IMG/VR virus record: IMGVR_UViG_2778261161_000003
Location: 1 to 15,670 of that record
Length of the DNA: 15,670 nt
From: a virus
Taxonomy: Duplodnaviria > Heunggongvirae > Uroviricota > Caudoviricetes
Direction: 5' to 3' (one strand)
Shown here: piece by piece, positions 1-15,670 of the stretch
Position numbering within the stretch: the first letter of the stretch is position 1
Layout of the letters: every line of letters starts with the position of its first letter
The notes under the pieces: model-generated
Database searches by the model: none
Seen by the model: the letters and a program-made list of their open reading frames with translations, nothing else
Told to the model about the DNA's origin: nothing
Position numbers and translations under genes: made by a program

Positions 1-174
1 ATGGGATTGCTGAACAGGAACGATGTTGAAGTTGAGCTGCATCTTTGCATCAGGGATGATGAACCCAAGACTGCAAAGGTGAAATTACGAAGTCTTAAGG
101 ATATTGATGCGTGTGAGCGTCTGATTGATAAACTTGCTGCAGTGGTCGTAACTCCAAAACAGGATAGCGGGTAA
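1..174 (+). CDS. Hypothetical 57-aa ORF starting at the window edge; may be the 3' end of a longer gene
   Basis: ATG at 1 with in-frame TAA at 172-174, followed by a hairpin plus T-tract at 219-247. No family recognised. Not in the ORF track (under 60 aa). Confidence 0.3.
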   Translation: MGLLNRNDVEVELHLCIRDDEPKTAKVKLRSLKDIDACERLIDKLAAVVVTPKQDSG

Positions 175-218
175 ATAGCACAGCGGTTGTTTTGCATTGT
201 GGTTGCACCAAAAGAAAA

Positions 219-247
219 CCCGCAGGTTTTATGCTGCGGGTTTTTTT
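219..247. terminator. Bidirectional intrinsic terminator
   Basis: Stem CCCGCAG (219-225) / CTGCGGG (234-240) with 8-nt loop, then T7 (241-247) on the plus strand; an A-rich run upstream gives a T-tract on the minus strand too. Placed to end both the plus-strand ORF 1-174 and the minus-strand hok transcript. Confidence 0.6.
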
Positions 248-329
248 GTTGCGTTCATGTCTGGAATGGGTGCGTTTCGACCGCCTTTCGCAACCGAATG
301 ACGGGGGATTGCTCCCCCGTCGCGGTTTC

Positions 330-470
330 TTACTGTTTACACTGCAAGAACGCCGCAAACTCCGCTCCCCAAAAGCTCATCCGGATTTCGCAGAGTGACC
401 CCTGCAGCATCCAGATGATGAGGATTGCCGTCACGCATAGGGTGATGGCGGTTAGCGATTTTTGCGACAT
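330..470 (-). CDS. Hok/Gef-family type I toxin, 46 aa
   Basis: Minus-strand translation MSQKSLTAITLCVTAILIIWMLQGSLCEIRMSFWGAEFAAFLQCKQ. One N-terminal hydrophobic helix, conserved SLCEIR motif and C-terminal E-x-AAFL-x-C tail, as in Hok/Gef/RelF toxins. Strong SD GGAGG (revcomp of 479-483) 8 nt upstream of ATG (470-468); stop TAA at 332-330. Confidence 0.8.
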   Translation of the reverse strand: MSQKSLTAITLCVTAILIIWMLQGSLCEIRMSFWGAEFAAFLQCKQ

Positions 471-655
471 AGCGCTTGCCTCCTTAGTGGAGAGGCGCTA
501 ACCTTCTACTTGCTAAGGTATGAAGTGTTAGGGCCTCGGGTTAACGTTACGTTGACTCGGGGCCTTCTCACATCTGGCCTTCGGGAAATCCTCCAACCAT
601 CAGTCGAAGGCACCCGCGCGTAATTTACCGTCTTTTGTTTATTCCGGCAATTCTG
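471..655 (-). promoter_or_regulatory. hok mRNA leader and promoter region; expected location of a cis-antisense Sok-like RNA on the plus strand
   Basis: Minus-strand sigma70-like promoter: -35 TTGCCG (650-645), 17-bp spacer, -10 TAAATT (627-622). This gives a transcript of about 400 nt ending at the 219-247 terminator, the usual hok mRNA size. The antisense RNA itself could not be delimited by eye. No intact mok-like overlapping ORF with a start codon upstream of hok was found. Confidence 0.35.
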
Positions 656-659
656 GCCA

Positions 660-920
660 TCAGTTCCGGGGGAGGGGTAGGTTCATCTGACTGCAACCTC
701 TGTGCGAAGCTGGCAGGTCATGCCAGGGGATGCCCTCCGAAGAGTGAACGCCAGAGGCGTGTTTCGATGTGAATTTATGGAAAGCTTCCAGTGTTGAGAA
801 GCATACGCCGCATTCCAGGTTGTTACACTGGTAATATTTTTGCCGCACGGTATTCGAATCATTTTCCGGGCGACTGGTGCGGATACGGGCAGATGCGCCA
901 CAAAGCGGACAACGGAACAT
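660..920 (-). CDS. ogr: Ogr/Delta-family zinc-finger late-gene transcription activator
   Basis: MFRCPLCGASARIRTSR...QCNNLECGVCF matches the P2 Ogr C-x2-C...C-x4-C zinc-finger layout and N-terminal MFxCPLC signature. SD GGGAGG 5 nt upstream of ATG (920-918). The ORF is 86 aa against 72 aa for P2 Ogr. Confidence 0.85.
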   Translation of the reverse strand: MFRCPLCGASARIRTSRPENDSNTVRQKYYQCNNLECGVCFSTLEAFHKFTSKHASGVHSSEGIPWHDLPASHRGCSQMNLPLPRN

Positions 921-1164
921 AGCGACCTCCCTTTGCGTGGTGCTGCCGCTATTTTAAGTTGTACTAGCTCAGACTCCAACCGACAGTTTGCGTAGCCAGA
1001 ACGCAATCAAACCTGGCAATCCGCTTTGAACTCGCAGCGACAAGCGTGCGTTCTCACATAAATGAAGATTATTGGCTTTTTACCATATGTGGGAGTGGTG
1101 CTTTTGTTAGTAAAAGGTGATGATAGGTTTTTTCCTATGCACACCCATTGGTTAGTCAAGAGAA

Positions 1165-3132
1165 ATGACAGAATTTGAGATAAATAGCCCACTACTTCAT
1201 CTCGCTTTGCTTGAAACACTGAAGCGTGACGACATTCATGATGAGATAGATTTGTTTCTTCCGTTTATTGCTGTAACAGCCTCCGAAATTGGCAAGCCTG
1301 TTATTAATGAAAATGATATACAGGATAAACTTCAGCAAAACTTCGGGTTCAAGCCGCCACTGGCAGCAGTGAAGGTATTGATGACGCGAGCCAAGAAAAG
1401 AGGCCTTCTAATCCGTGAAAATTTCGCCTTTATTCCAGTGCACGAAAAAATAACTGAATGGAAAAATGGATTTGAGCATAAAAAAGAAGATGTAGAAACA
1501 TCTCTTGCAAGTCTCAAGCGTGAATTTATCATTTTTACAGAAGTCAACTTTGGTAAAAAACTATCTGATTCTGAAGCTGAAAAGTTAATTATCGGATTTA
1601 TTGAGGTTAACGTTAGTAGTGTGATAAGTCATAGGGCTTATCATCGAATGGAACAAGCAGAACGTATTAAAAATACTAATCATGTTATTGCATCTTTTAT
1701 TAGTCATATTCACCGAAACCAACCAAGAATTTTAGAAGATTTCAGTCGATGTGTAAAAGGTATGTTACTGGCTAACTATCTCTTTTATGCAGATAAGGCC
1801 ACAGATAAAAAATCTTATAAGGGAATAACAGTTTACCTTGACTCTCCTATAGTCATTGGCATGCTTGGATATAGTGGACGCCAAGCAAAAGAGGCATATA
1901 CAGATTTTTTAAATCTTCTAAAATCACTAAGTATTGAGATAGTCATATTTGACCGTACACTTAATGAAATTGAAGGTTTACTATATGCATGGAAAAATGA
2001 TATTTCGAAGAAACGTTATGACCGTTTCAATACGAAGACACTTGAGTGGTTAAGGGCGCAAGGTTATGATGCTGAGCGTATTGATACTGACCTTAAGCTA
2101 CTTGAAAGTAATATCAATAAGCTTGATATCAATATTAAACTTGGTTTTACTCCGAAAACAAAGTTTCAATGCGATGAAGCTAAACTCCAGAGTGCTATTG
2201 GTCGGGCTTTTCACAGAGACAAAAATCTTGAGCACGATACTATTTGCATTTCCCGCATACATAATATGCGGGAAGGTAGAGTGATCAATAATCTTAGCCA
2301 GTCTTTTAGTGTTTTTGTTACGCCTAATACTAGCCTCGTCAAGGAAGCTAATGATTTTTTCCGTCATGATACTAAGCGCCAAGCTATTCCAGTCGTCGTT
2401 TCTGAACAGTGGATGACGGCTATGTTCTGGCTAAAAAAGCCAGATATTTATGCTCAACTACCTCAAGAGCAGCTTCTTTCAACGGCCTACAGTTTATTGT
2501 ACACCGACGATCGATTCTGGGAAGCTTTCATAAATCGTCTCGAAAATCTTGAAAAACGAGGAGATATTACTCAGGATGAGTTTCTTCAGATCCGCTGGGA
2601 TAGTGATCTTCTTCGGCTTGTGCATGATGTATCTGTCGATGTGGGAGAGGATTTTTCCGAGGAAGATGTTTTTGACGTGGTTAACACAATCAAGCGAAGG
2701 CATGAGGAAAAACATCAGAGTGATATGGCAGAGCTAGAAGACCGTGGCCGACAGGAACTAGAGAGTTTGCGTCAAAAAACATCCACACAACTTCAGACGA
2801 TTAATCTGGAAAAACAAGCTGCGCAGGCAAGAATTGAATCTTTAGAGCGAAAAATACGCAAGGGTAGTGCCTTTCTAGCTGGCGCTTTAGCTTGGTTTTT
2901 TAGTGGATTGCTGGTCTTTTCTCTTTGTCTGGCTGCTGTCAAAGGAATTCCCGATGAAATGCAGCCCGCTATGTTTAGAAGTGACTTATTCAGAGGAAAT
3001 CTGGTAGGTGTTAGCATAATTGTTACTTCATTATTTGGAGTGCTCAGTAGTGTTACAGGAATTGATTTAGCCATTTGTCATAAATTCATAAAATCACGTA
3101 TTGAAAAATGGTTTTTTTCATTATTTAGTTGA
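1165..3132 (+). CDS. Hypothetical 655-aa protein: large soluble N-terminal region, coiled coil, two C-terminal transmembrane helices; AT-rich cargo gene
   Basis: Long uninterrupted ORF in a visibly AT-rich segment. Heptad-like charged region at about aa 520-570 (ELEDRGRQELESLRQ...IESLERKIRK), then hydrophobic helices AFLAGALAWFFSGLLVFSLCLAAV and LVGVSIIVTSLFGVLSSVTGIDLAI. No Walker A or other catalytic motif recognised. Start ATG 1165 has only a weak SD. Confidence 0.7.
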   Translation: MTEFEINSPLLHLALLETLKRDDIHDEIDLFLPFIAVTASEIGKPVINENDIQDKLQQNFGFKPPLAAVKVLMTRAKKRGLLIRENFAFIPVHEKITEWKNGFEHKKEDVETSLASLKREFIIFTEVNFGKKLSDSEAEKLIIGFIEVNVSSVISHRAYHRMEQAERIKNTNHVIASFISHIHRNQPRILEDFSRCVKGMLLANYLFYADKATDKKSYKGITVYLDSPIVIGMLGYSGRQAKEAYTDFLNLLKSLSIEIVIFDRTLNEIEGLLYAWKNDISKKRYDRFNTKTLEWLRAQGYDAERIDTDLKLLESNINKLDINIKLGFTPKTKFQCDEAKLQSAIGRAFHRDKNLEHDTICISRIHNMREGRVINNLSQSFSVFVTPNTSLVKEANDFFRHDTKRQAIPVVVSEQWMTAMFWLKKPDIYAQLPQEQLLSTAYSLLYTDDRFWEAFINRLENLEKRGDITQDEFLQIRWDSDLLRLVHDVSVDVGEDFSEEDVFDVVNTIKRRHEEKHQSDMAELEDRGRQELESLRQKTSTQLQTINLEKQAAQARIESLERKIRKGSAFLAGALAWFFSGLLVFSLCLAAVKGIPDEMQPAMFRSDLFRGNLVGVSIIVTSLFGVLSSVTGIDLAICHKFIKSRIEKWFFSLFS

Positions 3133-3144
3133 CTTTTACTAAAG

Positions 3145-3180
3145 GAGAAATGCGGTTAATAATTTTGAACCGCATTTCTC
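3145..3180. repeat. Perfect 13-bp inverted repeat forming a stem-loop just after the 655-aa ORF
   Basis: GAGAAATGCGGTT (3145-3157), 10-nt loop, AACCGCATTTCTC (3168-3180). No U-tract on either strand, so it is not a canonical intrinsic terminator. Confidence 0.45.
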
Positions 3181-3314
3181 TGGGCTGTTATCTGATATAA
3201 TTAGTATCCATATCTAGTACAGATGAGGCTGTTAGAAGTGTCAAAACAACCTACGGTGGATAGAATTGACTGTGTGTCCAACGTTGAGAGGGATAATGTA
3301 ATAAAGCATTATCA

Positions 3315-3680
3315 GTGCACAATAGACATCTAGGGGGAACCTTGGCTAAGGTGACCAGAATTCAGGCCGGGCAATATGCAGTAGATGATGGGCGTTTCAT
3401 CGTAAAAAATAGCTCAGGATGGCTCGTTGTTGATGTTAATGGCACCCATGATTTTGGGCCTGTTCCAACGCTAGCAGCAGCGAAACAATATGTTGAGTCT
3501 GGCGCGGTTCCGTTAGGGCAACATAATTTGTCTACAGTACATGGCCGCAGACAAAGCAAAAAAGAGTTTAATGCATATCTGGCATCTGAAGCTAAGAATG
3601 GTAATCCAATGCCAGCTATTCTTTGGATCATTGTTCTTTGTATCATCGGTGGTGTTGTCTTGGCTGTGAGAGGTTATTAG
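3315..3680 (+). CDS. Hypothetical small protein (about 109-121 aa) with a C-terminal transmembrane anchor
   Basis: ORF ends in hydrophobic segment AILWIIVLCIIGGVVLAVRGY. Start ambiguous: ATG 3315 or in-frame GTG 3351 downstream of AGGGGGAA. Same strand as the 655-aa gene. Confidence 0.45.
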   Translation: MHNRHLGGTLAKVTRIQAGQYAVDDGRFIVKNSSGWLVVDVNGTHDFGPVPTLAAAKQYVESGAVPLGQHNLSTVHGRRQSKKEFNAYLASEAKNGNPMPAILWIIVLCIIGGVVLAVRGY

Positions 3681-3830
3681 CTTTGGATAGATTAGCTGAT
3701 TTTCTACTCACGGATTGATGCGGATAGCTATTATCTATGTCCGCTTTCTAGCGCAGAGCGGATTGTCAGATTAGGTGGACCTGTGCCGTAAACGTGTCAG
3801 CTTTGGTCTGAGCTAATGCATCCAAGTTGT

Positions 3831-4940
3831 TCACTCTGTTTCTGCTATCCATTCAGGGATTTTTGTCTCAAGCTCAAGCCGCGTGGTAAACCCACTGTCA
3901 TCAATGGTGTGCTCGGCTTTTGCAATAATCCAGTTCTGTTTATCAATGTCGCTTTTGAATCCTGTCACCGTGCCATGCATTTCGGGGTAGAGTTCTGCGC
4001 GTCCACGCGCCAGCGTGATGGAAAAAGATGCGGCCCCGCGTTGTAGCTGCTGCCACTTTGCCGCCGCTGCGCGTCTTGCTGCCTGTTCATTCTGGTAGGT
4101 TTTGCGTAACACAAATACGTTGCCTTCCGCTCCTTCCATATAATCGCCTTCGCGGCTGCTGCTTTGCTCCTTTTTCGGTTTTGGCGGTTTGCGGCGTTTC
4201 ACGCTGACTTTTTTCTTTTTCCCGTAGTTAAGATCAAGCCAGTAGGCGCGTACACCCGTATACGCCTCGCGGTCAGCAATTCGGAACTGATGGCGATCGC
4301 CGCTGCTGCGTGTGATGGTGAACGATGGCAGCGGCTGGCCCTGTGCGTTCACGCCACCGCCTGGCATGATGAATAACAGATTTCCGCTTTTTACCGTGGT
4401 GATTGCGCCCAGCATTTCCGCCATGCGCGTAAGGAAGGACATGTCGCTTTCTTCGGTCTGGTCGGCGTGGTCGATTTCGATATCCATCAGCATTTCGCTG
4501 ATTTGTGGTTTCAGGCCGTACCGGTGAGCAATGGCAGACACCACGCGCTCAACGGTCACATCATGCCAGGACACTTCACGCTTAACGTTAAATTCATCCC
4601 GAAAATCTGCGCTTCTGGCTGAAACAGTCAGCGTGTCCGGTGGCCCTTCGTGAGCGATTTCATCAACAATGTAAGTGCCTTTTTCGGTCAGTGGTTCTCC
4701 TTTCCAGCCAATGAGAACCGTCAGGTGAGCGCCCCGTGGCGGTAGCTGCAACTGGCCATCGGCATCATCCAGCGTGATGGTTAGCTGGTCAGCTTCAAAT
4801 CCTCTGTTGTCGGTCAGCGACAGACTCATCAGGCGCTCTGCCACGCCGGACAGCGCTTTACCTTCCGCAAGAATATCAAAATCCGGCATTTTCACGGGGT
4901 CTGCGCGCTGACTGAGTAATTGCATGGTGGTATCGGTCAT
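3831..4940 (-). CDS. D: Phage tail protein D (P2 late control gene D family)
   Basis: Translation from MTDTTMQLLSQRADPVKMPDFDILAEGKALSG onward has the overall layout of P2 gpD-family tail proteins, including the lysine-rich linker KKKKVSVKRRKPPKPKK. Start chosen at ATG 4940-4938 because of SD GGGAGG 6 nt upstream; the track ORF extends to 5072 but that N-terminal extension lacks an SD. Confidence 0.85.
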   Translation of the reverse strand: MTDTTMQLLSQRADPVKMPDFDILAEGKALSGVAERLMSLSLTDNRGFEADQLTITLDDADGQLQLPPRGAHLTVLIGWKGEPLTEKGTYIVDEIAHEGPPDTLTVSARSADFRDEFNVKREVSWHDVTVERVVSAIAHRYGLKPQISEMLMDIEIDHADQTEESDMSFLTRMAEMLGAITTVKSGNLLFIMPGGGVNAQGQPLPSFTITRSSGDRHQFRIADREAYTGVRAYWLDLNYGKKKKVSVKRRKPPKPKKEQSSSREGDYMEGAEGNVFVLRKTYQNEQAARRAAAAKWQQLQRGAASFSITLARGRAELYPEMHGTVTGFKSDIDKQNWIIAKAEHTIDDSGFTTRLELETKIPEWIAETE

Positions 4941-5097
4941 CTGCTCCCTCCCTGCGTGGCATAGTCGCATGTGCGTGCGGCGGGGGTTACTGCTTTTTGT
5001 TGTCGTCGGGCGGGGAGAACAGCGCAAGAGTGAGATTGTGCGCGTGGTGGGTGATGATTGTTGCCGAATCATTTAACGGATACAAGGGGCTGAAGCT

Positions 5098-6282
5098 ATG
5101 AGTGAAACTCGTTTTCATGGTGCCCGTGTTACGGAAAGTACCGACCTGGTAACAGCGATTAATGACGTTGATTCCAGTGTTATTGGTATCGTGGCAACGG
5201 CGGATGATGCGGACGCAAAGCAGTTCCCGCTGAACAAGCCCACGTTGCTGACCCGCGTCAATGACGTGCTGGGAAAATGCGGGACTACGGGGACGCTTTA
5301 TCGTGCGCTTAAGGCCATCGCAGACCAGGTGAGCACAAAAGTGATCGTCGTTCGCGTGGCTGAACACAAAGAAGAAGACGGTAAGACGCAGGATCAACTG
5401 GTTATCGGTGGTTCTGAATCTGACGGCAGCTATACAGGGATGTATGCGCTGCTTGTTGCAGAGCAGGATGAAAGTATCGGATACCGTCCGCGTATTCTGG
5501 CTGCGCCGGAGCTGGACACGGAGGCGGTAACAAAATCCCTGTGCGTGATTGCAGGTAAACTGCGCGCGTTTGTGTATGCCTCATGTCACGGCTGTAACAC
5601 GATGGCTGAGGCGATTACCTACCGCCAGAAATTCAACGAACGTGAGGTGATGCTCTTATGGCCGGACTTCATCGCCTACAACCCGAAAAGTGGCAAAAAC
5701 GAAACGTTCCCCGCGCCTGCCTATGCGTGCGGCCTTCGTGCGTACATTGACCATGAGCAGGGCTGGCACAAATCACTGTCCAACGTTCCGGTTAAAAATG
5801 TGCTGGGGATGTCGAGGCATGTGTTCTGGTCGTTGCAGGCCGAAGACAGTGATGCCAACAGCCTCAACAACAAAGAAATCACGACCATTATTCGTCGCAA
5901 CGGGTTCCGCTTCTGGGGCAACCGCACACCGGAAACGAACGCCTACATCTTTGAGGTGTATACCCGAACCGCACAGGTGCTGGCTGATTCAATTGCGGAA
6001 GCGCAGTTTGAAACCATCGACAGTCCACTGACGCCTGCGAACGTGAAGGATGTTATCAGTGCCATCAGGGCAAAACTGGATTCACTGGTTACTGCCGGGA
6101 AACTGATTGGCGCGGAGTGCTGGTATGACGTGGTGGATAACAGCACCACGGATTTACGTCAGGGGCGTGTGCGTATTCGCTACAAATATACGCCTGTTCC
6201 GCCACTGGAAGACATGGAGCTTTACCAGACGTTTACTGATGAATACTTTGAACCTGCATTTGCGGTGCTGGGAGGTGCCTGA
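5098..6282 (+). CDS. FI: Contractile tail sheath protein (P2 FI-like)
   Basis: 394 aa, collinear with P2 FI (e.g. WPDF, EQGWHK.LSNV, RRNGFRFWGNRT, YKYTPVPPLE). SD AAGGGG 8 nt upstream of ATG 5098. Confidence 0.9.
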   Translation: MSETRFHGARVTESTDLVTAINDVDSSVIGIVATADDADAKQFPLNKPTLLTRVNDVLGKCGTTGTLYRALKAIADQVSTKVIVVRVAEHKEEDGKTQDQLVIGGSESDGSYTGMYALLVAEQDESIGYRPRILAAPELDTEAVTKSLCVIAGKLRAFVYASCHGCNTMAEAITYRQKFNEREVMLLWPDFIAYNPKSGKNETFPAPAYACGLRAYIDHEQGWHKSLSNVPVKNVLGMSRHVFWSLQAEDSDANSLNNKEITTIIRRNGFRFWGNRTPETNAYIFEVYTRTAQVLADSIAEAQFETIDSPLTPANVKDVISAIRAKLDSLVTAGKLIGAECWYDVVDNSTTDLRQGRVRIRYKYTPVPPLEDMELYQTFTDEYFEPAFAVLGGA

Positions 6283-6794
6283 TGGCTGTGCCAAAACATC
6301 TTCGCTTTTTCACGCTGTTTGTGGATGGTGAAAACGAAGTGGGGAAGGTGACGTCCGTCACTCTGCCTAAACTGACGCGTAAAATAGACAGCTATCGTGG
6401 TGGTGGCATGATGGGGGCGGTGAGTATCGATCTCGGTCTGGATGATTCGGCTCTTGATGCGAGCTTTGTCATGGGCGGCGCGGTTCGTGAACTGTTCCTT
6501 AAGTATGGCGGCACGATTGACGGCACGCTGCTGCGCTTTGCAGGTGAATACTACACCGATGCAGAAAGCGACCTGTATGAAGTCGAAATGCGCGGACGTG
6601 TGACGGAAATTGATATGGGGGAAGCCAAACAGGGCGAAGCCACATCACACACTTACGCCATTAAAAACACCTACTACAAGCTGAGTGTTAACGATCGCCC
6701 GTTGTGGGAGATTGACCTGCTGAACTTCATTTACCGGAAGGACGGCAAGGACATTGTGCCCGATCGCATCCGTTCCGCGCTCGGGCTTGGCTGA
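6282..6794 (+). CDS. FII: Tail tube protein (P2 FII-like)
   Basis: 170 aa; MAVPKHLRFFTLFVDGENEVGKVTSVTLPKLTRKIDSYRGGGM matches the P2 FII N-terminus pattern. ATG overlaps the FI stop (TGATG), SD GGGAGGTG upstream. Confidence 0.9.
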   Translation: MAVPKHLRFFTLFVDGENEVGKVTSVTLPKLTRKIDSYRGGGMMGAVSIDLGLDDSALDASFVMGGAVRELFLKYGGTIDGTLLRFAGEYYTDAESDLYEVEMRGRVTEIDMGEAKQGEATSHTYAIKNTYYKLSVNDRPLWEIDLLNFIYRKDGKDIVPDRIRSALGLG

Positions 6795-6849
6795 TAAGTA
6801 ATATGCAGGCGGCGCAGTGCGTTGCCTCTGACTGAAAAGGAGACAACTG

Positions 6850-7224
6850 ATGAAAGACATCGATACTGAAACCCGGAATAACACCGTAGCGGATGATGTG
6901 ACGGCAGGTGAGGATATGGCTGTCGAACGTGGTGTAAAACTTTCCCGGCCAATTGAGCGTGGTGCCGAAAAAATCACATATGTGGAAATCACCGGGGCTA
7001 TTGAGCAGGCGGGATCCCTGCGTGGTCTGTCGCTGTCTGATGTGCTGAATCTGAAAGCGGATACCATGTTCACGCTGTTGCCTCGCGTGACCTCGCCACG
7101 ACTGGATGAAGTGATGATTAAAAAAATGTCGTCACGCGATTTTATTCAGTTGTGCGCTGTGGCTGTAAATTTTATGAGCGAGCCAGACTCTGGCGCGAAG
7201 AGCGTGCAGGAGACGGCAGCGTAA
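6850..7224 (+). CDS. E: Tail assembly chaperone E (zero-frame product)
   Basis: 124-aa ORF between the tube and tape-measure genes, the conserved position of gpE in P2-like tails; SD AAAGGAGA upstream of ATG 6850. Confidence 0.8.
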   Translation: MKDIDTETRNNTVADDVTAGEDMAVERGVKLSRPIERGAEKITYVEITGAIEQAGSLRGLSLSDVLNLKADTMFTLLPRVTSPRLDEVMIKKMSSRDFIQLCAVAVNFMSEPDSGAKSVQETAA

Positions 7225-7388
7225 TCACCCTGGTGTGCTTTGAGCACATCGAAGATCTGGTGGCGGATATTGCCGCCATTTTTAACTGGTCGCCCGCCGA
7301 AATCTTCATGATGACGCCCGGCGAAGTGGTTAGCTGGCGTGAGCGGGCGGCACTTCGCAGCGGGAATGCAGACAATGAAGACTCTTGA
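6850..7388 (+). CDS. E': E+E' fusion predicted from a programmed -1 translational frameshift
   Basis: The -1 frame relative to E is open from 7122 to TGA 7386-7388, overlapping the 3' end of E and running up to the tape-measure start. Same logic as P2 E/E' and lambda G/GT. The exact shift site is inferred. Confidence 0.55.
7167..7173 (+). promoter_or_regulatory. Candidate -1 slippery heptamer A AAT TTT
   Basis: Fits X XXY YYZ in the E zero frame (codons AAT 7168-7170, TTT 7171-7173), inside the E/E' overlap. An A7 run at 7120-7126 is an alternative but re-pairs less well. Confidence 0.4.
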
Positions 7389-10182
7389 TATCCGGGTCGC
7401 TTTCAGCGCCGTTGACAGGCTGACCCGGCCTGCCGAAAACGCCCTCCGCCTGATGGGGCAGTTTGGTGACTCCATCCAGCGAACGCAGGGGGCGATCAAA
7501 AATCTCGAGCGTCAGGCGCGATCATTCGAGCGCGCCCGCGACGCTGTCAGTAAAGCGGATGCGGGCATCGTGAAAGCACGACGCCAGCTTAACGCCCTTA
7601 ATCAGTTACAACGCACGGGTACAGTGCTCAGCGAAAAACAACAAAAGCTGATGCAGCAGTTAAGCACCCGGCTTGAACGCCTGAATGAATCGCGCACACG
7701 GGAAATTCAGAAAATGCGGGAGCTTGGCGGAGAGCTGAAACGCCACGGCATTTCCCTGACAGGCAGCGATAACACCATCCAGCAGGCCATCAGACGCACC
7801 GAACAGTACAACAACCAGCTTGAACGCGAACGGCAGGCGCTTGCGCGTGTAACGCGGGCGCGTGAGCGGTATTCGCGCGCGCAGGAAACCGCGGGAAAAC
7901 TGAAAACAGGTGGTGCACTGGCAACAGGTGCGGCAGCGGCGGGCGGCTATGCTGCCGGGCGTTTTTTGCAGCCCGCGATTGGGTTCGGGAAAGAGATGTC
8001 CCGCGTTCAGGCTCTGACGCGAATCGACAAAAACAGCCCGCAGTTTAAGGCGCTGCGTGAGCAGACGTTAAAACTTGGCTCTGAAACGCAGTTCACTGCA
8101 GGCGATGCCGCCAGTGGGCAGGCATTTCTTGCAATGGCTGGCTTCACACCGCAGGCCATTCAGGCTGCGCTTCCCGGCGTGCTGAGCATGGCAACGGCTG
8201 GCGGTATGGATCTCGGCGAGACGGCGGATATTGGCTCAAATATCCTGACGCAGTTCGGCCTTTCTGCTGACCAGATGGACCGGGTCGGTGACACACTCAC
8301 CGCAGCGTTTACCCGTACCAACACTGACCTTCGCGCACTGGGCGAAACCATGAAATATGCAGGTCCGGTAGCGGGTAAGCTGGGAATATCGCTGGAGCAG
8401 GCCGCAGCGATGGCTGGCGTGTTGGCGAATATGGGTATCAGAGGGAGTGATGCTGGGACGGCAATGCGTGCCAGCCTGGCTCGTCTGGCATCACCGCCAA
8501 AGGCGGCAGCAGAGGCGCTGAAAGAGCTTGGTGTGGCTGTTTCTGACGCGAACGGCAAAATGCGCCCGATGGAGGATGTGCTGGCCGACCTTTATAAAGC
8601 CACCCGCAAATACGGGGAAGTTGACCGGGTATCGTTCTTTAAGGACATTGCCGGAGAAGAGGCTTTCACATCATTTATGGCCCTCGTTGATGCGGCAGGT
8701 GACGGCTCCCTGCCCAAACTGAGAAAAGAACTTGAAGGCGCGCGCGGTGAGGCTGAACGCACGGCAAAGGTTATGGCCAACAACCTTGACGGCGATCTGA
8801 AATCACTCAGCAGTGCATGGGAAGGGTTGCGCATCCGCATTGCAGATCTGATTGACGGTCCGCTGCGTTCTGTTACGCAGTGGCTCACGCGAGTGGTCTC
8901 AAAGGTGACGGCGCTGGCGCAGGCCCATCCCGCACTGACGCGCCAGCTACTGATAGCAGGCGGTGCGTTGCTGGCAATGACTGCAACGGTTGGCTCGTTG
9001 TCGCTGGCTATTGGTGTGCTTGCTGGCCCGCTGGCAAAACTGCGTCTTGGTTTTTCTCTCCTGACCGGATCAATGAATGCTGTCAGGGTCCTGCCAGCAC
9101 TATGGGGAATGGTGACGGGTTCCGTTTCTTTACTGGGAGGCGCTATCGGGGCGTTGTTCAGTCCGGTTGGTCTTATCGTGGCTGCGCTTGCCGGAGCTGC
9201 CGTTCTTATCTGGAAATACTGGGATCCCATCAGGGCATTTTTTGCCGGGGTGTTCAGCGGGATTATGGAAAGGCTGACCCCGTTGCGCGAAACCTTTGAA
9301 CGGTTTGGTCCTGTTTTTGACGCAATCGGAAGCGGGATCAGCCAGGTGTTTAACTGGTTTAAATCGCTGCTGTCACCGATGGAGTCCAGCAAGGAAACGC
9401 TGGATAAATGTACCAGTGCTGGCGAGATATTCGGTAACGTTCTTGGCGGTGCGTTACAACTTGTTCTGACACCTGCAAAAATGCTACTGGATACGCTGGC
9501 GTGGATACTTGAAAAACTTGGCGTCCTTCCGGATGAAGCGGAAAGGGCGCGCAAGAAAATCGAAGACGCACAGCGTGCGGCCATTCTTCAGGACAAGGTT
9601 GCCTTGCTTCAGGGGGACCTGGCGAAAATCAATCCGCCGAAGCCTGTGGAAAATGGCAATGGCACCGGAGGTGATAAACCCAAAGACAACAAACCGCTCA
9701 CAGACAGCAATACCGGGACGCTACGCAGACTCAGCAAAATTGCTGATAACACAGGTAAGCTGGTTGATGAGACGAAAAAACGCATTGGCCCCGGCGATAT
9801 TGTCTTTAAGAACCTGCCCCGAGCACTTGCTGTTCGTGGGGAGTGGCAGGAGCGGAAGATTGCGCAGGTCAGTAAGCCTGCCCCCGCAATTAATATCACA
9901 CCTGTGGTTCCGGCTCCGCTGCCTCCGGCGCTGGTCCCTGTTGTTGCGGCCAGCTCCCGCCCGGTGGCAGAGGCCATACGATCGCCAGTGGCATCAGTTC
10001 CTGCAACTTCCCGTAACCGGGAGCCTGTTGCCTCCGGATTTGGCGGTGAAATTCATGTTCATCTGCATAACGTTGTTACGCAGAATCCCCGCGAACTGGC
10101 GAAACTGGTCGGTGAAATGGTCAGGGCAGAAATGGAACGGCGCGCCCGTGCCGGGCGTGGAAGTTTTTACGATAAAGATTGA
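7375..10182 (+). CDS. T: Tail tape measure protein (P2 gpT-like)
   Basis: About 935 aa, alpha-helical N-terminal region, Gly/Ala-rich hydrophobic central segment, Pro-rich C-terminal region; position after E/E'. Start set at ATG 7375 (GGGAA 8 nt upstream); in-frame alternatives at 7366 and 7339. Confidence 0.88.
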   Translation: MKTLDIRVAFSAVDRLTRPAENALRLMGQFGDSIQRTQGAIKNLERQARSFERARDAVSKADAGIVKARRQLNALNQLQRTGTVLSEKQQKLMQQLSTRLERLNESRTREIQKMRELGGELKRHGISLTGSDNTIQQAIRRTEQYNNQLERERQALARVTRARERYSRAQETAGKLKTGGALATGAAAAGGYAAGRFLQPAIGFGKEMSRVQALTRIDKNSPQFKALREQTLKLGSETQFTAGDAASGQAFLAMAGFTPQAIQAALPGVLSMATAGGMDLGETADIGSNILTQFGLSADQMDRVGDTLTAAFTRTNTDLRALGETMKYAGPVAGKLGISLEQAAAMAGVLANMGIRGSDAGTAMRASLARLASPPKAAAEALKELGVAVSDANGKMRPMEDVLADLYKATRKYGEVDRVSFFKDIAGEEAFTSFMALVDAAGDGSLPKLRKELEGARGEAERTAKVMANNLDGDLKSLSSAWEGLRIRIADLIDGPLRSVTQWLTRVVSKVTALAQAHPALTRQLLIAGGALLAMTATVGSLSLAIGVLAGPLAKLRLGFSLLTGSMNAVRVLPALWGMVTGSVSLLGGAIGALFSPVGLIVAALAGAAVLIWKYWDPIRAFFAGVFSGIMERLTPLRETFERFGPVFDAIGSGISQVFNWFKSLLSPMESSKETLDKCTSAGEIFGNVLGGALQLVLTPAKMLLDTLAWILEKLGVLPDEAERARKKIEDAQRAAILQDKVALLQGDLAKINPPKPVENGNGTGGDKPKDNKPLTDSNTGTLRRLSKIADNTGKLVDETKKRIGPGDIVFKNLPRALAVRGEWQERKIAQVSKPAPAINITPVVPAPLPPALVPVVAASSRPVAEAIRSPVASVPATSRNREPVASGFGGEIHVHLHNVVTQNPRELAKLVGEMVRAEMERRARAGRGSFYDKD

Positions 10183-10194
10183 GGAGTCATGGCC

Positions 10195-10683
10195 ATGATG
10201 ATGATCTACGGCATGTTTGTTTTTGAGCTGCGCACGCTGCCGCATCAGCAGTTACAGCAAAACAAAAGCTGGCGGCATGTGAAAAATGAACGCGTTAACC
10301 GTTCAGCAAGCTGGCAGTATATCGGTGCAGGTGATGATCGCATCGTGCTTTCTGGTGTGCTTTATCCTGAAATTACAGGTGGCGAAGTGTCGCTGTCGCT
10401 GCTGACCACGCAGGCGTATACAGGACGACCCTGGCCTTTGATTGATGGTGTCGGGCAGATTTACGGCATGTATGTCCTGACCGGAACGAATACGACCCGT
10501 TCCGAGTTTGATCGCTACGGTAAGGCGAAAAAGATAGAATTTTCACTGACCCTTGAACGCTGTGATGAGGATTTGCGGGAGCGCCTGCAATCCTCATCGT
10601 TCAGCGATATGCTGTCCGGCTTCAAAGATAAGGTGACATCATCTCTTAACAGCGCGGCCAGTTCAGTTAAAGGACTGTTCTGA
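10195..10683 (+). CDS. U: Tail protein U (P2 gpU-like)
   Basis: MAMMMIYGMFVFELRTLPHQQLQ, GAGDDRIVLSGVLYPEITGG and WPLIDGVGQIYGMYVLTG resemble P2 gpU. SD GAGGAG (10181-10186) is 8 nt before ATG 10195; ATG 10189 is an in-frame alternative. Confidence 0.88.
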   Translation: MMMIYGMFVFELRTLPHQQLQQNKSWRHVKNERVNRSASWQYIGAGDDRIVLSGVLYPEITGGEVSLSLLTTQAYTGRPWPLIDGVGQIYGMYVLTGTNTTRSEFDRYGKAKKIEFSLTLERCDEDLRERLQSSSFSDMLSGFKDKVTSSLNSAASSVKGLF

Positions 10684-10692
10684 TTTTACATT

Positions 10693-10737
10693 GCCGCCAA
10701 TACCCTCATATTGGGTAATGGGCGGCTTGTTGTTATA
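10693..10737. terminator. Stem-loop between convergent U and glycosyltransferase genes; probable bidirectional terminator
   Basis: GCCGCCAATACCC / GGGTAATGGGCGGC imperfect hairpin (10693-10726) followed by a T-rich run TTGTTGTTATAT. Confidence 0.5.
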
Positions 10738-10779
10738 TAATATATCGTAGGTCCTGATAAAACTGTTGAGGTTTCTACT

Positions 10780-12018
10780 TTATAAAGAATTGCTACTTTC
10801 TAATTCTGGGTTTCTGGAACTATTTTTACAACCTAAATCCGAGTGGTAATTCGGTATATCGTTTGTCAAATCTTGTTTGATAGCATTAATTAAGATCATT
10901 ATGTCGAATTTATGCATATCGTCGCCCCCTTCAGACCTTAGATGTTCGGATGTGGTGAGTTGAGTCGCTAATTTGCTGTTTGGCCCCCACACAATATTAT
11001 TTTCGAATTTTCCTTCATGCATTCTGTTATTATATATACAGTATTGTCTAATGTTTAATGCACTGGCTAAATGTACAATGGCAGTATCTACAGTTATAAC
11101 AAAATCAGCATGGCGAACCAATGCAAATGAACATCCGGCATCAGAAAATGGAGATAGAGACACATTATCCAATCCATTGTGATTAATCTGTTTTCCCATA
11201 TTAAAAACTATTGTGTGATATCCCTTAAGGTTATTAAGGTAAGCTAGTACTTTTTTTATCTGTTCATCAGATAAGGTTCTGCTATTCTGAGAGCCATAAG
11301 GGTTAAATATAACTAATTTTTTGTTTTTTTTTCTGAATTCATTTGCAACAATATTTGCTGGTTCATATATTTTGTTGTCAAAATTAAGCGCTGCAGCATA
11401 ATTATTATTTTTTATCTTTAGTAAAGATAAAACTTTTTTCATTCTTTCAGATGTGTGAATGGAACGATTATCGATTATATTTGTATCAAAAATAGTTACG
11501 GCAGGATGATTAAAACAGATAGAGTGTTTAGGTCTAAGTAAATGTAGTGTTTGCAATCTGGTTATCGCTGTGTTATCAAAATTTGAGAAGTCAACAACAA
11601 GATCTACATTCAGTTTTTTTATCTTTGCTTTTAGTTCGTTAAATTTATTTTTCTCGTAAGATATAAAGGCATCCACGCCAACAATGTCAGTAAAGAGGAA
11701 TGATACTCTTGAAGGTGCTATCACATATACCACCATACCGGATTTTTGAAGTTGTTTAATAAACCCTGAGGTAACGATGCCGTCACCAATGGCTTGCATG
11801 TGCATGAAAATGCACACTGTTTTATAACTATCCGGCTGTAATGATGTTTTCCTTCTGTATCGCATTTTTAGAAATGCCAGTCTGGCCTTCGTCTTTATCT
11901 TTTTTGTTTTAATATTTCGCTGTCTGTTAAGCTGTTTTAACGATGAAATAACATTCATAATGGTACCCTGAAATTCCAAATCACACATGTCATCCGTAAT
12001 GAGCAGGGTACTATACAA
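10780..12018 (-). CDS. GT-B-fold glycosyltransferase, family 9 (heptosyltransferase-like) with N- and C-terminal extensions; AT-rich cargo gene
   Basis: N-terminal KTVCIFMHMQAIGDGIVTSGFIKQL resembles the GT9 motif (ILIIRLSSLGDV type). C-terminal FALVRHADFVITVDTAIVHLASALNIRQYCIY resembles the GT9 nucleotide-sugar-binding motif (GNDSG.MHLAAAL type). Start uncertain: TTG 12018, ATG 11988 or ATG 11958, all with weak SD. Confidence 0.65.
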   Translation of the reverse strand: MYSTLLITDDMCDLEFQGTIMNVISSLKQLNRQRNIKTKKIKTKARLAFLKMRYRRKTSLQPDSYKTVCIFMHMQAIGDGIVTSGFIKQLQKSGMVVYVIAPSRVSFLFTDIVGVDAFISYEKNKFNELKAKIKKLNVDLVVDFSNFDNTAITRLQTLHLLRPKHSICFNHPAVTIFDTNIIDNRSIHTSERMKKVLSLLKIKNNNYAAALNFDNKIYEPANIVANEFRKKNKKLVIFNPYGSQNSRTLSDEQIKKVLAYLNNLKGYHTIVFNMGKQINHNGLDNVSLSPFSDAGCSFALVRHADFVITVDTAIVHLASALNIRQYCIYNNRMHEGKFENNIVWGPNSKLATQLTTSEHLRSEGGDDMHKFDIMILINAIKQDLTNDIPNYHSDLGCKNSSRNPELESSNSL

Positions 12019-12052
12019 AAAACTGGACTACAATGGTTTGAAATGAAAGCCT

Positions 12053-12652
12053 TTATGCTTGTTTACTCCTTGATTCCACTGGGGAAGCTGGCCACTCAAT
12101 ATCCGGTGCTCTTGATGTATCAACACGGTTCAGCAGCACTCGATACTTCTTCCATGCCACCAGTAACGATGTTTCTTCCTCTGTTGCAATATTCAAATCT
12201 ACGGCATCTTGAAGTGGCGAAATATGCTCACTGGCTACCTGCATGAGGCTGTTTTTTGTTTCTTCCGCCTCCCGTATCCGGAACACTTTTTCTGCTTCCG
12301 TATCCTTCACCCAGGCTATGCCGTTCCACTTCTGATATTCCCCTTCCGGCGACAACCAGGTGACATTTTCCGGTAACGGACCGAGTTCAGAAATAAATAA
12401 CGCGTCGCCGGAAGCCACGTCATAAACCGTTTTACCACGATGATCTTCAACGAGATGCCAGGACGCCCCATCACTGTTGAAAACAGCCACGAAGCCAGCT
12501 GGAATATCTGGCGGAGCAATATCAGTACTATTTGCAGGCAGACCTGTATGAGGTGGAATGTATGCATCACCTTCACCAATAAATTCATTGGTTCCGACCA
12601 GCAGATTATAAATTTTTATGGTCCGTGATTGTTCACTCATTCTGAATGTCAT
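12053..12652 (-). CDS. tfa: Tail fibre assembly chaperone (lambda Tfa / P2 gpG family)
   Basis: [51 protein letters not shown] and C-terminal [36 protein letters not shown] match lambdoid Tfa proteins closely. Start ATG overlaps the fibre stop (TAATG). Confidence 0.9.
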
Positions 12653-13734
12653 TATGCAAGCCTCACAATATAGTTAAATGCGATGTTTTTTACGGTGTTT
12701 TCTGCGTTCCCCGTAGCATTAACGGTGATGGTGTGTCCGTGGGGACCAATAATGACAGAATGGGCATGAGCACCAATGCCGATAGTGTGGTTATGGGCAC
12801 CGATATATACATTGTGAGCATGCCCTCCTGCGCTCGACGTGGTACCAGTACCTAACGCAGCGTTATAACCGGCTGATACACCATTCCCCGCGCCAGTGTG
12901 ACCAACAGGTATATTGTGTGAATGAGCTCCTGCGCTATTTGTGGTTTTTGTGCCGTAATCAAATGAACTGGTCGTTTTAGTACCGTAATCAAACGACGAT
13001 GTGGTTTTCGTCCCCAAATCAGTACTGGATGCGCTGGCGCTGTGGGTGTGCGATTTAATGCCGTCCTGTTCCTGAGACAATACGGCACGACCACTGGCAG
13101 GTTTGCCCTTGATAGTCCAGCCACGCATATCAGGGATCACGCCTGACGGATAAGCGACTGCAAGTTTCGGGTATGCAGATTTGTCAAAAGTCTGCCCCTG
13201 CATCAGGGCATAACCAGACGGAACGGTATCTGATGGCCACGGAATCGGTGCACCGACTGGATAAAACTCTTCAGGAGGATGAGCCGAGGTGTAAAGCTGC
13301 GCCCACGGCGACCAGTTTGCGTCGGTCGTATCCCGTCGTGAACGAATAAATGCCGGAGCATGAGCACCGCTTATACCACTCCAGCCGATGAGTAATTCGC
13401 CTTCGCCAACGGCTGTCATCCCTTTCAGGTGAATGATATTTCCATACGCTGTTGGATATCCGTTGTTATACGCCTCGTATAACTCCAGACCTGTGGCCCC
13501 CTGCATATTATCTGTCAGGGCGGTCAGCCGACCTTTTGAAGCCAGATTAACTGACGATACTGCTGTCCCATCTGACGGTAACGCCCCGATCTCTGATGCT
13601 GTTGGCTTATTCCTGGAGTTATAGTCCCTTCGCCAGCCAGGAGCATAAGCATCACCATGATTAATATAAGTAAATTGAGCATTAGGGATGCCTTCACCGC
13701 TGGATGTACTCGGTGTGGTAATGCGTATGGTCAT
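12652..13734 (-). CDS. Short tail fibre protein (360 aa) with tail-collar-like region and His-rich C-terminal tip
   Basis: [34 protein letters not shown]...IPDMRGW resembles the phage tail-collar domain. Followed by [10 protein letters not shown] tandem repeats and GAHxH/GHxH repeats typical of fibre tips. Much shorter than P2 gpH (669 aa). Confidence 0.8.
12936..13025 (-). repeat. Intragenic tandem repeat, about 3 x 30 bp, in the tail fibre gene
   Basis: CCGTAATCAAA recurs at 12953-12963 and 12983-12993 with a degenerate third copy at about 13012-13022; encodes [10 protein letters not shown] / [10 protein letters not shown] / [10 protein letters not shown]. Confidence 0.6.
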
Positions 13735-13835
13735 TGCGCCGCGGGTGCCAATAACCCATGCTCATCGCGGTAGGGATAGAACGCTGCTAAACGCTCAAAG
13801 TCTGCCTGTTCGTGTGTGTTCAGGACTTTTGCCAT
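13731..13835 (-). CDS. 34-aa ORF translationally coupled to the tail fibre gene; possible remnant of an early (cox-position) gene
   Basis: [34 protein letters not shown]; its TGA overlaps the fibre ATG (ATGA at 13734-13731). Sits where cox lies in P2, divergent from C. No convincing homology recognised. Confidence 0.3.
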
Positions 13836-13875
13836 GTGTGATAACCTGCGCTATCTGTGGTTGTTTGTGACTTGG

Positions 13876-13893
13876 TGTACTTATAAGTACACC
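13876..13893. promoter_or_regulatory. Operator candidate O1: perfect 18-bp palindrome GTGTACTTATAAGTACAC
   Basis: Perfect dyad in the short divergent region between the 34-aa ORF and C. Confidence 0.5.
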
Positions 13894-13908
13894 TTGTGCG
13901 CAAGCTTA

Positions 13909-13926
13909 GTGTACTTATAGGAACAC
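13909..13926. promoter_or_regulatory. Operator candidate O2: GTGTACTTATAGGAACAC (16/18 identical to O1)
   Basis: Second copy 33 bp centre-to-centre from O1, overlapping the C ribosome-binding site (AGGAA). Confidence 0.45.
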
Positions 13927-13931
13927 TGTCA

Positions 13932-14240
13932 ATGCTTATCGGTGAAAAAATTAGAGTGATTCGTGAATCAGAGGATTTAACGCGCGAAGAATTTTGCGGC
14001 CTGATTGATGTGCCTATCGGCACTTTGCGTCGTTATGAAACGGGGCGGATTGAAAACATAGGGGGCGAAGTGCTTATCAAGATTGTTAATCACCCTCGCT
14101 TTTTTAAGTACATGAATTGGCTTATGACGGGAAAAACAAATGAGGCTGCTGGGCAGATCAGTCCGTCTCTCTCCCCTGATGGGCCAAAAAGCACATCGCC
14201 TTCTCAAAAACCCCGCAAGACTGGCACACAGCCCGGCTAA
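13932..14240 (+). CDS. C: P2 C-type immunity repressor
   Basis: About 102 aa; N-terminal HTH (GEKIRVIRESEDLTREEFCGLIDVPIGTLRRYETG) and C-terminal FFKYMNWLMTGK...GQISPSL parallel P2 C (FTKYTLWFMTNQ...GQIAPAL). Start ATG 13932 with SD AGGAA 8 nt upstream; located immediately upstream of int. Confidence 0.85.
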   Translation: MLIGEKIRVIRESEDLTREEFCGLIDVPIGTLRRYETGRIENIGGEVLIKIVNHPRFFKYMNWLMTGKTNEAAGQISPSLSPDGPKSTSPSQKPRKTGTQPG

Positions 14241-14289
14241 TCATGGAGCGCTGGGGGCATGGTGGTCTTGTAACGCTGGGGTTTCACGA

Positions 14290-15264
14290 ATGAGCATAAA
14301 ATCAATTCCGGGAGGGTATCTTCTTGACATGCGCCCGGAGGGGCGTAAAGGCAAACGCATTCGTAAAAAATTTAAAACGAAATCGGATGCAGTTTTATAT
14401 GAGCGGTGGGTGCTGGCGCAACAGCATAACAATGAGTGGAAAGGAAACTCCATTGATCGCCGTCCGCTGTCAGTGCTTATTGACTTGTGGTGGAAATACC
14501 ACGGCCAGCTAATGAAGTCAGGGCATAACACGCGCCTTAAATTGCTGCGCTTGAGTGAGGCAATGGATGACCCGTGCGTGCATAAACTTAATACAACGAT
14601 GCTCACCGAGCTACGTGTGTCCAGGATAGAGCAGGGGATACAGCCCAGCACCATAAATCGAGAGATTGGGGCGTTAAGCGCGATGTTTACCGCACTCATC
14701 TCATCCGGCCATTTTCTTAACGATAACCCCGTTCAAGGCCTTAAAGGAATGAAGGTTAACGAGCGCGAAATGGGATATCTGAGTAAGTCTGAATGTGTTC
14801 AGTTGCTGGATGCACTGGCTGAAAATCCCGATGAACGGCTGGCTGTCGAAATCCTTCTGTCGACCGGGGCGCGATGGGGCGAGGTAGCGGCACTGGAGCA
14901 GCGCCGTGTTCTTCATTGTCGAATCACTTTTTCAAAAACGAAGAACAGCAAAAACCGTACCGTTCCTATTTCTGAAAGCCTGTTTGAAAAGATCAAAATA
15001 CGGGGCGGGAAACTGGTGTTTCCGACGCTGGATTATCCATTGGTTCGCGATGTCATCAAAACGGTCGCACCTGATGTTCCTGACGGCCAGGCTGTTCATG
15101 CGCTGCGCCACACCTTCGCCAGTCATTTCATGATGAACGGCGGCAATATTCTGACGCTCCAGAAAATTCTGGGGCACGCAAAGATTCAGACAACGATGAT
15201 TTATGCCCATCTTGCGCCGGATTACTTGCAGGATGCGGTGAGATTTAATCCTATTGCTGGGTAA
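14290..15264 (+). CDS. int: Tyrosine recombinase, P2 Int family
   Basis: MSIKSIPGGYLLDMRPEGRKGKRIRKKFKTKSDA N-terminus and catalytic motifs LSTGARWGEVAAL, HALRHTFASHFMMNGG, LGHAKIQTTMIYAHL are collinear with P2 integrase. Start placed at ATG 14290; the track ORF begins upstream at 14140. Confidence 0.9.
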   Translation: MSIKSIPGGYLLDMRPEGRKGKRIRKKFKTKSDAVLYERWVLAQQHNNEWKGNSIDRRPLSVLIDLWWKYHGQLMKSGHNTRLKLLRLSEAMDDPCVHKLNTTMLTELRVSRIEQGIQPSTINREIGALSAMFTALISSGHFLNDNPVQGLKGMKVNEREMGYLSKSECVQLLDALAENPDERLAVEILLSTGARWGEVAALEQRRVLHCRITFSKTKNSKNRTVPISESLFEKIKIRGGKLVFPTLDYPLVRDVIKTVAPDVPDGQAVHALRHTFASHFMMNGGNILTLQKILGHAKIQTTMIYAHLAPDYLQDAVRFNPIAG

Positions 15265-15274
15265 GGAGGATGTT

Positions 15275-15670
15275 GTGGAAAAAACAGTTAATAGCGATTT
15301 GCATTTAGGTCAGTACTGGAGAATAGACATTGTATGCGATCCAGAACTTCGAGATGAGGTTGAGCAATATTTTTCTCTACACGATGTTGGTTTTAGCAAA
15401 ATTGAAGTTTTTTCCGTCGAAAATCCATATAAACTTGCTCTGTTCTTTGATTTCGCGAAGAAGGGTGTGGAGGTTGCAAAAGCCATTATGGGACTCTTAG
15501 ACCGAAATGATATTGAAATAACGATGTATCGTGCTACGGACAGTAGCCCGCAGTCTGTAAAAAGCATCAAATTGCGTAAGTCTGAAGACGTAGAGAAATG
15601 TAAAGATTTGCTTAGTACGTGTGTTGCAATTGGCGTTCAACGAAATAAGGAAAAAGAGGGGAGTGAATGA
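15275..15670 (+). CDS. Hypothetical 131-aa protein, AT-rich; predicted GTG start directly after the int stop
   Basis: SD AAGGAGGA (15263-15270) overlapping the int stop, GTG at 15275 in frame with track ORF 15254-15670. No family recognised. Confidence 0.45.
   Translation: MEKTVNSDLHLGQYWRIDIVCDPELRDEVEQYFSLHDVGFSKIEVFSVENPYKLALFFDFAKKGVEVAKAIMGLLDRNDIEITMYRATDSSPQSVKSIKLRKSEDVEKCKDLLSTCVAIGVQRNKEKEGSE

Follow-up and report, generated by a model that had tools for sequence, protein, structure and literature searches.

The window, which is the whole stretch of DNA analysed here (15,670 nt), contains a genuine and ordinary Hok-family membrane-toxin gene with a predicted antisense RNA antidote, a locus that is already annotated and catalogued. 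The region 215-650 very probably constitutes a self-contained hok/Sok-type type I toxin-antitoxin cassette between the ogr gene and the attachment site of a prophage. Among type I toxin-antitoxin systems, hok/sok modules have been known the longest, and the missing mok leader is the sole unusual trait of an otherwise ordinary module. The reading of a hok-type I toxin locus given by the first-pass annotation is supported. The positions of the features are listed in Table 1.

Table 1. Coordinates of the hok/Sok-type cassette and its neighbouring gene in the window.
Feature	Position	Strand	Description and basis
ogr/delta-type late activator gene	660-920	-	directly upstream of hok; Pfam Ogr_Delta 52.3 bits; annotation
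hok promoter -35, TTGCCG	645-650	-	read off the sequence; 17 nt upstream of -10
hok promoter -10, TAAATT	622-627	-	read off the sequence; homology and fixed distance to the 5' end
Predicted full-length hok mRNA, 401 nt	215-615	-	5' end from Rfam RF01794 match, 3' end from terminator
tac element, 5'-terminal GGGUGCCUUCGACU	602-615	-	pairs with 268-282 in full-length MFE fold, with 559-571 in 3'-truncated fold
ucb-like box, AUGUGAGAAGGCCCC region	558-571	-	pairs with GAGG-containing segment in full-length fold, with tac in truncated fold
GAGG at canonical mok Shine-Dalgarno position	534-537	-	aligns with GAGG of hokW, hokC and hokB; start codon absent after it
hok Shine-Dalgarno AAGGAGG	479-485	-	8 nt 5' of ATG; read off the sequence
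hok coding sequence	330-470	-	46 aa and stop, MSQKSLTAITLCVTAILIIWMLQGSLCEIRMSFWGAEFAAFLQCKQ; Pfam, PHROG, dN/dS, RefSeq annotation
GC-rich two-tier 3' UTR stem-loop	292-327	-	AACCG/CGGUU around GACGGGGGA-GCAA-UCCCCCGUC
fbi element, GGUCGAAACGCACCC	268-282	-	pairs with mRNA 1-14 in MFE and centroid folds
Intrinsic terminator	215-244	-	scanner; A-tract and T-tract, usable in both directions
Sok promoter	476-504	+	-35 TTGCCT 476-481, 17-nt spacer, -10 TAACCT 499-504
Predicted Sok-like RNA, ~62 nt	511-572	+	19-nt 5' tail and hairpin 530-566; ends by homology

The short minus-strand reading frame and its strong Shine-Dalgarno sequence are present as first described, and the frame is confirmed to encode a Hok/Gef-family peptide. 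The peptide matches the Pfam family PF01848 (HOK_GEF) with 30.7 bits (gathering score 22), residues 7-44 corresponding to positions 5-42 of the 42-position profile, and it matches PHROG 251 over its full length (E 1.3e-21). Seven residues are kept in more than 80% of 1,264 Hok peptides (M1, C16, T18, L30, C31, E32 and E41), and all seven are found here with the same spacing (M1, C12, T14, L26-C27-E28 and E37). Alignment with HokW, HokC and HokB, the kind of comparison that the first-pass annotation had called for, keeps these residues in register and shows L26, E28, E37 and A39 to be invariant. Comparisons of hok with its relatives gave dN/dS values of 0.04-0.28, indicating strong purifying selection. 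The P88 copy differs by 11 synonymous and 3 non-synonymous changes (dN/dS 0.06), and the comparison with the 933W-type copy gave a dN/dS of 0.22. The Hok-family signature noticed earlier is therefore borne out by the Pfam threshold, the PHROG match and the selection acting on the gene. With AAGGAGG, the Shine-Dalgarno sequence is stronger than in most relatives, which have AAAGGAG. The statement that the gene had been missed holds only for the open reading frame track of the first-pass annotation, because RefSeq annotates it (PGAP entry WP_052904797.1, "Hok/Gef family protein", E. coli MEI7BO1-21). The identical 46-aa peptide occurs on 137 public contigs.

Identity to canonical Hok proteins is ~25-30%, and the Hok of plasmid R1 has 52 aa. 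Assignment as a HokA orthologue was rejected, as the peptide scores 34.9 bits against NCBIfam NF007290, for which the cut-off is 89; some sources name it 'protein HokA' despite the failed equivalog cut-off. The label 'MokW-like host killing' on P88-type reading frames is the name of a PHROG family and is not evidence of orthology. Identity as hokW, to which this phage label might point, was also rejected: HokW has 51 aa, is 31% identical over 35 residues and is encoded elsewhere in 933W, a phage that carries both loci ~13 kb apart (at ~45.5 kb and 58.5 kb). In the Hok survey of Escalera-Maurer et al. (bioRxiv 10.1101/2025.08.07.668861), the peptide falls into the 60% identity cluster 72, in which 72_1621 differs from the present peptide by L11F and Q23H, and 72_1589 is the 933W-type peptide. 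These two members represent a high-abundance cluster among the 45 homologs tested for toxicity, and only three other homologs are named as non-toxic in the text of the preprint. The predicted toxin may thus be toxic, by analogy with a peptide two residues away that sits in the tested set and outside the named non-toxic ones. The survey covered and over-expressed coding sequences only, leaving Mok, Sok and mRNA structure aside.

A sigma70-like promoter had been proposed at 622-650, and hexamers are indeed found there, though they are weak (8 of 12 consensus matches with a 17-nt spacer). The consensus promoter scan of positions 1-1200 listed no promoter, which for the hok promoter is explained by the four mismatched positions, and the promoters were accordingly called from homology and constant spacing. 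In each unrelated upstream context compared, a TAnAnT hexamer is found 6-7 nt 5' of the conserved GGGTGCC end, the TAAATT hexamer aligns with the -10 elements of hokW, hokC and hokB, and homology among hok copies from different genomic contexts starts at about the -35 element. The predicted mRNA begins with the conserved GGGUGC at 615. The Rfam model of the hok leader, RF01794, matches 615-459 along the full model (1-157 of 157; E 1.2e-7) but scores 41.5 bits, below the gathering score of 59, and the scores are 47.9 bits in P88, 35.6 bits in 933W and 110-118 bits in the K-12 hokC and hokB controls. These controls showed that the model represents the sense-strand hok leader and that its start is the upstream GGGUGC. 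The terminator, expected near 219-247, was placed by the scanner at 244-215(-); it is kept in most ogr-linked copies and not in every context. Both RNA ends are thus predicted from sequence, giving a transcript from 615 to 215 that agrees with the earlier estimate of about 400 nt. The fold of this RNA has a minimum free energy (MFE) of -172.3 kcal/mol (z = -7.6), and none of 100 shuffled sequences folds as well.

Folding of the mRNA, as the first-pass annotation had suggested, predicts a fold-back between its two ends. The MFE and centroid folds agree in pairing mRNA positions 1-14 (tac) with 334-348 (fbi). The pairing shows compensatory changes across subfamilies, with UUCGAC/GUCGAA here, UUGAGG/CCUCAA in hokW and UGAGA/UCUCA in hokB, and the covarying bases adjoin an invariant GGGUGC/GCACCC. 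Inside the subfamily no covariation signal between tac and fbi was detected (mean duplex energy of -27.65 kcal/mol for cognate vs. -27.62 kcal/mol for non-cognate pairs), because the 5' end hardly varies there. As a stand-alone statistic the 5'/3' duplex energy is weak, since an equal or better score is reached by 91 of 10,424 windows (approximately the top 1%). In the fold of the 3'-truncated mRNA, positions 1-13 pair instead with 45-57, forming a tac/ucb helix. The consensus that RNAalifold built from 33 unique relatives likewise contains the tac/ucb helix and not tac/fbi, which we read as a probable alternative conformer and not as contrary to the fold-back. The hairpin at 302-319, noted earlier in the part of the 3' UTR where hok mRNAs carry fold-back elements, is real as a part of the two-tier stem-loop; it is the fbi element, however, onto which the 5' end is predicted to fold back. 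The stem-loop is conserved across the subfamily through compensatory changes and has counterparts at equivalent positions in hokW and hokB, and its R1 equivalent shields the truncated mRNA from 3' exonucleases (PMC9841398). The hok Shine-Dalgarno region (mRNA bases 133-137) is predicted to pair with the upstream bases 123-127 (GCGCCUCUCC region). No switch that opens the Shine-Dalgarno sequence was found in the truncated fold, the probability of its being unpaired being 0.30 in the full-length and 0.33 in the truncated form. Thus, the folding model has no clear 'on' state, the Shine-Dalgarno sequence being partly paired in both forms.

A search of the plus strand between 480 and 610 for a small antisense RNA, also suggested in the first-pass annotation, located a putative cis-encoded Sok-like gene with its own promoter. 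The promoter hexamers and their 17-nt spacing are identical to those 5' of the annotated sokW in 933W, and the TAACCT hexamer is invariant across all aligned relatives. The predicted RNA folds with -32.4 kcal/mol (z = -5.4) into a tail and one hairpin, the same shape as the annotated SokW, SokC and SokB. The U-tract of its terminator is poor (CCUUCUC), and that of SokB is similarly poor (GGGGCCUUCGUCU).

Comparison with the R1 hok/sok (parB) locus shows a close overall resemblance. The toxins of both are small Hok peptides with a single helix and share a Pfam family. Both have an mRNA of ~400 nt whose G-rich 5' tac pairs with the 3' fbi, the tac/ucb alternative after removal of the 3' end and a GC-rich 3' stem-loop (definitions from PMC9841398; the pairings are predicted here). 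A cis-antisense Sok of ~60 nt, consisting of a 5' tail and a hairpin and predicted in the window copy, arises inside the leader of both, and a GAGG is present where the mok Shine-Dalgarno sequence sits. However, the mok frame required in R1 is absent here, the R1 locus is borne on a plasmid whereas the window copy is borne on a prophage, and the window copy has a separate intrinsic terminator ~25 nt past fbi. The hokW-sokW locus (Sp5/933W) of the Stx2 prophage Sp5 is an experimentally shown toxin-antitoxin system (Takada et al. 2021, PMC8621323). It is likewise prophage-borne and shares, besides the Sok promoter, the arrangement of the mRNA, with AACGCACCC at fbi and a 3' stem-loop, but it has an annotated mokW in addition to the longer and divergent toxin. 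The K-12 hokB/sokB and hokC/sokC loci have a homologous leader, matching RF01794 with much higher scores than the window copy, and the same Sok shape. They differ in having annotated mok frames and in being core-chromosome loci, hokC being flanked by IS186.

The DNA itself reveals the family of the toxin, the conserved elements of the RNA, the fold-predicted pairings and the homology of the Sok promoter; transcription, 3' processing, RNase III decay, killing and the biological role would follow those of R1 hok/sok and hokW-sokW. By this analogy, the weak promoter would yield a stable hok mRNA of ~400 nt that is held closed and inert by the clamping of tac to fbi. Slow 3' trimming to the GC-rich stem-loop would strip fbi, upon which the freed 5' end would re-pair with the ucb box and the leader would open. 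The short-lived Sok, transcribed from the TTGCCT/TAACCT promoter, would pair with positions 44-105 of the mRNA, leading to its decay or silencing. If Sok were no longer supplied, because the element had been lost or transcription shut down, the 46-aa Hok would be translated and would damage the inner membrane.

The absence of an overlapping mok-like frame with a start codon upstream of hok, as stated in the first-pass annotation, was confirmed. No ATG, GTG or TTG lies within reach of the GAGG at the canonical position. The mok frame of the leader contains four stops (mRNA positions 46, 67, 73 and 130), the highest count among the 33 unique leaders, and an AUG at mRNA position 43 is directly followed by UGA. 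Among 90 related loci the frame is open in 59, and the most divergent members (L012 and L013) lack it. It is also absent at the copies of the temperate phages P88 and 933W. The long frame-2 reading frames of relatives, starting at ATG17 or ATG45, are uncertain candidates for a genuine mok, as the start codon varies and divergent members have no such frame; an open frame of ~33 codons has an estimated probability of ~0.2 of arising by chance. A 10-nt deletion at the mok AUG, suggested by the MAFFT alignment, was dropped, the spacer from GAGG to AGGTTAGC being 6 nt longer here than in hokW. Because the alignment is ambiguous at this point, the claim is limited to the missing start codon.

Hok synthesis in R1 strictly requires mok to be translated up to the hok Shine-Dalgarno sequence (PMC9841398). 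With no mok frame, the window copy must start Hok directly from its own strong AAGGAGG site or be silent. We tentatively suggest that the hok loci of cluster 72 may function without mok. Hok would be translated from its own Shine-Dalgarno sequence, and control would be exerted by the change from tac/fbi to tac/ucb together with pairing of Sok at least 26 nt upstream of the Shine-Dalgarno sequence; alternatively, short non-conserved upstream reading frames ending 16-50 nt 5' of the hok AUG may take the place of mok. It is somewhat less probable that the locus is a translationally dead relic, in which no ribosome would unfold the hairpin that hides the Shine-Dalgarno sequence and only Sok might matter, for example by neutralising an incoming 933W-type hok of the same specificity. 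The four stops in the leader, the requirement for mok in R1, the partly paired Shine-Dalgarno sequence in the predicted folds and the decayed state of the host prophage are in line with such a relic, and the Sok tail region resembles that of 933W. The discussion of the Hok survey also regards the K-12 chromosomal hok loci as mostly inactive (bioRxiv 10.1101/2025.08.07.668861). However, the hok frame is intact and its low dN/dS values against P88 and 933W come from pairs that all lack mok, which would be unexpected for an untranslated gene. The temperate phages P88 and 933W likewise lack the frame, the Shine-Dalgarno sequence is stronger than that of most relatives, and both promoters, of hok and of Sok, are intact, as are tac, ucb, fbi and the 3' stem.

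The host element, in E. coli, is a degraded 15-kb remnant of a P88-like (P2-family) prophage, inserted at the ihfA terminator and flanked by a 26-bp direct repeat. The cassette had been described as abutting the prophage end. It does lie near the end, between ogr and the attachment site, but the junction is ~450 nt past the terminator, beyond the left edge of the window, with a 57-aa reading frame in between. Related loci were located with a three-sequence alignment as query. Of 5,426 complete E. coli genomes, 1,547 carry the ogr and hok pair, which is also present in the phages P88, Chuche and P884B11. The same cassette with its own promoter is seen elsewhere too, following lom in Stx phages and on plasmids. 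A low-GC gene of 655 aa neighbours the cassette, for which no match was found in PADLOC, Pfam, PHROGs or NCBIfam or by tblastn against phages.

A contribution to lysis and phage release after induction in intact relatives, as for hokW-sokW, is rather unlikely. Read-through from ogr would lift the hok mRNA over Sok late in infection, and the function would be vestigial in this remnant. In Sp5, hokW-sokW raises phage release two-fold, and HokW is synthesised once RecA-dependent induction has occurred (PMC8621323). Here the same strand carries ogr immediately 5' of hok, the scanner found no terminator between the two genes (615-660), and the linkage of ogr and hok is conserved in P88-like phages. 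However, the read-through remains a predicted event, the cassette uses its own promoter where ogr is not its neighbour, and the island has no head and lysis genes.

More doubtful still is a main role in abortive-infection defence against lytic phages instead of prophage retention, by analogy with the action of R1 on T4. R1 hok/sok on a high-copy plasmid lowered the plating of T4 by 42% and the size of its plaques by ~85%, as cited in PMC8621323. Moreover, hok genes are four-fold enriched in prophages, and P2-like prophages have cargo slots, here with the low-GC gene adjacent. However, the Hok survey reports no enrichment of hok near defence systems (bioRxiv 10.1101/2025.08.07.668861), and the only studied prophage hok/sok, hokW-sokW, promotes phage release (PMC8621323). 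PADLOC had no model matching the peptide at E <= 0.01, a result that says little either way because none of the models in its library matched the peptide. Chance matches of the frame and its motifs, to which the very short frame and the weak promoter missed by the scanner might point, are refuted by the Pfam and PHROG matches, the strong purifying selection on hok, the ~1,500 genomes sharing the module and the end-to-end match of the leader to the Rfam model.

The locus alone has little impact: the enrichment of hok in prophages is documented, the exact peptide is annotated and its cluster has already been toxicity-tested. Its use lies in the RNA-level annotation (promoter, tac, ucb, fbi, 3' stem-loop and Sok) of a cluster that has been examined by coding sequence only. 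The mok frame is broken here and in P88 and 933W and is unconserved across the cluster, yet the toxin is under purifying selection. If the tentative reading of the cluster is true, it would represent a mok-independent version of the textbook hok/sok circuit, and if the mok-less copies are active, the R1 rule of mandatory mok translation would fail for part of the family.

A genuine type I toxin-antitoxin cassette of the Hok/Sok type lies near the ogr end of a P2-family prophage remnant; the first-pass annotation that proposed it was correct in almost all respects. The gene already carries a public annotation and is a member of a catalogued Hok cluster. The 46-aa product exceeds the curated Pfam HOK_GEF threshold (30.7 bits vs. 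22), is covered at full length by PHROG 251 (E 1.3e-21) and carries, correctly spaced, all seven residues conserved in >80% of 1,264 Hok peptides, bearing out its Hok-family signature. Against the NCBIfam HokA equivalog it scores 34.9 bits, under the cut-off of 89. The Shine-Dalgarno sequence, AAGGAGG 8 nt before the start, is as strong as described. The ORFs of the window and phage P88 differ by 11 synonymous and 3 non-synonymous changes, with dN/dS of 0.06 for that pair, 0.04 for the window and the commonest variant, and 0.22 for the window and 933W. The family matches, conserved residues and mostly silent divergence show a real coding gene under selection rather than a chance ORF. Identical peptides are encoded on 137 public contigs; the description of the ORF as missed does not hold for public annotation, since PGAP calls it 'Hok/Gef family protein' (WP_052904797.1).

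Feature coordinates of the hok locus and its island (window positions unless stated)
Feature	Sequence or content	Position	Strand	Remark
hok CDS	MSQKSLTAITLCVTAILIIWMLQGSLCEIRMSFWGAEFAAFLQCKQ (product)	330-470	-	
hok promoter -10	TAAATT	622-627	-	6 nt upstream of predicted 5' end
hok promoter -35	TTGCCG	645-650	-	17 nt further upstream of -10
Terminator		244-215	-	scanner
Sok promoter -35	TTGCCT	476-481	+	identical to hexamer upstream of annotated sokW
Sok promoter -10	TAACCT	499-504	+	identical to sokW upstream hexamer
Predicted Sok-like RNA		about 511-572	+	19-nt tail and one long hairpin, 530-566
26-bp flanking repeats		about -262 to -237 and about 14817-14842		17589-17614 and 32668-32693 of L001 (island with flanks)
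Island genes 1, in window order	57-aa ORF, hok, ogr			annotation
Island genes 2, after ogr	two ORFs without known function			annotation
Island genes 3	P2-type tail genes D, FI, FII, E, E', T, U			annotation
Island genes 4	GT9 glycosyltransferase, then tail-fibre fragments			annotation
Island genes 5	HTH repressor-like gene and integrase			annotation

The chromosome of E. coli MEI7BO1-21 (NZ_CM149560.1) matches the window at 99.9% identity, over a stretch that starts ~280 nt past ihfA and ends within btuC. Both genes are adjacent in K-12, and the comparison delimits a 15.05-kb insertion (window -236 to 14816) in MEI7BO1-21. On either side it is flanked by the ihfA terminator, directly repeated over 26 bp (GGCCGCTCTGCGGCCTTTTT(T)CTTTT), which places the att core within that terminator. 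Its annotated genes include no head, lysis or replication modules; thus, the island is a P2-family prophage remnant, with P88-like phages (Xuanwuvirus) as closest phage relatives. The hok locus lies near the ogr end but does not abut the prophage end as claimed, the insertion beginning at -236. The neighboring 57-aa ORF, 1-174(+), aligns to PHROG 14142 (function unknown) only at the C-terminal half (72-127 of 128) and is therefore probably a truncated gene; it shares a bidirectional terminator (215-247) with hok. Between ogr and gpD lie a 655-aa ORF, 1165-3132(+), and a 109-aa ORF, 3351-3680(+), with a GC content of 36-43% vs. ~54% in the tail genes. Neither matches Pfam, PADLOC, PHROGs or NCBIfam, and tblastn of the 655-aa protein, which has two hydrophobic stretches at its C-terminal end, found no match in 50,697 phage records. 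In another strain a YecA-family gene occupies this position, and P88 has nothing there, so it looks like a variable cargo slot with an unknown gene. The gene for a family-9 glycosyltransferase, 10780-11958(-), has 33% GC and is inserted between U, a tail gene, and the gene for tail-fibre assembly; it is probably a further moron and may act in LPS modification. An Rfam IS009 match, 12111-12309(-) (187 bits, gathering score 117), falls within the gene annotated for tail-fibre assembly; the 'sRNA' family thus overlaps coding sequence here.

On K-12 hokC and hokB (L003 and L004), the Rfam 'sok' model RF01794 matches the toxin strand, from the GGGUGC that precedes hok as far as the AUG of the toxin gene. 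RF01794 is the sense-strand hok leader, antisense to annotated sokC and sokB, and strand calls from this 'sok antitoxin' model should be read with the toxin-sense orientation in mind. In the window it matches end to end from 615 to 459 (E 1.2e-7; its 41.5 bits fall short of the gathering score, 59), which sets the predicted mRNA 5' end at 615. A consensus promoter scan did not list the hok promoter, because only 8 of 12 consensus positions match. A -10-like hexamer stands at a constant distance from GGGTGCC in every genomic context compared, and the predicted -10 aligns with those of hokW, hokC and hokB. The transcript of about 400 nt proposed from a promoter at 622-650 is thereby upheld as a prediction, at 401 nt.

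Folding of this transcript gave a minimum free energy (MFE) of -172.3 kcal/mol (z = -7.6; all 100 shuffled controls folded less stably). The MFE and centroid structures agree in pairing mRNA positions 1-14 (window 602-615) with 334-348 (window 268-282, GGUCGAAACGCACCC), corresponding to the 5' element tac and its 3' partner fbi, whose fold-back defines hok mRNAs (PMC9841398). The duplex energy by itself ranks only in about the top 1% of windows. Removal of the 3' end in the predicted fold re-pairs the 5' end with positions 45-57, the alternative partner ucb, and the RNAalifold consensus of 33 relatives is this 5' end/ucb helix. GGGUGC/GCACCC is invariant, and the adjoining helix changes on both sides between subfamilies (UUCGAC/GUCGAA in the window, UUGAGG/CCUCAA in hokW, UGAGA/UCUCA in hokB). 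Comparison of tac and fbi within the window's own subfamily gave no cognate signal, as the 5' end barely varies. The 3' UTR hairpin at 302-319 noted in the first pass is the core of a two-tier stem-loop (292-327), conserved with compensatory changes and at the same position in hokW and hokB. The 5'/3' fold-back that had been anticipated is present in the predicted structure, but its partner is 268-282 rather than this hairpin. In R1, the equivalent stem shields the processed mRNA from 3' exonucleases, and the tac/fbi, ucb, mok and 3'-stem elements have been re-validated (Le Rhun et al. 2022, PMC9841398).

A search of the plus strand at 480-610, suggested earlier, located the predicted Sok promoter and RNA. 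The hexamers are spaced by 17 nt, as upstream of the sokW RNA annotated in 933W. The predicted RNA folds at -32.4 kcal/mol (z = -5.4) into the shape of annotated SokW, SokC and SokB and is complementary to mRNA positions 44-105. Its tail region varies among related loci (at least 14 types), and the window type resembles that of 933W.

Among 5,426 complete E. coli genomes, 1,547 contain the ogr-hok pair at ~86% nucleotide identity; the window's own allele, at ≥99%, is present in a single genome. The module adjoins ogr in phages P88, Chuche and P884B11, lies between lom and L0129, often without annotation, in Stx phages 933W, VT2-Sakai/Sp5 and Min27, and is also carried by some plasmids. Among 90 collected hok loci (33 unique leaders), homology across genomic contexts begins at the -35 hexamer and stops just past fbi, limits that mark a mobile cassette bringing its own promoter. 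Assemblies under the names Planococcaceae, Vagococcus and Xanthomonas pisi also contain near-identical enterobacterial loci (L007, L008 and L011). The contigs of L007 and L011 are short (4.2 and 0.9 kb), and contamination is the most likely reason for these two labels, rather than a true host; the Vagococcus contig is 226 kb long.

Equating the window's hok with hokW was rejected, the peptides being 31% identical over 35 residues. 933W and Sp5 contain both loci, hokW-sokW at ~58.5 kb and the 46-aa hok at ~45.5 kb. [quoted passage not shown] 2021, PMC8621323). In 933W (AF125520.1) the 46-aa hok of cluster 72 is unannotated (2042-2182 of L006, about 45.65-45.8 kb). VT2-Sakai and many further Stx phage records likewise have it without annotation, flanked by lom and L0129 and ~13 kb from the annotated hokW/mokW/sokW.

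The reported absence of a mok-like overlapping frame with a start codon was confirmed. GAGG, the mok Shine-Dalgarno sequence of canonical loci, is present at 534-537 but is followed by no start codon in the window copy, and stop codons interrupt the canonical mok frame at mRNA positions 46, 67, 73 and 130. In 59 of the 90 related loci (13 of 33 unique leaders), an ATG at 17 or 45 in the mok frame begins a reading frame that continues past the start of hok. No such frame exists in the remaining 31, among them the window, P88 and 933W as well as divergent copies from Salmonella diarizonae and Citrobacter. Since the start codon of the open frame differs between loci and a chance frame of about 33 codons is, by our own estimate, not rare, a conserved mok in this cluster is treated as unproven. 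The predicted folds show no clear switch opening the Shine-Dalgarno sequence. Translation of mok as far as the hok Shine-Dalgarno sequence is mandatory in R1 (PMC9841398); on this comparison, Hok of the window copy must either initiate directly at its own strong Shine-Dalgarno sequence or stay silent.

A recent preprint (Escalera-Maurer et al., bioRxiv 10.1101/2025.08.07.668861) catalogued 32,532 hok loci with a four-fold prophage enrichment and tested 45 peptides. The representatives of a high-abundance cluster given in its Table S2 include 72_1621, which differs from the window peptide by 2 aa, and 72_1589, of the 933W type; its text names only three non-toxic peptides, neither of these among them. 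Mok, Sok and mRNA structure lay outside that analysis. By analogy with R1, retention of the element or addiction may be tentatively favored as the role over help in lysis or defence.

Follow-up and report, generated by a model that had tools for sequence, protein, structure and literature searches.

The window, by which we mean the whole stretch of 15,670 nucleotides that was analysed, contains the genes and features listed in Table 1. Proteins that are hallmarks of the P2 family, namely Ogr/Delta, GPD, the sheath, the FII tube, GpE, GpU and the tape measure, are all encoded here and score above the Pfam gathering scores, with the exception of the chaperone model for E. The gene content proposed in an earlier, sequence-only reading (ogr, D, FI, FII, E/E', T, U, G, a 5'-truncated H, C and integrase) was confirmed, as Pfam assigns all of these genes, and the seven remaining tail ORFs are indeed intact and full length, with gene lengths the same as in phage P88. 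The gap of about 200 bp described between C and the fibre gene is also real, the fibre ORF starting at 13734 and C at 13932, 197 bp apart. No ORF anywhere in the window matched head, baseplate, lysis or replication genes, and the statement that the element cannot make a particle alone is correct, as the baseplate is absent. What that reading did not include are three non-structural cargo genes, which code for a 655-aa protein, a 109-aa protein and a GT9 glycosyltransferase. The 655-aa protein is composed of a winged helix, a PIN-like domain, a long helix and two C-terminal membrane helices and is a candidate defence protein, whereas family searches with the 109-aa ORF gave no match. A candidate slippery site, AAATTTT, is located at 7167-7173 in the E/E' overlap, and a motif search of the D/FI intergenic region (4941-5097) found no canonical TGT-N12-ACA box. 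An Rfam IS009 match lies inside G, at 12111-12309.

Table 1. Features of the window and the basis on which each was assigned.
Feature	Position	Strand	Basis
C-terminal fragment of phrog_14142 gene (orfR paralogue), adjoins attL	1-174	+	PHROG match 6.6e-23, profile positions 72-127; att mapping
hok/gef-family toxin gene	330-470	-	PF01848; annotated Hok/Gef in 99.9% identical genome
ogr, late-gene activator (Ogr/Delta zinc finger)	660-920	-	PF04606 5.5e-14
655-aa cargo gene, low GC, candidate defence gene, variable D-ogr slot	1165-3132	+	
109-aa cargo ORF with C-terminal hydrophobic helix	3351-3680	+	co-occurs with 655-aa gene across sibling loci
gpD (late control D / tail hub-associated), full length, 369 aa	3831-4940	-	PF05954; 93% nt identity to P88 D, frame intact
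D/FI divergent intergenic region, presumed late-promoter site	4941-5097		layout as in P88
FI tail sheath, full length	5098-6282	+	PF04984, PF22671, PF17482; dN/dS 0.03-0.15
FII tail tube, full length	6282-6794	+	PF04985 3.7e-46
E, tail assembly chaperone	6850-7224	+	PF10109 at 18 bits (Pfam gathering score 25)
E', tail assembly chaperone, overlapping -1 frame	7233-7388 (open 7152-7388)	+	PF06528 above gathering score
T tape-measure protein, 935 aa	7375-10182	+	PF10145 1e-57
U tail protein	10195-10683	+	PF06995 1.5e-38
GT9 glycosyltransferase moron (heptosyltransferase-like), low GC, G-U slot	10780-11958	-	PF01075, phrog_36326; weak RfaQ/heptosyltransferase I matches; also present in more complete prophages
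G, tail-fibre assembly chaperone	12053-12652	-	PF02413
H', 3' remainder of tail-fibre gene	12652-13751 (longest ORF 12652-13734, 360 aa)	-	Collar domain
cox' remnant	13731-13835	-	translation; called as gene 9900-10004 in source contig
Early promoter/operator region with putative C operators, an 18-bp direct repeat at 13875-13892 and 13909-13926	13875-13926		read from sequence; operator role inferred
C immunity repressor (HTH)	13932-14240	+	PF01381, PF13560; 100% identity to CB9615 C
Tyrosine integrase, full length	14290-15264	+	PF24624, PF00589; 99.7% identity to CB9615 integrase
orfR, 131 aa, between int and attR	15275-15670	+	phrog_14142 4.4e-70; att mapping

In E. coli, the prophage occupies the space between ihfA and btuC and is inserted at the terminator of ihfA. 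Direct att repeats of 25/26 bp, GGCCGCTCTGCGGCC(T)TTTTTCTTTT, were read at both ends in a 99.9% identical genome and lie outside the window, attL about 240 bp to the left and attR about 105 bp to the right. The limits first given to the element, 660-15264, are consequently too narrow, as it also takes in hok, the fragment at 1-174 and the 131-aa gene at its right end. The neighbours of the element are ihfA/pheT directly on the left and btuC/btuE/btuD directly on the right, whether one looks at the source contig, the identical sibling contigs or the 99.9% identical complete genome. This leaves virtually no chance that the prophage is complete but rearranged, with the missing modules placed contiguously just outside the window. 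As in a cryptic prophage, the phage DNA is flanked by att sites and, when set against the more complete siblings found at this site, shows an internal deletion.

The designation P2-like holds at the family level only, as the parent is a Xuanwuvirus similar to phage P88 (Peduoviridae) and not P2 proper. The type phage P88 is 95% identical in nucleotide sequence to window positions 3821-10690 (D to U), with the same orientation pattern, and 86% identical over ogr-hok; it shares the gene order, including hok at the end. D is transcribed divergently from the FI-FII-E-E'-T-U block, an arrangement that is not P2's order and is native to P88-like phages. Unlike the element, P88 is a complete inducible phage of 35.8 kb with a different C/int region, it has an invertible fibre cassette and an invertase in the G-U slot where GT9 is found here, and its D-ogr slot holds no cargo gene. 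Phage P2 encodes the same protein families and follows the same C/cox/int/ogr logic of immunity, integration and late activation, but its FI to U, D and ogr genes are co-directional, and Peduovirus records share only 60-80% DNA similarity with the tail block of the element. The prophages that E. coli O55:H7 CB9615 and SE11 (PP_SE11-4) carry between ihfA and btuC use the same attachment site with the same 25-nt duplication. The SE11 prophage has been described as a P2-like prophage of 35.8 kb between btuC and ihfA with such a duplication (PMC2608844). The near-complete CB9615 prophage matches window positions 13752-15670 (C, int and orfR) at 99.5%. In contrast to the element, both prophages are about 35 kb long with all modules present; their tail blocks are only 93% identical to that of the element and the fibre and cargo modules differ.

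Comparison with more complete prophages allowed the deletion to be mapped as one event, which joins codon 28 of the 92-codon cox-like gene to codon ~344 of the 710-codon H gene. In alignments with the H parent (sibling locus L028) and the cox parent (CB9615), H homology ends at 13755 and cox homology starts at 13752, so that the junction, 13752-13755, is TAAC, a 4-bp microhomology common to both parental genes. H' lacks codons 1-343, and its alignment to the full 710-aa H of the siblings stops at 13755. The first 28 codons of cox survive and then run out of frame into H', giving an ORF of 34 codons, whose stop overlaps the ATG of H' (ATGA). Positions 3273-28256 of the CB9615 prophage have no similarity to any DNA in the window. 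We propose that a single illegitimate-recombination event at the TAAC microhomology fused the cox-like gene to H and would have taken out about 22 kb, comprising the rest of cox, the 5' half of H, the packaging region and the genes for early functions, replication, partition, head, lysis, tail completion and baseplate. Two prophage ends would then have been left over, C-int-orfR on one side and H'-G-GT9, U-T-E'-E-FII-FI, D, the cargo genes, ogr and hok on the other.

The junction was found in none of 5426 complete E. coli genomes, and the exact H' protein in a single contig, seen in 2 samples. The exact C protein occurs in 9824 blocks, and thousands of prophages whose early region is normal have an identical C. 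Three siblings at the same site (L026, L028 and L034) differ from window positions 1-13755 by only 1-7 SNPs and retain the full 710-aa H and the baseplate, lysis and L genes, the loci compared reaching as far as gene L. A fourth, L032, shows 0 SNPs over the same interval, yet carries a different deletion. Siblings that have retained the genes for fibre, baseplate, lysis and head completion encode an identical T protein. Of the 24 longest contigs encoding it, 10 look full length, 3 have the deletion described here and 11 have other deletions. At least five other, differing deletions were seen in near-identical siblings. Neither the tail block nor the cargo is protected: in L035 most of the tail operon (FII' to U) has gone while the cargo gene was kept, and GT9 carries a frameshift in some siblings. 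Other siblings lack C and int. With the T protein as anchor, which forces T to be present, all variants keep the hok to G block; L035, the exception, comes from a cargo-anchored sample. In two pairs of deletions the right endpoints lie no more than 5 bp apart, a recurrence that simple random decay does not predict.

The sequence-only reading had left the choice between a very recent deletion and retention under selection. The siblings 0-7 SNPs away, the absence of the junction from complete genomes and the other deletions on the same DNA strongly support a deletion that is recent and one of many, while retention finds no support. With siblings this close the intactness of the tail ORFs is explained: they would be intact because the deletion is very young and not because of selection. 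The dN/dS values of the retained tail genes, which that reading had wished to see, are low (0.01-0.17), but they reflect the past of these genes in functional phages. The window is very probably the interior of a defective Xuanwuvirus prophage that has suffered a very recent deletion and whose tail is not domesticated; the prophage itself is an ordinary member of the P2 family, very recently crippled. The comparison reveals a snapshot of very recent prophage decay, and the lineage forms a small natural series, in which more complete siblings and six or more deletion states occur on near-identical DNA and which could serve to study the mode and rate of P2-family prophage inactivation.

A rather unlikely alternative is that the tail block persists by hitch-hiking between genes that are useful or hard to lose, i.e. 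the hok addiction module, the cargo in the D-ogr slot, GT9 and the C immunity gene, so that only precise deletions remove the tail. The tail operon is in fact bracketed by low-GC cargo genes and hok, and the D-ogr slot is variable, siblings holding GmrSD-like and other defence-type genes there. The uncharacterised gene in this slot of the window, with the winged helix, PIN-like domain and membrane helices, is a candidate for anti-phage activity. Conserved defence genes have also been described in P2-like prophages that are defective (PMC13586616). However, frameshifted GT9 copies and losses of C and int occur among the siblings, the L035 deletion entered the tail operon while the cargo was kept, and at this age a selective explanation is unnecessary.

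Even more doubtful is the idea that retention and decay are not neutral, with a lineage repeatedly grounded by deletions that preferentially start at codon 28 of cox or codon ~161 of int and a surviving Ogr-dependent tail block that, together with the cargo, then acts on incoming relatives. If this were true, an infecting P2-like phage would, through late activation, trigger the expression of mismatched sheath, tube, tape-measure and D proteins and thereby hamper its own assembly; alternatively, the tail block would be a recombination reservoir producing hybrid phages.

That the sheath, tube and tape-measure set is kept by selection as a domesticated module, either as a tailocin-like weapon or for another host function, is not supported and seems highly improbable to us. 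All seven tail ORFs are full length, and the P88-type D/FI junction is found in 1358 E. coli genomes whereas the matching baseplate block is found in 1035, an excess of at least ~320. In addition, the Sp13/CP-933T-type prophage of E. coli O157:H7, also a P88-type remnant, keeps FI to U and the fibre chaperone gene without head, lysis or baseplate genes. Sp13 differs from the element, as it is integrated beside a tRNA-Leu gene, keeps the early, replication and partition region, has IS elements at its breakpoints and carries a frameshifted T, the last of which speaks against a selected tail. Tailocins are conserved at a fixed locus, where they have regulators of their own and retain baseplate, spike, complete fibres and a lysis cassette. 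R-type tailocins such as the P2-related R-pyocins resemble the element in lacking a capsid while having sheath, tube, tape measure, U and D of the P2 family, but the element has none of those other properties: homologues of V, W, J and I, for the baseplate and spike, are missing from the window and the flanks, there is no holin or endolysin, and the fibre is without its N-terminal half. The element is therefore not a tailocin. Neither is the architecture conserved, given a junction seen in no complete genome and siblings with many deletions, one of them removing the tail operon, and the 0-7 SNPs that separate it from more complete siblings account for the intact ORFs. Our result is in this respect mainly negative, in that finding tail ORFs intact where head and baseplate genes are absent is not in itself evidence of domestication.

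Equally unsupported, and just as improbable, is a piggy-backing element that is mobilised in the manner of a satellite by a co-resident or infecting P2-like helper. It has in its favour that int and the two att sites are kept, as is ogr, which is homologous to the delta activator of satellite P4, and that, as reported for O157 Sakai, its defective Sp13 can be induced and, with help, excised and packaged (PMC2669165). Sp13, however, retains its early and replication region, which this element does not. Although int is intact, the cox-like gene breaks off at codon 28 of its 92, so that no excision directionality factor is encoded, and no replicon of its own, be it a primase/helicase or an A protein with an origin, was found in the window. 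The cos site of P2-like phages is located in the region beside the portal gene; this region is part of the deleted interval, and the window contains nothing similar. Without a replicon, a packaging region and an intact cox, the element could not excise, replicate or be packaged like a satellite. As to a co-resident helper, a search for the D/FI junction in the 99.9% identical complete genome found no second copy. As a recently crippled prophage, the element would presumably stay in place, since Int without Cox would not excise it, and its tail operon would be silent unless a related infecting phage supplied late activation. C would probably still confer immunity to homo-immune phages, and an infecting relative could recombine with the remnant.

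The window is E. coli DNA and matches contig NTPM01000003.1 (GCA_002463805.1) at 100%. In this source contig, in identical sibling contigs and in the 99.9% identical complete genome MEI7BO1-21, pheST-ihfA lies directly to the left and btuCED directly to the right. The element is bounded on both sides by a 25/26-bp direct repeat that overlaps the ihfA terminator, GGCCGCTCTGCGGCC(T)TTTTTCTTTT, with copies ~240 bp left of position 1 and ~105 bp right of position 15670. This agrees with SE11, where a P2-like prophage of 35.8 kb lies between btuC and ihfA and a duplication of 25 nt has been reported (PMC2608844). Because flanking genes and att repeats adjoin both ends, the window is the interior of a single att-bounded element of ~16 kb, which excludes the scenario that the missing modules lie just outside it. 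In P2, D is not divergent from FI to U, unlike in the window. However, an inversion of FI to U was dropped as an explanation, as the divergent layout is native to P88-like phages and is shared, at 95% nucleotide identity, by P88 and other Xuanwuvirus records. At ihfA-btuC, the O55:H7 strain CB9615 likewise has a prophage of this type, 35 kb long and near-complete. Window positions 13752-15670 match it at 99.5%, a stretch that runs from orfR (a gene beside int) through int, C and the intergenic region between C and cox into the first 84 nt of a 92-codon cox-like gene. Public assemblies contain many prophages in which the glycosyltransferase gene GT9 separates G from U and which have a 710-aa H together with the full set of baseplate, lysis and head genes. 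We conclude that the window is an ordinary cryptic prophage, with a known phage genus, a known attachment site and a known decay state.

The gene content listed in the sequence-only reading was borne out by an ORF listing and Pfam scans of the window, in which no ORF resembled a head, terminase, portal, lysis, baseplate or replication gene.

Features of the prophage remnant, in window coordinates
Feature	Position	Strand	Remarks
Gene fragment	1-174		57 codons; C-terminal part of an orfR paralogue (phrog_14142 family); adjoins attL
hok/gef	330-470	minus	
ogr	660-920	minus	
655-aa gene	1165-3132		low GC
109-aa gene	3351-3680		
gpD	3831-4940	minus	
FI	5098-6282	plus	sheath
FII	6282-6794	plus	tube
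E	6850-7224	plus	overlapping E' frame runs to 7388
T	7375-10182	plus	tape measure
U	10195-10683	plus	
GT9	10780-11958	minus	glycosyltransferase; low GC
G	12053-12652	minus	fibre chaperone
H' ORF	12652-13734	minus	fibre fragment, 360 codons; Collar domain
C	13932-14240	plus	HTH repressor
int	14290-15264	plus	tyrosine integrase
orfR	15275-15670	plus	131 aa; phrog_14142; between int and attR

The GC content falls to 30-40% exactly across the 655-aa gene and GT9, as is typical for acquired cargo. At 7152-7224, E' overlaps E in the -1 frame, and the heptamer AAATTTT at 7167-7173 is a candidate slippery site; the remnant thus seems to have kept a chaperone frameshift arrangement of the P2 type. A search for Ogr boxes (TGT-N12-ACA) gave three matches where chance alone would give 3.9. 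None of the three lies between D and FI, so that this region is a presumed late promoter. In an Rfam scan the sole match was a full-length IS009 (187 bits) inside G at 12111-12309 (minus strand), and no Sok-like RNA scored above threshold. The short D of ~266 aa in many genomes was rejected as a sign of decay: in L029, one of the fetched sibling prophage loci (handles beginning with L), the DNA is 100% identical to the window but is gene-called differently, with 266 aa for D and 284 aa for H', and the difference therefore lies in start-codon choice. The labels 'truncated D / VgrG-Pvc8 family' in many RefSeq genomes have the same origin.

Comparison with the parental genes placed the deletion junction precisely. 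Homology to the cox-like gene starts at 13752 and homology to full-length H stops at 13755, with four bases, TAAC, common to both parental sequences, so that cox is linked at codon 28 to H at codon ~344. The deletion is estimated at about 22 kb in P88 or CB9615 coordinates. It removed the rest of cox, the early genes, replication gene A, parM-type partition genes and the packaging region, followed by Q-P-O-N-M-L, X, lysis, R-S, V-W-J-I and the 5' half of H. A search for cos with an approximate P2 sequence as query gave no match even in more complete relatives. The deletion created a 34-codon ORF, cox' (13731-13835, minus strand), which continues out of frame for six codons into H', the 3' remainder of H. 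The cox' stop codon and the start codon of the H' ORF overlap (ATGA), and the two ORFs may be translationally coupled. Due to this fusion, the early promoter, if derepressed, would transcribe cox'-H'-G-GT9, an arrangement that looks like an accident of the junction. Between cox' and C, two 18-bp direct repeats (13875-13892 and 13909-13926) are plausible as the putative C operators that had been supposed from the sequence.

How old is the deletion? We found the exact T protein of the window in 140 index blocks and sampled the 24 longest contigs that encode it; in every one the prophage sits at ihfA-btuC and shares the 655-aa cargo gene. Ten of them are more complete, with the full 710-aa H and I, J, W, V, S, R, lysis, X and L within the fetched 22.8 kb, while three have exactly the deletion of the window and 11 have other deletions. 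Against window positions 1-13755, one SNP was counted in L028, five in L026 and seven in L034, all of them among the more complete siblings; L032 has none, but carries a different, scrambled deletion. The junction is found in 0 of the 5426 complete E. coli genomes of a curated set, and the exact H' protein in a single contig, seen in two samples. The proposal of a very recent deletion is thus upheld by the 0-7 SNPs to these siblings, and the youth of the deletion fully explains the intact tail ORFs. The alternative, retention under selection, had been coupled to a dN/dS test. The tail genes gave values of 0.01-0.17 against relatives, but these say nothing on selection after the deletion, because they reflect evolution inside working phages, and with 0-7 substitutions between window and siblings dN/dS has no power for the time since. 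Nor does the remnant have the defining features of a domesticated tail module, as baseplate, spike, the N-terminal half of the fibre and lysis genes are missing. The features of a piggy-backing element are likewise lacking, as cox is truncated and all replication and packaging DNA is lost.

Nearly identical siblings carry various other deletions, one of which enters the tail block. MEI7BO1-21 and L031 additionally lack window positions 12794-13751, and L020, L030 and L033 lack 13132-14774, which removes C and half of int; some of this group also have a 1-bp frameshift in GT9, and such an indel lies near 11331 in some sibling remnants (L030, L040). In L027 there are several internal deletions. 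In L035, found by a search anchored on the cargo protein rather than on T, everything from mid-FII through U and beyond is lost while cox, C and int are kept, so that the tail operon, too, can be lost. Prophages are reportedly inactivated rapidly and then eroded more slowly, the established picture attributed to Bobay et al. in 2014.

Among these near-identical siblings, the right endpoints of different deletions agree within ≤5 bp in two pairs. One endpoint, at cox codon 28 (window 13752), is shared by the window and MEI7BO1-21 (with loci L001/L031 at this endpoint), the other, at int codon ~161 (~14775), by the L020/L030/L033 group and L032. Within each pair the members carry different C-int alleles, and all four combinations of the marker at 11332 with the right-end allele were found; prophage copies therefore recombine. 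The shared endpoints may be deletion hotspots, or second deletions may tend to start at an existing junction (nested deletions, with later allele exchange). Nothing among IS elements, repeats or Chi sites was found to account for them. Chi (GCTGGTGG) is absent from both strands of the 15.7-kb window and was ruled out, and on reading the junction sequences, IS-mediated adjacent deletion and invertase or IS200/605-type target sites were either not present or not convincing.

Similar remnants are widespread. The P88-type D/FI junction occurs in 1358 of the 5426 complete genomes, but the matching baseplate block in 1035, and remnants with a tail operon and no baseplate are therefore common. One of these is Sp13 of E. 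coli O157:H7, described as a defective P2-like prophage without most morphogenetic genes (PMC2669165). A recent survey covers P2-like prophages that are defective but retain cargo or defence genes, as well as hotspots within tail genes and between int and att (PMC13586616). E. coli B has a historical defective P2-like prophage, P2 Hy dis, to which the remnant might conceivably correspond.

What might the remnant still do? Thousands of prophages whose early region is normal have a repressor identical to C. In the remnant, int and both att sites are intact, whereas cox is truncated and replication and packaging DNA are gone. By analogy with P2, C would confer immunity to homo-immune Xuanwuvirus phages, and the element would be unable to leave the chromosome, as excision by Int requires Cox. 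The tail operon would be silent unless an infecting relative provided replication-coupled late activation via Ogr, and the remnant could donate sequence to such relatives by recombination. It would neither form a contractile particle, for want of baseplate, spike and fibre N-terminal half, nor release one, for want of lysis genes. Hok may add a stabilising addiction effect. The heptosyltransferase-like GT9 is a moron in the slot between G and U, which in P88 is taken by an invertase and an invertible fibre cassette; GT9 may modify the LPS core, i.e. act in lysogenic conversion.

The slot between D and ogr is variable, with GmrSD-like, DUF87-ATPase, ComF-like or unknown genes in siblings and the 655-aa protein in the window. 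The exact 655-aa protein occurs in 228 index blocks. It had no match in Pfam, PADLOC, PHROG or NCBIfam, and Foldseek by itself returned nothing significant. Acidic residues that are invariant in the alignment, among them D226, E268 and D358, may make up the active site of a PIN-like domain. Homologues with 36-87% identity are scattered over Gammaproteobacteria, one in Aeromonas inside a type I R-M operon and one in Pseudomonas beside integrases. The 655-aa gene is a reasonable candidate for a defence gene. At the other side of ogr, the fragment next to attL is a diverged relic of the orfR family. Some strains have a further full orfR copy between ihfA and the prophage (L028, 1863-2258), which hints at earlier rounds of integration and excision at the ihfA site.

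Follow-up and report, generated by a model that had tools for sequence, protein, structure and literature searches.

What occupies the interval between ogr and gene D in this P2-like prophage, and does it encode an anti-phage system? A reading of the sequence alone had taken D and ogr to be adjacent in P2 and had described between them about 2.7 kb of AT-rich DNA on the opposite strand, with two genes proposed to form an undescribed anti-phage module.

Variable cargo between ogr and D

Three features define the interval in the window, which is the whole 15,670-nucleotide stretch of DNA that was analyzed.

660..920, minus strand: ogr, left flank of the slot (Pfam Ogr_Delta 5.5e-14)
~1030..3737: variable cargo cassette between ogr and D, ~2.7 kb, 39% G+C (blastn breakpoints, G+C, other cargo in the same slot)
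3831..4940, minus strand: gene D, right flank of the slot (Pfam Phage_GPD 6.7e-16; RefSeq CDS)

The ogr gene directly adjoins D in the P2-type prophage L004. Among the 44 sampled E. coli places that held both flanks, the slot was empty in 26 and held differing cargo in 18, as expected of variable cargo rather than P2-like core content. Comparison by blastn with eight other E. coli copies of the same prophage lineage (L015, L016, and L024-L029) placed the homology breakpoints at ~967-1029 and ~3737-3826, which set the size of the cassette at ~2.7 kb. The G+C content was 39.0% for 1030-3737, compared to 51% for the left flank and 55% from D to U, and the cassette ORFs are on the plus strand, while the flanking ogr and D are both on the minus strand. 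The adjacency in P2, the AT-rich insert on the opposite strand, its foreign composition, and its prophage location were thus as the sequence-only reading had described them, and the region is foreign, variable cargo in the prophage. The divergent FI-U operon was also considered as a local inversion, which was ruled out because the arrangement is common to the whole E. coli lineage.

The P2 cargo loci fun/Z and old/tin resemble the ogr-D cassette in that variable, AT-rich cargo of one gene lies between late genes that are conserved, but the copy of the 655-aa gene found here is in the ogr-D interval. Besides the 655-aa gene, two other occupants of the slot were predicted defense genes. The ogr-D interval was reported as a hotspot by neither Rousset 2022 nor Vassallo 2022, and no such report was found in a wider literature search. 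If the 655-aa gene is defensive, this interval would be a further site at which to search P2-like prophages for defense genes.

The hairpin and the small membrane protein

The cassette contains the 655-aa ORF, a perfect 13-bp hairpin, and an ORF for a small membrane protein.

3145..3180, plus strand: perfect 13-bp inverted repeat with a 10-nt loop, a terminator-like hairpin without a T run
3342..3680, plus strand: small membrane protein, tail-anchored, most likely 112 aa from a TTG start, and by sequence comparison an independent cargo gene (homologues 112 aa)

The arms of the inverted repeat, which had been correctly placed between the two ORFs, are GAGAAATGCGGTT (3145-3157) and AACCGCATTTCTC (3168-3180), and the repeat starts 13 nt past the stop codon of the 655-aa gene. 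The terminator scan made no call at 3145-3180. The small ORF is an open frame from 3315 to 3680 on the plus strand and had been read as a 121-aa protein ending in a transmembrane helix. The terminal hydrophobic segment was found (residues ~96-121 in the 121-aa numbering), but the length was not retained: the protein is most likely 112 aa, starting at the TTG at 3342 (MAKVTRIQ...), because eleven homologues begin there and 112 aa is the typical length of the family.

The two ORFs share a strand and are 180-210 bp apart in the window, an arrangement that would suit one two-gene system. However, the hairpin lies between them, and the small protein was beside none of the 655-aa relatives at nine other loci searched by tblastn or in the further contexts examined. 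Members of the small family were instead found alone in a P2 old/tin hotspot in Serratia, in a Vibrio cassette array, and on an E. albertii plasmid. A single system made up of both genes is barely credible on this evidence, and the two-gene module was abandoned. As judged from these comparisons, the small ORF is an independent cassette belonging to a family separate from that of the 655-aa protein.

Architecture and conservation of the 655-aa protein

1165..3132, plus strand: gene for the 655-aa protein (WP_096936374.1), with predicted winged helix, PIN domain, coiled coil, and two-helix membrane hairpin (ORF; RefSeq CDS)
1165..1464, plus strand: predicted N-terminal winged-helix domain, residues ~1-100
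1807..2400, plus strand: predicted VapC-like PIN domain, residues ~215-412, with a ~70-residue helical insert at 282-355
PIN motif residues: D226, E268, D358, T386-x-N388, and E414
2659..2859, plus strand: coiled-coil stalk, residues ~499-565, within one predicted helix 499-593 (AF2 model; 28% mean pairwise identity)
2860..3084, plus strand: two-helix membrane hairpin, residues ~566-640, with basic residues on both cytoplasmic sides (hydropathy; 62 of 63 relatives)

Hydropathy analysis identified two C-terminal hydrophobic segments at ~567-596 and ~608-638, preceded in the AF2 model by the single predicted helix 499-593, in agreement with the coiled coil and two C-terminal transmembrane helices that had been described. 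The large N-terminal region, on the other hand, had been said to hold no recognizable motif, and a winged helix and a VapC-like PIN domain are predicted there. The pTM of the full-length model was 0.44, so the packing of the domains is uncertain.

The family includes 136 close clusters and about 3,800 distant ones (50% identity), and it has no curated domain model and no name. Mean pairwise identity was 51-62% in the soluble part, 28% in the coiled coil, and 24% in the hairpin; conservation of the soluble part but not of the stalk and hairpin is consistent with an enzyme core carried by a generic anchor. The hairpin itself was kept in 62 of the 63 relatives, and G632 was nearly invariant in an alignment of 160 proteins. 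Truncated or split copies were common, which would fit a costly or toxic gene but would also fit simple decay.

The 655-aa query had no match in Pfam or NCBIfam and no significant match in PADLOC-DB 2.0, and searches of Pfam, NCBIfam, PADLOC, and PHROGs returned nothing usable either for the query or for ten distant relatives, among which the sole PADLOC match was a weak one to LmuC (P0239, E = 0.0028). A PADLOC oMTase match to the query (E = 0.0068) was rejected because it was far below the curated cutoff and covered a short stretch, as were matches to alpha-xenorhabdolysin and LysR, and matches to PPE41 and phosphofructokinase in the PDB sequence-profile search (E > 0.01) were judged to be chance. 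No consensus promoter was found upstream of the gene by the promoter scan, and a pattern scan with narrow patterns found no relatives in IMG/VR viral contigs.

A predicted PIN nuclease fold

In the predicted structure, the conserved and presumably catalytic part of the 655-aa protein is a PIN nuclease fold: a three-layer alpha/beta/alpha arrangement with a parallel beta-sheet that can be superposed on VapC. Conservation was evaluated in 160 proteins with a median identity of 22% to the 655-aa query. D226, E268, D358, and R369 were present in all 160, as was T or S at position 386, and N388 was present in 155. The motifs D-[ST], E, D-x-x-I-x-[AS], and T-x-N-T resemble those of the enteric tRNA-fMet VapC. 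No conserved acid was found at the VapC offset of the fourth acid, for which D337/E338 or E/D414 are candidates. N388 was ruled out as a degenerate fourth acid because the genuine tRNA-fMet VapC also has T-N-N-T at this point. At the sequence level there was no PIN match at the curated threshold in Pfam, NCBIfam, or PDB profile searches; Pfam PIN_3 matches were weak and came from 6 of 63 members (best E = 0.026), and hhalign found nothing when the domain alignment was compared with that of an enteric VapC (probability 0.1).

The predicted PIN domain differs from VapC in its 70-residue insert and in being joined to a winged helix, stalk, and membrane anchor. Unlike vapC in VapBC, the 655-aa gene has no adjacent antitoxin gene: only an unconserved 38-aa ORF is upstream, and the homologues stand alone. 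This ORF was ruled out as an antitoxin or leader, as it is unconserved beyond the Cronobacter copy.

Killing could instead be the work of the membrane hairpin, in line with the sensor-plus-membrane-effector layout of the sequence-only reading. On activation the protein would oligomerize and depolarize or permeabilize the inner membrane, while the winged-helix and PIN-like region would only sense phage nucleic acid or protein. Retention of the hairpin despite its low identity and the nearly invariant G632 are consistent with such an effector, as are weak holin-like and DUF2207_C matches in a few members, and there is no obvious equivalent of the fourth acid of classical PIN domains. Membrane effectors have an established place in defense (Rousset 2022), and in Ronin a 61-aa transmembrane toxin, RonA, is restrained by HsdMS. 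However, invariance of the three PIN acids and R369 at 22% overall identity is expected of a working active site and not of a binding platform, the hairpin and stalk evolve faster than any other part of the protein, and no cyclase or other signal generator is encoded nearby. A membrane effector is a possible explanation that we consider unlikely.

The layout had also been compared to the 2TM effectors of CBASS, which likewise have a soluble domain followed by C-terminal transmembrane helices and occur in a defense-type context. Membership in CBASS did not hold up: there was no CD-NTase cyclase gene in the window or at homologous loci, no SAVED or other nucleotide-sensing domain, and no PADLOC CBASS match. 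The N-terminal part, unlike that of these effectors, is predicted to be a winged helix and a nuclease fold, and the membrane hairpin is the least conserved part.

Genomic contexts and candidacy for defense

A relative with 63% identity was found alone in the P2 fun hotspot, a locus that is enriched in defense genes (Vassallo 2022, PMC9519451). Of nineteen sampled contexts of the gene, seven placed it inside a type I R-M operon, with hsdS on one side, hsdR on the other, and codons that abutted or overlapped. These seven were from Aeromonas, Pseudoalteromonas, Acinetobacter, Salinibius, Shewanella, Oceanospirillum, and an Aeromonadaceae MAG, and the embedded relatives were 46-49% identical to the 655-aa protein. 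Two further copies adjoined type I genes. The other ten contexts had no type I genes in the flanks read; among them were the two copies in P2-like prophages of E. coli and those on a plasmid, on an ICE, and on an integrase island. In this window no R-M gene is alongside the 655-aa gene. One relative adjoins a YobI/Tmn-like ATPase.

The combination of a widespread, membrane-tethered protein that has a predicted VapC-like fold with occurrence inside restriction-enzyme operons makes the 655-aa gene a strong new anti-phage candidate. The candidacy put forward by the sequence-only reading therefore stands, with the fun hotspot, the R-M operons, the YobI-like ATPase, and DefensePredictor all in its favor, but the word undescribed is only partly true. 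The exact protein is already predicted as defensive by DefensePredictor (Science 2026), with a log-odds of 8.91 against a cutoff of 4, in Table S10, which lists 1,041 predicted E. coli defense clusters and gives this one without annotation. It is absent from the tested set of 94 units (Table S6), and none of the validated DS proteins has a transmembrane segment near residues 570-640. No mention of its accession numbers was found in the main texts of the literature. The comparison presented here would provide the family with a fold, with candidate residues for catalysis, and with a role open to test. It also shows that comparing folds can give an annotation to proteins that are picked out, but not accounted for, by a language-model predictor.

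The gene may not be defensive at all. It could act selfishly, as an addiction or toxin gene, or encode a membrane protein of some other use to the mobile element, such as conjugation exclusion or prophage maintenance. Relatives occur in many types of mobile element (plasmid, ICE, integrase island), with hok/gef beside the gene here and VapBC in Cronobacter, and the frequent pseudogenization suggests toxicity. Against this are the repeated placement in slots of validated defense genes, the co-transcription with restriction enzymes, the high DefensePredictor score, and the lack of a cognate antitoxin gene, which make a non-defensive role very unlikely.

Proposed mode of action and relation to type I restriction

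The explanation that we favor, and to which we give an even chance, is that the 655-aa gene is a self-contained, single-protein defense of the abortive-infection type with a latent, membrane-tethered PIN nuclease. It would be a horizontally mobile anti-phage or anti-MGE gene. The analysis itself established the predicted fold, the conserved residues, the membrane hairpin, and the genomic contexts, from which we infer a nuclease activity, its latency, a trigger, and a defense phenotype. The C-terminal hairpin would anchor the protein in the inner membrane with both ends in the cytoplasm, the coiled-coil stalk would probably give a dimer or higher oligomer, and the cytoplasmic part would consist of the N-terminal winged helix, a helical region, and the VapC-like PIN nuclease. 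This nuclease would be the effector, and either the N-terminal region or the oligomeric state would keep it silent, much like an antitoxin fused to its toxin, until infection releases it to cut RNA (tRNA, rRNA, or mRNA), which would stop translation and abort the infection. DS-3, a validated DefensePredictor system, is likewise a single-protein PIN ribonuclease without an antitoxin that is proposed to be auto-inhibited, but it has 340 aa and its PIN is split. DS-5 is also a validated PIN-based defense, and the source paper's list of proteins with transmembrane segments includes neither of the two. If the 655-aa protein is defensive, a VapC-type nuclease fixed to the membrane would be an architecture unseen among characterized systems.

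In many bacteria the relatives share a transcript with the genes of a type I restriction enzyme and take the position that PrrC has, so interference with restriction is one likely trigger. The gene travels by itself in P2-like prophages of E. coli, and so must also be able to function with no R-M partner of its own. PrrC, to which RloC is related, is embedded in the EcoprrI type Ic R-M locus (PMC12707154), just as the relatives from seven genera are in the hsdS-hsdR slot. PrrC is a latent RNase, and its counterpart here has a PIN fold and is a predicted nuclease. PrrC is soluble and has an ABC-ATPase-like N-domain and another nuclease domain, whereas the 655-aa protein has no Walker A motif and combines the PIN fold with a membrane hairpin. 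If defensive, it would join PrrC as a second natural case in which an RNase is built into type I restriction operons.

A stricter version makes the protein an obligate accessory or guard of type I R-M, similar to PrrC or Ronin, which binds HsdMS/R, is silenced by it, and in a prophage uses the enzyme of the host. The seven codon-coupled placements between hsdS and hsdR, the two adjacent ones, and the precedents of PrrC and Ronin would agree with this. The ten contexts that lack type I genes within the flanks read would not, and the low identity of the embedded copies indicates that the coupling may be lineage-specific. We consider improbable an obligate guard of this type, which would fire when anti-restriction proteins such as Ocr, ArdA, or Stp disable the type I enzyme.

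A more far-reaching proposal, which we hold to be doubtful, makes the family a novel type of guardian of restriction, a membrane-tethered PIN RNase, in which case the ogr-D interval would be a third and as yet unreported defense hotspot of P2-like prophages. The RNase would be silenced by contact with type I HsdMS/R, which in prophages would be the enzyme of the host, and freed by phage anti-restriction proteins, so that one polypeptide would join the role of PrrC (RNase) to that of Ronin (membrane toxin). Ronin (RonA plus an HsdMS decoy) is similar in that a membrane-active effector is tied to type I R-M subunits and is triggered by anti-restriction proteins. RonA, however, is a peptide without an enzyme domain, whereas the 655-aa protein has the predicted PIN domain, and Ronin lacks hsdR, whereas the embedded 655-aa relatives are in complete hsdMSR operons.

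The AT-rich cassette between ogr and D

The window is a degraded P2-like prophage between ihfA and btuC on an E. coli chromosome. What survives is a remnant, with a truncated H and no capsid, lysis, or replication genes.

Features of the window in gene order (position, strand, feature)
330-470, minus, Hok/Gef-family toxin gene (hok/gef)
660-920, minus, ogr
1165-3132, plus, gene for the 655-aa protein
3342-3680, plus, gene for the small protein (counterparts in the compared loci L040/L041, L042, and L011-L014, each at 6001-6339)
3831-4940, minus, D
after D, plus, FI-FII-E-E'-T-U
10780-11958, minus, GT9 glycosyltransferase gene
after the GT9 gene, minus, G and truncated H
end of the gene order, HTH gene, then integrase

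Two ORFs lie where the sequence-only reading had placed them, with ogr and D on the other strand. The AT-richness that had been noted by eye was borne out by calculation: positions 1030-3737 are 39.0% G+C, versus 51% in the left flank and 55% from D to U. Comparison by blastn with eight other copies of the prophage lineage placed the edges of the foreign DNA at ~967-1029 and ~3737-3826, which gives a cassette of 2.7 kb, as had been estimated. Positions 1000-3830 were 100% identical to strain MEI7BO1-21, the only carrier among 5,426 complete E. coli genomes.

The perfect 13-bp inverted repeat reported between the two genes is present (3145-3157 / 3168-3180); it begins 13 nt past the stop codon of the 655-aa gene, with no T run after it. 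A 38-aa ORF (1062-1178, plus strand) overlaps the start of the same gene. In the Cronobacter copy the peptide is similar in part, and some of the differences are synonymous; the ORF was interrupted in Pectobacterium and absent elsewhere, and it is probably a co-mobilised 5' region and not a gene.

Fold and conserved residues of the 655-aa protein

The 655-aa protein had no matching model in Pfam, NCBIfam, PADLOC, or PHROG. Its 136 close clusters are all 640-670 aa, and every one is named 'hypothetical'. An exhaustive profile search at E ≤ 1e-3 yielded 3,836 representative clusters, of which 1,662 reached E ≤ 1e-30, with most matches spanning the full length. For ten distant representatives, Pfam gave nothing above its curated threshold and PADLOC a single weak match (LmuC, E = 0.0028).

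Foldseek agreed on two domains, a winged helix and a VapC-like PIN. C-terminal to the PIN are a helical region, a single predicted helix (499-593), and a pair of hydrophobic helices (~567-596 and ~608-638). The membrane hairpin that these form has basic residues on either side, which implies that both ends of the protein are cytoplasmic.

D226, E268, D358, R369, and T/S386 were invariant among 160 full-length relatives, whose median identity to the query is 22%; N388 was present in 155 of them. The conserved residues lie past strands 1 and 4 and at the start of two helices, one following strand 2 and the other preceding strand 4; read against the secondary structure, D226, E268, D358, and T386-N388 appear to occupy PIN signature positions. 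N388 was considered as a degenerate acid and rejected, because a genuine enteric tRNA-fMet VapC likewise carries T-N-N-T after strand 4, making N388 a normal VapC residue. That VapC has its classical fourth acid five residues beyond the Thr, a position with no conserved counterpart in the 655-aa family; D337/E338 or E/D414 might fill this role.

Mean pairwise identity was 51-62% in the soluble part, 28% in the stalk, and 24% in the hairpin, which was nevertheless retained in 62 of 63 relatives. The main rival to a nuclease effector is that the hairpin kills and the PIN-like part serves only as a sensor. That the PIN residues are invariant and the hairpin evolves fast argues against this rival, which is the less probable of the two.

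Split or shortened copies were common in databases: 283-460 aa in E. coli, 354 + 299 aa in Aeromonas salmonicida, and 283 + 405 aa in Pseudomonas sp. Kh13. Their frequency suggests recurrent inactivation.

Genomic contexts and a proposed role in defence

Nineteen distinct contexts of the family were examined. In an otherwise P2-type prophage, a 63%-identical E. coli relative lies alone between G and FI, that is, in the fun locus, the second defence-enriched locus of P2-like phages (Vassallo et al., PMC9519451). In seven contexts a relative (X) is part of a type I restriction-modification operon ordered hsdM-hsdS-X-hsdR-YgjP. Three of these loci were gene-called (Aeromonas, Pseudoalteromonas, and Acinetobacter), and where X meets hsdR in them the start and stop codons touch or overlap; the other four (Salinibius, Shewanella, Oceanospirillum, and an Aeromonadaceae MAG) were placed by tblastn. 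The Acinetobacter operon contains two embedded accessory genes, with a NucS/YhcG-like 313-aa gene between hsdS and the family member (L020-L022, 6034-6975 / 4195-5133). Two further copies adjoin type I genes. The remaining sites include one beside a YobI/Tmn-like ATPase, Tmn being a described defence (PMC13001434), a plasmid (where VapBC is the neighbour), an ICE, and an integrase island.

A location within a type I locus is shared with PrrC, a latent tRNA nuclease that is released when phage T4 Stp inhibits EcoprrI (PMC12707154). A second precedent is Ronin, in which HsdMS holds back a small membrane toxin.

The exact protein, WP_096936374.1, is entered in Table S10 of DefensePredictor (Science 2026, PMC13092281), an inventory of 1,041 E. 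coli clusters whose proteins are uncharacterised and predicted to act in defence. Its mean log-odds is 8.91 (range 7.95-9.91) against a strict cutoff of 4. It was without HHblits or Foldseek links to known defences and was outside the 94 units that those authors tested; a C-terminal membrane segment in a comparable place is absent from all of their validated proteins.

What goes beyond fold, residues, topology, and context in this family we infer. The best-supported reading is that the 655-aa protein may be a single-protein defence, tethered to the membrane and probably oligomeric, in which a putative VapC-like nuclease would be held latent and released on infection. In many lineages the gene is wired into a type I restriction operon, where its product may guard against anti-restriction, and in E. 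coli prophages the protein would be autonomous.

The small protein

The downstream product had been given as 121 aa, nine codons too long: its homologues are 112 aa and begin MAKVTRIQ, corresponding to a TTG at 3342. It is tail-anchored; in its family the juxtamembrane motif is GRRQSKKEFNAYLASEAKNGN and the sequence ends in VRGY. Identity within the family is 56-95% over a range that takes in E. coli, Moritella, and Bowmanella. The gene also occurs by itself: a Serratia P2-like prophage has it in the old/tin hotspot, Vibrio metoecus in an integron-like cassette array, and E. albertii on a 36-kb plasmid, where a DpnII/MboI-like gene lies next to it. By tblastn it was found beside the large gene at none of nine other large-gene loci. 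The proposed two-gene module does not hold, and the small protein is a member of a family that is very conserved and moves independently.

Variable cargo in the ogr-D slot

The ogr-D flanks were matched in ~1,460 E. coli genomes. Sampling these at even spacing gave 44 places with both flanks: ogr and D were adjacent in 26 and separated by cargo in 18. The cargo varied by strain, with at least eight other types: a SEC-C/YecA protein, a ComF-type PRTase with a hypothetical protein, DUF3800, DUF2971, and ParA-family proteins, an alpha/beta hydrolase, a different 500-aa PIN-domain protein, and other hypothetical proteins.

Cargo between ogr and D in other E. coli copies of the lineage (locus, position; either strand)
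L024, 825-2327
L025, 811-1980
L026, 734-1519
L027, 838-1896
L028, 892-1650
L029, 730-1752
L016, 10001-11140
L015, 10030-11177

The DUF2971 protein matches the PADLOC candidate PDC-S31, and the DUF2971 and SEC-C proteins are DefensePredictor predictions (log-odds 8.69 and 7.06). The interval was not described as a hotspot in Rousset 2022 or Vassallo 2022, nor in any other paper of the literature searched; P2-like prophages may have here a third hotspot that has gone unreported.

Other features of the prophage

The Hok/Gef-family toxin gene, which adjoins ogr at the prophage end, was kept in every lineage copy examined. Within 3831-10683, FI-FII-E-E'-T-U is divergent from D; in the P2-type prophage L004 all are co-directional. 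A local inversion was ruled out, as the arrangement is lineage-wide (L015, L016). H (12652-13734, minus strand) is ~930-960 bp longer than in the only complete-genome match (L001, 31653-31790), so the window comes from a different strain. The GT9-family gene is 33% G+C and lies between U and G, a position equivalent to P2 Z/fun. Its product matched PHROG 36326 strongly (3.4e-241) and Pfam Glyco_transf_9 weakly; the gene is a second AT-rich cargo gene, possibly an LPS-modifying moron. Downstream of the integrase, an AT-rich ORF (15254-15670, plus strand) that continues past the window end matched PHROG 14142 (unknown function, 8.6e-70).

Follow-up and report, generated by a model that had tools for sequence, protein, structure and literature searches.

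Inverted FI-U tail block of P88-like phages in a prophage remnant, with a predicted bidirectional Ogr-dependent promoter between D and FI

Background

The late promoters of phage P2 follow the consensus TGT-N12-ACA (PMC3931495). In the P2 genome record, one activator site (3057-3087) is annotated for the two divergent promoters pP and pO, whose starts (3016 and 3127) are located 111 bp apart. In the 186 record the B-protein site is annotated as well, with the pJ start at 57–58 nt from the site centre, and the terminator tB is annotated as ending both the pB and the late transcripts. P2-order phages are covered by a study of Burkholderia P2-like phages (PMC3091744), while the papers describing P88 (PMC5285337) and SEN4/5 (PMC5261728) do not mention the gene order of these phages. 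An explicit description of the inverted order reported here was not found in the open-access literature searched.

Results and discussion

The window, i.e., the whole stretch of 15,670 nucleotides that was analysed, is a deleted P88-like (Xuanwuvirus, Peduoviridae) prophage of E. coli, with ihfA on one side and btuC on the other. The genes were called with the help of a 99.9% identical locus carrying a PGAP annotation, as well as by matches to PHROGs and Pfam, and are given below.

330-470, minus strand: toxin gene of the hok/gef family, beside ihfA at the end of the prophage (PGAP; same gene in P88)
660-920, minus strand: ogr, intact, Ogr/Delta-like C4 zinc-finger late activator of 86 aa (PGAP)
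961-3820, plus strand: low-GC cargo insertion of 2.86 kb (blastn against P88 and L007, both flanks of which abut there)
3831-4940, minus strand: D, late control D/tail hub, 369 aa (phrog_52, E = 3e-165; Pfam Phage_GPD PF05954)
4941-5097: divergent D/FI intergenic region, 157 bp (sequence read directly)
5098-6282, plus strand: FI, tail sheath (phrog_23, E = 8e-128; Pfam sheath domains)
6282-6794, plus strand: FII, tail tube (Pfam Phage_tube PF04985, E = 3.7e-46)
6850-7224, plus strand: E, tail assembly chaperone (phrog_103, E = 3e-36, given for E and E' jointly; PGAP 'tail protein')
7233-7388, plus strand: E', frameshift extension of E, tail assembly chaperone (PGAP 'GpE family phage tail protein')
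7375-10182, plus strand: T, tape measure (phrog_28, E = 4e-215; Pfam PF10145; start coordinate from PGAP)
10189/10195-10683, plus strand: U, last gene of the inverted block (Pfam Phage_P2_GpU PF06995, E = 1.5e-38; phrog_76, E = 8e-75)
10684-10779: convergent gap between U and GT9 (homology to P88 stops at 10690)
10780-11958, minus strand: GT9, glycosyltransferase family 9 cargo (Pfam PF01075, E = 2.6e-6; phrog_36326; PGAP)
12053-12652, minus strand: tfa/G-like, tail fibre assembly (Pfam PF02413, E = 2.4e-44; phrog_105, E = 5e-99)
12652-13734, minus strand: tail fibre C-terminal cassette (phrog_295, positions 545-794 only)

The PHROG, Pfam and PGAP gene calls agree with the original prediction in placing FI to U on the plus strand and D, the fibre, tfa and ogr on the minus strand, with D diverging from FI across exactly 157 bp and U converging on the glycosyltransferase gene across the gap at 10684-10779. 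U and D are 5.2 kb apart on opposite strands and do not form a single co-directional FETUD operon. The claim that inverting FI-U gives the P2 order also holds on paper when the P2 record is taken for comparison. The gene that had been called a fibre does consist of tail fibre sequence on the minus strand, but it is a C-terminal cassette only: the N-terminal part of H is missing altogether, the ORF is not a full-length H gene, and its counterpart is labelled by PGAP as 'incomplete; missing N-terminus'.

The tail module (approximately 6.9 kb) has 92–96% nucleotide identity to P88, P884B11, Shae_phiSM, 520873, and PhiR44_2. Compared with P88 itself, the segments 3821-10690 (D through U) and 210-960 (ogr, hok) are 92–95% identical, with the same gene order, the same strands and the same 157-bp D/FI intergenic region. 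At the protein level, FI shows 99% amino acid identity to P88 FI, and D 93–96% to Xuanwuvirus D proteins. Unlike P88, the window lacks head, lysis, baseplate, and replication genes, carries the 2.86-kb insertion between D and ogr, and has the GT9 gene in the slot of the P88 DNA invertase. The PGAP annotation from ihfA to btuC lists only int, an HTH gene, the fibre cassette, tfa, FI-U, D, ogr, and hok, with no head, lysis, baseplate, or replication genes anywhere in the element. Judged by this gene content, the element is a remnant, not a complete viable phage genome, and virions cannot be made from it. A cognate C4 zinc-finger gene is present in the form of ogr, which matched NCBIfam PRK09678 (E = 1.9e-11, under the curated cutoff) and whose translation has four cysteines in the motif CX2C-X24-CX4C.

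The divergent D/FI order was found in P88, P884B11, phiT5282H, 3LV2017, SEN4/5, KSP20, and others, among them isolated phages of four ICTV genera (Xuanwuvirus P88, Novemvirus phiT5282H, Reginaelenavirus 3LV2017, and Senquatrovirus SEN5). Among the matches listed (D with at least 62% identity), D and FI were divergent and 150–250 bp apart in every phage record, a comparison that took in only the records with coordinates for FI as well as for D. Of 46 related genome loci, 43 retain FI; all of these, from approximately 25 genera of Enterobacterales, have U-T-E-FII-FI on the minus and D-ogr on the plus strand. The contiguous inverted-order junction was present in 1,109 of the 5,426 complete E. coli genomes. 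The inverted order, H/G -> <- U-T-E'-E-FII-FI | D -> ogr, is the fixed, inherited order of the P88-like clade, P2-related phages of Enterobacterales. The original prediction had allowed for it being unusual, recent, or artefactual and had named related complete phages with the same divergent D/FI arrangement as the evidence that would speak against this; P88, P884B11, phiT5282H, 3LV2017, SEN4/5, and KSP20 are such phages, and the 43 loci and 1,109 E. coli genomes share their order.

An element that departs from the textbook P2 FETUD operon and that is rearranged, with cargo insertions and a large deletion, could be suspected of having been misassembled, or of being a prophage of P2 order in which a single strain recently acquired an inversion. 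We consider this next to impossible, as the identical junction recurs in independently sequenced phage isolates, in the 1,109 complete E. coli genomes and in 43 loci of other genera, while the alternative junction occurs in no genome: a synthetic U-to-D junction was found in 0 of the 1,421 E. coli genomes with a match. Inverted repeats joining 4941-5097 and 10684-10779, which had been proposed as a check, were not found in the window, and none flank FI-U in P88. A programmed invertible segment, turned by a Hin/Gin/Cin-type invertase like the one encoded by P88 and caught in the window in one of two states, is brought to mind by the P88 DNA invertase gene, located directly beside U, and by the invertible fibre cassette of that phage. 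This is very unlikely as well: the P88 inverted repeats (23822-23886 / 26862-26926) bound the H/G cassette only, the window has neither an invertase gene nor inverted repeats flanking the block (4941-5097 vs. 10684-10779), a single orientation was seen in every genome examined, with the other absent from those 1,421 genomes, and the symmetric promoter geometry described below needs a fixed orientation.

A fused U+D query was contiguous in 386 of 520 phage records, very distant ones included, and split into two places in the inverted clade. Contiguity was seen in Peduovirus, 186, and phiCTX, in phages of Ralstonia, Burkholderia, Mannheimia, and Xanthomonas, and also in the E. coli myophages ECO1230-10/ECOO78 and a Microcystis phage. 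Simple neighbour-joining trees were built from 21 taxa for each of D, FI, FII, and U and carry no support values; in all four, every inverted genome fell in one clade, to which the P2-order Wadgaonvirus/Kapieceevirus pair was sister. As the U-D adjacency is widespread and the inverted genomes form one clade, these comparisons point to an inversion that arose once, long ago; by the same comparisons, the inverted order is ancestral for its own clade and derived within Peduoviridae overall. The inverted segment would run from the PF promoter through U, with one breakpoint at the U|D boundary and the other just upstream of the PF activator site. Inverted repeats behind an ancient inversion would not be expected to survive.

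Since D diverges from FI, it needs its own promoter, a step of the original prediction that stood up as reasoning and for which the D/FI region provides a conserved candidate, consisting of the following predicted elements.

5001-5018: Ogr-type activator site (predicted), 18 bp, minus-strand sequence TCTCCCCGCCCGACGACA, TCT-N12-ACA, centre at 5009.5
4961-4969, minus strand: extended -10 of the D promoter (predicted), TG-C-GACTAT, hexamer 4966-4961, TG 4969-4968, transcription start at approximately 4952-4954
5053-5058, plus strand: -10 of the FI promoter (predicted), GATGAT, transcription start at approximately 5065-5067

In an alignment of the window region with 41 other unique homologous regions, T(G/C)T-N12-ACA was located at the same position in 40 of the 42 unique D/FI intergenic sequences; in P88 the centre of the site is at 33263.5. 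The first triplet was TGT in 17, TCT in 23, and CCT in 2 of them, the TCT of the window being one mismatch from TGT. The site was found only by this relaxed pattern together with the cross-species alignment, as the exact TGT-N12-ACA had no match in the D/FI intergenic region and its three matches window-wide correspond to the chance level. The hexamers begin 43 nt from the site centre in 39/42 sequences on the D side and in 41/42 on the FI side, and the TG one base upstream of the D-side hexamer is invariant (42/42). The same site and 43-nt offsets are present at P/O of P88, phiT5282H, 3LV2017, and SEN5 and at the SEN5 V promoter; P88's own P/O site is also TCT, and the SEN5 genome has perfect palindromes of this form at P/O, V, and FI/D and nowhere else. 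Approximately eight chance matches to the loose motif are expected per genome; by itself it is not specific, and the case therefore rests on positional conservation. The consensus promoter scan gave no sigma-70 site in 3600-5300 and no -35 was recognisable, as for activator dependence; generic sigma-70 and terminator scans of both junctions yielded nothing useful beyond this missing -35/-10 promoter.

One shared activator site between FI and D probably drives transcription in both directions. The 157-bp region would then be a late promoter built like P2 PP/PO, symmetric, bidirectional and dependent on Ogr, in which each of the two divergent starts lies approximately 56 bp downstream of the single 18-bp site, reading FI-FII-E-T-U to the right and D to the left, plus ogr in intact relatives, where it lies approximately 45 bp downstream of D. 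We propose that the inverted layout works because the D/FI region is such a promoter. In the window, co-transcription of D and ogr, if it occurs in relatives, would be disrupted by the 2.86-kb insertion between them, and since the element is a remnant without virion production, this host may make no use of the promoter.

The site could instead serve the FI operon only, like P2 PF, with D transcribed from an activator-independent promoter or by read-through and the conservation on the D side due to something else, e.g., signals for translation or a structural (CG)n element. Several observations fit such a one-sided site: the -10 hexamers on the D side are weak and variable (GACTAT, AATCAT, GATCCT), the D start is a predicted one, the generic sigma-70 scan of the region was empty, and the loose motif is common by chance. 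What also weighs against the bidirectional promoter is that the -10 hexamers of the window are weak on both sides (GATGAT for FI, GACTAT for D) and that the predicted D leader has only approximately 13 nt. Nevertheless, the D-side hexamer is placed at the same 43-nt offset as the one on the FI side and that on the pP side of P/O, the extended -10 TG is invariant in all 42 sequences while the stretch from TG to the Shine-Dalgarno varies, and P2 itself has one site for two divergent late promoters. The gene upstream of D is on the opposite strand, so a transcript reading through into D would need to cross 5.6 kb of tail genes in antisense. We regard a site serving FI only as improbable and retain the bidirectional promoter.

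The tail genes of the window are homologous to those of P2 FETUD/PF and 186 J/pJ (42–54% amino acid identity), and the D/FI site, which in the window is one mismatch from the TGT-N12-ACA of those phages, resembles P2 PF and 186 pJ in its distance of 78–88 nt from centre to FI ATG and in its -10 at +43. In P2 and 186, however, U is followed on its own strand by D and ogr/B, and upstream of the site there is the terminator of the V operon, whereas in the inverted layout D and ogr have been separated from U and would be transcribed divergently from the one site. At PF of P2-order outgroups, the site and the rightward -10 are shared, but the leftward side has a terminator, so the D-side half of the promoter would be a feature of the inverted clade alone. 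With hexamers at +43 on either side, the predicted starts of the window come to approximately +56, which agrees with the annotations of P2 and 186. The likeness to P2 PP/PO extends to the position of one dyad site in the middle between two late units that diverge, to the distance between starts (111 bp in P2 vs. a predicted 111–115 bp in the window) and to a one-sided GC-rich spacer, located on the P side in P2 and on the D side in the window. The flanking genes differ, being P and O there and D and FI here, and the P2 promoters are experimentally mapped according to the record annotation, while those of the window are predicted from conservation alone.

Taken jointly, a remnant of the P88 lineage with the fixed order of its clade, a single inversion and a bidirectional Ogr-dependent promoter between D and FI is a model that we hold with high confidence. 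We lean, with more reserve, towards the further step in which one ancient inversion of PF-FI...U would have turned the one-way PF into a second symmetric promoter of the PP/PO style and split off D-ogr as a short Ogr-controlled operon; a description of such a rewiring of PF was not found in the open-access papers searched. If true, D-ogr would be placed directly under Ogr, giving a tighter positive feedback on the late activator, and the rewiring would span at least four ICTV genera and approximately 25 host genera. A bidirectional D/FI promoter would extend the known PP/PO principle and introduce no new one. The conserved geometry of the palindromic activator site suggests how a phage may survive an inversion that splits an operon, as only a new -10 on the other side would be needed. 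The order that looks odd beside P2 is standard in a phage lineage that about a fifth of the complete E. coli genomes carry, which removes a false lead. As a clean synapomorphy, the inversion also sets Xuanwuvirus, Novemvirus, Reginaelenavirus, Senquatrovirus, and the prophages related to them apart from genera with the P2 order.

Both cargo regions have a low GC content. The insertion at 961-3820 (GC 33–43%) lies between the D stop codon and ogr, is bounded by the 7-bp direct repeat AAGTTGT and contains ORFs of 655 aa (1165-3132) and 110–121 aa (3315/3351-3680); the 655-aa and 121-aa proteins had no family match in Pfam, PHROGs, PADLOC, or NCBIfam. The GT9 gene (GC approximately 30–35%) occupies a position similar to the P2 Z/fun slot, where variable low-GC cargo is found between the fibre-assembly gene and the FI-U block, the occupants being GT9 in the window, an invertase in P88 and fun(Z) in P2. 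In contrast to P2, the cargo of the window abuts U and not PF/FI, because the FI-U block is inverted.

Gene order of the window

The original prediction named the genes of the window, placed a 157-bp gap between D and FI and held that inverting FI to U restores the P2 order. All of its gene calls were borne out by the ORF listing and profile searches, the gap spans exactly 4941–5097, and the geometric statement is correct.

Genes of the window
330–470, minus strand: hok
660–920, minus strand: ogr
3831–4940, minus strand: D
5098–6282, plus strand: FI
6282–6794, plus strand: FII
6850–7388, plus strand: E/E'
7375–10182, plus strand: T
10189–10683, plus strand: U
10780–11958, minus strand: family-9 glycosyltransferase (GT9)
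12053–12652, minus strand: tail-fibre assembly gene (tfa)
12652–13734, minus strand: fibre fragment, C-terminal cassette only

Distribution of the divergent D/FI order

In megablast searches against phage records, the stretch from D through U matched phage P88 and further members of Xuanwuvirus at 92–96% identity. The complete P88 genome carries H and G on one strand, followed by an invertible fibre cassette and a DNA invertase, then U-T-E'-E-FII-FI on the strand opposite to H/G, and D back on the H/G strand, 157 bp from FI; reference phage genomes already display the divergent order. A divergent pair was found by tblastn (D and FI) in every listed phage record with D at least 62% identical and FI coordinates returned, among them Xuanwuvirus (seven E. 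coli or Citrobacter phages), Novemvirus phiT5282H, Reginaelenavirus 3LV2017, Senquatrovirus SEN4/SEN5, Klebsiella ST16-OXA48phi5.4 and the Kp48xx series, and Serratia KSP20. A D-protein scan that covered a single genome of each bacterial species yielded 46 loci from approximately 25 genera of Enterobacterales, and all of those retaining FI (43/43) carried U-T-E-FII-FI on the minus and D-ogr on the plus strand. The contiguous D|FI junction was present in 1,109 of 5,426 complete E. coli genomes. Of the 1,421 E. coli genomes that matched either half of a synthetic, "restored" U-to-D junction, none contained the junction itself.

Because the order recurs in all 43 loci and in 1,109 genomes and the restored junction in none, an assembly artefact, a recent or strain-specific inversion and a switchable segment are excluded, and the order, insofar as the original prediction took it to be unusual, turned out to be the norm for the lineage. 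Flipping of the FI-U block by an invertase is excluded as well, as the P88 inverted repeats bound the fibre cassette only, the window contains neither repeats nor an invertase, and FI-U had a single orientation in all genomes examined. No comment on the divergent order was found in the papers open to search.

Two Firmicutes-labelled assemblies (Vagococcus sp. WN89Y and the Planococcaceae MAG UBA3378) have contigs 95% protein-identical to this E. coli-type prophage, a label that likely reflects contamination or mis-binning.

Ancestral order

When U and D were fused into one protein query, it aligned contiguously, at a single place, in 386 of 520 phage records, among them Peduovirus, 186, phiCTX, phages of Ralstonia, Burkholderia, Mannheimia, Stenotrophomonas and Xanthomonas, a Microcystis phage, and E. 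coli myophages such as ECO1230-10/ECOO78. It was split into two places in sampled records with D at least 62% identical to that of the window; overall, places exceeded records by 50, a figure near the 48 records that fell within this range of D identity. In each neighbour-joining tree (D, FI, FII, and U), the inverted-block genomes formed one clade on a long branch, with Wadgaonvirus 500465-1 and Kapieceevirus ST11-VIM1phi8.4, both of P2 order, as its sister, and Yersinia YenM56.17, 186 and P2 further out. The contiguity of U and D in most records, together with this placement in simple trees and the outgroup comparison, suggests that U-D adjacency is ancestral and that the P88-type order was derived by a single inversion. 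The inversion event is old and fixed.

Predicted late promoter between FI and D

A TGT-N12-ACA site bound by Ogr is common to P2 late promoters (PMC3931495). The P2 record has a single annotated activator site (3057–3087) between the divergent pP and pO, whose start sites (3016 and 3127) are 111 bp apart. No exact TGT-N12-ACA match was present in window 4941–5097; a one-mismatch scan returned TCT-N12-ACA at 5001–5018, and an equally spaced TCT variant is present in the P88 P/O intergenic region. Alignment and measurement of 42 unique D/FI intergenic regions showed the 18-bp site as T(G/C)T-N12-ACA in 40 and in a CCT form in 2. On the FI side, a -10-like hexamer (GATGAT, 5053–5058 in the window) begins 43 nt away from the centre of the site in 41/42 regions, and on the D side one (GACTAT, minus strand, 4966–4961) begins at the same distance in 39/42. 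The D-side hexamer has, one base further upstream, a TG that is invariant in the aligned regions and marks a predicted extended -10; the TG is preceded by an alternating CG tract, and the sequence between the conserved blocks is freely variable.

The site and its 43-nt offsets also occur at P/O of P88, phiT5282H, 3LV2017, and SEN5, and at the SEN5 V promoter; in SEN5, the perfect palindromic form is confined to three places (P/O, V, and FI/D). The CG tract is a feature of the P, D, and V sides and is absent from the O and FI sides. It occupies the spacer that directly precedes the -10 (window 4970–4985; P88 14182–14192; related locus L006 9300–9312), and a GC-rich spacer resembling it is present at P2 pP. 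In the 186 record, where the B-protein site and the pJ start are annotated, the start is 57–58 nt from the site centre and the hexamer again at +43. By analogy, the window would have start sites at approximately 5065–5067 for FI and 4952–4954 for D, about 111–115 bp apart as compared with 111 bp at P2 PP/PO.

In the P2-order outgroups, the same site with a rightward -10 is found at PF, the FI-side promoter of P2, but the leftward side has a terminator in place of a promoter half, making the predicted D-side half specific to the inverted clade. That the site serves FI only, with D transcribed from an unrelated promoter, is improbable given the exact symmetry of the D and FI hexamer offsets and the invariant TG on the D side. 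The positional conservation throughout points instead to a symmetric bidirectional late promoter at FI/D, and the expectation that D needs its own promoter was right, with the conserved hexamer offset and TG as its predicted D-side half. The predicted reuse of the PP/PO-type solution at FI/D is the one modestly new point.

Expression of D and ogr

In relatives, ogr starts 39–54 bp past D, and a TAAAAT/TAGAAT/CATAAT element is conserved at or just past the D stop codon; in the 186 record, terminator tB is annotated as the end of both pB and late transcripts. Based on these three features, it is plausible that D and ogr form a short late operon, besides ogr's own promoter. In the window, D and ogr are separated by a 2.86-kb low-GC insertion (961–3820).

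A 13-bp palindrome, GGAGTTCAACTCC, is conserved in the D-ogr gap of most non-Xuanwuvirus clade members (L009–L050; e.g., L017 11108–11150), between the -10-like TAAAAT/TAGAAT and the ogr start, and may act on ogr as an operator, comparable to the CI sites at pB of 186. It is absent from Xuanwuvirus and from the window.

Prophage remnant and cargo genes

The stretch between ihfA and btuC in E. coli MEI7BO1-21, the closest genome, is 99.9% identical to the window. The element there is a prophage remnant and not a complete phage, its gene content being limited to an integrase, an HTH gene, the fibre cassette, tfa, GT9, FI-U, D, two cargo ORFs, ogr, and hok. Its btuC end carries the integrase and HTH gene and its ihfA end carries hok and ogr (window 1–15670; MEI7BO1-21 locus 15001–29710). 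The region from cox up to and including the N-terminal part of H has been lost, and MEI7BO1-21 lacks another 958 bp inside the fibre cassette (window 12794–13751). The cassette start (window 13618–13755) matches the silent H' cassette of P88 (26468–26605) in the orientation opposite to the remaining alignment, which fits a cassette fixed in the flipped state or a deletion end inside the former invertible segment.

The 2.86-kb insertion (33–43% GC) sits precisely between the stop codon of D and the -10 element of ogr, has the 7-bp direct repeat AAGTTGT on both sides, and carries its ORFs on the strand opposite to D and ogr. Its 655-aa and 110–121-aa proteins matched no family in Pfam, PHROG, PADLOC or NCBIfam. 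P88 and the related locus L007 have no insertion at this spot, and the Vagococcus and Planococcaceae assemblies have different ones (1.5 kb and 1.3 kb, respectively), which suggests that the D-ogr gap is a cargo (possibly defence) hotspot outside the classical P2 ones. The GT9 gene (heptosyltransferase-like, approximately 30–35% GC) lies between tfa and U, the slot of the DNA invertase in P88; in many of the E. coli genomes matching the window, a GT9 protein is annotated within the matched stretch, and the gene may serve in LPS-modifying lysogenic conversion.

Follow-up and report, generated by a model that had tools for sequence, protein, structure and literature searches.

Why a decayed prophage should keep an intact glycosyltransferase gene directly behind its tail-fibre assembly gene, and what the enzyme would do for the cell that carries it, are the questions raised by this locus. 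The locus lies in a stretch of 15,670 nucleotides, hereafter the window, which makes up positions 1–15,670 of the virus record IMGVR_UViG_2778261161_000003. An initial annotation, made from the letters of the window, had described an AT-rich open reading frame of 412 residues with the hallmarks of glycosyltransferase family 9 (GT9) and had proposed that it might modify the inner core of the lipopolysaccharide (LPS) or glycosylate another target.

The open reading frame at 10780–12018 on the minus strand is present in the sequence and gives 412 residues when read from a TTG codon, but its start had been placed too far upstream. In an alignment of the 35-member family, the conserved N-termini of all 34 homologues begin at the ATG at position 11958, and the 392-aa form starting there is also the RefSeq annotation of the gene (WP_040082324-type). 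Since both the family alignment and RefSeq start at this ATG, ORF calling has placed 20 spurious residues at the beginning of the 412-aa reading. The coding sequence of the WaaU-like GT9 glycosyltransferase, as judged from these comparisons, almost certainly spans 10780–11958 on the minus strand and comprises 392 codons for amino acids. The in-frame, TTG-started stretch upstream of it (11959–12018, minus strand), which is conserved in no homologue, is most likely an untranslated leader outside the protein. In RefSeq the protein bears the name 'glycosyltransferase family 9 protein'; PHROG 36326 ('unknown function') matches it with an E value of 3e-241.

Directly upstream of the GT9 gene, and co-directional with it, is the gene for the tail-fibre assembly protein (Tfa, gpG-like; 12053–12652, minus strand; Pfam Caudo_TAP, E 2.4e-44). 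Next to this lies a gpH-like tail-fibre gene (12652–13734, minus strand), which encodes the C-terminal 360 aa with a Pfam Collar domain. The common direction of the three genes had been correctly recognized in the initial annotation. The 360-aa fragment is 99.4% identical to residues 351–710 of the full-length fibre of a sister prophage (L087), and a deletion has removed the N-terminal half of the fibre gene. On the other side, the gene for the tail protein gpU (10189–10683, plus strand; Pfam Phage_P2_GpU, E 1.5e-38) is the last gene of an inverted FI-FII-E-T-U block and converges on the cargo. The GT9 gene does lie between tfa and the tail-gene block, as had been stated, but the block is on the opposite strand, and the gene converges on U and does not precede FI.

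Between the convergent U and GT9 genes we found a hairpin (10693–10726) with a fold energy of -21.3 kcal/mol and a z score of -3.2. It is followed on the plus strand by UUGUUGUU and is terminator-like for the FI-U operon. Viewed from the GT9 gene, this downstream hairpin is U-rich on the opposite strand only, and a terminator consensus scan of the coding strand gave nothing useful. A consensus scan of the coding strand upstream of the GT9 gene found no sigma-70-like promoter; the prophage remnant has lost the region of the late-operon promoter to a deletion.

The window represents a decayed P2-like E. coli prophage and is 99.98% identical over 12.8 kb to the ihfA-btuC region of strain MEI7BO1-21. 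When it was compared by blastn with the sister prophages L087 and L088 (O111:H8 and O157:H7 prophages), homology stopped at 10701 and restarted at 12088, leaving an exchanged cassette of 1,386 bp (10702–12087) whose flanks are common to the sister prophages. The GC content of the cassette is 0.34, against 0.55 in the FI-U block and 0.49–0.55 in the flanks, in agreement with the AT-richness first noted for the gene. L087 and L088 hold a gene for a 190-aa hexapeptide-repeat acyltransferase in the same slot. The GT9 cassette thus displays the deviant base composition, the conserved flanks and the alternative content in sister elements by which morons are recognized; flanking direct repeats marking the cassette were not found. 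These comparisons show that the P2-like prophage has, immediately behind the Tfa gene, an accessory slot with exchangeable content, filled here with foreign AT-rich cargo.

The initial annotation had equated this site with the variable slot that holds Z/fun in P2. The exchangeable slot after the fibre-assembly gene was borne out, but the analogy with Z/fun is only positional: the FI-FII-E-E'-T-U block is inverted relative to H-G and D-ogr in this lineage, and because of this inversion the slot lies between G and U and not between G and FI. We also considered that the inversion might be an assembly artefact and rejected this, as independent complete genomes show the same inversion, at two integration sites. 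Co-variation of the fibre tip and Tfa with the cargo was likewise rejected. The fibre and Tfa of the sister prophages with the acyltransferase cargo are 99.4 and 89.5% identical, respectively, to those of the window, and near-identical fibre and Tfa beside different cargo indicate that the cargo and the receptor-binding tip are not tightly co-adapted. The neighbouring ogr-D slot holds candidate defence genes, for example a gene for a PIN-domain protein in L087.

A profile search, which had been put forward in the initial annotation as a check, placed the protein in GT9. Pfam PF01075 (Glyco_transf_9) matched with 27.4 bits against a gathering cut-off of 22 (E 2.6e-6), the match being limited to residues 224–332 of the 412-aa reading, i.e. 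the C-terminal nucleotide-sugar region; WaaU of E. coli K-12 also matches this profile weakly and locally (37.9 bits). The scores with NCBIfam equivalogs were far under the cut-offs (WaaC TIGR02193, 23.2 vs 185.3; RfaQ NF007742, 20.8 vs 467), and the protein is therefore not an orthologue of the inner-core enzymes. Sequence searches of PDB chains, with the single protein and with the family profile, gave nothing significant, the best being WaaC at E 0.09 over the VDTxxxHLA segment only, so that a comparison of structures was needed. A confident ColabFold model built from the family alignment (pLDDT 90.3, pTM 0.86) displayed a two-Rossmann GT-B fold, and its best Foldseek matches were the GT9 structure 3tov, WaaC and WaaF (E 1e-14 to 1e-10).

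Both GT9 hallmark motifs named in the initial annotation were present, and the residues G58, D59, D291, T292 and H296 are invariant in the 35 family sequences. G58-D59 is situated in the first beta-alpha turn and aligns with D13 of WaaC, and the segment V-D291-T292-x-x-x-H296-L-A aligns with D261-T262-H266 of WaaC (261-DTGLSHL). The predicted fold, the profile match and the motifs together place the protein among the GT-B glycosyltransferases of the GT9 family.

Extensions of about 60 aa had been described at both ends of the protein. The N-terminal one is about 45 residues and the C-terminal one about 22 residues long; the larger figure was partly due to the start codon and partly reflects a feature of the clade that is shared with WaaU. 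The N-terminal region of about 45 residues contains a helix (residues 2–33), and residues 1–45 include 14 Lys/Arg and one acidic residue. This cationic helix is conserved across the family, is also present in K-12 WaaU, and most plausibly serves as a membrane-surface anchor. The C-terminal residues 371–392 are predicted to be disordered and are absent from non-E. coli homologues. Extra domains, which the initial annotation had thought possible, were not seen in the predicted model, in which a single N-terminal helix and a disordered tail account for the two extensions.

To place the protein among characterized enzymes, we turned the family alignment into an HMM and ran it against the four E. 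coli K-12 proteins that belong to GT9. WaaU scored 117.9 bits over its full length (residues 13–334, including the basic N-terminal helix), and WaaQ, WaaC and WaaF scored 23.8, 14.8 and 8.9 bits, respectively. By this measure the closest characterized relative is K-12 WaaU, not WaaC, WaaF or WaaQ. In a pairwise BLASTP comparison the identity to WaaU was 23% over 334 aa (E 7e-18), and as the identity is only 23%, the donor and the acceptor cannot be transferred from WaaU with confidence. WaaU, formerly RfaK, is an ADP-heptose:LPS heptosyltransferase of CAZy family GT9, and it is the sole studied member of the small divergent GT9 clade that holds the present gene. As heptosyltransferase IV, it adds HepIV to GlcIII (the third outer-core glucose), and this fourth heptose is the O-antigen attachment site (PMC13293308).

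The two proteins are of similar length, both contain the GD and VDTAxVHxA motifs, and both have the cationic N-terminal helix, with 9 Lys/Arg in the first 40 residues of WaaU and 14 in the first 45 residues here. Chromosomal relatives of the GT9 gene occupy the distal position in the waa operon, like waaU itself. On the other hand, an identity of 23% implies a paralogous clade and not an orthologue, and the GT9 gene is prophage-borne between ihfA and btuC, outside the waa locus, whereas its 55% identical relative lies inside a waa cluster. The one carrier whose waa locus was read has an R3 core (waaQ-G-P-I-Y-J-D-L); because this core is without the K-12 GlcIII-HepIV arrangement, the acceptor must differ from that of WaaU. 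As to WaaC, WaaF and WaaQ, the similarity is barely detectable (9–24 bits), the long basic N-terminal helix is missing in these enzymes, and, as every host already has a complete inner core, an extra copy has no obvious role there.

The genomic surroundings of the relatives point in the same direction. An exhaustive profile search of 1.84 billion representatives returned 118 clusters at E ≤1e-30 and 768 at E ≤1e-10; the family is a GT9 sub-clade of modest size. Close relatives (38–98% identical) made up only 35 clusters at 90% identity. Relatives at 43–55% identity were found in chromosomal waa core clusters and O-antigen clusters. The 55% identical one (P0009) is the last gene of a waaL-GT9-GT4-kinase-GT4-GT8-GT8 cluster adjoining waaA-coaD, and a Serratia contig matches this arrangement in the sizes of its upstream genes. 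In Gilliamella and Brenneria the neighbours are GT8 genes of the WaaO/J type and GT4 genes, and the Orbus copy is grouped with a GT2, a GT9 and two sulfatase-family genes. Citrobacter-type copies are located between asmA and galF, and another copy separates galF from wzx, close to a WaaL-like gene; several relatives at these two kinds of O-antigen cluster sites (asmA-[gene]-galF and galF-[gene]-wzx) are 46–47% identical. We rejected a conserved two-gene module of GT2 and GT9, which the Orbus and Providencia rettgeri copies might suggest, as their GT2s are 26–30% identical, i.e. at the level of generic similarity.

The family was also found in other phage backbones, among them unrelated myovirus prophages in which the gene comes after fibre and Tfa. 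In an E217/Pam3-like prophage of P. stuartii the GT9 gene follows straight after the fibre and Tfa genes at the prophage end; in a second E217/Pam3-like prophage, of P. alcalifaciens, it ends the tail module; in a Mu-like prophage of P. rettgeri the order is fibre, Tfa and GT9 gene; and in one further phage it comes after the portal gene. An orphan P. rettgeri copy at yfhL is followed by a small ORF that also follows the copy in the P. alcalifaciens prophage. The clade thus contains ordinary LPS-assembly members and has repeatedly been captured by phages, usually beside the receptor-binding module. A megablast search of the phage collection gave nothing and tblastn gave only two Campylobacter phages at 23% identity, and the E. 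coli form is accordingly in no deposited phage genome.

Together, these results bear on the target. Modification of the LPS is the best-supported function, in line with the initial annotation, but the inner core proposed there is not the part of the molecule to which the evidence points. As the HMM favoured WaaU (118 bits) over WaaQ, WaaC and WaaF (24, 15 and 9 bits), and as the relatives lie at the distal waa end or beside galF, wzx or waaL-like genes, the enzyme probably acts on the outer core or on the region where O-antigen is attached.

We then examined the carriers of the gene among 5,426 complete E. coli genomes. The gene was present in 49 of them (about 1%), always on the chromosome, and three insertion sites were seen (ihfA-btuC, leuZ-yecA and yfhH-yfhL). 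All four copies whose surroundings were read (the window, L001, L089 and L090) lie in a degraded prophage with a truncated fibre gene. The reading frame was intact in 48 of the 49 genomes, one copy being split by an IS5-family element. Between site variants, the dN/dS ratio was 0.26 against the 96% identical one and 0.16 against the 99% identical one, which indicates purifying selection, values based on the small counts of 47 and 13 substitutions. An intact gene in a decaying prophage, combined with low dN/dS, is the pattern that would be expected of cargo that benefits the cell.

On balance, we favour the interpretation that the gene encodes an active WaaU-like GT-B enzyme which modifies the LPS outer core, and that it was acquired by phages as cargo altering adsorption in the lysogen. 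Temperate phages would have taken the gene from a chromosomal waa or O-antigen locus and would carry it as single-gene cargo downstream of fibre and Tfa. The enzyme would be located at the cytoplasmic face of the inner membrane, held by its cationic N-terminal helix, and would extend the distal portion of nascent lipid A-core by a single sugar ahead of the flip by MsbA. This sugar would most probably be L-glycero-D-manno-heptose, donated by ADP-heptose, a compound that all hosts of the family already synthesize. If expressed in the lysogen, the enzyme would change the core that is bound by P2-type fibres and many other phages, and might also change the site of O-antigen ligation; the changed core would in turn alter phage adsorption. 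In P2, the lateral fibres attach to the LPS core of K-12, and mutants with an altered core are resistant to P2vir (PMC8594841). Altered adsorption would benefit the cell, which would explain why the GT9 gene stays intact while the prophage decays.

The possibility exists that the enzyme acts on another envelope glycan, i.e. an Und-PP-linked O-unit, the linkage of O-antigen to core, the enterobacterial common antigen (ECA) or capsule, in which case the serotype and not the core would be changed. We consider this unlikely, although the 46–47% identical relatives at the edge of or inside O-antigen clusters are in its favour, as is the alternative cargo in the slot, since hexapeptide acyltransferases are a class often used for O-antigen acetylation. 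To our knowledge, all characterized LPS-type GT9 enzymes act on lipid A-core. Moreover, the 55% identical relative and the Orbaceae and Brenneria relatives lie inside waa core clusters, and the copy in an O-antigen cluster is accompanied by a WaaL-like ligase, which fits a WaaU-like role in creating the ligation site on the core.

Outer-core modification could also take a more far-reaching form, in which the enzyme rewrites the O-antigen attachment site, a site that WaaU defines in K-12, and the prophage or its remnant thereby controls if, and in what way, O-antigen is ligated to the core by the host enzyme. We regard this as quite unlikely. Were it true, one phage gene would control both the exposure of the core receptor and the O-antigen shield, and the close linkage to fibre and Tfa genes, seen in four phage backbones that are unrelated, would reflect a mobile 'receptor-binding plus receptor-editing' unit.

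It is very unlikely that the protein is an O-heptosyltransferase of the TibC/AAH kind that glycosylates the tail fibre or another phage or host protein. The autotransporter heptosyltransferases TibC and AAH have a GT9-like GT-B fold in common with the present protein, and their donor is ADP-heptose. However, TibC was a much poorer structural match, the closest similarity was not to TibC/AAH, and the GT9 gene is intact where the fibre gene is truncated. The suggestion in the initial annotation that some other target might be glycosylated has accordingly found little support.

An intracellular role in anti-phage defence or abortive infection, comparable to Z/fun and without a link to envelope glycans, is suggested by position, as the slot is analogous to that of Z/fun, an abortive-infection gene of P2 (PMC8594841), and the adjacent ogr-D slot contains candidate defence genes such as that for the PIN-domain protein of L087. 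We find this role hardly credible, since PADLOC gave no family match at E values up to 0.1, the catalytic GT9 motifs are invariant, and the close relatives are housekeeping-type genes of LPS clusters. That the gene is a non-functional relic riding in a dead prophage would agree with the degraded surroundings of four out of four E. coli copies, with the lack of a recognized promoter and with the copy interrupted by an IS5-family element, but is extremely improbable in view of the frame kept intact in 48 of 49 genomes at three loci, the dN/dS of 0.16–0.26 and the catalytic motifs invariant across 35 family members.

The interpretation as an outer-core enzyme extends a known theme, the conversion of LPS by prophages, with key biochemical steps that we infer. 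Prophages that are dead and yet keep this gene intact illustrate cleanly how cargo becomes domesticated. If the enzyme remodels the outer core, this would be relevant to the host range in phage therapy and to core typing of E. coli; the gene is carried outside the waa locus that typing schemes read.

Compared with P2, the prophage has in common a variable accessory slot with exchangeable content just downstream of the fibre-assembly gene G, whereas the position relative to the tail genes differs, the Z/fun slot being between G and FI and the present one, next to the inverted FI-U block, between G and U. A further comparison is with the serotype converters of prophages. Phage-driven conversion of LPS is well known for O-antigens, where the GtrABC systems with GT2 enzymes and the Oac-type acetyltransferases of P22, SfV, Sf6 and similar phages carry it out. 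The GT9 gene resembles them as AT-rich, single-function cargo of temperate phages by which the LPS, and hence phage adsorption, would be altered, and an acyltransferase is the alternative cargo in its own slot. In our searches of the literature, no core-type GT9 transferase that is both phage-borne and cytoplasmic was described. Gtr systems work in the periplasm on completed O-antigen with an Und-P-sugar and a membrane-bound GT-C enzyme, whereas the GT9 protein, a GT-B enzyme of the soluble or peripheral kind, is expected to modify lipid A-core, and not O-antigen, in the cytoplasm. Remodelling of the outer core by such an enzyme would represent a distinct route of lysogenic conversion, directed at the most conserved phage receptor of the Enterobacterales.

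In the window, the FI-FII-E-E'-T-U block (5098-10683, plus strand) runs opposite to 3831-5072 and 12053-13734 (both minus strand), so that the tail operon is reversed as a unit relative to both H-G (tail fibre and Tfa chaperone) and D-ogr. The same arrangement was observed in the sister prophages of O111:H8 (L087) and O157:H7 (L088) and in the glycosyltransferase-carrying E. coli locus L090. In P2, the tail operon, H-G and D-ogr all share one orientation. An artefact was ruled out, as the inversion was seen again in complete genomes at two sites, ihfA and leuZ-yecA, among them a near-intact O111:H8 prophage. Thus, the inversion is a feature of the lineage, and it implies that gene D requires a separate promoter of its own.

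The remnant of the fibre gene is joined directly, at about position 13752, to a HTH repressor-like gene (13896-14240) and an integrase (14140-15264); therefore, a single large deletion took out the baseplate, lysis, head and replication genes. Additional erosion is seen in different strains, and the carrier strain MEI7BO1-21 lacks 958 bp of fibre-gene sequence that the window retains (12794-13751).

The position after Tfa that is occupied by the cargo cassette in the window (10702-12087) holds, in the O111:H8 and O157:H7 copies, a gene on the other strand (13041-13613 in both L087 and L088) for a 190-aa hexapeptide-repeat acyltransferase annotated as 'serine O-acetyltransferase', possibly another surface-glycan modifier. 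The Rfam family RF02111 'IS009' matched at full length with 187 bits at window 12111-12309 (minus strand). The match falls wholly within tfa, in the 3' half of its coding region, and what this 'RNA' family describes may be no more than conserved protein-coding sequence.

The interval between ogr and D (window 988-3806) is a second variable slot for cargo, apparently a candidate hotspot for anti-phage defence. It contains two plus-strand ORFs, for a 655-aa protein with a C-terminal hydrophobic segment (1165-3132; GC about 0.40) and a 121-aa protein (3315-3680), neither of which matched Pfam, PHROG or NCBIfam; the sole PADLOC match in the slot was weak ('orphan MTase', E 0.007). The corresponding slot encodes a 500-aa protein with a PIN_4 domain in L087, and in L090 it contains an ORF of 340 aa for which Pfam gave no match.

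In Providencia rettgeri, an orphan copy of the glycosyltransferase gene adjoins yfhL (L100/L101, 7001-8535) with zero phage structural genes remaining around it, and the small ORF downstream is 72% identical to one beside the P. alcalifaciens prophage copy (L004). The yfhH-yfhL interval also holds one E. coli variant (L089, strain L6-21). In the deposited phage collection, the only matches came from two large phages of Campylobacter, A11a and A18a (MG065691.1 142249-143205 and MG065686.1 30918-31874), with genomes of about 174 kb; the protein that they encode shows 23% identity across 81% of the query.

The waa locus of MEI7BO1-21, the one carrier strain read, is R3-type (waaQ-G-P-I-Y-J-D-L; L092, NZ_CM149560.1 120783-128968) and lacks waaU. 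Judged from this gene content, the prophage glycosyltransferase would work on a core unlike that of its closest characterised relative, WaaU of K-12.

Follow-up and report, generated by a model that had tools for sequence, protein, structure and literature searches.

Does the stretch of DNA analyzed here (the window; 15,670 nucleotides, positions 1–15,670 of the IMG/VR virus record IMGVR_UViG_2778261161_000003) contain a rewired operon, that is, a shortened tail fibre, its assembly chaperone and a glycosyltransferase placed behind an early promoter controlled by a phage immunity repressor, or does it contain the scar of a deletion? An earlier note, made from the letters alone, had proposed the rewiring. 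Our analysis points to the scar: a single microhomology-mediated illegitimate deletion in a P88-like prophage very probably fused fragments of the cox and fibre genes (cox' and fibre') and left a silent, eroding remnant, with a breakpoint on the cox side that is not random.

The deletion junction and the parent prophage

The minus strand contains a 34-codon ORF (13731–13835; 34 aa) and a 360-codon fibre ORF (12652–13734; 360 aa); the stop of the first and the start of the second overlap in the ATGA at 13731–13734, exactly as the earlier note had read them. The deletion junction that it had postulated is located by three-way alignments of the window, an intact fibre gene and an intact cox gene at 13752–13755, in a 4-nt microhomology (TAAC) that is common to the two genes. 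To the left lies the fibre gene from codon 344/345; its DNA matches full-length fibre genes at 99.8% identity up to 13755 (the O104:H4 fibre over 13200–13755). To the right, a gene for a 92-aa Cox-like protein is represented by its first 28 codons, and from 13752 onwards the DNA of cox, C and int is 100% identical to that of intact prophages. The small ORF, recognized by the earlier note for its position in place of cox, is a cox remnant: its 28 native codons (cox'; 13752–13835, minus strand) are identical to the intact cox of O157:H7 FRIK944, and six out-of-frame fibre-derived codons (LAPAAQ) plus TGA (13731–13751, minus strand) close it.

The deletion, of ~23 kb, took away what follows codon 28 in cox, the genes for early functions, replication, head, lysis and baseplate, and fibre codons 1 to 343–344, joining cox codon 28 to fibre codon 344/345 at the shared TAAC; the cox frame now continues for six codons in out-of-frame fibre DNA and ends at a TGA that overlaps an internal fibre Met. 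In NZ_CP022086.2, the interval equivalent to the deletion is ~22.9 kb.

We ruled out an assembly artefact because the junction peptide recurs in three contigs of the whole gene collection, one of which comes from a Logan assembly made independently from run SRR6512537; independent gene callers also predicted both genes (34 aa and 360 aa) in the source assembly (GCA_002463805.1). As judged by the DNA identities on the fibre and cox/C/int sides, the region is genuine gene DNA rather than a set of chance ORFs. The window junction is absent from 5,426 complete E. coli genomes, and the exact junction 40-mer was not found in the GTDB species representatives. Our literature searches found nothing on this junction or on its hot spot (vide infra), and the papers found describe neither this specific junction nor the GT9 glycosyltransferase cargo.

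By gene order and integration site, the element is a remnant of a P88-like prophage (Xuanwuvirus, P2 family, Peduoviridae) located between ihfA and btuC. P88 and the intact ihfA–btuC prophages (O104:H4 2011C-3493 and O157:H7 FRIK944) use the same integration site; P88 and its relatives also share the int–C/cox order, the orientation of D (divergent from FI-FII-E-T-U), and then the cargo slot, tfa, fibre and hok–ogr, with D/FI DNA that is 92–94% identical. Thus, the order found in the window, with D divergent from FI–U and a cargo slot between U and tfa, is typical of the genus. The FI–U block is inverted relative to P2; a rearrangement of this block is ruled out, since this is the normal order in P88/Xuanwuvirus, and no inverted repeats flanking the block were found. 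On either side of the junction, the DNA is collinear with intact prophages and nearly identical to parts of them that do not lie next to each other. Unlike P88 and its relatives, the window lacks the ~23 kb from cox codon 28 to fibre codon 344; head, baseplate, lysis and replication genes are missing from the ORFs and annotations of the window, its source contig and a near-identical locus (L001). No intact prophage that combines the same fibre with the same cox class was retrieved, so we rebuilt the parent from two relatives, using the O104:H4 fibre and the O157 FRIK944 cox. Pfam, PADLOC and PHROG scans of the 655-aa, 109-aa and 131-aa ORFs returned nothing usable.

Cryptic prophage remnants in E. 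coli keep fibre/tfa fragments and cargo genes (e.g., e14, Rac and Qin in K-12). The window resembles these remnants, and the P2-like moron position 2, as a decayed prophage that has immunity, an integrase, a fibre 3' fragment, tfa and low-GC cargo; it is a case of ordinary prophage decay, with one more deletion scar.

The fibre fragment, Tfa and the cargo gene

The fibre-derived DNA (12652–13755, minus strand) begins at codon 344/345 of a 710-aa fibre, and its ORF begins at the internal Met351; in alignment, the ORF corresponds to residues 351–710 of the full-length relative, so the fibre is shortened to about half (360/710 aa), as the earlier note had estimated. The fragment differs from the O104:H4 fibre at ~12 nt over 1104 nt and its ORF is still intact; decay of the coding sequence is not seen in the window's own fragment, the loss being visible only in sister alleles.

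An intact ORF with an ATG start and a chaperone gene next to it could also be read as a normal, complete fibre from a short-fibre family, transcribed from a late promoter of its own, the 34-aa ORF then being an independent small gene. We give this reading practically no chance: the nucleotide identity to 710-aa fibre genes extends 21 nt upstream of the ATG and ends exactly where the identity to cox starts, and the composition of the 34-aa ORF (28 cox codons followed by six out-of-frame fibre codons) is that of a fusion. Moreover, all PHROG and PDB matches of the 360-aa ORF are to the C-terminal parts of longer fibres, and the N-terminal Phage_tail_fib domain that mediates baseplate attachment (PF12571; E 4.8e-54 in the 710-aa relative) is absent from it, as are the Phage_fiber_2 repeats (PF03406), which Pfam finds in the full-length relative only. 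The alignments to 710-aa fibres therefore rule out the short-fibre family, and what the window holds is the distal half of a longer fibre.

This half retains a gpH-type C-terminal receptor-binding region, followed by the gene for the Tfa chaperone. It includes a collar domain (residues 161–208 of the fragment; 13111–13254, minus strand; Pfam PF07484, E 1.3e-11) and a T4 gp37-like receptor-binding tip (residues 157–360; 12655–13266, minus strand; PDB 2XGF, E 2.1e-78) with six HxH motifs in the translation. Residues 157–360 align with gp37 28–242 of the crystallised fragment (E 2e-78), and the similarity covers both collar and needle, including the repeated HxH motifs. The earlier note had described the retained part as the distal collar and His-rich tip alone; this is incorrect, as ~156 aa of shaft precede the collar, the first 59 aa of which match residues 279–334 of the Mu fibre S. 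Unlike T4 gp37 and lambda Stf, the tip in the window is a fragment that has no N-terminal attachment domain and no virion to join.

The ATGA overlap had suggested translational coupling between the cox remnant and the fibre. The overlap exists; the coupling is an accident. The arrangement is unique to this deletion allele and is not conserved in intact relatives, in which this ATG encodes residue 351 of the fibre and the TGA is an out-of-frame triplet inside the fibre gene; inspection of the sequence ahead of the fibre ATG found no Shine-Dalgarno sequence. Because the fibre 'start' is an internal Met351, the overlap simply results from the deletion.

The tail fibre assembly chaperone (Tfa; 12053–12652, minus strand; 199 aa; Pfam Caudo_TAP, E 2.4e-44) is complete, with a start that overlaps the stop of the fibre gene as it does in intact phages; an identical protein is encoded downstream of the 710-aa fibre in many intact prophages. 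As in lambda Stf/Tfa side fibres, the chaperone belongs to the lambda gpK/Tfa family, and the DNA is 89–91% identical to lambdoid stf–tfa. The GT9-like glycosyltransferase (10780–11958, minus strand; Pfam Glyco_transf_9, E 2.4e-6) is a low-GC cargo gene (26–38% GC) in the moron slot after tfa; its ORF spans 10780–12018 (minus strand), and the annotated ATG is at 11958. The same slot is occupied by an acetyltransferase in O104:H4; P88 differs in having an invertase and an alternative fibre segment where the window has GT9. In P2-like phages, the slot after gene G is a variable moron position that contains neaT in CFT073 (PMC3573123).

The switch region and control by C

The right part of the window encodes an intact C-type immunity repressor (13932–14240, plus strand; 102 aa; HTH_3/HTH_31, phrog_147; an HTH protein in the annotation of relatives) and an intact integrase (14290–15264, plus strand), identified by the phage integrase annotation in the 99% identical locus L001 and by Pfam Phage_integrase in the source contig. 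A generic sigma-70 scan reported no promoter in the operator region, and the early promoter (Pe) was instead placed by homology to P2. Its putative −35 element (TTGACA; 13927–13932, minus strand) overlaps the C start codon by 1 nt; in alignment, this hexamer is invariant relative to both the annotated −35 of P2 Pe (25884–25889) and the second immunity class. A putative −10 element, read from the sequence, lies 18 nt downstream (TAAGCT; 13903–13908, minus strand), and an O104-class relative has TAAATT at the same −35/−10 spacing. Two operator-like elements accompany Pe: an imperfect palindrome inside the spacer (AGTGTACTTATAGGAACACT; 13908–13927; repeat families D5 and I1), the equivalent positions of which hold a different, class-specific palindrome in the O104 class, and a perfect 20-bp palindrome just downstream of the −10 element (GGTGTACTTATAAGTACACC; 13874–13893; inverted repeat I13 and direct repeat D5, with 34-bp spacing). 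Searching isolated phages by tblastn for this cox/C immunity class gave no match except one to Klebsiella with 38% identity.

The switch resembles that of P2: the gene for the C homologue and the early operon point away from each other, the −35 hexamer of Pe (TTGACA) lies directly against the start codon of C, and the −10 has a repeated operator element on either side, as P2 has O1 and O2. It differs in that the operators are 18–20 bp palindromes 34 bp apart, whereas those of P2 are 8-bp direct repeats 22 bp apart, and in that Cox is cut to 28 of its 92 residues, so that the switch cannot flip. The match to Cox-like proteins (phrog_575) covers residues 34–84 of the intact 92-aa protein, all of which are lost in the window; with residues 1–28 remaining, the DNA-binding domain expected of a functional Cox is missing.

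That tfa and the GT9 gene lie on the same strand behind the early promoter region, as the earlier note had said, is correct. No convincing terminator was found between Pe and GT9; the single minus-strand candidate has a 5-bp stem, and such candidates occur at the chance level. Given the conserved −35 of Pe and the negative terminator search, control of the fibre fragment, tfa and GT9 by C is plausible; by homology to P2, any transcript from the intact Pe and operators would cross cox', the fibre fragment, tfa and probably GT9. However, the element still has an intact C but neither a working Cox nor the antirepressor region; therefore, permanent repression of Pe is predicted, and the fibre fragment should be inert and still eroding.

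A selected rewiring would require more, that is, an operon of fibre tip, Tfa and GT9 that is under the control of C, is turned on when C is inactivated (e.g., by the antirepressor of a co-resident or superinfecting P88-like phage or satellite) and confers a benefit such as LPS modification or Tfa supplied in trans. The intact Pe and operators and the failure to find a terminator before GT9 are compatible with this; also, the ATGA overlap would permit some reinitiation, and intact relatives have a gene for a 'derepression protein', which might work in trans. Nevertheless, we consider it highly improbable. The allele is rare (three contigs in the whole gene collection, 0/5,426 complete E. coli genomes); the fragment cannot attach to a baseplate, the genes for which are gone; a Shine-Dalgarno sequence is missing before the fibre ATG; and GT9 occupies a known moron slot, the cargo genes of which usually have their own signals. 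The sister alleles also count against it: the nearest (MEI7BO1-21), whose left side has 3 mismatches to the window over 12.8 kb and whose right flank differs at 14 sites, keeps just 138 nt of the fibre, and in the alleles of loci L016 and L018 cox', C and half of int are lost; C and Pe are thus gone altogether from a sister allele. The near-total loss of the fibre in sister alleles argues against selection for the fragment. The apparent promoter rewiring and translational coupling are accidental and probably silent.

A recurrent breakpoint in cox

At least seven deletion alleles with different left partners have the same breakpoint in cox, TA/A (the slash marks the break), within ~3 nt. The left partners are fibre codon 344, fibre codon ~664, gene A, lysB, a position upstream of R, a cargo region and, in the second cox class, a site in the early region. 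When the 30–60 nt upstream of the site were examined in 81 further loci, every sequence that was not intact broke exactly at the site. The microhomologies are 2–6 nt, always contain TA and lie within the last ~6 nt of the retained cox side; the anchored deletions are all one-directional, downstream of Pe and of variable length. The breakpoint is used in two cox classes that differ at the site (GGTAACCC vs GGTAATCC).

A random endpoint of illegitimate recombination that is shared by chance or by hidden common descent is very unlikely. The microhomologies are indeed short and generic, and some alleles are clonal (four genomes and two IMG/VR contigs share the AR_0128-type allele; on its left side, the window hardly differs from MEI7BO1-21). 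However, seven different left partners abut the same TA/A, and the further loci break there as well; homologous recombination cannot convert one junction to another, and any secondary deletion would have had to end precisely at the old junction on every occasion. MEI7BO1-21 itself is doubtful as a simple secondary deletion of the window allele, as its microhomology is better with intact cox than with the window junction and its differences from the window are concentrated in the right flank (14 vs 3 on the left). Taken together, the junction sequences imply that the cox-side end is non-random, either a site-specific fragile point or a protected DNA end.

It is quite possible, though we stop short of calling it probable, that codon 28/29 of cox in P88-like prophages is a site-specific fragile point at which a defined DNA end is joined to variable downstream sites, repeatedly giving 'locked' remnants that keep immunity, integrase, tail, fibre and cargo but not the switch, replication and lysis genes; the window would then be one product of a semi-deterministic domestication. 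The pattern resembles fixed-anchor nested deletions, such as IS-mediated adjacent deletions and nick-site deletions at rolling-circle origins, in that one end is fixed to the nucleotide while the other varies in a single direction, and short stretches of identity mark the joints. It is unlike them in that the anchor has no IS, ori or known recombination site; this is a resemblance of pattern, not membership.

Among the causes tested, no mechanism for the shared breakpoint was found. Fixed-anchor, variable-partner deletions with 2–6 nt of joint identity resemble both secondary-site recombination and nick-site deletions of rolling-circle replicons; this likeness, and a second anchor in ET791 that also follows ...GTA/ATC after a small hairpin, would fit a site-specific enzyme (a recombinase, an HUH nickase or another nuclease) that cleaves the hot spot and joins it to pseudo-sites. 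We regard such an enzyme as unlikely: besides Int, the remnant encodes no candidate, and the specific versions are unsupported. A secondary site for Int is not supported, as the att core (GGCCGCTCTGCGGCCTTTTT) is the ihfA terminator and is unrelated to the anchor; a Hin/Cin-type invertase crossover site is absent (no consensus match with up to 3 mismatches); and a nick at the ori within gene A is not supported either, since ~310 nt separate the partner within gene A in locus L030 from the ori-like GGAGTC motif and the anchor does not resemble the ori motif of P2. IS608-type cleavage at TTAC is unsupported, the products in four alleles lacking the C. A GGTNACC restriction site is excluded as the cause, because the second cox class has GGTAATCC and still breaks there.

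Alternatively, a break may occur at a fixed point ~140 nt downstream of the Pe start (e.g., where a replication fork encounters a transcription complex that has stalled), the proximal end being shielded while the distal end is resected by RecBCD for 5–24 kb and then rejoined by microhomology end-joining; survivors would be enriched by losing the lethal early and lysis genes. The one-way, variable-length deletions downstream of Pe are as such a protected end would produce them, as is the confinement of the microhomology to the last nucleotides of the retained cox side, and the site works in both cox classes despite the sequence difference. Conversely, RecBCD would normally attack both ends, and a stable single-stranded DNA hairpin, itself unsupported as a cause, is not predicted at the site (z-scores near 0). 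This scheme, purely inferential, has a low probability in our estimation.

For annotation, the consequence is a warning: the 360-aa 'tail fibre', the 34-aa ORF and the 'DUF2570 protein' of strain E1316 are artefacts of fusion or truncation, not native genes. For the biology of the element, the rewiring described in the earlier note matters little, as it is one more scar in a decaying prophage. The breakpoint may matter more. If a site in the switch gene does repeatedly seed one-directional deletions, prophage inactivation in this family would be partly channelled, not random, and such channelled deletion would help to explain the recurring remnants of the same architecture in E. coli; the recurrent breakpoint is also a tractable system for illegitimate recombination in vivo.

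Deletion junction and gene content of the remnant

The earlier note read this locus as a deletion junction with a shortened tail fibre and an ORF in the cox position; that structural reading is correct, because the two flanks are near-identical to separate intact genes. Positions 13200-13755 share 99.8% identity with the gene for a 710-aa fibre in the O104:H4 prophage and in many further ones, and positions 13752-14300 match, at 100% identity, intact prophages (e.g., O157:H7 FRIK944) in which the gene at this position encodes a 92-aa protein. Three-way alignments place the crossover within a shared TAAC (13752-13755), so the 34-codon ORF (13731-13835, - strand) consists of 28 native Cox codons (cox'), six out-of-frame fibre codons and TGA. 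In the intact 92-aa protein, residues 34-84 match the ‘Cox-like excisionase and repressor’ profile (phrog_575); these residues are entirely lost, so no Cox function is possible in the window. The 360-codon fibre fragment (12652-13734, -) is, by alignment, residues 351-710 of the full-length relative, that is, about half of it, and its ATG is the internal Met351; both ORFs, and the ATGA by which they overlap, lie exactly as the note had described. In NZ_CP022086.2 the two equivalent breakpoints are ~22.9 kb apart. Independent pipelines likewise predicted both small genes on the source contig (NCBI GCA_002463805.1 NTPM01000003.1), and the 34-aa junction peptide is encoded by three contigs, one an unrelated Logan assembly; the arrangement is therefore real. 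As deletion scars go it is ordinary, and the prophage is of a known kind.

The window is a P2-family prophage remnant between ihfA and btuC. From left to right it contains hok and ogr, a 655-aa orphan ORF, D (-), FI-FII-E-E'-T-U (+), a family-9 glycosyltransferase-like (GT9) gene, tfa and the fibre fragment (all -), and then cox', the P2-type immunity repressor gene C, int and a 131-aa ORF; no head, baseplate, lysis or replication genes are present in it. The hok/gef-type toxin gene (330-470, -) and an intact ogr late-activator gene (660-920, -) are kept at its left end. C (13932-14240; 102 aa, HTH) and int are divergent from and upstream of the 34-codon ORF; tfa (12053-12652, -; 199 aa) lies 3' of the fibre ORF on the same strand, followed by the GT9-like gene (ATG at 11958, end at 10780, -). 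D diverges from FI-U (3831-10683), so that the FI-FII-E-T-U block is inverted relative to P2. A rearrangement of this remnant was considered and rejected: this order is normal in P88 and other Xuanwuvirus phages (92-94% DNA identity), and the intact prophages that O104:H4 and strain A8 carry at this site have it too.

One position carries cargo, and a second may do so. The GT9-like gene has a low GC content (26-38%) and occupies the slot between tfa and U, where P88 has a DNA invertase with an alternative fibre segment and the O104:H4 prophage has a serine O-acetyltransferase; this is a variable moron position of P2-like phages (PMC3573123), and the gene is likely a lysogenic-conversion gene acting on LPS. 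Between ogr and D, the 655-aa ORF (1165-3132, +) and a 109-aa ORF (3351-3680, +) yielded nothing usable in Pfam, PHROG or PADLOC; O104:H4 has IS5 and DUF3800 in this slot and strain A8 has a 340-aa orphan there, so that the slot appears to hold variable cargo or defence genes.

What remains of the fibre

The full-length 710-aa fibre has a Phage_tail_fib domain and two Phage_fiber_2 repeats (Pfam). The fragment lacks both the N-terminal domain and the repeats, and Collar (residues 161-208) is its sole Pfam domain; residues 157-360 align with the T4 gp37 tip of crystal structure 2XGF (E 2e-78), residues 1-59 match residues 279-334 of Mu fibre S, and all PHROG matches are to C-terminal parts of longer fibre profiles. 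The fragment is therefore shaft, collar and tip. Thus the collar and the His-rich tip (six HxH motifs) that the note had described are present, but they are not all that is kept, because part of the shaft survives as well. The baseplate-attachment module is absent, and the remnant encodes no baseplate. An identical Tfa protein is very common, usually after the 710-aa fibre and with GT9 following. Just before the HxH needle, three 30-nt tandem repeats (12940-13021) encode 10-residue fibre repeats, of which T4 gp37 has fewer in the corresponding stretch. Within the tfa coding sequence, a 187-bit match to Rfam IS009 (RF02111; 12111-12309, -) is probably due to homologous, tfa-like sequences in the cryptic prophages of K-12 and not to a separate RNA gene.

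Predicted read-through and erosion of the remnant

In an alignment of the window with P2 and the second immunity class (88% identical), a TTGACA that abuts the C start codon is invariant and coincides with the -35 of the early promoter (Pe) annotated in the P2 record. A putative -10, TAAGCT (TAAATT in the other class), follows 18 nt downstream; the -35 and the spacing are conserved across the two classes, and a generic promoter scan did not report Pe. Flanking the putative -10 are two operator-like palindromes (13874-13893, a perfect 20-mer, and 13908-13927), which are class-specific in sequence (window 13874-13927; ~1090-1180 in L010, a retrieved locus), as expected of operators. The P2 operators are 8-bp direct repeats, so palindromes here suggest a repressor binding mode unlike that of P2.

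Between Pe and GT9 the minus strand has a single terminator-like site, a count at chance frequency, and this site, within the fibre gene, is weak, with a stem of 5 bp. Transcription from Pe would therefore plausibly continue through cox', the fibre fragment and tfa into GT9, as the note proposed. However, from the intact C we infer that the Pe region would be silent, and nothing in the remnant could lift repression because Cox and the early region, which encodes a ‘derepression protein’ in relatives, are gone; the fibre ATG also lacks a preceding Shine-Dalgarno sequence, which we count toward silence. The comparative evidence suggests that the proposed early expression is probably of no consequence.

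The window allele is rare (three contigs in the collection; 0/5,426 complete E. coli genomes). The same remnant is present in MEI7BO1-21, where it shows three mismatches in the 12.8 kb left of the junction (1-12793) and retains just the last 138 nt of the fibre gene; in another allele of this remnant, from two other assemblies (retrieved loci L016 and L018), fibre codon ~553 is joined to mid-int through a GATAT microhomology (around 5490-5530, equivalent to window ~13130 joined to ~14775), with deletion of cox', Pe/Pc and C. The remnant can thus do without the fibre fragment and even without the immunity region; it is still eroding around the junction, and the rarity of the allele and these losses argue against selection for the fusion. 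Right of the junction (13752-15670; 1.9 kb), the window and MEI7BO1-21 differ at 14 sites, six of which lie within C, in its C-terminal part (14165-14225); the left/right difference suggests separate origins or a recombined right flank.

A recurrent breakpoint in cox

Although MEI7BO1-21 and the window differ in their fibre endpoints, their cox endpoints are identical. At least seven alleles with different left partners retain the sequence right of TA/ACCCATGC (TA/ATCC in the second, O104, cox class), and their cox-side breakpoints agree within ~3 nt (window 13750-13755, cox codon 28/29); they are found in the window and in retrieved loci L001 (MEI7BO1-21), L030, L037 (E1316), L038, L039, L078 and L089. 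The left partners and microhomologies are fibre codon 344 and TAAC in the window (allele A), fibre codon ~664 and TA in MEI7BO1-21 (B), the 3' end of replication gene A and GGTAAC in L030 and L078 (D), lysB and an imperfect GTA[A]CCC in E1316 (E), and a point just upstream of gene R and TA in TUM1887 (F); the partner is an early-region site in AR_0128 and relatives (G, second cox class) and lies beside ATPase and S8-peptidase cargo in the IMG/VR locus L089 (I). The E1316 ‘DUF2570 domain-containing protein’ (L037 4759-5085) has the cox ATG as its start codon and results from a deletion that fused cox' to lysB (cox'::lysB); the annotated gene is therefore an artefact of this hot spot.

In the first cox class, a 120-nt probe centred on the site is intact in 112 of 116 complete genomes and broken in 4; of these four, the two listed both break at probe positions 55-57, and MEI7BO1-21, with the same breakpoint, should be the third. 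In 81 further loci (metagenomes, IMG/VR, GTDB), all departures from intact cox in the 30-60 nt upstream occur exactly at the site; in the ET791 allele the break is 30 nt further on, again after GTA/ATC. This survey was centred on the site, includes some clonal alleles, and leaves out three broken O104-class genomes and one genome of the first cox class. The junctions cannot be interconverted by homologous recombination, and chance coincidence is implausible.

Several causes were considered and are not supported: the att core, which at both prophage ends is the ihfA terminator hairpin (GGCCGCTCTGCGGCCTTTTT; L001 3140-3159 and 18218-18237); a Hin/Cin-type crossover site; a GGTNACC restriction site, which the second cox class lacks; the gene A ori, where the P2-like GGAGTC motif does not resemble the anchor and sits ~310 nt away from the L030 partner; a stable single-strand hairpin (z-scores near 0); and IS608-type cleavage after TTAC. 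A 10-nt GTGACCACAT repeat near each prophage end may be an Int arm site.

The anchored deletions (roughly 5-24 kb) all run in the direction of Pe transcription, and they combine a precise promoter-proximal end, which is apparently protected, with a distal end that varies and terminal microhomology of 2-6 nt; the pattern is similar to what end-joining would leave if the DNA broke at one fixed point. We speculate that the break could be caused by a transcription complex stalled downstream of Pe or by a site-specific nick, the two highest-ranked candidates. The recurrent cox breakpoint is the sole feature of this remnant that might surprise a specialist.
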